A model generated the notes under the pieces. The model had not been told where the DNA came from. It did no database searches and worked only from the letters and a program-made list of their open reading frames with translations. Shown here in pieces: positions 1 through 40,000 of a stretch of DNA of 40,000 nucleotides. The position numbers and the translations under genes are program-made. The first letter of the stretch is position 1; the number at the start of each line of letters is the position of its first letter. Origin of the DNA: Halosimplex marinum (GTDB lineage Archaea; Halobacteriota; Halobacteria; Halobacteriales; Haloarculaceae); contig NZ_JBLKNY010000007.1 in the NCBI RefSeq assembly GCF_051414075.1, forward strand, positions 12,706 through 52,705. Reading direction: 5' to 3'.

Positions 1-401
1 GCGGGCGCGCGGACCGACCCGCCGGTGTCCGTCCCGAGGGCCATGTCGGCGTCGCCGGCGGCGACGACCGCGGCCGACCCGCCGGAGGAGCCGCCGGGGA
101 CGTGCCCCTCGGCGACCGGGTTCTCGGTGGGGCCGAACGCCGAGGTCTCGGTGGTCGTGCCCATTCCGAACTCGTCCATGTTGGTCTTGCCGGGGATGGT
201 CGCGCCGGCCTCCTTCAGGCGCTCGACGACCGTCGCGTCGAACGGGGGGACGTAGTCGTCGAGCATCGCCGACCCGCAGGTCGTGCGGACGCCCTCGGTG
301 GAGATGTTGTCCTTGACGGCGATCGTCTTGCCGGCGAGGGGGCCGTCCGATGCGCCGTCGATCCGCTCCGTCGTGATGTAACCGTTGTACTCCGTGCTCA
401 T
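1..401 (-). CDS. gatA: Glu-tRNA(Gln)/Asp-tRNA(Asn) amidotransferase subunit A, N-terminal part (gene runs off the left edge)
   Basis: Own translation of the minus strand from ATG 401..399: [95 protein letters not shown]...[12 protein letters not shown]...[11 protein letters not shown]. This carries the amidase signature. It is absent from the ORF track because there is no stop in the window. It starts 26 bp downstream of gatC. Confidence 0.9.
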
Positions 402-427
402 GTGTAACTATCGCTGGCGGTCGGTCC

Positions 428-712
428 TCACGAGACGTTCGGGCCCTTGAAGTAGCCGTCCTCGGACTCGGGCGCGTTGTCCAGCGCCTCCTCCTGGGAG
501 AGGGAGTCGCGCACCTCGTCGGGCCGCATGACGTTCGCCAGTTCCTCCTCCTCGTCGACCTCGGGCACCTCGTCCAGCGTCTCGAAGTACTCGAGGATGT
601 CGGCGAACTTCTCGGTGAAGCGGTCGACCTCCTCGTCGTCGAGGTCGATGCGCGCGAGATCCGCGACGTGGCGCACCTCCTCCGGCTCGACCACGTTCTC
701 CGTGTCGCTCAT
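428..712 (-). CDS. gatC: Glu/Asp-tRNA amidotransferase subunit C
   Basis: 94 aa from the internal ATG (712..710) of tracked ORF 428..955: MSDTENVVEPEEVRHVADLARIDLDDEEVDRFTEKFADILEYFETLDEVPE...GYFKGPNVS. This is typical GatC. The 81 upstream codons are Arg/Pro/Gly-rich and were rejected. Confidence 0.9.
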   Translation of the reverse strand: MSDTENVVEPEEVRHVADLARIDLDDEEVDRFTEKFADILEYFETLDEVPEVDEEEELANVMRPDEVRDSLSQEEALDNAPESEDGYFKGPNVS

Positions 713-1080
713 GGCCGACGCGAGGCGTGGCCCGGCGGTAAGGGTTTCGATGCCCGCCCCGGCCGGCCGCGCGCGAGCGGAACCCGGCCGCCCCGCGACC
801 GCCGTCCGCACCGATCCAGCCGGCCGAACCGTCGCGCGCGCCGGCGCCGGAATCCGGCGCCGATCCCCGTTCGGCGCCCCGCTGACCGTCGAATACCCGT
901 TTTCGGCGCCCGTCCCCGGTCGCCGACCGCTGCCCCCGATCCAGCCGCTATCCACTCCTTTCAGGCCGTGTACGGCCCGAAAACGGGGACCTCATCCGAC
1001 CGTATTCGGCACACAGCGACGCTCGGATCGACAGATTAAGTATGGTCGAGTTCGGACGCGTGATCTTGGCCCGATTTCGG

Positions 1081-1093
1081 GAAAGATTTAAGT
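1081..1093 (+). promoter_or_regulatory. TATA-like element upstream of tfb
   Basis: gaaagatttaagt is the only AT-rich patch in an otherwise GC-rich spacer, about 75 nt upstream of the tfb ATG. A second patch, cagattaagtatgg, lies near 1033. Confidence 0.3.
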
Positions 1094-1162
1094 CGCCTGC
1101 CCCCCAACACATAATCCGGTGAGACGGTTTTGGCGGGGCTCGCCCCGCAGAGTTTGCAACCA

Positions 1163-2137
1163 ATGACCGACACCACTATCAGACGCCACACGAGCGAGCG
1201 CGAAGAGGCCCGCGAGCGAGACGAGGAGGAGTCGGAGGACCTCGTCTGTCCGGAGTGTGGGGGGAACCTCGCGTCGGACGCCGAGCACGGCGAGACGGTC
1301 TGCGAGGACTGCGGCCTGGTCGTCGAGGAGGACGAGATCGACCCCGGTCCGGAGTGGCGCGCGTTCGACGCCGCCGAGAAGGACGAGAAGTCCCGGGTCG
1401 GCGCGCCGACGACGAACATGATGCACGACAAGGGCCTCTCGACGAACATCGGCTGGCAGGACAAGGACGCCTACGGCAACTCCCTGTCCTCGCGCCAGCG
1501 CGAGAAGATGCAGCGGCTGCGCACCTGGAACGAGCGGTTCCGCACCCGCGACTCCAAGGAGCGCAACCTCAAGCAGGCGCTCGGCGAGATCGACCGCATG
1601 GCTTCGGCGCTGGGCCTGCCCGAGAACGTCCGCGAGACGGCCAGCGTCATCTACCGCCGCGCGCTCGACGAGGACCTGCTCCCGGGTCGCTCCATCGAGG
1701 GCGTCGCCACGTCGGCGCTGTACGCCGCCGCCCGGCAGGCCGGCACGCCGCGCAGCCTCGACGAGATCGCCGCGGTCTCCCGGGTCGACAAGGACGAGAT
1801 CGCCCGCACCTACCGCTACGTCGTCCGCGAGCTCTCGCTGGAGATCCAGCCCGCCGACCCCGAGAGCTACGTGCCCCGGTTCGTCTCCGACCTCGACCTC
1901 CCCGACGAGGTCGAGCGACGCGCGCGTCAGCTACTGAACACGGCCAAAGAGCAGGGCGTCCACTCCGGGAAGTCCCCGGTCGGCCTGGCCGCCGCGGCCG
2001 TCTACGCCGCTTCGCTGCTCGCCAACGAGAAGGTCACCCAGTCGGAGGTCAGCGAGGTCGCCAACATCTCCGAGGTCACCATCCGCAACCGCTACCACGA
2101 ACTCCTCGAAGCCGAAGAGGAGTTCACCGCCCCCTGA
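1163..2137 (+). CDS. tfb: Transcription initiation factor IIB (TFB)
   Basis: ATG at 1163 inside ORF 1130..2137 (1130 is TTG). It has an N-terminal Zn ribbon, CPECGG...CEDCG, followed by two cyclin-like repeats (RNLKQALGEIDRMASALGLPENVRETASVIYRRAL; ...PESYVPRFVSDLDLPDEVERRARQLL). Confidence 0.95.
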   Translation: MTDTTIRRHTSEREEARERDEEESEDLVCPECGGNLASDAEHGETVCEDCGLVVEEDEIDPGPEWRAFDAAEKDEKSRVGAPTTNMMHDKGLSTNIGWQDKDAYGNSLSSRQREKMQRLRTWNERFRTRDSKERNLKQALGEIDRMASALGLPENVRETASVIYRRALDEDLLPGRSIEGVATSALYAAARQAGTPRSLDEIAAVSRVDKDEIARTYRYVVRELSLEIQPADPESYVPRFVSDLDLPDEVERRARQLLNTAKEQGVHSGKSPVGLAAAAVYAASLLANEKVTQSEVSEVANISEVTIRNRYHELLEAEEEFTAP

Positions 2138-2199
2138 GGACGGTTTCTCGCGCCGGCAGTTTTCCCAAAGCCGAAGCCCCGCGTAGCCCTGGGGCCGCC

Positions 2200-2667
2200 A
2201 TGGAGACGACCCGACACTACACGGCGACCGCCTACGTCGTCAGCGACGGCGCCGTCGCGCTGCACGAACACGACGGGCTCGGCAAGTGGCTCCCGCCAGG
2301 CGGCCACGTCGACCGCGACGAACTCCCCCACGAGGCGGGCCTCCGGGAGGTCCGCGAGGAGACCGGCATCGACGCCGACCTCGTCGCCGAGCGCGACGAC
2401 ATCGGCTCGCCGACCGTCGAGGCGCTCCCCAAACCGCGGCACTTCCAGCTGGCCGACGTGAACGTCCACGGCGAGTTCGTCGGCCACCAGCACGTCGACC
2501 TGGTCTACTACGCCCGCGCCGATACCCGGGCGATCGACCCCGCCGACGGCGAGCAGCCCGCCGACGCGTGGCGCTGGTTCACCGCTGACGACCTCGCAGA
2601 AACCGACGCCCTCGACCCGGACGTGGCCGAGATCGGTCGGCGCGCGATCGAGACGGTCGCCGACTGA
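2200..2667 (+). CDS. NUDIX hydrolase
   Basis: METTRHYTATAYVV... from ATG 2200 in the frame of ORF 1255..2667. NUDIX box: GGHVDRDELPHEAGLREVREETGI. Confidence 0.85.
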   Translation: METTRHYTATAYVVSDGAVALHEHDGLGKWLPPGGHVDRDELPHEAGLREVREETGIDADLVAERDDIGSPTVEALPKPRHFQLADVNVHGEFVGHQHVDLVYYARADTRAIDPADGEQPADAWRWFTADDLAETDALDPDVAEIGRRAIETVAD

Positions 2668-2722
2668 GCGCGCCCCGCTCGCGGTTGGCCGGCCCGCCCC
2701 GCTGTGCGGTCCCCCGAGGCCG

Positions 2723-3271
2723 TCACTCGACGATGTCGATCCGCTCCCGGGCGAGTCGGGTCTCCGACTCGGTGTGGCGGAGCGTGACAACGACGGTCCC
2801 GCCGGGTTCGAGGTCGACGCGCCGCTGCTCGATCCGGAAGGCGATCTCGTCACCCGCTTCGAGGGTCGCGTCGCTCCCGTTCGGGACGGCGACGGCGCCG
2901 TCGACCCCGGAGCGACCCCTGGTGAAGATGTGGTTGCCGGTGTAGTCGTCCTGGGTGAGCCGCCGGGTCGGGAGCCCGTGCAACGTTGCCCGTTTGTCGT
3001 TTGCCGGCAGGCGCACGACCACGTCCACGTCGGCCACGTCGACGGTGTCGCCGCTCTCGTGTTCGATCCGGACCCACCCGCTATTGGGTCCTGTCGCGTG
3101 GACCGACTCGGAGGTCGTCGAGAGGATCGGCCCCCCGTCCTGCAGCGAGTCGCCGGACTGCATCAGCAGTCCCCCCGCGACGCCGATCATCAACACCGTG
3201 AGGCCGAACCCGAGCGCGGCCATCCCCTCCTGGGAGATGGCGCGGTCGGCGGCCCCGAATGGTCCCCTCAT
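2723..3271 (-). CDS. Archaeal type IV pilin-like (DUF1628-like) secreted/membrane protein
   Basis: The N-terminus ...DRAISQEGMAALGFGLTVLMIGVAGGLL resembles a class III signal peptide plus hydrophobic helix. The segment WVRIEHESGDTVDVADVDVVV resembles the conserved beta-domain of DUF1628 pilins. Third-position GC is high. Confidence 0.55.
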   Translation of the reverse strand: MRGPFGAADRAISQEGMAALGFGLTVLMIGVAGGLLMQSGDSLQDGGPILSTTSESVHATGPNSGWVRIEHESGDTVDVADVDVVVRLPANDKRATLHGLPTRRLTQDDYTGNHIFTRGRSGVDGAVAVPNGSDATLEAGDEIAFRIEQRRVDLEPGGTVVVTLRHTESETRLARERIDIVE

Positions 3272-3363
3272 CGCCGGTTCGTCCCGTCGCTACCGCGGCG
3301 ACCGTCTTAGCTCCTGTCGTTACTCAGATTACAGCTTCGACCGCCGGCGAGCCCGGGAACGGT

Positions 3364-4512
3364 TCAGCGCAGCGAGTCGACGTACCGCTCCACGTGGTCG
3401 TCCATCCGCCGCTTGAACCCGGCCTGGCGGGCCAGCCGGTCGAGCTCCCGCGAGACGAGGCTGCCGTACTGGACGGCCTTCTTCTCCCGGAAGGCCACCG
3501 GGTCGGGGACCCACTCGCGGACGGCGAGCCGCAGCGCCCACTTGCGCTCGCCGCGGGCGGTCACGAGCAGTTCCCCGGGCAGATCCAGTGCCGCGGCGAC
3601 CACCCGGTCGGAGAGCAACGGCGCGACGGGCTCGACCCCCGCCGCACGGAGCGCCAGCACGTCCCGCTCTAGCTGGTCGGGGAGCGTCCCGACGACCTCG
3701 CGGCGCGCCCCGCGGACGGTGTCGGCCGCGACCCGTTCGTCCTCCGGTGCGCGGGCCACCTTCGCGTACCCGCCGAACAGCTCGTCGGCCCCCTGTCCGA
3801 CCGCGAGCCGATCGAACCCGTCCGCGGCGGCCCGCTTGGCAACCAGATACAGCGGGAGCGCGATGCTCACGGCCATCGCGTCGGTCCGCCCGGTCGCCGC
3901 CGCGACTTCGGGGACCGCCCGTTCGATGTCGCCGTGGGTCAACTCGACGACCCGGAGCTCGCGGTCGAGCTTCGCGGCGGCGGTCCGGGCCGCGTCCACG
4001 TCGTGGCTGTCGGGGAAGCCGGCGACGTACAGCGGGGCGTCGAGCCGTGCTGCGAGCGCCGCCGAGTCGACGCCGCCGGAGAAGGCGACCGCCAGCCCCT
4101 CAGTCGGGACCTCGTCGATCGCCCCCCGAACGGCCTCGCGGACCGCCCGCACGGCCGCCCGCTCGTCGGTCGCCGGGTCTGGGTCCGGCAGCCTCCAGAC
4201 CCGCTCGTCGCCCTCACTGTCGCGGGCGTGGCCGGCCGGGACCGGGTCGGGGTCGGACAGCGCCGCGGGGTCGAAACTCCACGTGTCGTGGTCGTCGGCC
4301 TCGGTGAAGACGGGCTGGCGACCGAGGGCGTCCCGGACGAGCCTGCCGTCCACGGCGCCGGCGAACCCGGCGGTCCCAGGGAGCGGGTCGCCGTCGGCCA
4401 GCGCTCCCCGAACCGTCGCCGGCGAGGCGCCGCGGAGGTGGACCTCGTCGATGTCGCGGCGAGCGTTCGTGCGGGCGCTTCCCGGCGCCTCGGCGTCGGC
4501 CCGGTCGCTCAT
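3364..4512 (-). CDS. Asparagine-synthase-like PP-loop ATP pyrophosphatase (no N-terminal glutaminase nucleophile)
   Basis: PP-loop LAVAFSGGVDSAALAA and GQGADELFGGY are typical of the AsnB C-terminal domain. The N-terminus is MSDRADAE..., with no Cys2. The start overlaps the PHP gene stop (ATGA at 4509..4512). Confidence 0.8.
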   Translation of the reverse strand: MSDRADAEAPGSARTNARRDIDEVHLRGASPATVRGALADGDPLPGTAGFAGAVDGRLVRDALGRQPVFTEADDHDTWSFDPAALSDPDPVPAGHARDSEGDERVWRLPDPDPATDERAAVRAVREAVRGAIDEVPTEGLAVAFSGGVDSAALAARLDAPLYVAGFPDSHDVDAARTAAAKLDRELRVVELTHGDIERAVPEVAAATGRTDAMAVSIALPLYLVAKRAAADGFDRLAVGQGADELFGGYAKVARAPEDERVAADTVRGARREVVGTLPDQLERDVLALRAAGVEPVAPLLSDRVVAAALDLPGELLVTARGERKWALRLAVREWVPDPVAFREKKAVQYGSLVSRELDRLARQAGFKRRMDDHVERYVDSLR

Positions 4513-5195
4513 GGGAGCAGTCGGTCGAGCGCGAGGCGGACGCGCCGGCGGGTGTTCCCGACGGCCTGGCGCGCGCTGACCAGCCAGGGGGTCCGCCGCG
4601 TCTGCAGCGTCGTCCGGCCGTCGACGACCGCCTCGCAGATGGCGTCGGCCGTCGGCTCCTCGGCGTCGACCAGCGTCACCGCGCGGCCGACCATGTCGCT
4701 GACGTGGGCGTCGCTGCCGGCGGTGATCGGGAGGTCGTAGCGCTCGGCGAACCGGCGGGCCTGCCGGTTGGAGTAGCCGGTCACCAGCCGGGAGTTGTAC
4801 ACCTCGACCGCGTCGGCCTCGCGGAGTTCGGACTTCTCGATGTTCGCGAGGACGCCGCTGCGCATCTCCTGGAAGGGGTGGGGGACGACGGCGATCCCGC
4901 CCCGGTCGCGGATCCGGGCGAGCGTCTCGGCGAACGACAGGCCCGGCTCGACCGCTCCGTCGACGTTCAGCCCGAGGACGTGGCCGGCGGCGCTGGAGAC
5001 CTCGATCCCGGGGATGCCGACGAGGCCGTACTCCGGGGCCCGTTCGAGCAGTTCCGCGTTGGCGCCGACCTCGTCGTGGTCGGTGACCGCGAGCGCGTCG
5101 AGCCCGACCGCGGCCGCCCGCTCCAGCAGCATCTCGACGGAGTCGCGGCCGTCGTAGGAGGCCGCCGAGTGGGCGTGGAGTTCGACCGAGAGCAC
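4509..5195 (-). CDS. PHP-domain metal-dependent phosphoesterase
   Basis: 228 aa from GTG 5195 (VLSVELHAHSAASYDGRDS...AGSDAH...), showing PHP HxH and SDAH motifs. The longer tracked ORF (to 5690) has an Arg/Ser-rich extension overlapping the next gene and was rejected. Confidence 0.8.
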   Translation of the reverse strand: MLSVELHAHSAASYDGRDSVEMLLERAAAVGLDALAVTDHDEVGANAELLERAPEYGLVGIPGIEVSSAAGHVLGLNVDGAVEPGLSFAETLARIRDRGGIAVVPHPFQEMRSGVLANIEKSELREADAVEVYNSRLVTGYSNRQARRFAERYDLPITAGSDAHVSDMVGRAVTLVDAEEPTADAICEAVVDGRTTLQTRRTPWLVSARQAVGNTRRRVRLALDRLLP

Positions 5196-5277
5196 GGCCG
5201 ACCGTTGCGCGGGCCCCGGCAAAAGCGACTCGGTCCCGGCCACGCCCCCGGCCGGCCGCTCGCCCCGGTTTCGGCGT

Positions 5278-5736
5278 TCAGCGGTCGAGGGCCCACCGAA
5301 CGGCGGTTCCGACGCCGAACCCGAAGACACCGAGCGCCAGGACGACCGGCGCCCAGAAGACCGCCGCGCCCGACCCCTCGAACGACCCCGGGAGCGCGAC
5401 CACCGCGTTCGGCGTGAACAGCGAGAAGTACGCGATCCGGCCCGCGACGGGCGCGGCGGCCAGCGACAGGCTACCCGCGAGCCCGCCCCGTCGGGAGGCG
5501 GCGACCGCCGACAGGACCGGACCGGCGACCGTCGCCGCGGCCAGCACCGCCGCCACGAGTGCGGACGCGGCGCCCGGGACGACCCCGTTCGCCGCGAGCG
5601 CCTGGAGCCCCAGAGCGAGGCCGAACAGGCCCGCGGCGGTCGCGAGCGCGCGGGCCGCGGTCGACCGTTCCCCAGCGAGCGCGTCCGCAACCGTGTTTGG
5701 GAGCGGTTCGGTCATCGCCCGGTCGCTCCCCGCCAT
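5278..5736 (-). CDS. Hypothetical integral membrane protein
   Basis: 152 aa, Ala/Gly/Leu/Val-rich, with about 4 hydrophobic segments. ATG 5736 lies 3 nt after the deacetylase stop; an alternative ATG is at 5715. No family recognised. Confidence 0.55.
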   Translation of the reverse strand: MAGSDRAMTEPLPNTVADALAGERSTAARALATAAGLFGLALGLQALAANGVVPGAASALVAAVLAAATVAGPVLSAVAASRRGGLAGSLSLAAAPVAGRIAYFSLFTPNAVVALPGSFEGSGAAVFWAPVVLALGVFGFGVGTAVRWALDR

Positions 5737-5739
5737 CAG

Positions 5740-6432
5740 TCAGTAGTCCTCCGCCATCCGTCGCTCACTCGCGTCGGCGCCGTCGACCAGTTCCAGCGGG
5801 TCGCCGAAGTCGACGCCCCGGTCGTCGAGCAGGTGCAGGTAGTGTTCGAACTGCTCGGGGGAGTTGCCGCCGTCGTGGAACAGGAGGATGTCCCGCGAGT
5901 CCGATCCGAGACGGTCTGCGGCGTCGGCGACGTTCTCGGCCAGCCCCTCCTTCGTGTCGACGTTGTAGTCCGCCACGTCGACCGTCCAAAACCAGTCGCG
6001 GTCGCCCGCGTGGTCGCTCCAGAAGTCGTAGTCGATCAGATCGGCCTCGGGCGGGCGGAAGCCCCGCTCGGCGAGCACGGTTTGAAACTCCGCCGCGCGG
6101 TCGCCGCCCTTGTCGCCGAAGGGGAACCGGAACAGCTTCGCCGGCCGCTCGACCCCCGCGTCGGCGTACACCTCGTCGATGGCCGCCTCGGTCCGGTCGA
6201 CCTCCTCTGCGAAGTCCTCGACCGCGATGTCGGAGGCGTGGTTGTGGTCGCGGGCGTGGTTGCCCAGCAGATGCCCCGCCTCGACGGCCGCCCGGGCCTG
6301 GTCGGCGTGGTCGGCCAGGCGCCGGCCCTCGCAGAAGAACAGGGCCCGCACGCCGTAGTCGTCGAGGGCGGCGAGCTTCTCCGGGAGCGTCGCGGAGGGG
6401 GCGTCGTCGACCGTGAGGTACGCTGTCGCCAT
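5740..6432 (-). CDS. Polysaccharide deacetylase (NodB-homology) family protein
   Basis: 230 aa from ATG 6432 within tracked ORF 5740..7776: MATAYLTVDDAPS... (TFDD-like motif) and LLGNHARDHNH (HxxxH motif). Confidence 0.8.
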   Translation of the reverse strand: MATAYLTVDDAPSATLPEKLAALDDYGVRALFFCEGRRLADHADQARAAVEAGHLLGNHARDHNHASDIAVEDFAEEVDRTEAAIDEVYADAGVERPAKLFRFPFGDKGGDRAAEFQTVLAERGFRPPEADLIDYDFWSDHAGDRDWFWTVDVADYNVDTKEGLAENVADAADRLGSDSRDILLFHDGGNSPEQFEHYLHLLDDRGVDFGDPLELVDGADASERRMAEDY

Positions 6433-6585
6433 GGCCGTACTGTCTCCCGAGCAGCCACGAAAAACTACCGGGCCGCCTGACCGCCCGGGGCCGTCGGGCG
6501 GTCCCCGGGCCGCCGGACGGTCGCCGGGGTGCCCCACGGAGCACACTCCCCCGTCCTTTTGAGGGACCACGCCCTCTTGGGACCG

Positions 6586-7734
6586 ATGCGAAACTTCACG
6601 GTCGGCTCCGTCTGGGGGATCCCGATCAGGATCAACGTCTCGCTGCTCGTCTTCCTCCCGATCCTCGCGTGGATCATCGGGAGCGGTGCGCAGATCGAGA
6701 CCTACGCCGGACTCGTCAACACGTTCGCTCCGAACCAGTTCGACGTCGCGACGCTCACAGCGGGATCGACGCCGTGGGCAATCGGCGCCGGCGCCGCGGT
6801 CGGGCTGTTCGTCAGCGTCGGCGTCCACGAACTCGGCCACGCGTGGGCGGCCCGGCGCTACGGCATCGGCACGCAGTCGATCACCCTCTGGCTGCTCGGC
6901 GGCATCGCCGCCCTGGAGGAGATGCCCCGCGAGTGGAACCGCGAGTTCTGGATCGCCATCGCCGGGCCGATCACGAGCGTCCTCACCGGCGTGGCCTGCT
7001 ACGCGGTCCTGCTCGCCGTCCCCGCCTCGGCCCCGGTCGTCGGGTTCGTCCTCGGCTGGCTGGTCGTCACCAATATCCTGCTGGCCGTGTTCAACCTCCT
7101 CCCTGCGTTCCCGATGGACGGCGGGCGGATCCTCCGGGCGCTGCTTGCCCGCTCGCGGCCCTACGAGTCGGCGACGACGGCGGCCGCCCGATTCGGTACC
7201 GGCTTCGCCGTGTTGTTCGGCATCCTCGGGGTGCTCAGCTTCGCGCCGATGCTGATCCTGCTCGCCCTGTTCATCTACGGGGCGGCCTCGACGGAGTCGC
7301 GGTCGGTCATGCTCCAGGGCCTGCTCACCGGACTGACGCTGCGGGACGTGGCGCGGCTGGACGGCGAGGCCGTCGACGCCGACGAGTCGGTCGCCGCCTT
7401 CACCGACCGGATGATCCGCGACCGCCGGACCGTCTACCCCGTCGTCGACGCCGGCGAGACGGTCGGCGTGGTCACGCTGGACGCCGTGCGCCGGACGGAC
7501 CCCGACGCCCACGACACCACGCGGATCCGCGAGATCGCGACCACGGATCTGCCGCGGATCCCCGTCGAGTCCGACGCCTTCGAGGCGTTCGTTCGGCTGA
7601 GCGAGCACGCGTCGGGGTACGCCCTGGTCGAGGCCGACGGCGAGGTCGTCGGCCTCGTCACCCCCGAGGACTTCACCCACGTCCTCCAGTTCAGACGGGA
7701 CGGCGTCGAGGTCGGGCCGCGAGAGGCGTTCTGA
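6586..7734 (+). CDS. Site-2 (M50) metalloprotease with C-terminal CBS pair
   Basis: MRNFTVGSVWGIPIRINVS... from ATG 6586. Motifs: HELGH, and NLLPAFPMDGGRIL (NxxPxxxxDG). The C-terminal CBS-like region includes YPVVDAGETVGVVT and YALVEADGEVVGLVT. Confidence 0.9.
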   Translation: MRNFTVGSVWGIPIRINVSLLVFLPILAWIIGSGAQIETYAGLVNTFAPNQFDVATLTAGSTPWAIGAGAAVGLFVSVGVHELGHAWAARRYGIGTQSITLWLLGGIAALEEMPREWNREFWIAIAGPITSVLTGVACYAVLLAVPASAPVVGFVLGWLVVTNILLAVFNLLPAFPMDGGRILRALLARSRPYESATTAAARFGTGFAVLFGILGVLSFAPMLILLALFIYGAASTESRSVMLQGLLTGLTLRDVARLDGEAVDADESVAAFTDRMIRDRRTVYPVVDAGETVGVVTLDAVRRTDPDAHDTTRIREIATTDLPRIPVESDAFEAFVRLSEHASGYALVEADGEVVGLVTPEDFTHVLQFRRDGVEVGPREAF

Positions 7735-7785
7735 GGGGACGGCCGCCAGCCCGTCGTCGATCCGCGAGCGCCCCACCGGCGGCGC

Positions 7786-8322
7786 TCACTCGTCGAGCAG
7801 GTTCTCTTCGATCCCCTGGTTCCCGCCGACGAGCGCCGTCAGTCGCCGCGTGCTCGCGTCGAAGAGGGAGACCACCGGGCCGAGCGCCAGTTCGACCAGC
7901 GTCAGCGGCCGCGCGACCCGCAGGCTCCACGTCCGGGCGTGGCCCAGTCCGTAGGACTTCGGCACGATCTCCCCGAAGACGAGGATGAGCGTGCTCGCTC
8001 CGACGGTTGCGAGGACGACCGCCAGCCCGGGGGAGAACACGTCGGCGACCAGCAGCGTGACGATGCTGGAGATCGCCATGTTGACGACGTTGTTCCCGAC
8101 GAGGATCGTGACCAGCAGCCGGTGGGGGTCCGCGCGGAGGTCCCCGAGCGCGACGCTGTCCGGTGACCCGTCCGCCGCCGTCTCGCGGATCCACTCCTCG
8201 GGCAGCGAGAAGATCGCCGACTCGCTGCTGGAGAAGAAAGCACTCAGCGCGACGAGAGCGACCACCGCGGCGGCCGACGGGACGAGGGACGTGACCATGA
8301 GCGGTTGTCGCCCACCGCTCAT
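7786..8322 (-). CDS. DUF21 (CNNM/CorC-type transmembrane domain)-only protein
   Basis: ...ALSAFFSSSESAIFSL...LLVTILVGNNVVNMAISS...LVFGEIVPKSYG is the DUF21 signature. The protein ends (GIEENLLDE) where CBS/CorC domains normally begin. Start is ATG 8322, or alternatively 8298. Confidence 0.7.
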   Translation of the reverse strand: MSGGRQPLMVTSLVPSAAAVVALVALSAFFSSSESAIFSLPEEWIRETAADGSPDSVALGDLRADPHRLLVTILVGNNVVNMAISSIVTLLVADVFSPGLAVVLATVGASTLILVFGEIVPKSYGLGHARTWSLRVARPLTLVELALGPVVSLFDASTRRLTALVGGNQGIEENLLDE

Positions 8323-8436
8323 TTGAAGACCGGTCCCTCGCTCGGGCGAGCGGGACCGACCGGGTCGGGCGCCGTGGCCGCTCCGCGCGACGGCCTGTGG
8401 AGACGCCAACGGCGCGAAAACGTGGGTGGGCCCGCT

Positions 8437-9981
8437 TCAGTCCTCGATCTCGGCGGCGGGCGCGTTGCGTTTGACGCTCTCGATACCGTCGCGGGCGCCG
8501 CTACGGTCGCTGTAGCCCTCGCCGCTGTCCATCAGGATGTTGCCGTTGCGGTGCCGGAGTCGCCAGCGGTGCTCGCCGCCGGCGTCCTCGTAGATCTCGA
8601 AGGCCGCCCGCCCGATGTCGAGGGCGTCCGCCTCGGGCGCGTATTCGCGGACGCGGTCGACCGCCGCTTCCGCCTCGTCGCGGGCGCTGTAACCCTCGCC
8701 GCTGTCGGCGAGGATCTCCCCGTTGCCGCTCAGGAGCCGCCAGCGGTACTCGCCGGCGTTGTCCTCGTAGACCTCGAACTCCAGGTCGTCGACGCGCTCG
8801 CGGACCCGGTCGACCGCCCTGTTGGCGTCGTTGCGACGGGTGTAGCCCTCGCCGCCGTCCGCGAGGATCTCGCCGTTGCGGTGGACGAGCCGCCAGCGCC
8901 ACTCGTCGGCCTCGTCGCGGTAGACCTCGAACCCGGCGGGGTCGAACCAGAGGTAGTCGGCCGGCCCGACGTACGACTGGACGCGGTCGACGGCCCGCCG
9001 GGCGTTGCTCCGCGAGGCGTAGCCCTCGCCGCCGTCGCCGAGAACGTTCCCGTTGTCGTGGCGGAGCCGCCAGCGGTACTCGCCGGCGCTGTCCTCGTAG
9101 ACCTCGATCGTCCCCTGGCTCTCCAGTTCCTCGACGGGTTCGAACTCGGCGTCCTCGTCGGGGATCTCCGCCTCTCGCTCGAACAGCAGCGTCGTCGCGC
9201 CGAGGGCGTTGCGGCGGACGCTCGCCATCCCCTTCTGGGCGTTGTGTTTGCGGGTGTAGCCCTGACCGCCGTCGGCGACGACGTTGCCGTTGCGGTGGCG
9301 GAGCCGCCAGCGCCACTTCCCGCCGGCGTCCTCGTACAGTTCGAACCGGGCACGGCTCTCGTGGAGCGCGTCGAGTGTCGTCTGGAGGTCCGCCGACTCG
9401 CTCTCGCTCGCGGCCGTCTCGTCCCGGGCCTCCTCCAGTTCCGCGGCCAGCCGGTCGCGCTCCCCCTCGACCTCTGCGAGTTCAGCCTCCAGTTCCGCGT
9501 TCCGGCTCTCGCTCGCCGCCAGGTCCTCCCGCGTCACTCCGGCGATCAGCGGGGCGATGACGCCGACCAGGGTGATGATCCCCAGGCCGACCGCGTACAG
9601 GACGATGACCGGCTGGCTCCCGGTCTGGACGCTCCAGTCCGCCGGGAACACGACCACGAACCAGGCCGCCGCGACGAAACAGACGGCCTGTCCGAGATAC
9701 GCCGCGTAGTTGGCCCACGGCTGGAGCGGCAGCCTGATCACGGGCCCCGCGACCAGCATCGCGAGCCCGACGGCCGCGACGAAGATGCTCAGTTCCCGGA
9801 GGGTGAGCCCCGAAGTCCCGACCGCCGACGAACTCGGCAGGAACAGGACGACCCCCAGCGTCCCCAGCACCAGCCCCGTCAGGAACACCCAGTACCCCCG
9901 AACCTCGTCGCGTGTCGTCGGCTCCCCGACTCGGTCCCGATACACGCCGTACAGCAGCCCGTCGTTTGTCTCGGATGCCAT
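8437..9981 (-). CDS. Membrane-anchored protein with coiled coil and five tandem YegP/DUF1508 (UPF0339, HVO_2922-like) modules
   Basis: aa 28-148 form about 4 TM helices and aa 150-210 an acidic coiled coil (ELEAELAEVEGERDRLAAELEEARDE). Five modules of the form FE[LV]YED.AGE.RWRL.H.NG..[LV].D.GEGY..R..A...[VI].[RS]V follow, starting at aa 213, 292, 351, 402 and 461. Confidence 0.85.
   Translation of the reverse strand: MASETNDGLLYGVYRDRVGEPTTRDEVRGYWVFLTGLVLGTLGVVLFLPSSSAVGTSGLTLRELSIFVAAVGLAMLVAGPVIRLPLQPWANYAAYLGQAVCFVAAAWFVVVFPADWSVQTGSQPVIVLYAVGLGIITLVGVIAPLIAGVTREDLAASESRNAELEAELAEVEGERDRLAAELEEARDETAASESESADLQTTLDALHESRARFELYEDAGGKWRWRLRHRNGNVVADGGQGYTRKHNAQKGMASVRRNALGATTLLFEREAEIPDEDAEFEPVEELESQGTIEVYEDSAGEYRWRLRHDNGNVLGDGGEGYASRSNARRAVDRVQSYVGPADYLWFDPAGFEVYRDEADEWRWRLVHRNGEILADGGEGYTRRNDANRAVDRVRERVDDLEFEVYEDNAGEYRWRLLSGNGEILADSGEGYSARDEAEAAVDRVREYAPEADALDIGRAAFEIYEDAGGEHRWRLRHRNGNILMDSGEGYSDRSGARDGIESVKRNAPAAEIED
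8464..9345 (-). repeat. Five in-frame degenerate coding repeats (YegP/DUF1508 modules, 51-79 codon spacing)
   Basis: The recurrent DNA and protein pattern (ctcgtagacctcga... / cgccagcg.ta/cactc...) is seen five times in the translated ORF. Confidence 0.8.
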
Positions 9982-10232
9982 GTCTCAATCCTGATATTAC
10001 TTCCCAGGTACTTAAAATCAGTTGGCGGTCAATGATCACGATGCCCATCCAAACGGCCCGATTCGCCCGTTATCTCGTAGTTCTCCTGTTCCGCCGGCGG
10101 ACCGGGTTTCGGTAGCGGCCAAAATTGGCTGTCCGTTGGCGGCCGGTAGTAACCGTTCGCGTGGTCGCCGGTGTTCCAGGGAGTGCCCGGATTCGATATC
10201 GCGGATAGCGATATACGAACCTGGTTCGCGCC

Positions 10233-11447
10233 TCAGTCGGCGGTGCCGGGGGAACGGGTCTCGGCGTCGACACCGCGCTCCTCGGGCGTGAGGTAACACT
10301 GCGGGTCCGGACCGAAGGGGCCGTCGCCGTCGGACAGCGCCCGCAGGCGGGAAGCGCCGCGACAGATGTCCTGGTACTGGCAGTCGGCGCAGCGGCCGGT
10401 GAGGTGCTCCTCCCGCTCGCGAAGTGCGCCCAGCAGCGGGTTCGAGTCGTCGGTCCAGATGTCCCCGAACGGGCGGTCGCGGACGTTGCCCAGCGAGTAG
10501 CCCTGCCAGAACTGCGTGAGGTGGACGTTGCCCTGGTAGTCCACGTCGGCGATCCGCTCGCCCGTCGGGTCGCCGCCGTTCTCCAGGAGGTATCCGTGGA
10601 TCCGGTCGGCCGTCGCCTCGTCCAGTTCCCGGCGGGCGTACTCGACGAGGTAGCCCGCGTCGGCGTAGTTGCCGACCAGTAGCGTCTCGATCTCGTGGCC
10701 CCTGTCGTGGTACTCGCGGGTCAGCTCGCAGACCCGCCGGACCGCCGCCCGGCGCTCGTCGGGGGTCAGGTCCACGTCCTGAATCTCGGCCCCCCGGCCG
10801 CCGTAGTCGAGGTGATAGAAGCAGAAGCGGTCGACGCCGCGGTCGGCCAGCAGATCCACCACGTCTTCGAGGTCGTCGGCGTTGTGGCGGGTGATCGTGT
10901 AGCGGAGTCCGGTCTTCAGCCCCGCCGACTGGGAGGCCGCGATGCCCTCCAGCGCGCGGTCGAACGCGCCCTCCCGGCCGCGGAAGGCGTCGTTGCGCTC
11001 GGGCATCCCGTCGACGGAGACGCCGACGTACTTGAGTCCCGCGTCGCGGAGCGCCGCCGCCCGATCCTCGGTCAGCAGCGTCCCGTTGGTCGAGAGGACG
11101 GGGCGGAGGCCCGCATCGCTGGCGTGACCGACCAGTTCGACGAGGTCCTCGCGAGCCAGCGGCTCGCCCCCCGAGAAGAGGACGACGGGCGCGCCGAACT
11201 CGGCGAGCTCGTCGAGGAACTGCTTGCCCTCCGCAGTGGTCATCTCGCCGGGAGCGGGTTCCGTCTCGGCGGCGGCGTAGCAGTGGTCGCAGTAGAGGTT
11301 GCACTGCTTCGTGCAGTTCCAGACGACGACCGGCCGGCGCTGTTTGCGCTCGCGGATCTGTTCTTTCTCGGACTCGTCGGCGGCGTCGTATCGGAGCCCG
11401 TCCCCCTCCGCGTCGAGGTCACAGAGGAGCTTGCTGACCGAGATCAC
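10233..11447 (-). CDS. Radical SAM / SPASM-domain enzyme (NirJ/AhbC-like clade)
   Basis: GTG start at 11447. The CxxxCxxC motif is CNLYCDHC (11280..11303). GGEPL is present, and the C-terminal SPASM-type cluster is GRCADCQYQDICRGASR...DPQCYL. Confidence 0.85.
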   Translation of the reverse strand: MISVSKLLCDLDAEGDGLRYDAADESEKEQIRERKQRRPVVVWNCTKQCNLYCDHCYAAAETEPAPGEMTTAEGKQFLDELAEFGAPVVLFSGGEPLAREDLVELVGHASDAGLRPVLSTNGTLLTEDRAAALRDAGLKYVGVSVDGMPERNDAFRGREGAFDRALEGIAASQSAGLKTGLRYTITRHNADDLEDVVDLLADRGVDRFCFYHLDYGGRGAEIQDVDLTPDERRAAVRRVCELTREYHDRGHEIETLLVGNYADAGYLVEYARRELDEATADRIHGYLLENGGDPTGERIADVDYQGNVHLTQFWQGYSLGNVRDRPFGDIWTDDSNPLLGALREREEHLTGRCADCQYQDICRGASRLRALSDGDGPFGPDPQCYLTPEERGVDAETRSPGTAD

Positions 11448-11845
11448 GCGTCCTCACCCCCGGCGGCGGTCGATCCGGCCGCCTCGGTTTCCTCGGTCGG
11501 GTCGCCGGTCGCGTCGTCGCTCGCCCGGTCGGAGAGCGCGACGCCGTCGGCGGCGAACCGACGGGTCTCGTCGGCGGGGCAGAGCCACAGCGTCTCGGCG
11601 GACCAGCCGAACAGCCGTGCGGCCTGTTCGCGGGCGATCTCGGCCGAGGGGGCGCTGACGCTGCCGGCGTGGGTCAGCGGATCGCCGGACTCCTCGCGGA
11701 CGAACAGCTCCCACTCCCGGGTCACGTCGCCGCGCGGCGCGTCGACCGTCGCGTCGAGGGCGCCGTCACCTCCCTCGCGGTCGGGGTCGGGATCGACATC
11801 GGGGTCGGACATATCGGACGGGACGGACTCGCTATTCATACCCAC
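11444..11845 (-). CDS. Small acidic rSAM-partnered protein with PaaB-like core (Htur_1727-like family, from memory)
   Basis: 133 aa. The core REWELFVREESGDPLTHAGSVSAPSAEIAREQAARLFGWSAETLWLCPADE is flanked by Asp/Glu/Pro/Thr-rich tails. The stop overlaps the rSAM GTG (GTGA at 11444..11447). Third-position GC is high. Confidence 0.75.
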   Translation of the reverse strand: MGMNSESVPSDMSDPDVDPDPDREGGDGALDATVDAPRGDVTREWELFVREESGDPLTHAGSVSAPSAEIAREQAARLFGWSAETLWLCPADETRRFAADGVALSDRASDDATGDPTEETEAAGSTAAGGEDA

Positions 11846-12005
11846 TGCACCGGATTTTCAGTCACTGGGAACGCGGCCGCCCGCTTAGGTAGTGCAGTCC
11901 GAACTCCACGGCGATGACCGCGATCCGAACGGGACCGCTGGCGGACGACAGGGTGCTGGACCGACGCCGAGGGGGCCCCGAGCGGGCGCCCCGGAGGTGG
12001 CGCTG

Positions 12006-13142
12006 ATGCGGCCGCCGGTCGACACCGCCGAGCGCCCGCTCGTGCTCATCTGGGAGGTCACCCGGGCCTGCGAACTGACCTGCGACCACTGCCGGGCCGA
12101 CGCCCGGCCCGCCCGCCACCCCGACGAGCTCTCGACGGCCGAGGGCAAGCGCCTGCTCGACCAGACCGCCGACTTCGGTGACCGCCAGCTGGTCGTCCTC
12201 TCGGGCGGCGACCCGATGAAACGGCCGGACCTGGTGGAACTGGTCGACTACGGGACCGACCAGGGACTCACGGTCTCGCTGACGCCCAGCGGGACCGACG
12301 AACTCGACGCCGGCTCGATCGGCGACCTGGCCGACGCCGGGCTCAAGCGGATGGCACTGAGCGTGGACGGCGCGACGCCCGAGCGCCACGACGCCTTCCG
12401 CGGCGAACCGGGGAGCTTCGAGGCGACGATGCGGGCCGCGAGACAGGCCCAGCAGGCGGGGATCCCGCTGCAGATCAACACCTCGGTCTGCGCCGACACC
12501 GTCGAGGATCTGCCGGCGATCCGCGACGTGGTGGCCGACCTCGGCGCGGTGCTGTGGAGCGTGTTCTTCCTCGTGCCCGTCGGTCGCGGGCAGGTGTTAG
12601 ACCCCATCGCACCCGACCGGGCCGAGCGGGTCATGGAGTGGCTGGCCGAGGTGGCCGACGAGGCGCCGTTCGGCCTGAAGACGACGGAGGCGCCCCACTA
12701 CCGGCGGGTCCGCCGGCAGGCGGCCGCCGAGTCGGAGGGGGCCTCGGCGGGGGCAGGCGGCGACGACGCCCCGACCGCCGACGAGAACCGGCGGGCGAGC
12801 GTCCTCGCGGGCGACGGCTTCGCGTTCGTGAGCCACACCGGCGAGGTGTACCCCTCGGGGTTCCTGCCGAAGTCGGCGGGCACGGTCCCCGAGGACCACG
12901 TCGCCGAGGTGTACCGCGAGTCGGACCTGTTCACGGCCCTGCGGGACCGCGACGAACTGCGCGGGAAGTGCGGCGCCTGTCCCTTCAGGGAGGTCTGCGG
13001 CGGGAGCCGGTCGCGGGCGTACGCCCACACCGGCGACCCGCTGGCGAGCGACCCGCTCTGCGGGTACGTCCCGCCGGGCTACGACGGCCCGCTCCCCTGG
13101 GAGGACGCGAGCGAGGCGGTCCGGGCGGAGGGCCGACCCTGA
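12006..13142 (+). CDS. Radical SAM / SPASM-domain enzyme (AhbD/NirJ-like; TIGR04053-like from memory)
   Basis: MRPPVDTAERPLVLIWEVTRACELTCDHCRA (CxxxCxxC at 12069..12092), then LSGGDP, then the SPASM region GKCGACPFREVCGGSRSRAY...DPLCGY. Start chosen at ATG 12006; the tracked ORF begins at 11892. Confidence 0.85.
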   Translation: MRPPVDTAERPLVLIWEVTRACELTCDHCRADARPARHPDELSTAEGKRLLDQTADFGDRQLVVLSGGDPMKRPDLVELVDYGTDQGLTVSLTPSGTDELDAGSIGDLADAGLKRMALSVDGATPERHDAFRGEPGSFEATMRAARQAQQAGIPLQINTSVCADTVEDLPAIRDVVADLGAVLWSVFFLVPVGRGQVLDPIAPDRAERVMEWLAEVADEAPFGLKTTEAPHYRRVRRQAAAESEGASAGAGGDDAPTADENRRASVLAGDGFAFVSHTGEVYPSGFLPKSAGTVPEDHVAEVYRESDLFTALRDRDELRGKCGACPFREVCGGSRSRAYAHTGDPLASDPLCGYVPPGYDGPLPWEDASEAVRAEGRP

Positions 13143-13271
13143 GTGGCCGGAGCACCCGCCGGCTCGTCGGACGACCGCTCGGATATGTCCGGATCGTGTG
13201 ACGTGTCCGAGGCGTCCGGAGCGGACGCTCTCGGCGGGTCGCGCCCGTTCGCGGCGGCCGTGTGTCGGTGC

Positions 13272-13280
13272 GATTATAAC
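13272..13280 (+). promoter_or_regulatory. TATA box candidate for the HTH regulator gene (near-leaderless)
   Basis: gattataac is centred about 30 nt upstream of ATG 13307, in otherwise GC-rich DNA. Confidence 0.4.
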
Positions 13281-13306
13281 GGTCGTCGGGTAAGTGGCCG
13301 CTAGCA

Positions 13307-13684
13307 ATGGTCCGTGACCCGTTCGCGGACGACGAGGCGCCGGACCTCCAGGAGGTGCTCGACGCGCTCGACGACCCCGACTGCCGGGCCATCGTCACCG
13401 CCCTGGAGGAACCGATGACCGCCAGCGAGATCTCCGAGGCCAGCGACATCCCCCTCTCGACGACCTACCGGAAGCTCGACCGCCTGGAGGAGGCCCAGCT
13501 GCTGTTCGAGGGCACCGAGATCCGCCCCGACGGCCAGCACGCCAGCATCTACGAGGTCGACTTCGAGGAAGTCGTCATCGCTTTGACCGAGGAGCGCGAG
13601 TTCGAAACCGAGATCGCCCGTCGGCCACGGACGCCGGACCAGCGCCTCGAATCGCTCTGGTCGGAGGTGCGCAAGGAAACATGA
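13307..13684 (+). CDS. ArsR-like winged-helix transcription regulator
   Basis: LDALDDPDCRAIVTALEEPMTASEISEASDIPLSTTYRKLDRLEEAQLL is an HTH_20/ArsR-type motif. Confidence 0.8.
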   Translation: MVRDPFADDEAPDLQEVLDALDDPDCRAIVTALEEPMTASEISEASDIPLSTTYRKLDRLEEAQLLFEGTEIRPDGQHASIYEVDFEEVVIALTEEREFETEIARRPRTPDQRLESLWSEVRKET

Positions 13685-14022
13685 GCCCACACGCTACACC
13701 CGGAACCGTCGTGCTCGTCGCGTTGAAGACCATCACGCTCATCCTCGGCGGGATGATCACCTACTTCTCCTACAAGGCCTACCGCCGGAGCGGCGCCCGG
13801 CCGCTGTGGTATCTCGCGGTCGGGTTCGGGATCGTCACGGCCGGAACCTTGCTTGCGGGCGCTATCGACCAGGCGATACGCTTCTCGCTGTTCGGCGTCA
13901 ACGTCCCCTTCTTCGGCGGGAACGTCGACAACCAGACCGTCGCCGACTTCGCCCTCGCCATCGAGAGCGCCCTGACCGCGACCGGCTTCGCCGTCATCGT
14001 CTACTCGCTGTACTCGGAGTAG
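13681..14022 (+). CDS. Small integral membrane protein, translationally coupled to the HTH regulator
   Basis: ATGA overlap at 13681..13684. 113 aa with about 3-4 hydrophobic helices (VVLVALKTITLILGGMITYF, LWYLAVGFGIVTAGTLLAGAI, ALTATGFAVIVYSLY). Confidence 0.7.
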   Translation: MSPHATPGTVVLVALKTITLILGGMITYFSYKAYRRSGARPLWYLAVGFGIVTAGTLLAGAIDQAIRFSLFGVNVPFFGGNVDNQTVADFALAIESALTATGFAVIVYSLYSE

Positions 14023-14316
14023 GGCCCTCGGCCCCCCGACTCCCGGACCTGCGACCGTCCCCTTCCTCTCGCGACAGGCGCTCGTCGCCGCTCGTCGGTA
14101 GTTCGTGACCTCGCTATCGAATGGCGAGACGTCACGACACCTGACCGAACCACAGATCCGCTCGTCGGTTCTCCCACCCACAACGGTTCGCGAGCCGACG
14201 ATACATTGTATGTCGCTATATCGAACGTCGGTGGTGAAGTTCCAGGGTGCCTTCGTGCCGCGAGCGTCCCCGGTCGGCTTTCCGCGTGGCGGTCGTCTGC
14301 ATCGCGTGCCGTGACC

Positions 14317-14676
14317 TCAACACGGGTCGATACTGTCGCCGGCCACGCGATGCGCACCCGTGACCGACACGCGGTACGTCGCCGTCGCGGCCGCGTCGGC
14401 GTGCAGCGTCTCGTCGCCGAGGGGCTGTGTGTAGGCATACGGGACACGAACGGAGACCTCCAGCCCGGTGATACTCAGTCCCGTGACCGACGCCTCCCTC
14501 GTCGCCGTCCCCTCGTCGACCCCCCAGTCGGAGAGACACGAGGCGTCGCCGAGGCGGTCGGTGACGTGGGCCCGTTCGGCAGCGAGCGCGCGCTGCTGGG
14601 CGAGCGATACCGCGGCCAGGGCTCCGAGGACGAGGACAACGACAGCGACGGCCACACGGGCCCGGCGGGAAACCAT
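14317..14676 (-). CDS. Hypothetical secreted/anchored protein
   Basis: Signal/anchor segment MVSRRARVAVAVVVLVLGALAAVSLA, and high third-position GC when read by hand. No family recognised. Confidence 0.5.
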   Translation of the reverse strand: MVSRRARVAVAVVVLVLGALAAVSLAQQRALAAERAHVTDRLGDASCLSDWGVDEGTATREASVTGLSITGLEVSVRVPYAYTQPLGDETLHADAAATATYRVSVTGAHRVAGDSIDPC

Positions 14677-14891
14677 GTCGCCCGGGGCAATTCCCGGCTG
14701 GATTGAATCCTTTGTGGGCCCCTGCCGGACGGCAGCGCCTCGACCGGCACCGGCGCGGCCGGTTCGACCGAGTGCAACAGTCTACACAGCCCTGCGGCGA
14801 CGAACGCGCAGTCCTCCACAGTCGAGCGGCCAGTCCGGAGCCGTCGACCCGCGGCATTTTTGTACGATAGCTGGAATTACCTCCCCATGGA

Positions 14892-15503
14892 GTGTTGGAT
14901 GCGATGTCACTAGCCGAGATACGGCGACCGACGAGTCGGCGCGAACGGTACCGCTTCATGGCCCTGGCCGCGTCGAAACCGTTCGCGGTCGGGGCGGTCC
15001 TCGTCCCGCTGTTGCTGCCCGTGGTGGGATATCTCTCGGGCGACGTCCGGGTCATGTTCACCGTCCACCTGTTCCTGGGCGCCTTCTGGTTCGGGACCGC
15101 GGTCCTCGGTGCGGTCGTCCTCGGCCCAGTCATGGGCAGCCTCTCCGAGCAAGCGAACGTCGAGTTCGCCGAGGGGTTCGTCCCGAGGATGAACCTGCTC
15201 ATGGAACCGGTTTCGGTCGGCGTCGTCGGCTCCGGGATCGGCCTCGCCGGGATGATGGGCCTGTGGGACTCACCGACCCCGTCGCTGTGGGCGGCACTGG
15301 GGCTCGCCGTCGCGCTGCTCGTCCTCGGGTTCGGGCCGCTGCACAAGTTCACCGCAGGGATGTTCGACGAGATCGCCGCCGAGGACACCGACCACGAGCG
15401 ACTCGCCGAACTCAACAAGAAGTACGGCATGCTGAGCATGGTCGAACTGCTGCTCATGGTCGCCATCGTCGCGACCATGTCCGGTCTGCGCTGGGGGTTC
15501 TGA
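14892..15503 (+). CDS. Hypothetical integral membrane protein
   Basis: About 5 hydrophobic segments. GTG at 14892, with an ATG alternative at 14904. A T-rich patch, gcatttttgtac, lies about 30-40 nt upstream. Confidence 0.6.
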   Translation: MLDAMSLAEIRRPTSRRERYRFMALAASKPFAVGAVLVPLLLPVVGYLSGDVRVMFTVHLFLGAFWFGTAVLGAVVLGPVMGSLSEQANVEFAEGFVPRMNLLMEPVSVGVVGSGIGLAGMMGLWDSPTPSLWAALGLAVALLVLGFGPLHKFTAGMFDEIAAEDTDHERLAELNKKYGMLSMVELLLMVAIVATMSGLRWGF

Positions 15504-15601
15504 CGCGGCGGCCCCGACGGGGCTCGACCGGGCTACCGAACGGTGAGTTCGCCACGGCAGAGTGGGGCGGCTATATGGTTCCCACGTCCGAACCGATCCC
15601 C

Positions 15602-16240
15602 ATGCGCGTACTACTGCTCGGAGCGAGCGGACGGATCGGACGGCGCGTCGCGTCGGAACTGCTCGACCGCGGCCACGAGGTCACGGGCGTCTCGCGCAAC
15701 GGGACGGTCGACGGGGTCGACGACCCGTCGTTCGTCGCCGTGTCGGGCGACGCGAGCGACCCGGACGCCGTGGCCCGGCTGGCGACCGGCCACGACGCCG
15801 TCGCCAGCGCGCTCGGCCCGGGCGACGACGAGGACCCGGCCGTACTCGTGGAGATGATGGAGGCGACCGTCGAGGGGCTGCGGCGGGCGTCGGTCGACCG
15901 CCTCGTCTGGACGGGCGGCGCCGGCGGCCTGTCGGTCGGGCCGGACACCCGCCTCGTCGAGACCGACGACTTCCCCGACGAGTGGGAGCCCCTCGCCCGC
16001 GCGGCCATCGACGCCTACGAGGTCCTGGCGGAGGCCGACGACCTGGCGTGGACGTACCTCGCGCCGGCCGCGCTGATCGAACCCGGCGAGCGGACCGGGG
16101 AGTACCGCACCGCCGAGGGCGAACTCGTCGCGGACGACGAGGGCGACAGCTACATCTCGATGGAGGACTTCGCGGTCGCGCTGGCGGACGTGCTCGAATC
16201 GGGCGAGGCGGTCCACACCTACCTCGGCACGGGGTACTAG
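15602..16240 (+). CDS. NAD(P)H-binding (NmrA/atypical SDR-like) protein
   Basis: MRVLLLGASGRIGRRVASELLDRGHEVTGVSR is a Rossmann GxxGxxG motif. Alternative ATG at 15575. It lies in the frame of tracked ORF 14468..16240. Confidence 0.8.
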   Translation: MRVLLLGASGRIGRRVASELLDRGHEVTGVSRNGTVDGVDDPSFVAVSGDASDPDAVARLATGHDAVASALGPGDDEDPAVLVEMMEATVEGLRRASVDRLVWTGGAGGLSVGPDTRLVETDDFPDEWEPLARAAIDAYEVLAEADDLAWTYLAPAALIEPGERTGEYRTAEGELVADDEGDSYISMEDFAVALADVLESGEAVHTYLGTGY

Positions 16241-17928
16241 TAGGTGTAGACGACCGCCTCGAACGGGCGGAAGGTCGCGCCGACGGGATCGGCCGGGGGG
16301 TCGTCGCAGTTGGCGAGGAGAATCTCGGCGTCGCTCGCGGCGAACCCCTCGGGTTCGAACGTCGCCGGTTCGTCGGACCAGTTGCAGACGACGAGCCGGC
16401 GCTCGCCGTCGAGCGTCCGGGTGAACGCGTAGAACTGGTCGTCGTCGGGGACGAGCGGGTCGTAGTCGCCGTAGACGAAGACCGGGTCGTCGTCCCGGAG
16501 GTCGATCAGCCGGCGGTAGTGGTGGAAGACGGACTCGTCGTCGGCGCGTGCGGCGGCGGCGTTGACCTCGGTGTAGTTGTCGTTGACGGGCAGCCACGGG
16601 TCGCCGTCGGTGAAGCCGGCGGCCTCGTCGTCGGACCAGTGCATCGGCGTGCGGGCGTGGTCGCGGCTGCGGTAGTTGACCGCCTCGCGCACGTCGTCGA
16701 ACGAGTCGGCAGTGCCGGCGTCGAGCATGTCCTCGACGAGGCCGACGGTCATCGCGTCGTCGATATCGTCGAGGCTCTCGAACTCGGTGTTGGTCATCCC
16801 GAGCTCCTGGCCCTGGTAGAGATAGGGCGTGCCCCGCATCGTCAGCAGGAAGGTGGCGACGAGCTTCGCGGAGCGGCGGCGGTACGAGTCGTCGCCGAAC
16901 CGCGAGACGATCCGCGGGTGGTCGTGGTTGCCGAGGAACAGCGCCTCCCACGCGGGCTCGGCGACCGCCCGCTGGTTGCGGGTCATCAGCTCCTTGAACT
17001 CCCGGAGGCTCCACTCGCCCCAGTTGTCGTCGGTCCAGTCGTCGGCCTGGTCGACGTCGAGGTGGTCGAAGTGGAACACCATGTCCAGGCACTCGCCCCG
17101 CTGGACGAACTCCCTGGCGTCGTCAGCGTCGGCGCCGCCCATCTCCCCTGCGGACATCGCCTCCTCGGGCACGACCGCGCCGAGCTCGTCGAGGTACTCG
17201 CCGAGCTGCGGCCCGAAGGTGTAGTGTTCCGAGCCGAGCGGGCCGGGCTCGTCGGGGTCGCCGTCGGGGTACCCCTCCGCCTTCGAGAGGTGGCTGATGG
17301 CGTCCATGCGGAACCCGTCGATGTCCTTCTCGACCCACCAGGTGACGATGTCTTTGACCGCCTCGCGCACGTCTGGGTTGCGCCAGTTCAGGTCGGGCTG
17401 GTTCTCGTTGAAGACGTGGAGGTACCACGCCTCCCGTTCGTCGTCCCACGACCACGCCGACCCGCCGAACAGCGACTCCCAGTTGTTCGGCGGTTCGTCG
17501 GGTTCGCCCTCGACCCAGTGGTAGTAGTCTGCGTACTCGCCCTCTCCGCGCTGGGACTTGCGGAACCACTCGTGTTCGCTGGAGGTGTGGTTGACGACCA
17601 GGTCCATGATGAGCTTCATGTCCCGGTCGTGGAGTTCGTCGCGGAGCGCCTCCCAGTCGCTCATGTCGCCGAACTCCTCGTTGATGGCGCGGTAGTCGCG
17701 GATGTCGTAGCCGTTGTCGTGGTTCGGCGAGTCGTAGACCGGCGAGAGCCACACCACGTCGACCCCGAGTTCGTCGAGGTAGTCGACGCGCTCGGTGACG
17801 CCGGGGACGTCCCCGACGCCGTCGCCGTCGCTGTCCGAGAAGCTCCGCGGGTAGATCTGGTAGACCACTGCCTCCTTCCACCACTCGCGGTCGATGCGAC
17901 TGTCCGTGGACTGGTGCTGCTGTGTCAT
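16237..17928 (-). CDS. GH13 alpha-glucosidase / oligo-1,6-glucosidase family, paralogue 1
   Basis: From ATG 17928: MTQQHQSTDSRIDREWWKEAVVYQIYPRSF..DSDGDGVGD. Also GFRMDAISHL and FLGNHDHPRIVSRFG. Confidence 0.9.
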   Translation of the reverse strand: MTQQHQSTDSRIDREWWKEAVVYQIYPRSFSDSDGDGVGDVPGVTERVDYLDELGVDVVWLSPVYDSPNHDNGYDIRDYRAINEEFGDMSDWEALRDELHDRDMKLIMDLVVNHTSSEHEWFRKSQRGEGEYADYYHWVEGEPDEPPNNWESLFGGSAWSWDDEREAWYLHVFNENQPDLNWRNPDVREAVKDIVTWWVEKDIDGFRMDAISHLSKAEGYPDGDPDEPGPLGSEHYTFGPQLGEYLDELGAVVPEEAMSAGEMGGADADDAREFVQRGECLDMVFHFDHLDVDQADDWTDDNWGEWSLREFKELMTRNQRAVAEPAWEALFLGNHDHPRIVSRFGDDSYRRRSAKLVATFLLTMRGTPYLYQGQELGMTNTEFESLDDIDDAMTVGLVEDMLDAGTADSFDDVREAVNYRSRDHARTPMHWSDDEAAGFTDGDPWLPVNDNYTEVNAAAARADDESVFHHYRRLIDLRDDDPVFVYGDYDPLVPDDDQFYAFTRTLDGERRLVVCNWSDEPATFEPEGFAASDAEILLANCDDPPADPVGATFRPFEAVVYTY

Positions 17929-19664
17929 CGTTCTGTGTCGGTCGGGCTGTCGAGGGCCGGTCCGTCGGGGTCGGGCGTCAGGTAGACCCACGCCTCCCAC
18001 GGGCCGAGGTCGAGCCTCCGTCCGGGGACCGCCGGGGCGTCGTCGTTGGCGAGCGCGAGTTCGAGGCCGTCGACGGTCACGCCGTCGGGCACGTCGAACG
18101 TCGTCGGCTCGTCGTCGAAGTTGAGGACGATCAGCGCGCGCTCGGCGGGTCCGTCACCGTCGTCCGCGAGCGTGCGGGTGTACGCGAAGATGTCCGGGTG
18201 TTCGGGGGCGAGCAGTTCGAAGTCGCCGTAGACGAGCAGGTCGCGGTCCCGGAGCGCGACCAGGTCGCGGTAGTAGTGAAACACCGAGTCGGGGTCGGCG
18301 CGGGCGCGGGAGACGTTGACTTCGGTGTAGTTGGGGTTGACGCCGATCCACGGCTCGCCGTCGGTGAAGCCGGCCGCCGCCTCGTCGCTCCACTGCATCG
18401 GGGTGCGGGCGTTGTCGCGGCTCATCGCCTCGACGGCCTCGCGCACGTCCTCGTAGGCGTCGGCGTGGCCGTCGGGGTCGTCGACGGCCGACGCGACGTA
18501 GTTGCGCGCCTCCACGTCCCGGAGGGCCTCGCGGGACTCGAACGGCGCGTTCGTCATGCCGATCTCCTCGCCCTGGTAGACGAACGGCGTGCCGCCGAGG
18601 GTGTGGGTGAGCGTCCCGAGGAGCTTCGCGGACTTCCGGCGGTACTCGCCGTCGTCGCCGAACCGCGAGACCATGCGGGGCTGGTCGTGGTTGTTGAGAT
18701 ACAGCGAGTTCCAGCCCTCGTCGGCCAGGCCCTCCTGCCACTTCGCGAGGATCTCCTTGAACTCGACGAGATCGGGGCCGTCGGCGTCCCACTTCGAGTC
18801 GCCGTGGTCGAAGGTGACGTGCTCGAACTGGAAGAGCATCGAGAGGCCGTCGCCGTCCGCGCCGACGTACTCGCGGGCGTCGTCGACGGAGACGCCCGGC
18901 GTCTCGCCCACCGCCAGGATCTCCTCGTCGTCGAGGACCTCCTCGACCATCTCGCCGACGTACTCGTGGACGCGCGGGCCGTTCATGAAGTGCTGTGCGT
19001 TGCCCGAGTCGCCGCCGTCGGGGTAGCCCGCTGCCTTGGAGATCATGTTGATCACGTCCATGCGGAAGCCGTCGATTCCCCTGTCGAGCCACCACTCCAT
19101 CATGTCGTAGAGCGCCTCGCGCACCGCGGGATTGGCCCAGTCGAGGTCGGGCTGTTTCTCGTCGAAGAGGTGGAGGTACCACGCCTCGCGCTCGTCGTCG
19201 TAGGACCACGCGGGGCCGCCGAACACCGACTGCCAGTCGTTCGGTGGCTCGTCGGGCTCGCCCTCGACCCAGTGGTAGTAGTCGGCGTACTCGCCGTCCC
19301 CGCGGCGCGAGCGCTGGAACCACTCGTGCTCGTCGGAGGTGTGGTTGACGACGAGGTCCATGATCAGACGGATCCCGCGTTCGTGGAGTTCGTCGCGCAG
19401 GCGCTCCCAGTCTCCCATGTCGCCGTAGGCGTCGTCGATGGCCCGGTAGTCGGCGATGTCGTAGCCGTTGTCGGCCTGCGGCGAGGCGTAGACGGGGTTG
19501 AGCCAGACGGCGTCGACCCCCAGTTCGTCGAGGTAGTCGACGCGGTCGATCAGCCCCGGCAGGTCCCCGACGCCGTCGCCGTCGCTATCGTTGAAGCTCT
19601 TCGGGTAGACCTGGTAGACGACCGCTTCCTTCCACCAGACTCGCTCGTCGTCGTCGCCGCTCAT
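17925..19664 (-). CDS. GH13 alpha-glucosidase / oligo-1,6-glucosidase family, paralogue 2
   Basis: MSGDDDERVWWKEAVVYQVYPKSFNDSDGDGVGD, GFRMDVINMI, YLNNHDQPRMVSRFG. Its stop overlaps the start of paralogue 1 (ATGA at 17925..17928). Confidence 0.9.
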   Translation of the reverse strand: MSGDDDERVWWKEAVVYQVYPKSFNDSDGDGVGDLPGLIDRVDYLDELGVDAVWLNPVYASPQADNGYDIADYRAIDDAYGDMGDWERLRDELHERGIRLIMDLVVNHTSDEHEWFQRSRRGDGEYADYYHWVEGEPDEPPNDWQSVFGGPAWSYDDEREAWYLHLFDEKQPDLDWANPAVREALYDMMEWWLDRGIDGFRMDVINMISKAAGYPDGGDSGNAQHFMNGPRVHEYVGEMVEEVLDDEEILAVGETPGVSVDDAREYVGADGDGLSMLFQFEHVTFDHGDSKWDADGPDLVEFKEILAKWQEGLADEGWNSLYLNNHDQPRMVSRFGDDGEYRRKSAKLLGTLTHTLGGTPFVYQGEEIGMTNAPFESREALRDVEARNYVASAVDDPDGHADAYEDVREAVEAMSRDNARTPMQWSDEAAAGFTDGEPWIGVNPNYTEVNVSRARADPDSVFHYYRDLVALRDRDLLVYGDFELLAPEHPDIFAYTRTLADDGDGPAERALIVLNFDDEPTTFDVPDGVTVDGLELALANDDAPAVPGRRLDLGPWEAWVYLTPDPDGPALDSPTDTER

Positions 19665-19886
19665 CGCCGGTCACCGTTCCGTCGGACCCTCGCAGACGGT
19701 TCCACGGACCGCAGGTGAGCCACGGTACCGTCCCGCTCGCGTCCGACGATTCGCTTATCACGTCGTATCGCTTGGATGCGTTTCATGGGTGGCGTCCGGA
19801 AGTCCGACGCGGACTCCGCTCGACAAATACTGACTGGAACGACTCACTTAATTCTGACGAGGATATTGAAGAACAGATTCAACCAA

Positions 19887-19897
19887 AGTTTTATGGG
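19887..19897 (+). promoter_or_regulatory. TATA-like element for the ABC transporter operon
   Basis: aagttttatgg is centred about 33 nt upstream of ATG 19925. Confidence 0.35.
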
Positions 19898-19924
19898 TAA
19901 GTCTATCATGGTCTTGAACGAGCG

Positions 19925-21844
19925 ATGTCTGACAACCAGAACCACGGGTCGAACGGGACGCCCATGTCGCGCCGGCGGATGATGCGGTTGCTCGGTGCGA
20001 CCGGCGTCGCGACGGGCCTCGCGGGCTGTGGTGGACAGTCGGCAGTGGAAACCGAGACAGAAGGCGACGGCGGTGACGGCGGCGCCGACGGCGGCGACGG
20101 TGGAGACGGCGGCTCCGAGACGCCGGAGTCGACCGCCACGCCGGAGGGATTCGAGAGCACCTCGATGGGGACCATCCAGGAGCTGGCCTACGTCACCAAC
20201 CAGACGCTGCCGGTGTTGCCGGTCATGGAGAAGCTGGCCCAGTCGTTCCAGGCGACCGACGACTGGTCGGTTCCCTCGGCCGACAGCGAGAAGATGCAGG
20301 TGTACTGGCCGACCAGCTGGCTGCCCCGGACCGGCGACTGGACGCTGAAGGAGGGCGCCGACGACGAGCGGCTGACCCTCGCCCAGTGGGCCGTCCCCGC
20401 CGACTCCCAGTACAACGTCTGGAACGGCACGAACGACGGGGAGGCCCGGCGGATGCTCTTCGACCGCTTCATGCGGTACAACGTCGCCACGCGGGAGTAC
20501 CACCCCTACGTGATCAGCGACTGGGAGGTCAGCGAGTCGGCGCTGACCCTCTCGGTCCGCGAGGGGCAGACCTGGCACGACGGCGAGCCCGTCACCGGGA
20601 CGGACGTGGCCAACCACCTCAAGCTCGACCTCTACAACAGCGCCGGCGGCGGCGGGATCGGCCCGTACGTCCTGCCGGAGGGCGACATGAACGCGGTGCC
20701 CGACCGCGTGCAGGCGACCGGCGAGAAGACCGTCGAGGTCACGCTCGAACAGGCCGTCAACGAGGAGATCCTCCTGTCGCTGCTCGCGCCGACGCGGCTG
20801 CGCGCCTACGACGAGGTCTACGGCGAGTACGTGACCGCCCTCGACGAGGCCGAGAGCGAGGAGGAGCGGTCGTCGGCGCTGGGCGAGCTGACGGAGTTCA
20901 CCGACGCCGAGCCGGTCGGCAACGGCCCCTTCCAGTGGGAGGACGCCGACAGCCAGCGGACGCTCGTCTCGAAGTACGAGGGCCACCCCGACGCGGACAA
21001 CATCAACTTCTCCGAGGTCGAGTACCTGTACAAGCCCCAGAACTCCGGCCGGTGGAGCTCGCTCATCAACGGCGAGACCGACGGGTCTGCGACGCTGTTC
21101 ATGCCGCAGAACCAGACTCGACGGCTGCCCGACCACATGCAGACCGCGCTGGTCTCCCGTCACTGGGGGATGGGGATCGTCTTCAACCACGACCGCGAGC
21201 CGGTGGACGACGTGCGCGTCCGGAAGGCGATCGCCAACGTCATCGACCGCGAGGCCGCGGCGGGCAACTCCGCGGCGGGCACCGGGTCGAAGGTCGCCGT
21301 CACGTACCCGAGCGGCCTGACCGGCGAGTTCAACGGACAGATCGAGGGCCACTGGCTCGAGGGCGTCGCCGACGAGTTCGACACCTACGGTCGCGCCGAG
21401 CAACGCACCGAGCGTGCCGCCGAGCTGCTCCGCGAGGCCGGCTACGAGAAGAGCGGCGGTACCTGGCAGAAGGACGGCGAGCCGCTCTCGCTGCCGATCA
21501 AGGGGCCCGCGGGCTTCTCCGACTGGGTCTCCGGCGTCCAGACCATCGTCTCGCACCTCCAGGACTTCGGCATCGAGTCCGAGCCGATCATGCAGGACTC
21601 GGCGACCTACTGGGGCGGCGACTACGTCGAGGGCGACTTCAAGCTCGCGCTCCAGGGGTGGGCGTCGTACAACCACACCCACCCGTACTTCCACTTCGAC
21701 TGGATCTACCGGAGCGGGGACGCCACGGACTACTGGAACGTCCCGACCGAGTACGAGGCACCGATCCTGCACGAGGACCTGCGCGACTCGGAGACCATCG
21801 CCCCCGACGGGTACATCTCCGACCTGGCCACGCCCCAGGAATGA
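19925..21844 (+). CDS. ABC transporter substrate-binding lipoprotein (family 5, Opp/Dpp-type; probably sugar-binding)
   Basis: Twin-arginine signal plus lipobox, MSRRRMMRLLGATGVATGLAGCGG, followed by an acidic Thr/Gly/Asp linker. 639 aa, a size typical of SBP_bac_5. Confidence 0.9.
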   Translation: MSDNQNHGSNGTPMSRRRMMRLLGATGVATGLAGCGGQSAVETETEGDGGDGGADGGDGGDGGSETPESTATPEGFESTSMGTIQELAYVTNQTLPVLPVMEKLAQSFQATDDWSVPSADSEKMQVYWPTSWLPRTGDWTLKEGADDERLTLAQWAVPADSQYNVWNGTNDGEARRMLFDRFMRYNVATREYHPYVISDWEVSESALTLSVREGQTWHDGEPVTGTDVANHLKLDLYNSAGGGGIGPYVLPEGDMNAVPDRVQATGEKTVEVTLEQAVNEEILLSLLAPTRLRAYDEVYGEYVTALDEAESEEERSSALGELTEFTDAEPVGNGPFQWEDADSQRTLVSKYEGHPDADNINFSEVEYLYKPQNSGRWSSLINGETDGSATLFMPQNQTRRLPDHMQTALVSRHWGMGIVFNHDREPVDDVRVRKAIANVIDREAAAGNSAAGTGSKVAVTYPSGLTGEFNGQIEGHWLEGVADEFDTYGRAEQRTERAAELLREAGYEKSGGTWQKDGEPLSLPIKGPAGFSDWVSGVQTIVSHLQDFGIESEPIMQDSATYWGGDYVEGDFKLALQGWASYNHTHPYFHFDWIYRSGDATDYWNVPTEYEAPILHEDLRDSETIAPDGYISDLATPQE

Positions 21845-21918
21845 CCCTCGCACGAACGGGGACGGCCCCGTCAACGCGGCGGTGGAGCTAACAGGCGCCG
21901 TCTCACACCGTTTCACAC

Positions 21919-22932
21919 ATGAAATACTTCGTCAAACGCATCGGACAGTCGGTGTTCACCGTCTTCGCGGTGGTGTCGTTCAGCTTCGGCCTCATCCGGC
22001 TCCTGCCGGGGGGACCGATGGACTACCTCCGCGCGCAGATCATGGAGCAGGGGGGCAGCAACCTGTCGCCGGAGGCGATAAACCGGCGCATCGAGGCCCA
22101 GTCGGGGATCAACCCGGACGAGCCGGTGTACGTCCAGTACGTCGACTACATGCTCGGCCTCGCGCAGGGCGATTTCGGCCAGTCGGTCTGGTACGGCGAC
22201 CCCGTCGCGAGCATCATCGGCCCGGCGATCCCCTGGACCGTGTTCCTGACCGCCTCGGCGCTGTTCATCGCCTTCACCGTCGGCGTCTCGCTGGGCGCGG
22301 TCATGGCCTACAAGGAGGGCTCGACGTTCGACGTCGGGTCCACCGGCGTCGGCCTGGTGCTCAACTCGACGCCGGGCTACGTCGTCGCGCTACTGCTCGT
22401 CGCGTACCTGGGTTACCGCTACCAGATCTTCCCGACCGGCGGGCGGTACAACTCCGCGCTCGACCCCGCGCTCACCAACCCCGAGTTCCTGCTGAGCGTC
22501 CTCTACCACGGGGCGATGCCGATCGCGTCGATGGCGGTCGTCGGCTTCGGCGGCTGGGCGCTGTCGATGCGCGGCAACGCCATCCGCGTCCTCGGGGAGG
22601 ACTACCTCCGCGTGGCGCGCCTGCGCGGGCTCTCGACCCGCCGGATCGCCCTGCGGTACGTCGCGCGCAACGCCATCCTGCCGATGTACACGGGCCTGAT
22701 GATCGCCATCGGGACCGTCTTCGGCGGGGCGGTGATCATCGAGAACATCTTCGCGTACCCGGGCGTCGGGTTCTACCTGATCAAGGCCATCGGCGCCCGG
22801 GACTACCCGCTGATGATGGGCGGGTTCATCCTGATCACCATCGCGATGGTCATCGGCATCACCATCGCCGACCTGACCTACGGGATACTCGACCCGCGCG
22901 CCAGGGGAGGTGCCTCGCGTGAGTCCTACTGA
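21919..22932 (+). CDS. ABC transporter permease (DppB/OppB-like)
   Basis: MKYFVKRIGQSVFTVFAVVSFSFGLIRLLPGGP is the classic OppB N-terminus. EAA-type loop: EDYLRVARLRGLSTRRI. Confidence 0.9.
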   Translation: MKYFVKRIGQSVFTVFAVVSFSFGLIRLLPGGPMDYLRAQIMEQGGSNLSPEAINRRIEAQSGINPDEPVYVQYVDYMLGLAQGDFGQSVWYGDPVASIIGPAIPWTVFLTASALFIAFTVGVSLGAVMAYKEGSTFDVGSTGVGLVLNSTPGYVVALLLVAYLGYRYQIFPTGGRYNSALDPALTNPEFLLSVLYHGAMPIASMAVVGFGGWALSMRGNAIRVLGEDYLRVARLRGLSTRRIALRYVARNAILPMYTGLMIAIGTVFGGAVIIENIFAYPGVGFYLIKAIGARDYPLMMGGFILITIAMVIGITIADLTYGILDPRARGGASRESY

Positions 22933-24208
22933 CGACGAACGGGGCGACGACCCGCAACCGGGTGAGGAGGCCGACTCCGACCCCGCCTTCGACGCGATCG
23001 CGGGCAACGACGACGCCATCGACCCGGCGGCGGTCACCGGGACCGACGACGACGCCGGCCCGTCGCGGCCGGCCATCTCCGGGCACGCCTGGAAGGGGCG
23101 GCTCCCAGCGGCCGACGGAGAGCGCGATGACGACCTCCGCGCGGACGGCGGCGAGCGCACCGACGACCTCCGCTCCGACGGTGCCGGCGGGTCGGTCTCG
23201 GAGTTCGAGCAGATGGCCGACGTGACGCTCAGCGAGAGCGAGCGCCGCCGGCAGTGGTTCGAGGAGAAGGTGCTCGCGCCGGCCCGGATCGTCTGGGACG
23301 ACTGGCGGGCCCGCTTCGGCGTCGCCGTCGTCACGCTGTACCTGTTCATGGGGCTCGTCGGCCCCCACGTCGTCGCGGAGCCGTCGCCCAATCAGGGCCG
23401 GCGGCTGATCGGGGCGTTCCGGACGCTGGAGCACCCGTTCGGGACGACCGCCTCCGGCGTGGACATCCTCTCGCAGCTCGTCTACGCGACGCCCGCGATG
23501 CTGTTGATGATCACGGCCGGCGCGGTGTTCACGGTCGTCCTCGGGACGGCCGTCGGCACGCTCGCCGGCTACAAGGGCGGGCGCGTCGACAGCGTCCTGA
23601 TGACGATCACCGACGTGATGATGACCATCCCGGGCCTGCCGCTGACCATCGTCCTCGCGGCGGTGCTGCAGATCGAGGGCCACCCGGTGGTCATCGGCGT
23701 CCTCATCACGGTCAACGCCTGGGCGGGGCTCGCACGCGCGATCCGCTCGCAGGTGCTGACGCTGCGGGACGCCGAGTACGTCGAGGCCTCGCGCATCATG
23801 GGGATCCCGACCCCGCGGATCATCGGCAGCGACATCGTCCCGAACCTGATGCCGTACATCTCGATGAACTTCGTCCGGCAGGCCCGCGCGGTCATCTTCG
23901 GGGCCGTCGGGCTCTACTTCCTCGGCGTCCTGCCGTACAACAGCAACAACTGGGGCGTCATGATGAACGCCGCGGTCAACCGCGCGGGGGCGACCTCCTC
24001 CGCGGCGGCGTTCCACTGGCTGCTCGTCCCGATGGTGACGATCATCGTCCTCGCGCTCGGGCTGACCCTGCTCGCGCAGGGCGCCGACCGCGTGTTCAAC
24101 CCGCGGGTCCGCGCCCGCCACGCGAAGACCGTCGAGGACGACGGCGACGAGGAGGGCGACGCCGGCGGCCCCGGCGGCGCCACCAGCGCGGCCACGGGAG
24201 GTATCTGA
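22910..24208 (+). CDS. ABC transporter permease (DppC/OppC-like) with about 100-aa acidic N-terminal extension
   Basis: AEYVEASRIMGIPTPRII is the EAA loop. GTG at 22910 or 22919; internal ATG at 23213. The extension has high third-position GC, so it is probably translated. Confidence 0.8.
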   Translation: MPRVSPTDDERGDDPQPGEEADSDPAFDAIAGNDDAIDPAAVTGTDDDAGPSRPAISGHAWKGRLPAADGERDDDLRADGGERTDDLRSDGAGGSVSEFEQMADVTLSESERRRQWFEEKVLAPARIVWDDWRARFGVAVVTLYLFMGLVGPHVVAEPSPNQGRRLIGAFRTLEHPFGTTASGVDILSQLVYATPAMLLMITAGAVFTVVLGTAVGTLAGYKGGRVDSVLMTITDVMMTIPGLPLTIVLAAVLQIEGHPVVIGVLITVNAWAGLARAIRSQVLTLRDAEYVEASRIMGIPTPRIIGSDIVPNLMPYISMNFVRQARAVIFGAVGLYFLGVLPYNSNNWGVMMNAAVNRAGATSSAAAFHWLLVPMVTIIVLALGLTLLAQGADRVFNPRVRARHAKTVEDDGDEEGDAGGPGGATSAATGGI

Positions 24209-24209
24209 C

Positions 24210-26498
24210 ATGGCGAGCACGCGCGACGACACGAGCGGCACCGACGGGTCCTCGCGGGGCCGCGACGAGACGGCCCGCGCGACCGACGACCCCATCGTCG
24301 AGGTGCGCAACGTCAGCGTCACCTACGACCTGCAGGCCCGCGACGCGATGGTGCTCGACGACGTGAGCCTCGACCTGCGCCGCGGGGAGATCCTCGGCTG
24401 TGTCGGGGAGTCCGGGTCGGGCAAGTCCATGCTCGCCAACGCGATGATGGACGCCGTCGAGGAGCCCGGGATCACCACCGGCGACGTGCGCTACTACCCC
24501 TCGGAGAACGCCGACCCGGTCCACGTCCTCGATCTTTCGGGCGACGATCTCAAGCAGTTCCGCTGGGAGGAGATCTCGATGGTCTTCCAGGGCGCCCTCT
24601 CCTCGTTCAACCCCACGATGACCATCGGCGGGCACTTCGAGGAGACGCTGGAGGCCCACGACTACGACGTCGACGAGGGCATGGAGCGGGCCCACCAGCT
24701 GCTGTCGGACCTGTATCTGGACCCCGAGCGCGTCCTGAACTCCTACGCCCACGAGCTGTCGGGCGGGATGAGCCAGCGGGCGCTGATCGCCCTGTCGCTC
24801 ATCCTCGAACCGGACGTGCTCCTGATGGACGAGCCGACCGCCGCGCTGGACCTGCTGATGCAGCGGTCGATCCTCTCCTTGCTCGACGACATCAAGGAGA
24901 AGTACGAGCTGTCGATCCTCTTCATCACGCACGACCTGCCGCTGGTCGCGGGGCTGGCCGACCGGCTGGCCATCCTCTACGCGTTCGAGCTGGCGGAGGT
25001 CGGGCCGAGCGAGCGGCTCGTCCGCGACTCCTCGCACCCCTACACCAGAGCACTGCTGAAGGCGGTACCGAACCTCGACGCACCCCTGGAGACGATGCAG
25101 CCGATCGAGGGGACCGCGCCGAACCCGGCGCACGTCCCGGACGGTTGCCACTACGCGCCGCGGTGTCCGCTGGCCGACGAGCGCTGCCACGAGGAGAAAC
25201 CGGAGTGGTACGACGCCGGCCCGGACCAGCGCTCGGCCTGCTTCTACCACGAGCGGGCCGACGAGGCCGTGCCGTTCGACGTGGAGGGCGTCGCCGAGGC
25301 CGTCGAGGCGACCGCCGACGAGGCCGATACCGACGACGCCGGCGCGTTCGGAGCCGGCGCGAGCGGTGGGAGCGGCGGGCGCGGCGCGCTCGCCGCACCG
25401 GACGACGAGACCGTCGTCTCGCTGGACGACGTGTCCATCCACTTCGAGGAGGAGCAGGGGCTGCTCGGGTCGCTGACCGGCGACCCCGAGACGGTCCACG
25501 CGGTCGACGACGTGTCCATCGACATCCCGGAGAACGACGTGCTGGCGCTGGTCGGCGAGTCGGGCTGCGGGAAAACGACGCTCGGCAAGGCGATCATCGG
25601 CGTCCAGCGGCCGACGGAGGGGACCGTCTCCTACCGCGGTCAGGACGTCTGGGACGCCAAGGACGGCGTCGGCGGCCCCGAGATCGAATACGGCGACATC
25701 CGCCGGGCGCTGCAGATTATCCACCAGGACCCGGGCGCGTCACTGAATCCCAACCAGAAGGTCGTCACCTCGCTGGAGGCGCCGCTGAAGCGCTGGAACC
25801 CCGAGCTGTCGACCGAGGACCGCCGGGCGCGCATCTACGCGCTGCTCGACCGGGTCGGAATGACCCCGCCCGAGGACTACGCCAACCGCTTCCCCCACCA
25901 GCTCTCGGGCGGGGAGCAACAGCGGGTGGCGCTCGTCCGCGCCCTGCTGATGAACCCGGACGTGATCCTCGCCGACGAGGCCGTCTCGGCGCTGGACGTG
26001 TCCCTGCGGGTGGAGACGATGGACCTGCTGCTCGAACTGCAGGAGCAGTTCAACACCTCCTTCGTCTTCATCTCGCACACGCTGTCGAACGCCCGCTACC
26101 TCGCGGAGAAGGCCGACGGCCGCATCGGGATCATGTACCTCGGTGAACTCGTCGAGGTCGGCCCGCCCGACGAGGTGCTCAACGACCCCCAGCACCCCTA
26201 CACGAAGGTGCTGCGGTGGGCGACGGCGAACTTAGACCCCAGCGACCAGGAGATGACCGAGCCGCCGGTCCGGTCGATCGACATTCCGGACCCCGTCGAC
26301 CCGCCGACGGGCTGTCGGTTCCACACCCGCTGTCCGGAGGCCCGCGAGGCCTGCGTGAGCGAGGCGCCGGACCTGGACGAGTCGGGGTCCGGCGAGCGCG
26401 CGGTCGCGTGCCACCGGGCGGACCCGAACCACCCCTACTGGGACAGCGAACCTCTGGAGGGCGTCGACGCCGCGGAGTCGCCGAACGCCGGGGACTGA
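24210..26498 (+). CDS. Fused double ABC ATPase (DppD-DppF-type fusion)
   Basis: Two complete nucleotide-binding domains: GESGSGKS / LSGGMSQR / LLMDEPT, and GESGCGKT / LSGGEQQR / ILADEAV. They are joined by an acidic Gly/Ala linker, and each is followed by a Cys-containing oligopeptide-type C-terminal segment. Confidence 0.9.
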   Translation: MASTRDDTSGTDGSSRGRDETARATDDPIVEVRNVSVTYDLQARDAMVLDDVSLDLRRGEILGCVGESGSGKSMLANAMMDAVEEPGITTGDVRYYPSENADPVHVLDLSGDDLKQFRWEEISMVFQGALSSFNPTMTIGGHFEETLEAHDYDVDEGMERAHQLLSDLYLDPERVLNSYAHELSGGMSQRALIALSLILEPDVLLMDEPTAALDLLMQRSILSLLDDIKEKYELSILFITHDLPLVAGLADRLAILYAFELAEVGPSERLVRDSSHPYTRALLKAVPNLDAPLETMQPIEGTAPNPAHVPDGCHYAPRCPLADERCHEEKPEWYDAGPDQRSACFYHERADEAVPFDVEGVAEAVEATADEADTDDAGAFGAGASGGSGGRGALAAPDDETVVSLDDVSIHFEEEQGLLGSLTGDPETVHAVDDVSIDIPENDVLALVGESGCGKTTLGKAIIGVQRPTEGTVSYRGQDVWDAKDGVGGPEIEYGDIRRALQIIHQDPGASLNPNQKVVTSLEAPLKRWNPELSTEDRRARIYALLDRVGMTPPEDYANRFPHQLSGGEQQRVALVRALLMNPDVILADEAVSALDVSLRVETMDLLLELQEQFNTSFVFISHTLSNARYLAEKADGRIGIMYLGELVEVGPPDEVLNDPQHPYTKVLRWATANLDPSDQEMTEPPVRSIDIPDPVDPPTGCRFHTRCPEAREACVSEAPDLDESGSGERAVACHRADPNHPYWDSEPLEGVDAAESPNAGD

Positions 26499-26621
26499 CG
26501 ATGGCGGTCCCGCCCGCCCGGCCGCGGGCCGCTCTGACATGCGGCGGCCCGGCGCGGGGTCGGGCGGTGGCGGGACCATGAAGTGCCCGGCCGTCGATCA
26601 CCGCGTACGGAGGACGTGGGT

Positions 26622-26819
26622 GTGACGACAGTCTGGCGCGCGTTCCTGACGGCGAGCGCCGTGTTGCTGGGGTTCCTGGTCCTGGCGGTCCCGTTCGTCG
26701 AGCGGGGGACCGGGACCTTCGTGATCTCGGTGGTGAGCTTCGCGATGCTCGCCGTGGTGTTCGTCGCCTCGGCGGTGTTCATCCGCCTCGACTGGGACCC
26801 CTTCGAGGAGCTGTGGTGA
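26622..26819 (+). CDS. Small two-helix membrane protein
   Basis: VTTVWRAFLTASAVLLGFLVLAVPFV...FVISVVSFAMLAVVFVASAVFI, with very high third-position GC. GTG 26622 lies 7-8 nt after GGAGGA; the tracked ORF starts at 26583. Confidence 0.5.
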   Translation: MTTVWRAFLTASAVLLGFLVLAVPFVERGTGTFVISVVSFAMLAVVFVASAVFIRLDWDPFEELW

Positions 26820-26910
26820 GCGGCCGCGGCGGACGACGGGAGCGGCGAAGCCGCCGATCGAATATGCAAGAGGAACAACCATACGTGAGACCGATCAACG
26901 GACCGATATC

Positions 26911-27969
26911 ATGACCGACGAAGGGATCGATGACGGGACACTCAGGGACGAGCTGAACGTGTTCGGCTTCTCGGACACGGAGATCGACACCTACCTGGCG
27001 ATCCTCGAACAGGGCGAGACGACGGTGCGGACCGTCGCGGAGGCGGCGGACGTGACCCAGCGGGCGGTGTACAACATCGCCGAGCGCCTGGAGGACCGCA
27101 ACCTCGTCGTCGTCAACGACCACGCCTCGCCGACGACGATCCGGGCGCGGCCGCCCGAGGAGGCCATCGACGCGCTGTCGAACCGCCTCGAATCCATCAC
27201 CCCGACGCTGGAGGAGCGGTTCAACCGGACTGAGCCCCAGACGCCGGAGATCCAGATCATCAAGGCCCGCGAGACGGCGGTCAAGCGCCTCCGGAGGGGG
27301 ATCTCCGAGGCCGACCACGAGGTGCTCGTGGCGGTCCCCGGCCACTCCTACGAGGACATCGAGCCGGAGCTGCGGGACGCGGTCGACCGGGGCGTGCTCG
27401 TCTTCCTGCTCGTCGGCGGCATGGCCGACATCGACGCCGACGAGCTGGGGCTCGACGAGACGGCCGCGGTCGTCCGCTCGTGGTCCGAGAGCCTGCCGTT
27501 CATGTACGCCGCCGACGACGAGGCGGCGATGATCGGCCACTCGGGGATCCTCTCGGGCACCCACGTCGACAAGGAGGCGGTCACCGTCACGCAGGACAAC
27601 CTCGCCGGGGCGATCGTCGGGCTGTACTTCGGCGCCTACTGGCCGGCGGCGACCGAGGTCCACGTCCGCGAACCCGGCGAGCTCCCGCGGACCTTCGAGT
27701 GGTTCCGCCACTCCGTGCTGGAGGCCGTCCTCCACCGCCGCGAGGGCACGGAACTGGAGGCCGTCGTCCGGACCGACGAGGGCCCCGAGGTCGCCGGTCG
27801 GGTCAGCCAGGTCCGCCAGGCGTTCGTCGAGCCGTCGACCAACGACTACACGCTGGAGACCAGCCTCTATCTGGAGACCGACGGCGGCGAGGTCAGCGTC
27901 GGCGGCCCCGGCTCGTTCATCGAGGAGTACGAGGGCGACGTGGTGACGCTGCGCCCGGCCGACGAGTAG
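26911..27969 (+). CDS. TrmB-family sugar-responsive transcription regulator
   Basis: N-terminal wHTH LNVFGFSDTEIDTYLAILEQGETTVRTVAEAADVTQRAVYNIAERLEDRNLV, plus a roughly 250-aa effector domain. It sits next to the sugar ABC/GH13 genes. Confidence 0.85.
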   Translation: MTDEGIDDGTLRDELNVFGFSDTEIDTYLAILEQGETTVRTVAEAADVTQRAVYNIAERLEDRNLVVVNDHASPTTIRARPPEEAIDALSNRLESITPTLEERFNRTEPQTPEIQIIKARETAVKRLRRGISEADHEVLVAVPGHSYEDIEPELRDAVDRGVLVFLLVGGMADIDADELGLDETAAVVRSWSESLPFMYAADDEAAMIGHSGILSGTHVDKEAVTVTQDNLAGAIVGLYFGAYWPAATEVHVREPGELPRTFEWFRHSVLEAVLHRREGTELEAVVRTDEGPEVAGRVSQVRQAFVEPSTNDYTLETSLYLETDGGEVSVGGPGSFIEEYEGDVVTLRPADE

Positions 27970-28056
27970 TCGCGGTCTCGATGGTTTTTCCCGGTTTTCC
28001 AGTACCCGAATACGTTCGGCACAACCCCTGGAAGCGTCGGCGCCGTAGGTCCGTGC

Positions 28057-28329
28057 ATGTCCACCGGACTGAACCCCGAGGCGGTCGTCGCCGAGACCGG
28101 CGCCCCCCGCGACGCGCCGCGGGAGACGCTGGACGTTCGCGACCTGGGACCGCCGAAGCCGCTGGCGAATACCCTCGAACGGCTGGTCGAACTGGACGAC
28201 GAGACGGTGCTGGTCCAGTTCAACGACCGCGCGCCCCAGCACCTCTACCCCAAGCTCGACGACCGCGGCTACGAGTACGCGACCGTCGAGCGCGACGGCG
28301 TCACCGTCACGACGATCTGGCGGGCATGA
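28057..28329 (+). CDS. DUF2249-domain protein
   Basis: LDVRDLGPPKPLANTLERLVELDDETVLVQFNDRAPQHLYPKLDDRGYEY matches the DUF2249 pattern (D.R.l.pp.p...i......l..g..l.l..d..P..L). Confidence 0.75.
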   Translation: MSTGLNPEAVVAETGAPRDAPRETLDVRDLGPPKPLANTLERLVELDDETVLVQFNDRAPQHLYPKLDDRGYEYATVERDGVTVTTIWRA

Positions 28330-28844
28330 CCGGCGCGTCGTCGACCGGCGGGACCGAGGGCGCCGACTCCGACGCCGCCGGCGCCGCGGAGCCTCCCGCC
28401 GACCCGGCTGTCAAGACGACCGAATCGGACGGCGAGACGACCGAATCGGACGGTGAGACGACCGAACCGGACGGCGAGACGACCGAACCGGACGGCGAGA
28501 CGACCGAACCGGACGGCGAGACGACCGAACCGGACGGCGAGACGACCGAACCGGACGGCGAGACGACCGAACCGGACGGCGAGACGCCCGATCCCGACGC
28601 GGCTCGCGCCCGGATCCGCGAGCGGGCAAGCGAGGTCCGCGAGCGGGAGGTCGAGACGGCGCTCGCGAGGCTCGACGCCCGGGGCGACCTCCCGGATCGG
28701 GACCGCGAGGCGGTCGAACGACTCGCCGACCGGCTGGTCGCCCGCCTGCTGGCCGCCCCCGAGCGGAGCCTCCGGGCGGCTGCCGAGGGCGACGACCACG
28801 ACCCCGAGACCGTCGCGACGGCGCTGTCGCTGTTCGGCGAGTAG
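28326..28844 (+). CDS. Acidic repeat protein with stand-alone glutamyl-tRNA-reductase C-terminal (dimerisation) domain homology
   Basis: ATG 28326 overlaps the DUF2249 stop (ATGA). It contains 8 x TTE[SP]DGE. The C-terminus ALARLDARGDLPDRDREAVERLADRLVARLLAAPERSLRAAAEGDDHDPETVATALSLFG aligns by eye to the HemA C-terminus (...[24 protein letters not shown]...). Confidence 0.7.
   Translation: MTGASSTGGTEGADSDAAGAAEPPADPAVKTTESDGETTESDGETTEPDGETTEPDGETTEPDGETTEPDGETTEPDGETTEPDGETPDPDAARARIRERASEVREREVETALARLDARGDLPDRDREAVERLADRLVARLLAAPERSLRAAAEGDDHDPETVATALSLFGE
28416..28583. repeat. 8 x 21-bp perfect/near-perfect tandem repeat (in-frame, encodes TTE[S/P]DGE)
   Basis: The unit acgaccgaaccggacggcgag occurs six times identically (28458..28583). 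Two variant copies precede it (28416..28457, with 1 and 2 mismatches). Confidence 0.95.
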
Positions 28845-28906
28845 GGCGCTTTCGCCGCTGTCGCTGTTCTCGCGATACGGCGAGAAACCGAGTCGGAGAG
28901 CCCCGC

Positions 28907-29200
28907 TCAGCCCTCGGCGAGGACGAGCAGGGCGACGCTGTCCTCGCGGGCCCGCGGGGAGATGTCCTGGTCGCCGGAGAACCGGGCGGCGTCGCCGGCG
29001 GCCAGTTCGACCGTCTCGTCGCCGAGGGTCATCTCGATCTCGCCGTCGACGACGTAGCAGACGATCTCCCTGTCGGGGTGCTGGTGGGGCGGGACGCGGT
29101 CGCCGGCGTCCAGCGCGAGTCGAACGGTCTTCGGCGCGCCCTCGAAGAGGACGCCACGCCCGTCGCCGTCCAGATCGGGGAGGTGGACGACCTCGCTCAT
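28907..29200 (-). CDS. Cupin-domain protein
   Basis: 97 aa from ATG 29200: ...RVPPHQHPDREIVCYVVDGEIEMTLGDETVELAAGDAARF. This is the cupin HxH...E / G...P..H pattern. Confidence 0.8.
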   Translation of the reverse strand: MSEVVHLPDLDGDGRGVLFEGAPKTVRLALDAGDRVPPHQHPDREIVCYVVDGEIEMTLGDETVELAAGDAARFSGDQDISPRAREDSVALLVLAEG

Positions 29201-29430
29201 TCCTTCGGGAGGTCCGCGACGAACTCGTCGGTATCGCGGCGCTCGACCGAGTAGTTCTCGGCGTCGAACTCCTCTACCTCGGCCTGGAACTCGTAGAACA
29301 GCGGCTTCGGTTCGTGGTCGTTGACGATCCGTAGCGTCTCGCCGCTGTCCAGATCCTGGAAGGCCTCGTGGATCATCGGGTGGCGCTCCGGCGGCGGCAC
29401 GTCCCGGATGTCGAGCGTTGTCGCTGGCAT
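29197..29430 (-). CDS. DUF2249-domain protein
   Basis: From ATG 29430: MPATTLDIRDVPPPERHPMIHEAFQDLDSGETLRIVNDHEPKPLFYEF. Its stop overlaps the cupin start (ATGA at 29197..29200). Confidence 0.75.
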   Translation of the reverse strand: MPATTLDIRDVPPPERHPMIHEAFQDLDSGETLRIVNDHEPKPLFYEFQAEVEEFDAENYSVERRDTDEFVADLPKE

Positions 29431-29554
29431 ACGTCCGACGGTTGGCCGCCCGCACGCCTCTCCCTTTGCCCGAATATGTTCGTCCGTGCCGACAGCGTTT
29501 CGGCCGAGCGCGTTCGCCACCAGATTGAGGGGGCGAGCGGACGAGGTCGGGGAT

Positions 29555-30742
29555 ATGTCGGCGACGCTCTCGCGGTGGTCGCGGGCGCTGGTCGCGGCCG
29601 GCGTCTGCTGGCTGGTCGCCTGGCAGGCGGCCGCGCTCGCGGGGCTCCCGCGGCGGACGACGGTCGCGCTCGGCCTCTACGGGTTCGTCCTGAGCGTCGT
29701 CTTCGGGAAGGCGTACTCGCTGGTGCCCTCCTACTTCGACCGGTCGCTGGCGTGGCCGCGGGCGCCCGCGGTCCACCTGCCGCTGGCGGTCGGCGGGACC
29801 GCCGGGCTCGCCCTGGCGCCGCTGGCGGGAGTGCCGGCCGTGGTGGGACCACTCGGGGCGGCGGCGTGGGCGGCCGGCGTCGCGGTCTTCGTCGCGACGC
29901 TCGCCTGGACCGTCCGCGACAACCCGACCGGCGCGGAGACCGGGACGGGCGACCACAACGCCGACCGGCGGCCCGTCGACCGCGCCGCGAACCGGTTCGT
30001 CCCGGTCGTCCTCGCGTACCTCGCCGTCGGGTCGTGGGAGACGCTGGCCGCCCGGGTCGCCGTCGCGCCCGCAGTCCTCGACGGCTACCCGCCGCGGGCG
30101 ACGCACCTGCTGGCCGCCGGCGGCGCCGCGCTGTTGCTGTTCGCCGTCGGCTTCCGCCTCCTGCCCCGTTTTCTCGTCGCCGACCTCCCGTCGTGGGTGC
30201 CGTGGGCCGTCCTGCCGCCGGGGGCCGTCGGCCCCGCGCTGCTGGCCGCGGGGTTGCCCGCCGGTCCCGTCTTCCGCGCCGGGGCAGTCCTCGAAGCCGT
30301 CGCCGTGGCCGGGTTCGCCGCGGCGTACGTCCGGCTCTACCGCGCCAGCGACCGCGACCGGGTGGGCTTTCTCGGCCCGCTGCTGGGGGTCGGGTTCGGC
30401 GCCCTCGCCGTCGCGCTCGGCCTGTCGTTCGCATTCGGCGCCGTTGACCCGGCGCTGGTCACAGCCCACTACCGGCTGAACCTGCTCGGCTTCCTCGGGC
30501 TGTCGGTCGCCGGGGTCACGTTCCAGTTCTACCCGCCGACGGTCGGACGGTTCCCCGGCGCGGGCGACGCACTCGCGCGAGCCGCGATGGGACTAATCGC
30601 CGTCGGGCTCGTCCTCGAACTCCTCGCCGCGGTGGTCCCGGTCGCGCTCCTCCCGACGGCGGGCCGGACGCTCGCGCTCGCCGGTGCGGTCGCGTACGCC
30701 TACCTCGTCCTCGGCGTGTTCGTCCAGCGGGCGCGGGACTGA
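29555..30742 (+). CDS. Polytopic (about 10-12 TM) membrane protein of unknown function, directly upstream of cytochrome oxidase subunit I
   Basis: 395 aa from ATG 29555 in tracked ORF 29321..30742, made of continuous hydrophobic segments. A remote NnrS-like character is only a guess. Confidence 0.65.
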   Translation: MSATLSRWSRALVAAGVCWLVAWQAAALAGLPRRTTVALGLYGFVLSVVFGKAYSLVPSYFDRSLAWPRAPAVHLPLAVGGTAGLALAPLAGVPAVVGPLGAAAWAAGVAVFVATLAWTVRDNPTGAETGTGDHNADRRPVDRAANRFVPVVLAYLAVGSWETLAARVAVAPAVLDGYPPRATHLLAAGGAALLLFAVGFRLLPRFLVADLPSWVPWAVLPPGAVGPALLAAGLPAGPVFRAGAVLEAVAVAGFAAAYVRLYRASDRDRVGFLGPLLGVGFGALAVALGLSFAFGAVDPALVTAHYRLNLLGFLGLSVAGVTFQFYPPTVGRFPGAGDALARAAMGLIAVGLVLELLAAVVPVALLPTAGRTLALAGAVAYAYLVLGVFVQRARD

Positions 30743-30835
30743 TCCGTCGACTGCCCGTCCACTGCACCCCGGAAAAAGCGGCCCGAACACGTTCCCGAGA
30801 AGACCCACGAGGGTTGGGGGTGAATCCCCCCGCAC

Positions 30836-32659
30836 ATGGCCGATATCGCGACACTGACGCTGTCGGGGCTGACGGCAGCGTTTCTGCTGGGCGTGTTCGT
30901 CTGGGTCGTACGGCTGGAGGACTGGCGGTCGTACACGCCGACCGTCGGCGGCGGAACCGGCGCCGGCGGGTACGGCACCGGCGAGGAGCAGGCGCACAAG
31001 CCGAGCGGCATCGTCCGCTGGCTGACGACCGTCGACCACAAGGACATCGGGCTGATGTACGGCACCTTCGCCGTCCTCGCGTTCGCCTGGGGCGGGATCG
31101 CCGTCATGCTGATGCGGCTCGAACTGGTCACGCCGACCTCGAACTTCATCGAGAGCAGCCTCTACAACGGGCTGCTGACGAGCCACGGGATCACGATGCT
31201 ATTCTTGTTCGGGACGCCGATGCTCGCGGCGTTCTCGAACTACTTCGTCCCGCTCCTGATCGGCGCCGACGACATGGCGTTCCCGCGGATCAACGCCATC
31301 GCCTTCTGGTTGCTCCCGCCGGGGGCGCTCCTCATCTGGGCCGGGTTCTTCCTGCCGAGCCTCGCGCCCGCCCAGACGGCCTGGACGATGTACACCCCGC
31401 TCTCGATCGAGCAGCCCAACCCCGCCGTCGACCTGATGCTGCTCGGGCTGCACCTCACCGGAGTCTCGGCGACGATGGGCGCGATCAACTTCATCGCGAC
31501 CATCGTCACCGAGCGCGACGAGTCGGTCAGCTGGGCGAACCTCGACATCTTCTCGTGGACCGTCCTCACCCAGTCCGGGCAGATCATCTTCGCGTTCCCC
31601 CTGCTCGGGAGCGCCCTGATCATGTTGCTACTCGACCGCAACCTCGGGACGACGTTCTTCATGACGGGGGAGGGCGGCGGGCCGATCCTCTGGCAACACC
31701 TCTTCTGGTTCTTCGGCCACCCCGAGGTGTACATCCTCGTGCTCCCGCCGATGGGCCTCATCAGTTACATTCTCCCGAAGTTCACCGGCCGGAAGCTGTT
31801 CGGCTTCAAGTTCGTCGTCTACTCGACGCTGGCGCTGGGGGTGCTCTCGTTCGGCGTCTGGGCCCACCACATGTTCGCGACCGGCATCGACCCGCGCCTG
31901 CGCGCCTCCTTTATGGCCGTGTCGCTGGCCGTCGCGGTCCCGTCGGCGGTCAAGACGTTCAACTGGATCGCGACGATGTGGAACGGCCGTCTGCGGCTCA
32001 CCGCCCCCTTCCTGTTCTGCGTCGGGTTCATCGCGAACTTCATCATCGGCGGGGTGACGGGCGTCTTCGAGGCGTCGATCCCGGTCGATATGCTGTTGCA
32101 CGACACCTACCACGTCGTCGCGCACTTTCACTACGTCATCATGGGCGCCATCGCCTTCGCCGTCTTCGCGGGCATCTACTACTGGTTCCCCATCTACACC
32201 GGCCGGATGTACCAGCAGACGCTGGCGAAGTGGCACTTCTGGCTGACGATGGTCGGGACCAACCTCACCTTCTTCCCGATGATCATCCTCGGATACGCGG
32301 GGATGCCCCGCCGGTACGCCACCTACGCCGTCGAAGCCGGGCCGGAACTGCTGTTCACCGCCCTGCACCGCTCGGCGACGCTCGGCGCGCTCCTGCTCGC
32401 GTTCGGCCAGATCATCTTTGTCTGGAACCTCGTCCAGTCCTGGCTGGAGGGCCCGAAGGTCACCGACGGCGACCCGTGGGACCTCAAGGAGACCGACCAG
32501 CACGGCCGCGAGTGGGCCTGGTTCGAACGCCAGCAGGAGACCGCGCTCGCGACCGACGGCGGTCGCGCGAGCGACGCGAGCGGGACCTCGTCGGACGAGT
32601 CCGACGGCGGCGAGGTGACGGGGAGCGACGGAGCGGCCGCCGACCGCGCCGGCGGCTGA
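30836..32659 (+). CDS. coxA: Heme-copper (A-type) cytochrome c oxidase subunit I
   Basis: WLTTVDHKDIGLMYG, DDMAFPRINA, WFFGHPEVYILVLP, WAHHMFATG, VVAHFHYVIMG. An acidic C-terminal tail is present. Confidence 0.95.
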   Translation: MADIATLTLSGLTAAFLLGVFVWVVRLEDWRSYTPTVGGGTGAGGYGTGEEQAHKPSGIVRWLTTVDHKDIGLMYGTFAVLAFAWGGIAVMLMRLELVTPTSNFIESSLYNGLLTSHGITMLFLFGTPMLAAFSNYFVPLLIGADDMAFPRINAIAFWLLPPGALLIWAGFFLPSLAPAQTAWTMYTPLSIEQPNPAVDLMLLGLHLTGVSATMGAINFIATIVTERDESVSWANLDIFSWTVLTQSGQIIFAFPLLGSALIMLLLDRNLGTTFFMTGEGGGPILWQHLFWFFGHPEVYILVLPPMGLISYILPKFTGRKLFGFKFVVYSTLALGVLSFGVWAHHMFATGIDPRLRASFMAVSLAVAVPSAVKTFNWIATMWNGRLRLTAPFLFCVGFIANFIIGGVTGVFEASIPVDMLLHDTYHVVAHFHYVIMGAIAFAVFAGIYYWFPIYTGRMYQQTLAKWHFWLTMVGTNLTFFPMIILGYAGMPRRYATYAVEAGPELLFTALHRSATLGALLLAFGQIIFVWNLVQSWLEGPKVTDGDPWDLKETDQHGREWAWFERQQETALATDGGRASDASGTSSDESDGGEVTGSDGAAADRAGG

Positions 32660-33010
32660 CCGGCGACGCGCCATCGCCGAGAAACGTTCAGTTGATCCGA
32701 AGCGATACGGGCAACTGTCCGCTCTCGTCCCGATAGTTCCCGTACTTGTGTGGCCCCTCGCCACCGTTCCAGACGCTCGTGGTCCCATCATCTCCCACTT
32801 CGCTTGCATATATGGGCATCATGTTTCGTATGTGTGTTGAGGAAGTCCTTATTTGTCACTTTCCCTGGTCGGTGACTTGCGACCGGGATATACCGTTGGC
32901 AACCCCGTCGGACCTTCACCTGGGGCGTCGGGTCGGGCTTGTACTGTCCGGTCAATTGGTAAAAGTTTTCTCGCGTACGGGAGAGTGTCCGCGGGAGGGT
33001 GAACGGTCTG

Positions 33011-34186
33011 ATGGATATCGTGCAGGTGACCCCCTATTTGGCCTCGCCCCCCGGAACCGGTGGTGCGAGGCGTATTCACGGACTGGTCAGCGGGCGACAG
33101 GGTGACGATGAACTGATCCGGTTCTCCGACGGACGGTGCCTCCAGCGGTACGAACTGGACCGACTCGGCGACGTCGAACGGATCGACAGAGAGGGTTACG
33201 TCGAGCGGCGGGTCTGTATTCTCCCCGGAACAATCTCGCGCAGAGTCGTCTCGCCCGCTGTCCAGACTGTCTTCTCCGGGTATCGAACCCGGCTCTACGC
33301 CAACGAAGAACTTCAGCGGACGCTGAAAGGGGCGGACCTCGTCGTGGTCGAACATCCCTGGCAGTTCGACCTGGTTGCCACGCACGCCGACCGAAACACG
33401 ACGGTCGTCTACTCCAGCCACAACGTCGAACGCGAGTACTACGATACCCTGACCGAGCGCGTCTTCGCGGAACCGTTACTCCGCTATATCGAGTCACTCG
33501 AAACCCGGGCGGCAAAGAAAGCGGACCTGGTCGTGGTCACGTCGGAACGGGACGGCCAGCACTATCGCTCCCAATACGGGGTCGAAACGCCCATCCACGT
33601 CGCGCCGAATGCCACACGTATCCCCGAATCGACGGCCGAACCGTCGTCCGATTCCCTCCCGGGTGGCGTCTCCGAAACGGATTTTGTCGCAACGTTCGTC
33701 GGAAGCGACCATCGACCCAACGTGGATGCGGTCGATGCCCTCCTCGAAGTCGTTGACCGCATCTCCGCGGACGTTCAGGTCGTCGTTGCCGGCACTGTGG
33801 GTCACGCGTTCGAGGGGGACAGCACGCCGCCGAACGTCCATCTGCCGGGCTTCGTCGAAGATCTCGATAGTCTCTATGCGTACACGGACCTCGGCATGAA
33901 TCCCGTCACGACGGGCGCCGGATCGAACGTAAAGGTCCCCGAGTACCTGGCTCACGGCGTTCCCGTCCTTTCGACACCGTTCGGTGTCCGCGGCTTCCCG
34001 GTCGAAGACGGGAGGGAAGCGCTCGTACGTGACCTCTCCCAATTCCCCGCGACCATCAATGCGGCCTCCCGGGGCGAACTGGACCTCTCGGCGCTCGCCC
34101 GTCGAGGGAAACGACTCGTCACCCAGCAACTGAACTGGCAGCGGGTCTCCCGAACGCTACTCGACCGGATCCGTACCGAGTACTAA
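33011..34186 (+). CDS. Glycosyltransferase family 4 (GT-B, glycos_transf_1)
   Basis: MDIVQVTPYLASPPGTGGARRIHGL... and the C-terminal motif GAGSNVKVPEYLAHGVPVLSTPFGVRG. ATG 33011 lies 11 nt after GGGAGGG; GTG 32999 is an alternative. Confidence 0.8.
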   Translation: MDIVQVTPYLASPPGTGGARRIHGLVSGRQGDDELIRFSDGRCLQRYELDRLGDVERIDREGYVERRVCILPGTISRRVVSPAVQTVFSGYRTRLYANEELQRTLKGADLVVVEHPWQFDLVATHADRNTTVVYSSHNVEREYYDTLTERVFAEPLLRYIESLETRAAKKADLVVVTSERDGQHYRSQYGVETPIHVAPNATRIPESTAEPSSDSLPGGVSETDFVATFVGSDHRPNVDAVDALLEVVDRISADVQVVVAGTVGHAFEGDSTPPNVHLPGFVEDLDSLYAYTDLGMNPVTTGAGSNVKVPEYLAHGVPVLSTPFGVRGFPVEDGREALVRDLSQFPATINAASRGELDLSALARRGKRLVTQQLNWQRVSRTLLDRIRTEY

Positions 34187-34195
34187 TCGATACTG

Positions 34196-34213
34196 TATAT
34201 TAATAAATATATG
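34196..34213 (+). promoter_or_regulatory. AT-rich TATA region for the GT2 gene (near-leaderless)
   Basis: tatattaataaatatatg is centred about 31 nt upstream of ATG 34236. Confidence 0.4.
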
Positions 34214-34235
34214 TTATTGGACACTACCCCCTGTA

Positions 34236-35108
34236 ATGGCCGATATCGACGTTTCGATCGTCGTCCCAGTCGCTGAGGATCCGGAGGGTCTTCGGACGAC
34301 AGTCAACGCCGTCTTAGCACAGACGTACGACGCATTCGAACTGCTCGTCGTCATCGACGACGAATCGAGCGAGTGTGAGGAGCTAGCCGAGTCGATCGCA
34401 GCCCGGGAGGACAGAATTTACTACTATATCGAAGACGAACACGGTACTGCTGCGGCCGCGCGAAACATCGGGATACGGGAGGCCGCCGGCGATTATCTCC
34501 TGTTCGTCGACGCGAACGTCGATTTCGGCCCCCGATGGCTGTCGACCCTCGTCGATACGATCGGAGCGGAGACCGACATCGTAGGCTGTGCGGTCACTGT
34601 CTACTCCTCGCACAGGGATACGGTCTTCGGGCGTCTGGACCAGCAGACCGGTTTTCCAACTCGCCGGACGATAGAACAACTCAAATTCGCGCCGAGTTGT
34701 TGTCTCCTCGTCGCGCGGGCAGTCGTCGAAGATATCGGAGAATTCGATCCCCGTCTGAACCAGAGCGAAGACCTCGAGTTCGGGAACAGGGCCTACGCCG
34801 GCGGATACTCGTTCGCGTACTTCGACGAGAGATCCGCCTACCACCCCTCCCGATCGTCGTTCACGGCCCTCACGAGAAAGTACCGTCGTCGGGCTGCGGG
34901 GACATCGACGCTCTGTGAGCGTTACCCCGACCGATACGGGCCGGACGGTGATCACCTCCGACCCGAGGAGAGGATCGTACCGCCGCTGTCCGGGTTCAAA
35001 CGGACCTGTCGAAATTGGGAGGACCTGTCATCGGCCGACAGAGTCACCCTGTACGCGGCGTTCGTGGTCGTCCGACTCACAGCTCGCCTCCAGAGACTCG
35101 CTCGATGA
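34236..35108 (+). CDS. Glycosyltransferase family 2
   Basis: DVSIVVPVAEDPEGL..., VIDDES, AAARNIGIREAAGDYLLFVDANVDF (DxD). This is a GT-A fold signature. Confidence 0.85.
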   Translation: MADIDVSIVVPVAEDPEGLRTTVNAVLAQTYDAFELLVVIDDESSECEELAESIAAREDRIYYYIEDEHGTAAAARNIGIREAAGDYLLFVDANVDFGPRWLSTLVDTIGAETDIVGCAVTVYSSHRDTVFGRLDQQTGFPTRRTIEQLKFAPSCCLLVARAVVEDIGEFDPRLNQSEDLEFGNRAYAGGYSFAYFDERSAYHPSRSSFTALTRKYRRRAAGTSTLCERYPDRYGPDGDHLRPEERIVPPLSGFKRTCRNWEDLSSADRVTLYAAFVVVRLTARLQRLAR

Positions 35109-35700
35109 CAGGTCACCGGATCCGCGTCGTCGACCCCGAGTCGAAACGTCGATCCCACATCGAGGACGGTCCTCGGAACCGTGTCGAGCCGTTCACCGCT
35201 TCAGTATCCGTACCGGGAGCGTTAGAACGCGTTTCAGATATCTGACCGCGAGATCCCGGAGTCTGACATCCTCGGACTTCGTCACGTATCCGATACCGCC
35301 GTCCTTATCGGTCCCTGTGTATGCCATATCTGACATAAATGCGTCTACTGTAAATAGTTCTGTCGCTTTATGAATTAGTTACACCGACACGTTCTCCGAA
35401 ATGTGTGTGATTTTTCACTCTAGCCATCAAGAGGCGGTGGGGTCCGGGATCGAGAATTTTCCGGCTCGCGTTCGGGGCTCCGGTCGTGGCGGGGTCGGTA
35501 CCCGCGGTTAGACATTCGAACGCGGAAGGCCCGCCGGAGCCAGCGAGTACCGAACTGCATCGGCCGACCGGGTGTTCGCTCACGCCCCACACGGTCTTCG
35601 ATCCGGTCGCCCTGTCCGGTGAAGTTGTGAATTACGAACGTGACCCCGCAGAAATTCCGTTGTTTCGCCCTTCGCGTTACCGATACACGACTCCGGTTCG

Positions 35701-36120
35701 ATGGTCAATACATTTACCATCGGAGCCCCAATCGGGGGTAGAGTGGTCGCGACCGATGGAGTGGACGGGACAGTGACGCGCTACGAGACCCACGTCGAGG
35801 ACGGGACGGTGTACGTCGGTGCGCCCGACGGGCCGCTGGAGATCGGTCCACTCGACGCGGTGCTGGACGCGGTGGGCGGCCCCTCCTGGACGATCAGCTA
35901 CACCGCCGCCGAACGGGAACGCCACCCCGAGATGGACACCTCCGACGCGGGACTGACCGTCGACGTGGTCGACATGATGCACACGATGACGTTCAGCGAG
36001 CGCTTCGTGGAGACGATGGCCGCCCACCCGGTCGAGACCCCCGAGAACGACGAGCTGTCCCCGCGGATGGGGCTGTTCGTCGGCAAGCTGCTGGAGAATC
36101 TGGAGCACGGCGTGGACTGA
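35701..36120 (+). CDS. Hypothetical acidic cytoplasmic protein
   Basis: 139 aa with an ATG start and high third-position GC. No family recognised. Confidence 0.5.
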   Translation: MVNTFTIGAPIGGRVVATDGVDGTVTRYETHVEDGTVYVGAPDGPLEIGPLDAVLDAVGGPSWTISYTAAERERHPEMDTSDAGLTVDVVDMMHTMTFSERFVETMAAHPVETPENDELSPRMGLFVGKLLENLEHGVD

Positions 36121-36251
36121 CCGCCTGGGCCCGACCGGCAGGAGCCGGTGGGATCCCGCCGAGCTGTCGGCGGGGCCCGCCAGGCGTCCCGGTCCCGGCC
36201 CGGCGAGTGTCGGCGACGGCCCTTTCCGCTCGGATCGGCTACCCCCGCTCG

Positions 36252-37049
36252 ATGGACCACTTCGAGCGGAGCGGCCCCGTCCGCCGCCCGGGCACCACCG
36301 CGCTCGCGGGCCGGACGGTCGCCGTCGCGGTCGTCGTCCTCCTGGCAGTGACCGCCGCGGTCGGCCTGGGAGTGGTCGCGCTCGGCGGGGGACCGGGCGC
36401 CGCGGTCGACGCGCCGAACGCCACCGCGCCGCCGACCGACGACCGGCCCGGGGACGCGCCCGCGACCGGGTCGAACGGGACGGTCGTCGGCGGTACTGCC
36501 CCCGTCGCGCTGACCGACGACGCGGGGTCGTCCCCCGCCGACAGCTCCGACTCGGCCGCGACCGACGGCATCAACACGACGCTGATCGAGCGGGCGATCC
36601 ACGACCGGGTCAACGAGATCCGCAGCGATCGCGGTCTCTCGGCGCTGGCTTACGACGAGGACCTGGCGGAGATCGCCACCTACTACAGCCGCCGGATGGC
36701 GACCGAGGAGTTTTTCGCCCACACCGGCCCCGACGGGCAGACCCTGCTCGACCGCTACGAGCGCTTCGGCTACGACTGCCGGGTCGACACCGGGGGACAG
36801 CGGTACGTGACCGGCGGCGAGAACCTCGCGTACACCTACGCCGACACCCCGGTGGAGACCGAGGGCGGCGTCGTGAGCTACGACGGCAACGAGACGCGGA
36901 TCGCCCGCGGCATCGTCGAGGGGTGGATGCACTCCCCCGGACACCGCGAGAACCTCCTGCGGCCCTACTGGAACCGCGAGGGCGTCGGGGTCGTCCTCGA
37001 CCCCGAGAACGGCAAGACGCAGGTGGTCGCCACGCAGAACTTCTGTTGA
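36252..37049 (+). CDS. CAP/SCP (PR-1-like) domain protein with N-terminal membrane anchor
   Basis: Anchor TVAVAVVVLLAVTAAVGLGVVAL, followed by a Thr/Pro/Asp linker. CAP motifs: LAEIATYYSRRMA, GENLAYTY, IVEGWMHSPGHRENLL. ATG at 36252; GTG 36207 is an alternative. Confidence 0.8.
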   Translation: MDHFERSGPVRRPGTTALAGRTVAVAVVVLLAVTAAVGLGVVALGGGPGAAVDAPNATAPPTDDRPGDAPATGSNGTVVGGTAPVALTDDAGSSPADSSDSAATDGINTTLIERAIHDRVNEIRSDRGLSALAYDEDLAEIATYYSRRMATEEFFAHTGPDGQTLLDRYERFGYDCRVDTGGQRYVTGGENLAYTYADTPVETEGGVVSYDGNETRIARGIVEGWMHSPGHRENLLRPYWNREGVGVVLDPENGKTQVVATQNFC

Positions 37050-37132
37050 GGGGCGAGTGGCCGTCGACGCGAGTGGCCGTCGGCGCGAGGGGCCGATGAC
37101 CCGGCGGCTGACGACCCGAACGCCCGCTCGGT

Positions 37133-38464
37133 TCAGTCGGCCCGGCGAGTCAGCACCAGCCCGGTGACCGCGCCGGCGGCGGCGATGCCGGCCAGTACGA
37201 GGAAGAGCGCGGTCGTGGTCGCGACGGCGAGGATCCCGCCGGCGATTGTACCGCCGAGGGCGCCGACGCCGAACACGCCGAGGTAGGTGAACCCGTAGGA
37301 GAGCCCGCGCGTGCCCGACGGCGTGTGCTCGGCGACGGTCGCCTGGTACATCGGCTGGACGACGAACAGGAAGGCGCCCAGCAGCGCGCCGAGGGCCACT
37401 AGCGGGCCGAGTCCCGCCTCGGAGACGGGGACGAACAGGACAGCGAGGACCGCGAGCGTGCCGAACGCGCCCGCGAGACCGTAGCCGAGGGGGACGCGGT
37501 CGGTGAGCTTCCCGCCGACGTACTGGCCGACGACGCCGACGAGAAGCAACCCGGAGTAGAAGTACCGCTGGGGCTCGATCCGCCGGCCCGCGCCCGACTC
37601 GACGCCGAAGGTAGCCCTGACGGACTCGGGGAGGAGCGCGTCCGCCGGGACGGGTTCGAACCCGGGGAGGTCCCGGAGCAGTTCCGGGAGGAAGGTCAGG
37701 ACGCCGCGGTAGTACAGCCCCGAACACATCACGACGACGAACACCAGCGCGAACCCGCCCGCGAACAGCAGCCGCGACTCCGCGAGGAACTCGCCGAGGT
37801 CGTCGACGCCGCTGGTGGCCTTCGAGCCACCGTCGGCGGCCGTCTCACCGTCGGCGGCCGTCTCGCTGTCCGCGACGGCGGCGGTCTCGTCGAAGTCGGC
37901 GCGGGCGGCGTAGACGGCGGCGAGGACGGCGGGCGCGCCGAGGACGAGCGCGACGGTCCGCCACTCGAAGAACAGGAGCATGACCGTCGCGGCCAGCGGT
38001 CCGAGGCCGATGCCGAGGTTGCCGGCCACGCCGTGGTAGGCGAGGCCGGTGCCGCGCTGCTCGACGCCCTTGCTGATGAGCGAGAGACCCGCGGGGTGGT
38101 AGACGCTGGCGGCGATCCCCCACAGGACCAGCGCCGCGGCGACGACGAGCATGTTCGGCGCGAGGCCGAGCAGGACGTACGAGAGGCCCATCCCGAGCAG
38201 GCAGGCGCTGATGAGCCGCCGCGAGCCCACGCGGTCGACGAGGACCCCGCCGGGGAGCGCGCCGAGGCCGAACAGGCCGTAGCCCAGCGTGACGACCACG
38301 CCGACCGTCGCCGTCGTCACGTCGACGCTCGTGACGCCGAGCGGGATCGCGTCGAACTCGGTCAGCCAGACGACGACGAACAGCGGGACCGTCATCTCGT
38401 AGGTGTGGACCGCGCCGTGGGCCAGCGACGCGAGCGCCGTGATCGCCCTGTCGTTGCTGTTCAC
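37133..38464 (-). CDS. MFS transporter
   Basis: 443 aa with about 12 TM segments. Motif A-like sequence: LPGGVLVDRVGSRRLI. An acidic central loop is present. GTG start at 38464. Confidence 0.85.
   Translation of the reverse strand: MNSNDRAITALASLAHGAVHTYEMTVPLFVVVWLTEFDAIPLGVTSVDVTTATVGVVVTLGYGLFGLGALPGGVLVDRVGSRRLISACLLGMGLSYVLLGLAPNMLVVAAALVLWGIAASVYHPAGLSLISKGVEQRGTGLAYHGVAGNLGIGLGPLAATVMLLFFEWRTVALVLGAPAVLAAVYAARADFDETAAVADSETAADGETAADGGSKATSGVDDLGEFLAESRLLFAGGFALVFVVVMCSGLYYRGVLTFLPELLRDLPGFEPVPADALLPESVRATFGVESGAGRRIEPQRYFYSGLLLVGVVGQYVGGKLTDRVPLGYGLAGAFGTLAVLAVLFVPVSEAGLGPLVALGALLGAFLFVVQPMYQATVAEHTPSGTRGLSYGFTYLGVFGVGALGGTIAGGILAVATTTALFLVLAGIAAAGAVTGLVLTRRAD
37829..37864. repeat. 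2 x 18-bp perfect tandem duplication inside the MFS central loop
   Basis: accgtcggcggccgtctc occurs twice in tandem and encodes GETAAD-GETAAD on the minus strand. Confidence 0.9.
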
Positions 38465-38490
38465 TAAATCGCTGTATTCCGTCGCCGGCC

Positions 38491-38498
38491 TTTATTTC
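38491..38498 (-). promoter_or_regulatory. TATA-like element for the MFS gene
   Basis: The minus strand reads gaaataaa, centred about 30 nt upstream of the GTG at 38464. Confidence 0.35.
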
Positions 38499-38637
38499 GA
38501 CGGTTCCGATGCTTCCTAATTAACGAAGCTCATTTACGCTATTTCTCGGTTTTAAATCAGGGGTTAGGGTGGAATTCTTGTGTCTATCTACCGAATTATT
38601 TTATCCTCGACTTTTTGATTCTGAGAACAATTACTTT

Positions 38638-38651
38638 GATTAACTATTAAG
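38638..38651 (+). promoter_or_regulatory. TATA-like element for the island ATPase gene (near-leaderless)
   Basis: gattaactattaag is centred about 31 nt upstream of ATG 38676. The whole region is AT-rich, so specificity is low. Confidence 0.3.
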
Positions 38652-38675
38652 TAGCCTGAATTGGGTTTCTACACC

Positions 38676-40000
38676 ATGAATCTCGATGGAGTTAAATCAT
38701 ATTCGATCAAAAATTATAAGTCTATTATCAACTCAGGCGATATTGATATTGATGGCATTTCTGTGATTTTGGGCCCGAACAGCTCTGGAAAAACCAATTT
38801 GATAGAACCGCTTCTCCTACTTAAACAATCCACAGATACAGAAGGCCTCAATTTGACACTAAATGGCAAAAGCATCAAAGCTGGAACGTATTCGGAAGTG
38901 GTGAAAGATCACGAGATCGAGAATGACATTGTATATAGTTTCAAATATGACTATTCGAATGAGCCAAAGGATGATGATCGGCCCTTAGAGTGTCCTATAT
39001 GTAGTAAGAATTATATTGAAGAAGGCTGGTATAGGCGTCACATTAGAACAGAGCATCCAAAATTCTGGAATTATGCGGAAGAATCTATTGAGATATATGA
39101 AGATTTCCCTCCCGACAATCCTTATCTCGAGCTTGCGTTTGGATATGATGAAGAGGTTGAGAGAAATCGTCTGAAGCGTGTGGAAATGGGCTATCCAGAA
39201 GAAATCGGATCTTTATATTTGTCATATATCTCTGCACAATTCAAGCGGAGCAGTGTGTCTGTATCTGTTATTGATGTAAATGATAATCAAATATTAGATG
39301 TTGAGCTCGAAAATGAGGATCACTATATATCAAATCCACAGGGACTGATAGCTATTGAATATGTACTACGTGAAACTATCTCAAATTTCGCGAAAGGAGA
39401 TCGGGGTCGGCAGTATCTGAGATATTCTAAGAACCAACCATATATTCCAGATCAAAAAATCCCAAGCGCTGAATTGCACTCAAAGGAGCTCTCAAAAATA
39501 TTCCAATTATATAACAAGGGTGAAGACCCAGATAACAGGAGTGATTTAAATATCAACGAGGAACTGGAGAACCTTGCAAGAGGACTAATAAACAGGATCG
39601 CTTCTTCTGTGGAAATATCAAGCAAAATGCTTCGATATATAGATAATGTTGGGGAAAATATTTCCCATGTAGGGCCGTTAAGAAGGAGTCCGCAAAGAAT
39701 TTATTTCGGAAGTGGAGCAGATTCCAGGGATTCGCACTCGCAAGGTGTAAATATTGAAGAAAAAATCCTCAGAAAAGCTGAGATGGGGAACTCACCGATC
39801 TTAGAAAAGACAAACCAATGGTTGAAACAGACAGGATTTGACTGCAAATTAGATATTGAGAGTGTAGAAATCGGGGATATCTATCAGTTAAAAGTAATTG
39901 AGGATGGTCTATCCGTTAATTTAGCTGACTCGGGTTTTGGACTCTCTCAAGCCCTGCCGATTCTGGTTGAGTGTATATATATGGGTCTACGTGAGGAAAG
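38676..40000 (+). CDS. ABC/SMC-type AAA_15/AAA_21 (DUF3696-like) ATPase with embedded C2H2 zinc finger; 3' end beyond the window
   Basis: Own translation; 441 codons remain open to the window edge, so it is absent from the ORF track. Sequence: MNLDGVKSYSIKNYKSIINSGDIDIDGISVILGPNSSGKTNLIEPLLLLKQS (Walker A at 38772..38795) ...HVGPLRRSPQRIYF...TNQWLKQTGFDCKLDIE...LADSGFGLSQALPILVE. The Walker B/D-loop is expected just beyond 40000. Confidence 0.85.
   Translation, partial: MNLDGVKSYSIKNYKSIINSGDIDIDGISVILGPNSSGKTNLIEPLLLLKQSTDTEGLNLTLNGKSIKAGTYSEVVKDHEIENDIVYSFKYDYSNEPKDDDRPLECPICSKNYIEEGWYRRHIRTEHPKFWNYAEESIEIYEDFPPDNPYLELAFGYDEEVERNRLKRVEMGYPEEIGSLYLSYISAQFKRSSVSVSVIDVNDNQILDVELENEDHYISNPQGLIAIEYVLRETISNFAKGDRGRQYLRYSKNQPYIPDQKIPSAELHSKELSKIFQLYNKGEDPDNRSDLNINEELENLARGLINRIASSVEISSKMLRYIDNVGENISHVGPLRRSPQRIYFGSGADSRDSHSQGVNIEEKILRKAEMGNSPILEKTNQWLKQTGFDCKLDIESVEIGDIYQLKVIEDGLSVNLADSGFGLSQALPILVECIYMGLREE
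38991..39056 (+). other. Canonical C2H2 zinc-finger motif inside the ATPase
   Basis: ECPICSKNYIEEGWYRRHIRTEH = C-x2-C-x3-Y-x5-Y-x2-H-x4-H, matching the classical C-x2-4-C-x3-F-x5-L-x2-H-x3-5-H spacing. Confidence 0.6.

Follow-up and report, generated by a model that had tools for sequence, protein, structure and literature searches.

A small PaaB-like gene conserved upstream of the predicted ahbC of haloarchaea

Gene arrangement in Halosimplex marinum

The window, by which we mean the whole 40,000-nucleotide stretch of Halosimplex marinum DNA that was analysed, carries at positions 10233-13142 two radical SAM genes, here called A and B, together with a small gene, S (Table 1). The genes, their Cys motifs, the GTGA overlap and the 160-bp divergent spacer had all been proposed in a first-pass annotation made from the sequence, and each was confirmed. 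GC3 values of the three ORFs (0.92, 0.88 and 0.93) show the bias of real genes in a 70% GC genome. The start of S is likely to be Met12 at 11812, because the H. marinum protein at NCBI, which is 100% identical, has 122 aa.

The intergenic region between S and B lacks a CGAA-N4-TTCG palindrome, and a scan of it for sigma-70 promoters and terminators, which does not cover archaeal promoters, detected neither. Within the window we found no further AhbC or AhbD candidates, no ahbA or ahbB, and no Paa genes; paaA, paaC and paaE are not near S.

Table 1. Coordinates of genes and motifs at the locus
Feature	Positions	Strand	Description
A	10233-11447	-	404 aa, GTG start; radical SAM/SPASM enzyme, TIGR04347 family, predicted haloarchaeal AhbC orthologue
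S	11444-11845	-	133 aa from GTG; small acidic protein, Htur_1727 family (TIGR04031), predicted PaaB-fold core
S conserved core, residues 31-97	11555-11755	-	N-terminal xPRGxxxR motif and predicted beta-beta-alpha-beta PaaB-like domain
GTGA, S stop (TGA) overlapping A start (GTG)	11444-11447	-	tcac on the + strand; translational coupling
S/B divergent intergenic region	11846-12005	.	160 bp; 193 bp if S starts at Met12
B	12006-13142	+	378 aa; radical SAM/SPASM enzyme, TIGR04053 family, predicted haloarchaeal AhbD orthologue
A radical SAM cluster motif CNLYCDHC (Cys49, 53, 56; residues 49-56)	11280-11303	-	
A auxiliary-cluster (SPASM) motif CADCQYQDIC...C	10296-10391	-	CX2CX5CX21C (Cys353, 356, 362, 384)
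B radical SAM motif CELTCDHC (residues 22-29)	12069-12092	+	
B auxiliary motif CGACPFREVCGG...C	12969-13061	+	CX2CX5CX20C (residues 322-352)

Two radical SAM enzymes assigned to haem synthesis

As the first-pass annotation had proposed, the three proteins are clear members of the NCBIfam genome-context trio TIGR04347, TIGR04031 and TIGR04053, and all score above the curated cut-offs: A with 712.5 bits (cut-off 525; residues 2-391 on model positions 1-390), S with 117 bits (cut-off 57.2, and adjoining its radical SAM partner) and B with 485.3 bits (cut-off 395). A likeness of both enzymes to NirJ, AhbC and AhbD had also been noted, and it is borne out by the next best models. For A these are NirJ1 (TIGR04054, 427 bits) and AhbC (TIGR04546, 416 bits), both matched end to end at scores below the AhbC equivalog cut-off of 650, and for B it is AhbD (TIGR04545, 330.2 bits), likewise matched end to end (14-356 on 2-339) at a score below the cut-off of 500. 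A, in which Pfam recognises the Radical_SAM, Fer4_12 and SPASM domains, keeps CxxxCxxC, GGE and CX2CX5CX21C and is colinear with AhbC and NirJ1; the CX2CX5CX20-21C motif shared by A and B has been described as the auxiliary-cluster motif of NirJ, AhbC and AhbD (PMC10114771).

A is very strongly conserved, with 167 invariant columns over 81 sequences. The family label of TIGR04347, 'pseudo-SAM', signifies a degenerate site, but A has CNLYCDHC and GGE, and the label is a misnomer because every A homologue checked (200/200; 80/80 genomic and 120/120 database sequences) keeps the CxxxCxxC motif. The auxiliary CX2CX5CX20-21C motif is likewise retained across the 80 genomic and 120 database homologues, and the only relative of A without the radical SAM motif is a divergent partial paralogue. 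Among 33 B homologues examined, 31 keep both cluster motifs and two have split matches.

Haloarchaeal counterparts of both enzymes have already been named in print. Htur_1726 and Htur_1728, whose genes flank Htur_1727, are annotated as AhbC and AhbD, as are NP1542A and NP1546A, respectively (PMC3403918), and it is on this naming of AhbD orthologues that the proposed orthology of B to HVO_2144 rests. In Haloferax, HVO_1121 is ahbC and HVO_2144 is ahbD (PMC5746218, PMC8305020), and deletion of the latter causes an anaerobic growth defect that is rescued by haem (PMC5746218). Given these annotations and the deletion phenotype, the enzymes must be regarded as already known, and the description of the locus as an uncharacterised radical SAM system was wrong for both. 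The TIGR04347 protein of Haloferax elongans has 70% identity to A, and its gene directly follows an S homologue. We would equate this gene with HVO_1121 on the basis of genus-level synteny and the position of cetZ3, which we take to be HVO_1113.

Judged from annotation, scores and motifs, A is the predicted haloarchaeal AhbC and B the predicted haloarchaeal AhbD. The locus would then encode the last steps of the siroheme-dependent (alternative) haem pathway in a haloarchaeon, in which A, a two-cluster radical SAM enzyme, would strip the C2 and C7 acetates of 12,18-didecarboxysiroheme to give Fe-coproporphyrin III, and B would decarboxylate two propionates of Fe-coproporphyrin III to yield haem b without oxygen. 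The conversion of didecarboxysiroheme to Fe-coproporphyrin III has been shown, in extracts or in vivo, only for the enzymes of M. barkeri and Desulfovibrio (PMC10114771, PMC3942049), and as of a 2022 review there was no published study with purified AhbC (PMC10114771). Our search for solved structures yielded none of AhbC, AhbD or NirJ; those closest to A and B by sequence include PqqE, which is the closest, and SkfB.

Conservation of the S-A pair and the relatives of S

The first-pass annotation had proposed examining whether the small ORF is conserved beside these enzymes, and among 80 loci holding A, drawn from 80 genomes and about 25 genera, this proved to be so. An S homologue occurs at 74 of the 80 loci and lies directly upstream of A on the same strand in 73, with an exact 4-nt stop/start overlap in 69 of these 73. 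Because the S-A arrangement recurs in 74 of the 79 assessable genomes, it is not a product of chance. The flanks are completely reshuffled, the other neighbours of the window being common to just 0-2 of the 80 loci, and unless there is selection for co-expression, it is difficult to see why the overlap should be retained while its surroundings are exchanged. In the class, the S-A locus occurs as a single copy in nearly all members and is inherited vertically.

B does not share this constancy. It lies within 6 kb of A at 43 of the 80 loci, being divergent and upstream of S-A at 32 (about 100-290 bp away from where the S domain starts), and it is absent from the neighbourhood at the other 37. 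In Haloarcula, S is found at 19/19 loci and B is not nearby in 18/19; in Haloferax the pair, again with the 4-nt overlap, stands without B. S is conserved with A, not with B, and S-A is the conserved unit. The picture of a divergent enzyme pair bracketing a small protein, although correct for the layout here, thus overstated the role of B. The frequency of B near A agrees with the published presence of ahbD in about two thirds of haloarchaea, whereas chdC is found in nearly all (PMC8305020), and B would be dispensable near ahbC because haloarchaea also carry the oxygen-dependent ChdC.

S itself is a globular PaaB homologue. An AlphaFold model of S reaches pLDDT 86-89 over residues 41-80, and the top three Foldseek matches to the model are all PaaB, the best being 3egr and 4iit_B with TM 0.73-0.74. 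PaaB was the only match when the S profile was compared with the PDB, and hhalign aligned S with PaaB at 99.3% probability (E 4e-20, 42% identity over 60 columns). S nevertheless falls below the cut-offs of the PaaB families (Pfam PF06243, 25.4 against 27; TIGR02157, 23 against 85; NF041867, 26.6 against 150) and its match to the PaaB models is confined to their N-terminal ~60%. The S family comprises about 90 clusters (50% identity) with E < 1e-10, the named ones all from Halobacteria, and the weaker matches beyond it are true PaaB. The family thus appears to be confined to Halobacteria, and from sequence profiles and modelling we regard it as a Halobacteria-specific offshoot of PaaB. Invariant residues of S (alignment A1) are R38, E44, W45, E46, F48, L57, H59, G61, S62, S64, A65, P66, A75, L78, W87, C89, P90 and R96. 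In the wider membership Cys89, the sole Cys of S, is kept in ~93%, and in ~5% its place is taken by A, T, V or I.

Possible roles of S and comparison with known systems

We consider it reasonably probable that the locus serves haem synthesis and that its AhbC has a PaaB-derived partner specific to this lineage, S being a likely non-catalytic AhbC subunit. Of the two readings offered by the first-pass annotation, this favours the one that invoked the last steps of the alternative haem pathway with an accessory subunit; its enzymes are upheld by annotation, scores and motifs, and we infer its subunit, that is, the binding of S to AhbC, its role in haem synthesis and its mode of action. S would be a folded protein rather than a substrate peptide, made in a fixed ratio with AhbC through the conserved 4-nt overlap, and it most likely binds AhbC without taking part in catalysis. 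By analogy with PaaB, which acts as a bridge, its dimer assembling (PaaACB)2, and which has no cofactor or ligand role (PMC4498308), S may dimerise and so link a pair of AhbC protomers, or it may provide a docking surface. M. barkeri AhbC functions in E. coli without an S-like protein (PMC3942049), and S is thus not needed for AhbC chemistry as such. When S and A were co-folded as a concatenated sequence, pTM was 0.50, with the AhbC part poorly modelled from only 4 A homologues; in this same model, poor as it is for AhbC, the S core rose from pLDDT 76-89 alone to 85-95 (residues 41-90), but residues 31-40 stayed at pLDDT 36, leaving the conserved N-terminal motif unordered. A more specific proposal, which we advance tentatively and with slightly less than even confidence, is that haloarchaeal AhbC is heteromeric, with the cofactor-free, PaaB-derived S as its obligate partner, dimerising or bridging the enzyme and perhaps delivering Fe-coproporphyrin III to ChdC or AhbD.

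Alternatively, S could handle tetrapyrroles instead of serving as a structural subunit, which we think unlikely. In this role its ligand would be didecarboxysiroheme or Fe-coproporphyrin III, the reactive product, with conserved Arg residues contacting the carboxylates and His59 or Cys89 as possible iron ligands. S would then deliver the product to ChdC or AhbD, or it would sense haem and adjust AhbC accordingly. Such a function would account for R38, R43, R50, R72, R96 and His59 being invariant or nearly so in an otherwise very acidic protein, and for the retention of S with AhbD and with ChdC alike as the next enzyme; in a low-GC haloarchaeal MAG, a divergent S-like gene also has ctaB/COX1 and an AhbD-like gene as neighbours. 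However, PaaB has no comparable ligand role, His59, R50 and R72 are probably structural since they are conserved in PaaB too, and the replacement of Cys89 in some members argues against a ligand at that position.

It is less likely still that S is functionally unrelated to AhbC, either as a relic PaaB paralogue held in the ahbC operon by history or as a protein acting elsewhere. The few A genes without an adjacent S (four Halorientalis loci and a second copy of A in Halosimplex aquaticum) encode proteins that retain all conserved residues and show no compensating change, one S homologue is unlinked to A, and the methanogen AhbC needs no partner. Against this, the exact overlap persists in pairs from several families despite the reshuffled flanks, and S has specific invariant residues under strong purifying selection. 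Least probable of all is the other first-pass reading, in which S is a ribosomal precursor (a RiPP or modified protein) altered through radical chemistry by A and/or B, as the NCBIfam label 'rSAM-partnered candidate RiPP' suggests: S is indeed a small ORF coupled to a SPASM enzyme, such enzymes often act on peptides (PqqE and SkfB being among the closest structures) and its acidic tails are variable, but the partners are predicted AhbC and AhbD with tetrapyrrole substrates, the conserved region is a predicted globular PaaB fold with no leader/core organisation, the sole Cys is not universal, the locus is inherited vertically whereas RiPP clusters are sporadic, neither A nor the neighbouring genes encode an RRE/PqqD-like domain or a peptidase, and the membrane proteins encoded close by (CNNM and DUF7521) are not RiPP-type exporters.

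What is new here is the tie of S to A, the PaaB homology of S, its apparent restriction to Halobacteria and the refutation of 'pseudo-SAM'; the enzymes themselves were known. No enzyme of the alternative haem pathway is less well understood than AhbC, and co-expression with the conserved, co-translated S offers a practical way to prepare stable AhbC; S also allows a simple genetic test in Haloferax volcanii. Correction of the 'candidate RiPP' and 'pseudo-SAM' labels also matters for annotation, as these labels steer genome miners to a natural product that is probably absent. If haloarchaeal AhbC is indeed heteromeric, with S as its obligate partner, S would, as far as we have found, be without precedent both as a described accessory protein of the siroheme-dependent haem pathway and as a PaaB-fold subunit that has come to serve a radical SAM enzyme, and the 'candidate RiPP' annotations of TIGR04031 across haloarchaeal genomes would be wrong. 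A bridging subunit of a di-iron oxygenase would then have been reused by an unrelated radical SAM enzyme.

A and B resemble the AhbC and AhbD proteins of M. barkeri (Mbar_A1793 and Mbar_A1458), Desulfovibrio and Haloferax volcanii (HVO_1121 and HVO_2144) in clade, length and both Cys motifs, although the haloarchaeal proteins have NCBIfam equivalogs of their own and score under the cut-offs set for AhbC and AhbD. The characterised M. barkeri system lacks the coupled PaaB-like gene that precedes haloarchaeal A (PMC3942049), and no paper that we consulted mentions this gene. A small gene adjoining a SPASM enzyme, as in S-A, is also seen for PqqD with PqqE, for MftB with MftC, and for RRE domains and RiPP precursors. 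RRE partners are generally described as winged-helix-like. In contrast, S has a predicted PaaB fold, its enzymes would act on tetrapyrroles, and a separate precursor peptide is absent. With PaaB (3EGR, 4IIT_B), S shares a predicted beta-beta-alpha-beta core and the signature WE(V/L)F(V)R...H.GS..A...A...W..P, but the C-terminal third of PaaB is missing from S, whose acidic tails and N-terminal PRGxxxR motif are its own. Moreover, whereas PaaB serves a di-iron oxygenase, the 1,2-phenylacetyl-CoA epoxidase PaaABC(D)E, the partner of S would be a radical SAM enzyme.

Enzyme genes of the locus

The first-pass annotation described two radical SAM/SPASM genes (A and B) and a small gene (S) whose end overlaps the start of A in a GTGA, and these ORFs and their cysteine motifs were confirmed by our analysis. 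The plus-strand tcac at 11444-11447 is GTGA on the minus strand, where the GTG start of A is overlapped by the TGA stop of S. All three genes show the third-position GC bias typical of real genes, in a sequence of about 70% GC. A 122-aa Halosimplex marinum protein is 100% identical to S, and its length suggests that the true start of S is Met12, at 11812. The models proposed for A, S and B (TIGR04347, TIGR04031 and TIGR04053) were borne out by HMM search, with all three exceeding curated cut-offs. Among Pfam models, Radical_SAM matches both A and B, Fer4_12 and SPASM rise above the cut-off in A alone, and PaaB in S narrowly misses it (25.4 vs 27).

Features of the locus and of the rest of the window (model scores are followed by the curated cut-off)
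Feature	Coordinates	Strand	Product or content	Cysteine motifs	Best model	Next best models
A	10233-11447	-	404 aa, GTG start	CNLYCDHC, residues 49-56; CX2CX5CX21C, residues 353-384	TIGR04347, 712.5 / 525	Characterised: NirJ1 427, AhbC 416, both end-to-end alignments
S	11444-11845	-	133 aa		TIGR04031, 117 / 57.2	PaaB models, weak, under cut-off
B	12006-13142	+	378 aa	CELTCDHC, residues 22-29; CX2CX5CX20C, residues 322-352	TIGR04053, 485.3 / 395	Characterised: AhbD 330, end-to-end alignment
DUF7139/DUF1508 gene	8437-9981	-	514 aa; N-terminal DUF7139 membrane domain, coiled-coil-like acidic stretch, five DUF1508 repeats			
Regulator gene	13307-13684	+	HTH_20 (ArsR-like); 4-nt overlap with next gene			
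Membrane-protein gene	13681-14022	+	DUF7521			
Sugar-utilisation block	16237-27969		Two adjacent alpha-amylase-family genes; TrmB regulator; ABC transporter (solute-binding protein, two permeases, fused double ATPase)			
ORF	29297-30742					
COX1	30824-32659					
Low-GC stretches	32001-36000, 38001-40000		GC 0.60-0.64; 0.47 at window end			
CGAA-N4-TTCG sites	6731, 14974, 28007, 29471, 29988, 31236					

Earlier publications already provide the identities of the enzymes, AhbC for A and AhbD for B. The AhbC/AhbD orthologues listed in the genome paper on Natrialba magadii are Htur_1726/Htur_1728 of Haloterrigena turkmenica and NP1542A/NP1546A of Natronomonas (PMC3403918), and Htur_1726 and Htur_1728 flank Htur_1727, after which the S family is named. 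Haloferax volcanii carries ahbC as HVO_1121 and ahbD as HVO_2144, and deletion of ahbD impairs anaerobic growth, which is restored by haem (PMC5746218). Moreover, the C-terminal CX2CX5CX20-21C arrangement found in A and B has been described for NirJ, AhbC and AhbD (PMC10114771). More broadly, chdC occurs in nearly all haloarchaea, and ahbD is also present in about two thirds (PMC8305020). We found no solved structures of AhbC, AhbD or NirJ, and by sequence the closest solved relative of A and B is PqqE. Of the earlier proposal that this locus combines the last steps of the alternative haem pathway with an accessory subunit, the enzyme part is right according to published annotation, and the accessory-protein part is plausible. 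No other AhbC or AhbD candidates, and neither ahbA nor ahbB, lie within the 40-kb window.

Conservation of the S-ahbC pair

A single scan across species-representative genomes, with A as the query, yielded 244 relatives, from which 80 loci spanning about 25 named genera and several MAGs were kept. Conservation of A is extreme (71-94% identity, 167 invariant columns). Because CxxxCxxC is kept in 80/80 genomic homologues, and in 120/120 database homologues along with GGE and the auxiliary motif, the name 'pseudo-SAM' is unfit for the TIGR04347 family. A profile search found S in 74 of the 80 A loci, and in 73 it immediately precedes A in the same orientation, confirming that the small ORF is conserved beside the rSAM enzyme in other haloarchaea. 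The exact 4-nt stop/start overlap is present in 69 of these 73 same-strand pairs. The layout differs in four Halorientalis loci, one inverted copy, the additional A copy of Halosimplex aquaticum and a contig truncated at 32 nt upstream of A. In addition, one S homologue lies apart from A.

The remaining neighbourhood is far more fluid. B (>55% identity) occurs within 6 kb of A in only 43 loci, lying divergently upstream, as in the window, in 32 and convergently downstream in 8; in Haloarcula, S-A is retained in all 19 loci and B is missing from 18. The S gene of Haloferax elongans (95-aa product) shares 4 nt with a TIGR04347 gene whose product has 70% identity to A, and B is not nearby, in keeping with H. 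volcanii, where ahbC and ahbD stand at separate positions. The window's other neighbouring genes recur in only 0-2 of the 80 loci. Since S-A is kept while B and the other neighbours vary, the conserved unit is S-ahbC, with ahbD as a neighbour that is common but optional.

Several loci have features of their own. In the four Halorientalis loci (L009-L012), a divergent gene for a halocyanin-like copper protein stands upstream of A in place of S, and Haloferax elongans likewise has a copper-binding gene, immediately upstream of S. The second Halosimplex aquaticum locus (L061) lacks S and pairs a TIGR04347 gene (717 bits; 76% identity to A) with another B-like gene in convergent orientation (67% identity), and the lower GC3 of this region (0.80-0.83) suggests that the ahbC/ahbD pair is a horizontally acquired extra copy. 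In two Halobacteriaceae MAGs of 44-45% GC (L081 and L082), a solitary divergent S-like gene (98 aa, no adjoining A) adjoins ctaB-like (UbiA) and COX1 genes and is about 4-5 kb from an AhbD-like gene 60% identical to B, which is another haem-related context.

Other features of the window

In 29-35 of the 80 genomes, chiefly those of Haloarculaceae, the HTH_20/DUF7521 gene pair lies within 6 kb of S-ahbC, with or without ahbD, and regulator sequences from different genera share 68-75% identity. This pair could reflect family-level synteny, or it could include a regulator of the locus. The palindrome CGAA-N4-TTCG, reported in Haloferax to be an anaerobic-regulator site ahead of denitrification genes and of ahbD, is missing from the S/B spacer, and a promoter/terminator scan not designed for archaeal promoters found nothing in this spacer. 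The window as a whole carries six copies against 1.05 expected, a number reached in 0/100 shuffles. Two are about 0.8-1.4 kb upstream of COX1, within the preceding ORF, and one is within COX1 itself. The DUF7139/DUF1508 protein is common only to the closest Halosimplex relatives, and the sugar-utilisation block is unrelated to the S-A-B finding. The two stretches where GC drops from about 0.70 may be foreign or mobile DNA. There are no tRNA genes anywhere in the window.

S as a putative PaaB-derived partner of AhbC

Alignment of the S family reveals a conserved core (residues 31-97) between variable acidic tails, with invariant R38, E44, W45, E46, F48, L57, H59, G61, S62, S64, A65, P66, A75, L78, W87, C89, P90 and R96. 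The AlphaFold model of S is a beta-beta-alpha-beta domain (pLDDT 86-89 across residues 41-80) for which PaaB ranks first in a Foldseek search of the PDB (3egr, 4iit_B; TM 0.73-0.74, rmsd 2.5 Å, 27-29% identity), with no non-PaaB match at E below 0.5. PaaB chains are likewise the sole matches of the S profile among PDB sequences, and hhalign aligns the S family with PaaB-like proteins at 99.3% probability (E 4e-20, 42% identity over 60 columns). An exhaustive search of 1.8 billion representatives returned just 233 proteins with E ≤ 1e-3, 90 of them with E ≤ 1e-10; matches weaker than about 1e-9 are genuine PaaB proteins, often in tandem, and the named divergent S members are Halobacteria without exception. 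Among unusual matches, the large protein P0321, with several S-like stretches, is a WD40/STAND NTPase and was rejected as a false positive, and the over-long homologues P0254 and P0287 were rejected as fusions, having no known domain attached.

The best-supported interpretation is that the locus encodes the two final steps of siroheme-dependent haem synthesis together with S, a putative Halobacteria-specific, PaaB-derived partner that would be co-translated with AhbC. M. barkeri AhbC is functional in E. coli without an S-like partner (PMC3942049), and S is thus an add-on outside the core chemistry. When an S+A concatenation was co-folded from an unpaired, shallow alignment of 28 S with 4 A homologues, the model was of low confidence (pTM 0.50) and AhbC was poorly modelled. 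Compared with the remaining A proteins, those without an adjacent S differ by only 3 scattered substitutions, and this alignment comparison gave no signal of an interface footprint and no compensating change. On a short contig of 63.5% GC (L084, 462-1369), a divergent S-like gene overlaps by 4 nt an A-like gene whose product lacks CxxxCxxC and has GAGE in place of GGE, which makes it a true 'pseudo' radical SAM paralogue. This Cys-less fragment is represented by one partial contig only, and scanning a metagenome collection gave no relatives. A catalytically dead A retaining its S partner would, if real, speak for a relationship at the protein-protein level.

A live alternative is that S handles a tetrapyrrole substrate or product, as its conserved Arg and His residues and mostly conserved Cys89 would allow, although Cys89 is replaced in about 5% of members. 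It is unlikely that S is a RiPP precursor modified by the rSAM enzymes, the other reading offered by the first-pass annotation and now disfavoured, because tetrapyrroles are the known substrates of the supposed 'maturases', what is conserved in S is a fold rather than a leader or core peptide, the S-A locus is near-universal and vertically inherited, and the vicinity holds no RRE or peptidase, its membrane proteins (CNNM, DUF7521) not being RiPP-type exporters.

In the literature searched we found no discussion of S, of its coupling to AhbC or of its PaaB ancestry, and the latter two conflict with current database names. The locus does not represent a new type of system, but it offers a specific and testable lead on a haem enzyme that is poorly characterised. 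For a PaaB-derived AhbC partner, the most economical mechanism would be structural bridging, as performed by PaaB, the cofactor-free 'bridging subunit' of phenylacetyl-CoA epoxidase, which occupies a cleft at the PaaA/PaaC interface and as a dimer builds the (PaaACB)2 hexamer (PMC4498308). S retains the PaaB core, but it lacks the C-terminal third of PaaB and carries an N-terminal PRGxxxR motif of its own.

Follow-up and report, generated by a model that had tools for sequence, protein, structure and literature searches.

To our knowledge, few archaeal antiviral systems have been tested beyond CRISPR and restriction-modification. The locus described here is a concrete haloarchaeal member of the defence superfamily in which an ABC ATPase is paired with an effector, and its closest tested relative is HEC-03 (Hma-embedded candidate 03; Payne et al.), an ATPase and PIN anti-phage system studied in E. 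coli (bioRxiv 10.1101/2024.01.29.577857). The HEC-03 PIN protein is VapC-like, both genes are needed for defence, the system is toxic on induction, and it cut phage plaquing by orders of magnitude (bioRxiv 10.1101/2024.01.29.577857). The ATPase is named "A" in the preprint, whereas HEC-03A in PADLOC is a 159-position PIN model; the two PADLOC models are PDLC04147 and PDLC04148, the latter being the ATPase model. A second relative is Menshen, in which the C-terminal DUF3696 tail of the ATPase NsnB is predicted to dock the PIN-like domain of NsnC, a protein whose PIN-like N-domain is inactive and whose nuclease domain is C-terminal; the Q-loop of NsnB is described as arginine-replaced (PMC12065111). 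PARIS likewise combines an OLD-like ABC ATPase scaffold with a nuclease effector, and probably follows an analogous logic of sequestering the effector and releasing it on a trigger, but its effector AriB is a TOPRIM/DUF4435 protein rather than a PIN protein, and its ATPase AriA has neither a DUF3696 tail nor a zinc finger.

We analysed a 40,000-nucleotide stretch of the Halosimplex marinum genome (contig NZ_JBLKNY010000007.1, positions 12,706 to 52,705; hereafter, the window). The window probably ends within a horizontally acquired, AT-rich, two-gene module encoding a DUF3696 ABC ATPase and a PIN nuclease, of which the gene starting at position 38676 is the ATPase subunit. The features of this end of the window are as follows.

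37133..38464, minus strand: MFS transporter gene of the host flank, from the ORF list (443 aa, GC 0.73, GC3 0.96)
38465..38675, no strand: junction and divergent intergenic region (211 bp, GC 0.39, with intermediate GC in the first ~55 bp)
38676..40000, plus strand: DUF3696-type OLD-like ABC ATPase, first 441 of 575 codons (translation, P0001 identity, Pfam and PADLOC)
38772..38795, plus strand: Walker A motif (P-loop) GPNSSGKT, residues 33–40
38991..39056, plus strand: C2H2 zinc finger, C106-x2-C109-x12-H122-x4-H127 (CPICSKNYIEEGWYRRHIRTEH), residues 106–127, from alignments
39672..39704, plus strand: GPLRRSPQRIY motif, residues 333–343
39927..39950, plus strand: ABC-signature-like motif DSGFGLSQ, residues 418–425

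The open frame beginning at the ATG at 38676 runs for 441 codons without a stop to the window edge, a length with a chance probability of ~3e-15 at such a base composition. It is 100% identical to P0001, a "DUF3696 domain-containing protein" of Halosimplex marinum with 575 aa, of which the window covers the N-terminal 77%. The gene should end at ~40403, after 403 further bases beyond the window, so the effector partner, which the first-pass annotation had placed just beyond 40000, would follow that point instead. The same annotation had assigned the protein to the AAA_15/AAA_21/DUF3696 group, and a Pfam search with full-length P0001 gave scores above all three cut-offs: AAA_21, 64.0 bits (cut-off 27); AAA_15, 63.3 bits (cut-off 32.1); and DUF3696 (PF12476), 41.3 bits at residues 518–556 (cut-off 22). 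The window part alone scored 38.7 bits for AAA_21 (PF13304), above the cut-off, and 31.3 bits for AAA_15 (PF13175), slightly under it. The best PADLOC matches of P0001 were PDC-M55A (179 bits), NsnB (175 bits), HEC-03B (PDLC04148; third, with 159 bits and E 4.6e-47), and AriA (83 bits), with weak matches to GajA, PtuA, and Old. Every one of these best matches is a defence or defence-candidate ATPase, consistent with the original description of a defence-type ATPase; no description of "PDC-M55" was found in the literature.

The three motifs on which that description drew (GPNSSGKT, GPLRRSPQRIY, and DSGFGLSQALPILVE) are all present, the last at residues 418–432. In the alignments, G33, N35, G38, and K39 of Walker A are invariant within the clade, as are G333, L335, R336, P339, R341, and Y343 of the GPLRRSPQRIY motif, which sits at the Q-loop position, and D418, G420, F421, G422, S424, and Q425 of the signature-like motif. 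The remainder of P0001, outside the window, supplies the Walker B motif IIEEPEIHL (residues 462–471), the H-loop ETHSEH (residues 496–501), and the DUF3696 tail (residues 518–556, WPEGFFQDD; ~40227–40343). Walker A, the signature-like motif, Walker B, and the H-loop are invariant across 20 relatives. Judged by its sequence, the protein is a defence-type OLD-like ABC ATPase (AAA_15/AAA_21/DUF3696) located on horizontally acquired DNA.

In all the genomic contexts of related ATPases first inspected, a small gene either borders the ATPase stop codon directly or overlaps with it. An HMM of this partner family identified a same-strand gene directly downstream of the ATPase in 85 of 88 loci, and after clustering at 90% identity, the PIN partner was directly downstream in 71 of 74 non-redundant clusters. 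In the closest clade, whose members carry the zinc finger, the partner was downstream in 11 of 12 clusters, and the twelfth had a truncated PIN start. The partner proteins in the relatives consist of a single domain of 150–170 aa, typically ~160, and 29 of 77 family members matched Pfam PIN_3 (best E 2.9e-8). The AlphaFold model of the partner, built on an alignment of 77 sequences, had a pLDDT of 96 and a pTM of 0.90, compared with a pLDDT of 49 when only five sequences were used. When this model was searched against the PDB with Foldseek, all the top matches were PIN nucleases (probability ~1.0, TM ~0.5), and nearly all of the top 30 were PIN, NYN, or HARP proteins (probability 0.95–1.0, TM 0.47–0.56); the structural matches included VapC2, VapC20, and PAE2754. 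Among the 77 sequences, the acidic residues D8 (76), D46 (75), E54 (67), D107 (76), and D126 (66, with E in a further 8) are retained. The model places D8 after beta1, E54 in helix 3, D107 at the N-terminus of a helix, and D126 after beta4. The modelled partner is accordingly described here as a predicted PIN-fold nuclease that keeps its acidic active-site residues, a D-E-D-D quartet assigned by secondary-structure position.

A profile of the partner family, searched against PDB sequences, returned one weak match to a VapC protein (E 0.15), and in an hhalign comparison of the partner profile with a single canonical Pfam PIN protein (from locus L007), the alignment was confined to the beta1 "ID.N" motif. 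Word-indexed profile searches retrieved five proteins each, none of them from Halosimplex marinum. Because these searches also missed known family members, little weight is given to the absence of a Halosimplex marinum PIN protein from them. As the gene order in the relatives indicates, nearly every member of the ATPase family has a small PIN-fold protein encoded after it, with translational coupling, and by analogy the PIN gene of Halosimplex marinum would lie at about 40400–40900. The TOPRIM or HNH partner that had been expected from the likeness to PARIS, Septu, and Gabija is therefore not supported: the conserved partner in the relatives is a small PIN nuclease, and HEC-03 had not been named among the candidate systems.

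Since the conserved partner in the relatives is a small PIN-fold nuclease, the closest known architecture is that of HEC-03. Both are two-gene operons in which an OLD-like ABC ATPase gene is followed by a small VapC-like PIN gene (on the haloarchaeal side, in the operons of the relatives), and the ~158-aa partner of the relatives agrees in size with the 159-position PIN model. The HEC-03 PIN model matched five of eight partners (E 9e-7 to 9e-5) and left three unmatched (P0122 and the partners from L006 and the bacterial L047). Because the matches to the HEC-03 models were moderate, the haloarchaeal module is, on its sequences, a distant relative of HEC-03 rather than a canonical member. The differences concern the ATPase, which is ~115 aa longer on the haloarchaeal side, with a conserved C2H2 finger and additional sequence in the insert region, and the setting, with an archaeal host and acidic proteins. 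Moreover, HEC-03 is embedded in Hma systems, whereas the haloarchaeal modules are carried by integrative elements or lie in AT-rich islands of small size. The ATPase and PIN type of defence is thus already known from HEC-03, and what is new is a haloarchaeal clade with a C2H2 finger inserted in the ATPase. In practical terms, a haloarchaeal "DUF3696 domain-containing protein" followed by a "hypothetical protein" of ~160 aa should be interpreted as an ATPase with its PIN partner.

The ATPase gene stands at the start of a segment whose base composition departs sharply from that of the host. The first-pass annotation had reported an abrupt switch to AT-rich DNA near 38510, and GC indeed falls from ~0.73 to ~0.38 across 38,460–38,520. 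In 200-nt sub-windows, GC is 0.73 at 38200–38399, 0.51 at 38400–38599, and then 0.34–0.41 as far as 40000; in 40-nt sub-windows, the drop sets in directly past the MFS start codon at 38464, with values of 0.45–0.55 until ~38520 and <=0.42 beyond. The 1325-nt island segment has a GC of 0.388, compared with 0.697 +/- 0.035 elsewhere in the window (743 same-size sub-windows from the rest of the window, minimum 0.577; z = -8.7). The MFS transporter (Pfam MFS_1, 114 bits) belongs to the host flank; its start codon is the final clearly native base ahead of the switch, and the island proper begins at about 38505–38520.

The ATPase also departs from the host genes in amino acid and codon composition, with 6.1% K, 7.0% N, 9.8% I, and a GC3 of 0.36, against 0.4–2% K, 0.3–3.8% N, and a GC3 of 0.93–0.97 in the host genes of the window. 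The earlier observation of a Lys/Asn/Ile-rich protein unlike those of the host is therefore correct, but as an argument for foreign origin it holds only for the codon and GC bias, because the protein is still acidic (pI 4.6–4.8, D+E 18%) and resembles a salt-adapted haloarchaeal protein. The acidic, salt-adapted proteins make a halophilic donor pool probable, rather than a non-halophilic one. Wherever the haloarchaeal host is GC-rich, the module itself has a GC of 0.35–0.43, and its copies are mutually only 38–53% identical while retaining a GC of ~0.39 against a host value of ~0.70. Proteins that are acidic on DNA that shows no drift in GC make a case for asking whether defence cargo retains its composition for regulation.

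In other haloarchaea, the orthologous modules are housed in low-GC mobile islands. In a Halobellus genome (L004), the element that bears the module is 13,028 bp long and encodes an integrase and a D5-type primase, and a 25-bp att repeat marks its integration at a tRNA-Arg gene; the L002 island has an integrase at its edge, and the L005 island starts at a tRNA-Tyr gene. Together with the foreign composition, these islands uphold the horizontal acquisition of the segment proposed originally, leaving aside the partner type proposed with it. TA-type genes occur nearby in two of the loci, a MazE-like gene in L003 and the canonical PIN gene in L007. Searches of a phage collection gave no full-length match to the module, only bacterial prophage ATPases, and the PIN partner was absent from PLSDB.

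This cargo status in integrative elements, the TA-type neighbours, the VapC-like nature of the PIN protein, and the toxicity of HEC-03 on induction would all suit an addiction module, similar to a toxin–antitoxin pair, in which the PIN protein is the toxin and the ATPase its inhibitor, and which maintains the element rather than defending the host against viruses. The partner does share with the type II VapBC systems a small PIN-fold effector nuclease with a D-E-D-D-type acidic site. However, no VapB-type antitoxin is present here, the upstream partner being a 575-aa ATPase, and the family of the PIN partner is a divergent, PIN_3-like one that has the extra D46 (75 of 77) and a GFH..D motif. 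HEC-03 lowers phage plaquing with both of its genes required, and ATPase and effector pairs of this superfamily have repeatedly proved to be defence systems. We consider the addiction reading improbable, although the two roles are not mutually exclusive.

The left junction itself carries no sign of mobility, as had been noted in the first pass. The whole window contains 0 tRNA genes, the junction has no tRNA-end motif, Rfam gave 0 matches within 38200–40000, neither a repeat specific to the left junction nor an att site was found, and no integrase ORF lies to the left of the junction; a megablast search of PLSDB returned distant MFS homologues as its sole matches. A junction without mobility genes or an att site could indicate a decaying remnant, that is, part of an old island on which the ATPase has been left on its own, its partner lost, or on which the system is inactive. 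The chance of this is slim, because the public annotation gives an undamaged, full-length ATPase of 575 aa, all of whose catalytic motifs are conserved, and the GC has not drifted toward the host value.

There is a very small chance that the ATPase is the NsnB protein of a Menshen system (NsnABC), with genes for a ParB/DUF262 sensor and for an NsnC of two domains lying beyond the window. NsnB was the second-best PADLOC match, and the two ATPases belong to one subfamily, both ending in a DUF3696 helix tail and both carrying a GxG-type signature motif, just as the partners share a PIN-like fold. Menshen, however, comprises three genes including the sensor NsnA, whereas no DUF262 or ParB gene adjoins the ATPase in the orthologous loci inspected (L002–L008) or occurs upstream in the window. 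In addition, the PIN-like domain of NsnC lacks its catalytic residues and is fused to a separate nuclease domain, whereas the conserved partner here is a stand-alone, single-domain protein of ~160 aa with its PIN acidic residues kept. A PARIS, Septu, Gabija, or OLD-type system with a TOPRIM, DUF4435, or HNH effector just downstream is hardly credible, because the matches to AriA, GajA, PtuA, and Old, which reflect a common OLD-like ABC ATPase fold, score far below those to the DUF3696 group, and in the 74 non-redundant loci, 71 of which have PIN, the ATPase is never followed by one of these effectors, AriB included. Membership in Menshen, PARIS, Septu, and Gabija was in each case rejected on partner content.

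The most distinctive feature of the clade, overlooked in the first-pass annotation, is the C2H2 zinc finger of the ATPase. Classical C2H2 zinc fingers are rare among prokaryotes. The finger follows the P-loop helix and precedes the GPLR motif, as an insertion in the region corresponding to "Insert 1" of ABC ATPases. All 20 long-form relatives compared keep its four ligands (C106, C109, H122, and H127), which satisfy the pattern C-x2-4-C-x12-H-x3-5-H, whereas the short bacterial forms of the ATPase (~458 aa) have no finger. The Pfam zf-C2H2 model (PF00096) scored 17.6–18 bits, under its cut-off of 25.2, and a profile of the clade matched solved eukaryotic C2H2 fingers with E values of 6e-4 to 1e-3; the JGI annotation of the orthologue P0003 also mentions a C2H2 finger.

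If the module is an ATPase–PIN defence pair, its mode of action may be sketched from the related systems, its antiviral role being proposed from its relation to HEC-03 as tested in E. coli. An ATPase oligomer would grip the PIN nuclease via the C-terminal DUF3696 tail, as modelled for NsnB and NsnC of Menshen, and infection would be sensed through the variable insert of the ATPase, zinc finger included. The presence of a zinc finger in the sensor insert suggests a nucleic acid or a viral protein as the ligand, and this insert is a candidate for the trigger-sensing surface of such ATPases that is tractable to mutation. The binding or hydrolysis of ATP by the ATPase could then release or activate the PIN RNase, and the cleavage of host or viral RNA would halt virus production, an abortive-infection logic comparable to that of PARIS. 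The extreme codon mismatch (GC3 of 0.36 against ~0.95 in the host) probably limits this potentially toxic pair to weak expression.

A more speculative possibility, which we regard as rather unlikely, is that the haloarchaeal and other long-form ATPase–PIN pairs form a separate branch of the DUF3696 defence ATPases, centred on archaea and with C2H2-based virus sensing, and that their AT-richness is selected rather than a mark of recent import. If so, the finger would let the ATPase directly recognise viral nucleic acid or protein and thereby unleash the PIN RNase, and a possible benefit of the AT-richness would be a built-in brake on the expression of a toxic system.

Upstream of the ATPase, a comparison of six loci revealed no conserved promoter or regulatory DNA. 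Two elements were seen in the intergenic region of Halosimplex marinum. A TTTATT element lies within the first ~55 bp of the junction, 27–35 nt from the MFS start, and is possibly an archaeal TATA box serving a leaderless MFS mRNA. A TATA-like sequence, TTAACTATTAAG, is located 24–36 nt 5' of the ATPase ATG and may represent a promoter element of the ATPase gene.

The G+C content of the window was about 0.70 as far as the start codon of an MFS transporter gene, the last GC-rich gene before the composition changes:

37133–38464, minus strand, MFS transporter gene

In 200-nt windows, the G+C content then dropped from 0.73 through 0.51 to 0.34–0.41, a level that was kept until the window end. At 40-nt resolution, intermediate values (0.45–0.55) occurred between 38460 and about 38520, and values were at most 0.42 thereafter. 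The last 1325 nt had a G+C content of 0.388, compared with 0.697 ± 0.035 (minimum 0.577) in 743 same-size windows from elsewhere in the window (z = −8.7). These profiles bear out the abrupt switch from GC-rich to AT-rich DNA claimed in the first-pass annotation and confirm its AT-rich island at the window end. That annotation had also reported no tRNA, integrase, or direct repeat at the left junction, and we likewise found no tRNA in the whole window, no Rfam match, tRNA-end-like motif, or repeat at the junction, and neither a mobility gene nor an att site visible there.

Within the AT-rich DNA, the ATG at 38676 opens a frame of 441 codons without a stop that reaches the window edge; a stop-free run of this length has a chance of about 3e-15 at such a base composition. 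Its 441 residues are 100% identical to residues 1–441 of P0001, a 575-amino-acid protein of Halosimplex marinum (Haloarculaceae) annotated as "DUF3696 domain-containing protein" and encoded on a 247-kb contig, so that the gene is expected to end at about 40403. The ATPase is Lys/Asn/Ile-rich, as had been described (K 6.1%, N 7.0%, I 9.8%), with a GC3 of 0.36; the genuine host genes of the window have 0.4–2% K and a GC3 of 0.93–0.97. With 64 bits for AAA_21, 63 bits for AAA_15, and 41 bits for DUF3696, full-length P0001 exceeded all three Pfam cut-offs, so the family had been assigned correctly, and the window part by itself was above the AAA_21 cut-off and narrowly under that of AAA_15. The three motifs quoted from the DNA were all found in the translated frame. 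Walker A, GPLR..P.RIY, and the signature-like DSGFGLSQ lie in the window, and Walker B (IIEEPEIHL), the H-loop (ETHSEH), and the DUF3696 tail (WPEGFFQDD) lie past its edge in P0001; all six are invariant across 20 relatives. The top PADLOC models for the ATPase were PDC-M55A (179 bits), NsnB of Menshen (175 bits), HEC-03B (159 bits), and AriA of PARIS (83 bits), and the GajA, PtuA, and Old models gave only weak P-loop matches. No close match to the ATPase was found among solved structures, where only OLD, Rad50, SMC, and FtsE were hit, with E around 1e-4.

The ATPase also has a C2H2 zinc finger, a feature missed by the first-pass annotation. Residues 106–127 (CPICSKNYIEEGWYRRHIRTEH) follow the pattern C-x2-C-x12-H-x4-H, and all four ligands are kept by each of the 20 long-form relatives (562–587 amino acids); the segment is wholly missing from the short (~458 amino acids) bacterial DUF3696 ATPases. 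The Pfam zf-C2H2 score of 18 bits was under the cut-off, but the clade profile matched the solved eukaryotic C2H2 fingers of HIC2, ZBTB20, and ZFAT (E 6e-4 to 1e-3), and the orthologue P0003 was labelled a C2H2 finger protein by the JGI pipeline. Judging from the motif order, the finger probably sits between the P-loop helix and the Q-loop-equivalent motif; in ABC ATPases, the region between the P-loop helix and the Q-loop is Insert 1, a proposed specificity determinant (Payne et al., bioRxiv 10.1101/2024.01.29.577857). Our literature searches turned up no description of the finger-bearing form.

What follows the ATPase was examined in related loci:

L002, a 13-kb hypersaline metagenome contig (ATPase 49% identical)
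L003, the Halorussus salilacus chromosome (ATPase 38% identical)
L004, the Halobellus rubicundus chromosome
L005–L008, four metagenome contigs (L006–L008 share the same ATPase)

In all of these, a same-strand gene of 153–163 amino acids follows the ATPase, and its start overlaps or abuts the ATPase stop. The small proteins are mutually homologous (39% identity, E 8e-35), and an exhaustive profile search yielded 130 cluster representatives, nearly all of 130–200 amino acids, with a few shorter fragments. When a pattern-based scan had added further ATPase loci, 80 of them metagenomic and one on a viral contig, the partner-family HMM recognised a family member immediately after the ATPase in 85 of 88 loci; after clustering at 90% identity, the partner was present in 71 of 74 clusters and in 11 of 12 in the zinc-finger clade. 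Among the three exceptions, the ATPase is followed in L017 by a truncated ORF starting "MKKSFIFDTNII" and in L052 by a divergent ORF with "AIDTNIF", and only L062 has a genuinely different neighbour. This frequency gives a high prior for the same partner in H. marinum, which, on the strength of the related loci, very likely carries it.

The partner family is predicted to be a PIN-fold nuclease from its profile matches, fold, and conserved acidic residues. Pfam PIN_3 matched 29 of 77 members (best E 2.9e-8), the Halobellus partner is named a PIN domain protein in UniRef, and the PADLOC HEC-03 PIN model matched five of eight partners tested (E 9e-7 to 9e-5). The AlphaFold2 model, based on a 77-sequence alignment (pLDDT 96, pTM 0.90), has a beta-alpha-beta-alpha layout, and its top Foldseek matches in the PDB were almost all PIN-fold nucleases (probability 0.95–1.0, TM 0.47–0.56), namely HARP RNase P, VapC2, PAE0151, PAE2754, VapC20, Nmd4, and MCPIP1. 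The acids expected of an active PIN are found in the proper places of the fold: D8 after beta1 (76/77), E54 (67/77), D107 (76/77), and position 126 after beta4 (D in 66 and E in 8 of 77). A further acid, D46, is conserved in 75 of 77. Going by the relatives, the TOPRIM- or HNH-type partner anticipated past 40000 was of the wrong type.

Several of these loci have features of their own. In L007, a 144-amino-acid canonical PIN gene (PF01850; 153–587) lies immediately upstream of the ATPase, which is thus flanked by two different PIN genes on this one metagenome contig. In L003, a 63-amino-acid MazE/AbrB-like antitoxin-type gene (12190–12381, minus strand) immediately follows the PIN gene and is encoded on the other strand, and an IS240-family transposase gene (16477–17112) lies 4 kb beyond it. 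A 26-nt repeat in the same locus (TTCGAGATAAAATCCATATCTAAAGA; 9945–9970 and 11570–11595, 81% alike) has one copy ~30 nt upstream of the ATPase start and the other ~125 nt upstream of the PIN start, within the ATPase gene, and could be a duplicated promoter-like element. The ATPase of L005 (1166–4808) was called as 681 amino acids, and its 5′ end runs into a DUF7845 gene; the finger-clade core aligns only from about residue 107, so a wrongly called start, not a fusion, probably accounts for the extra length.

Among known systems, HEC-03, an ABC ATPase with a VapC-like PIN that reduces phage plaquing in E. coli, needs both genes, and is toxic upon induction (bioRxiv 10.1101/2024.01.29.577857), has exactly the same architecture as the related loci. 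However, both proteins match it only distantly, and we therefore class the pair as a variant of the ATPase-plus-PIN kind, not canonical HEC-03; what is new is a zinc-finger-bearing, largely archaeal clade of this kind. Even the short bacterial pairs that were collected scored only 175–189 bits on the HEC-03 ATPase model, with weak or no match on the PIN model. HEC-03 was not listed among the prevalent systems in a haloarchaeal defence survey. In the preprint, HEC-03A is the ATPase and HEC-03B the PIN (bioRxiv 10.1101/2024.01.29.577857); PADLOC-DB inverts this, PDLC04147 "HEC-03A" (159 positions) matching the PIN and PDLC04148 "HEC-03B" (458 positions) the ATPase. Menshen shares the ATPase subfamily through NsnB, and the DUF3696 tail of NsnB is predicted to dock on a PIN-like N-domain in NsnC. 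However, Menshen additionally requires a ParB/DUF262 sensor, and its PIN-like domain has lost its catalytic residues and is joined to a further nuclease (PMC12065111). Since no DUF262 gene occurred in any inspected locus of the relatives and their partner is a free-standing PIN whose acidic site is intact, membership in Menshen was rejected. PARIS, Septu, and Gabija were rejected because a TOPRIM or HNH partner is absent from the related loci. In the P2-EC5 prophage of E. coli ECOR5 (L090, AM157364.1, 243–2913), a P2 variable-region cassette encodes a 555-amino-acid DUF3696 ATPase (NsnB 168 bits, HEC-03B 140 bits) and then a 333-amino-acid protein without a PADLOC match; the cassette, which lies in a known hotspot of anti-phage genes, appears to hold a further uncharacterised pair built on a DUF3696 ATPase.

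By analogy, the ATPase oligomer would keep hold of the PIN via the DUF3696 tail, and the variable insert, carrying the finger here, would sense an infection cue, be it nucleic acid or a protein of the virus. The PIN RNase, freed or activated through the binding or hydrolysis of ATP, would then cut RNA and abort the infection. Our own data on this mechanism are gene content, folds, and conserved residues, and the docking, trigger, and target are borrowed from Menshen modelling, HEC-03 genetics, and PARIS.

The module had a G+C content of 0.35–0.43 in every GC-rich host (flanks up to 0.65–0.75), was often poorer in G+C than its carrier element, and equalled its surroundings on low-GC contigs. 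In Halobellus rubicundus (L004, JBGNYA010000001.1, 2559–15619), the pair is carried by an integrative element of 13,028 bp, which lies between two copies of a 25-bp direct repeat (AACGGACCCGACGGGATTTGAACCC); the right copy shares bases with the 3′ end of a tRNA-Arg(ccg). Besides the ATPase–PIN pair, this element encodes a tyrosine integrase, a D5-type primase (D5_N/DUF5906), a DUF6884 protein, a faint GIY-YIG protein, and a bPH/SHOCT protein, and the pair is its most AT-rich part (0.39 vs 0.46–0.56). L002 has an integrase gene at the edge of its island, L005 starts at a tRNA-Tyr, and the Halorussus island is only about 5 kb. Horizontal acquisition had been proposed correctly, the H. marinum DNA being compositionally foreign; a mobile or defence island is supported by composition and by the relatives, but not by the left junction of the window. 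Isoelectric points were 4.6–5.2 (ATPases) and 4.05–5.0 (PINs) in the halophile clade, whereas finger-clade members on low-GC contigs had values of 6.2–8.8 and 5.4–9.3, indicating that the H. marinum ATPase is salt-adapted; its donor pool was probably halophilic. The copies of the haloarchaeal loci L002–L012 and of window positions 38676–40000 are all AT-rich, and their proteins are fully acidic, despite 38–53% mutual identity. Their composition has not moved towards that of the host in a time that must be long, which suggests either that the module circulates within an AT-rich pool of mobile halophile genes or that its AT-richness is under selection. An ABC ATPase–nuclease pair in a defence island will not surprise a specialist; the points that deserve follow-up are the conserved finger of the putative sensor insert, the archaeal context, and the way in which an acidic protein is decoupled from unameliorated DNA.

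Elsewhere in the window, a second lower-GC stretch (31000–35500; 0.59–0.65, dipping to 0.49–0.55 near 32700–32900 and 35200–35500) adjoins the cytochrome oxidase subunit I gene (30836–32659) and may be a variable cell-surface glycosylation island:

32999–34186, glycosyltransferase gene, GT4/GT1 type
34236–35108, glycosyltransferase gene, GT2 (GC3 0.71 vs ~0.95 in host genes)

The MFS gene contains a perfect 18-nt tandem duplication (CACCGTCGGCGGCCGTCT ×2, with a third copy at 78%; 37828–37887) encoding a repeated "ETAADG" of a cytoplasmic loop. The short spacer between this gene (ending at 37133) and a convergent CAP-domain gene (ending at 37049) is occupied by a 16-nt unit, GCGAGTGGCCGTCGAC, three times in tandem (100, 94, and 81%; 37053–37100).
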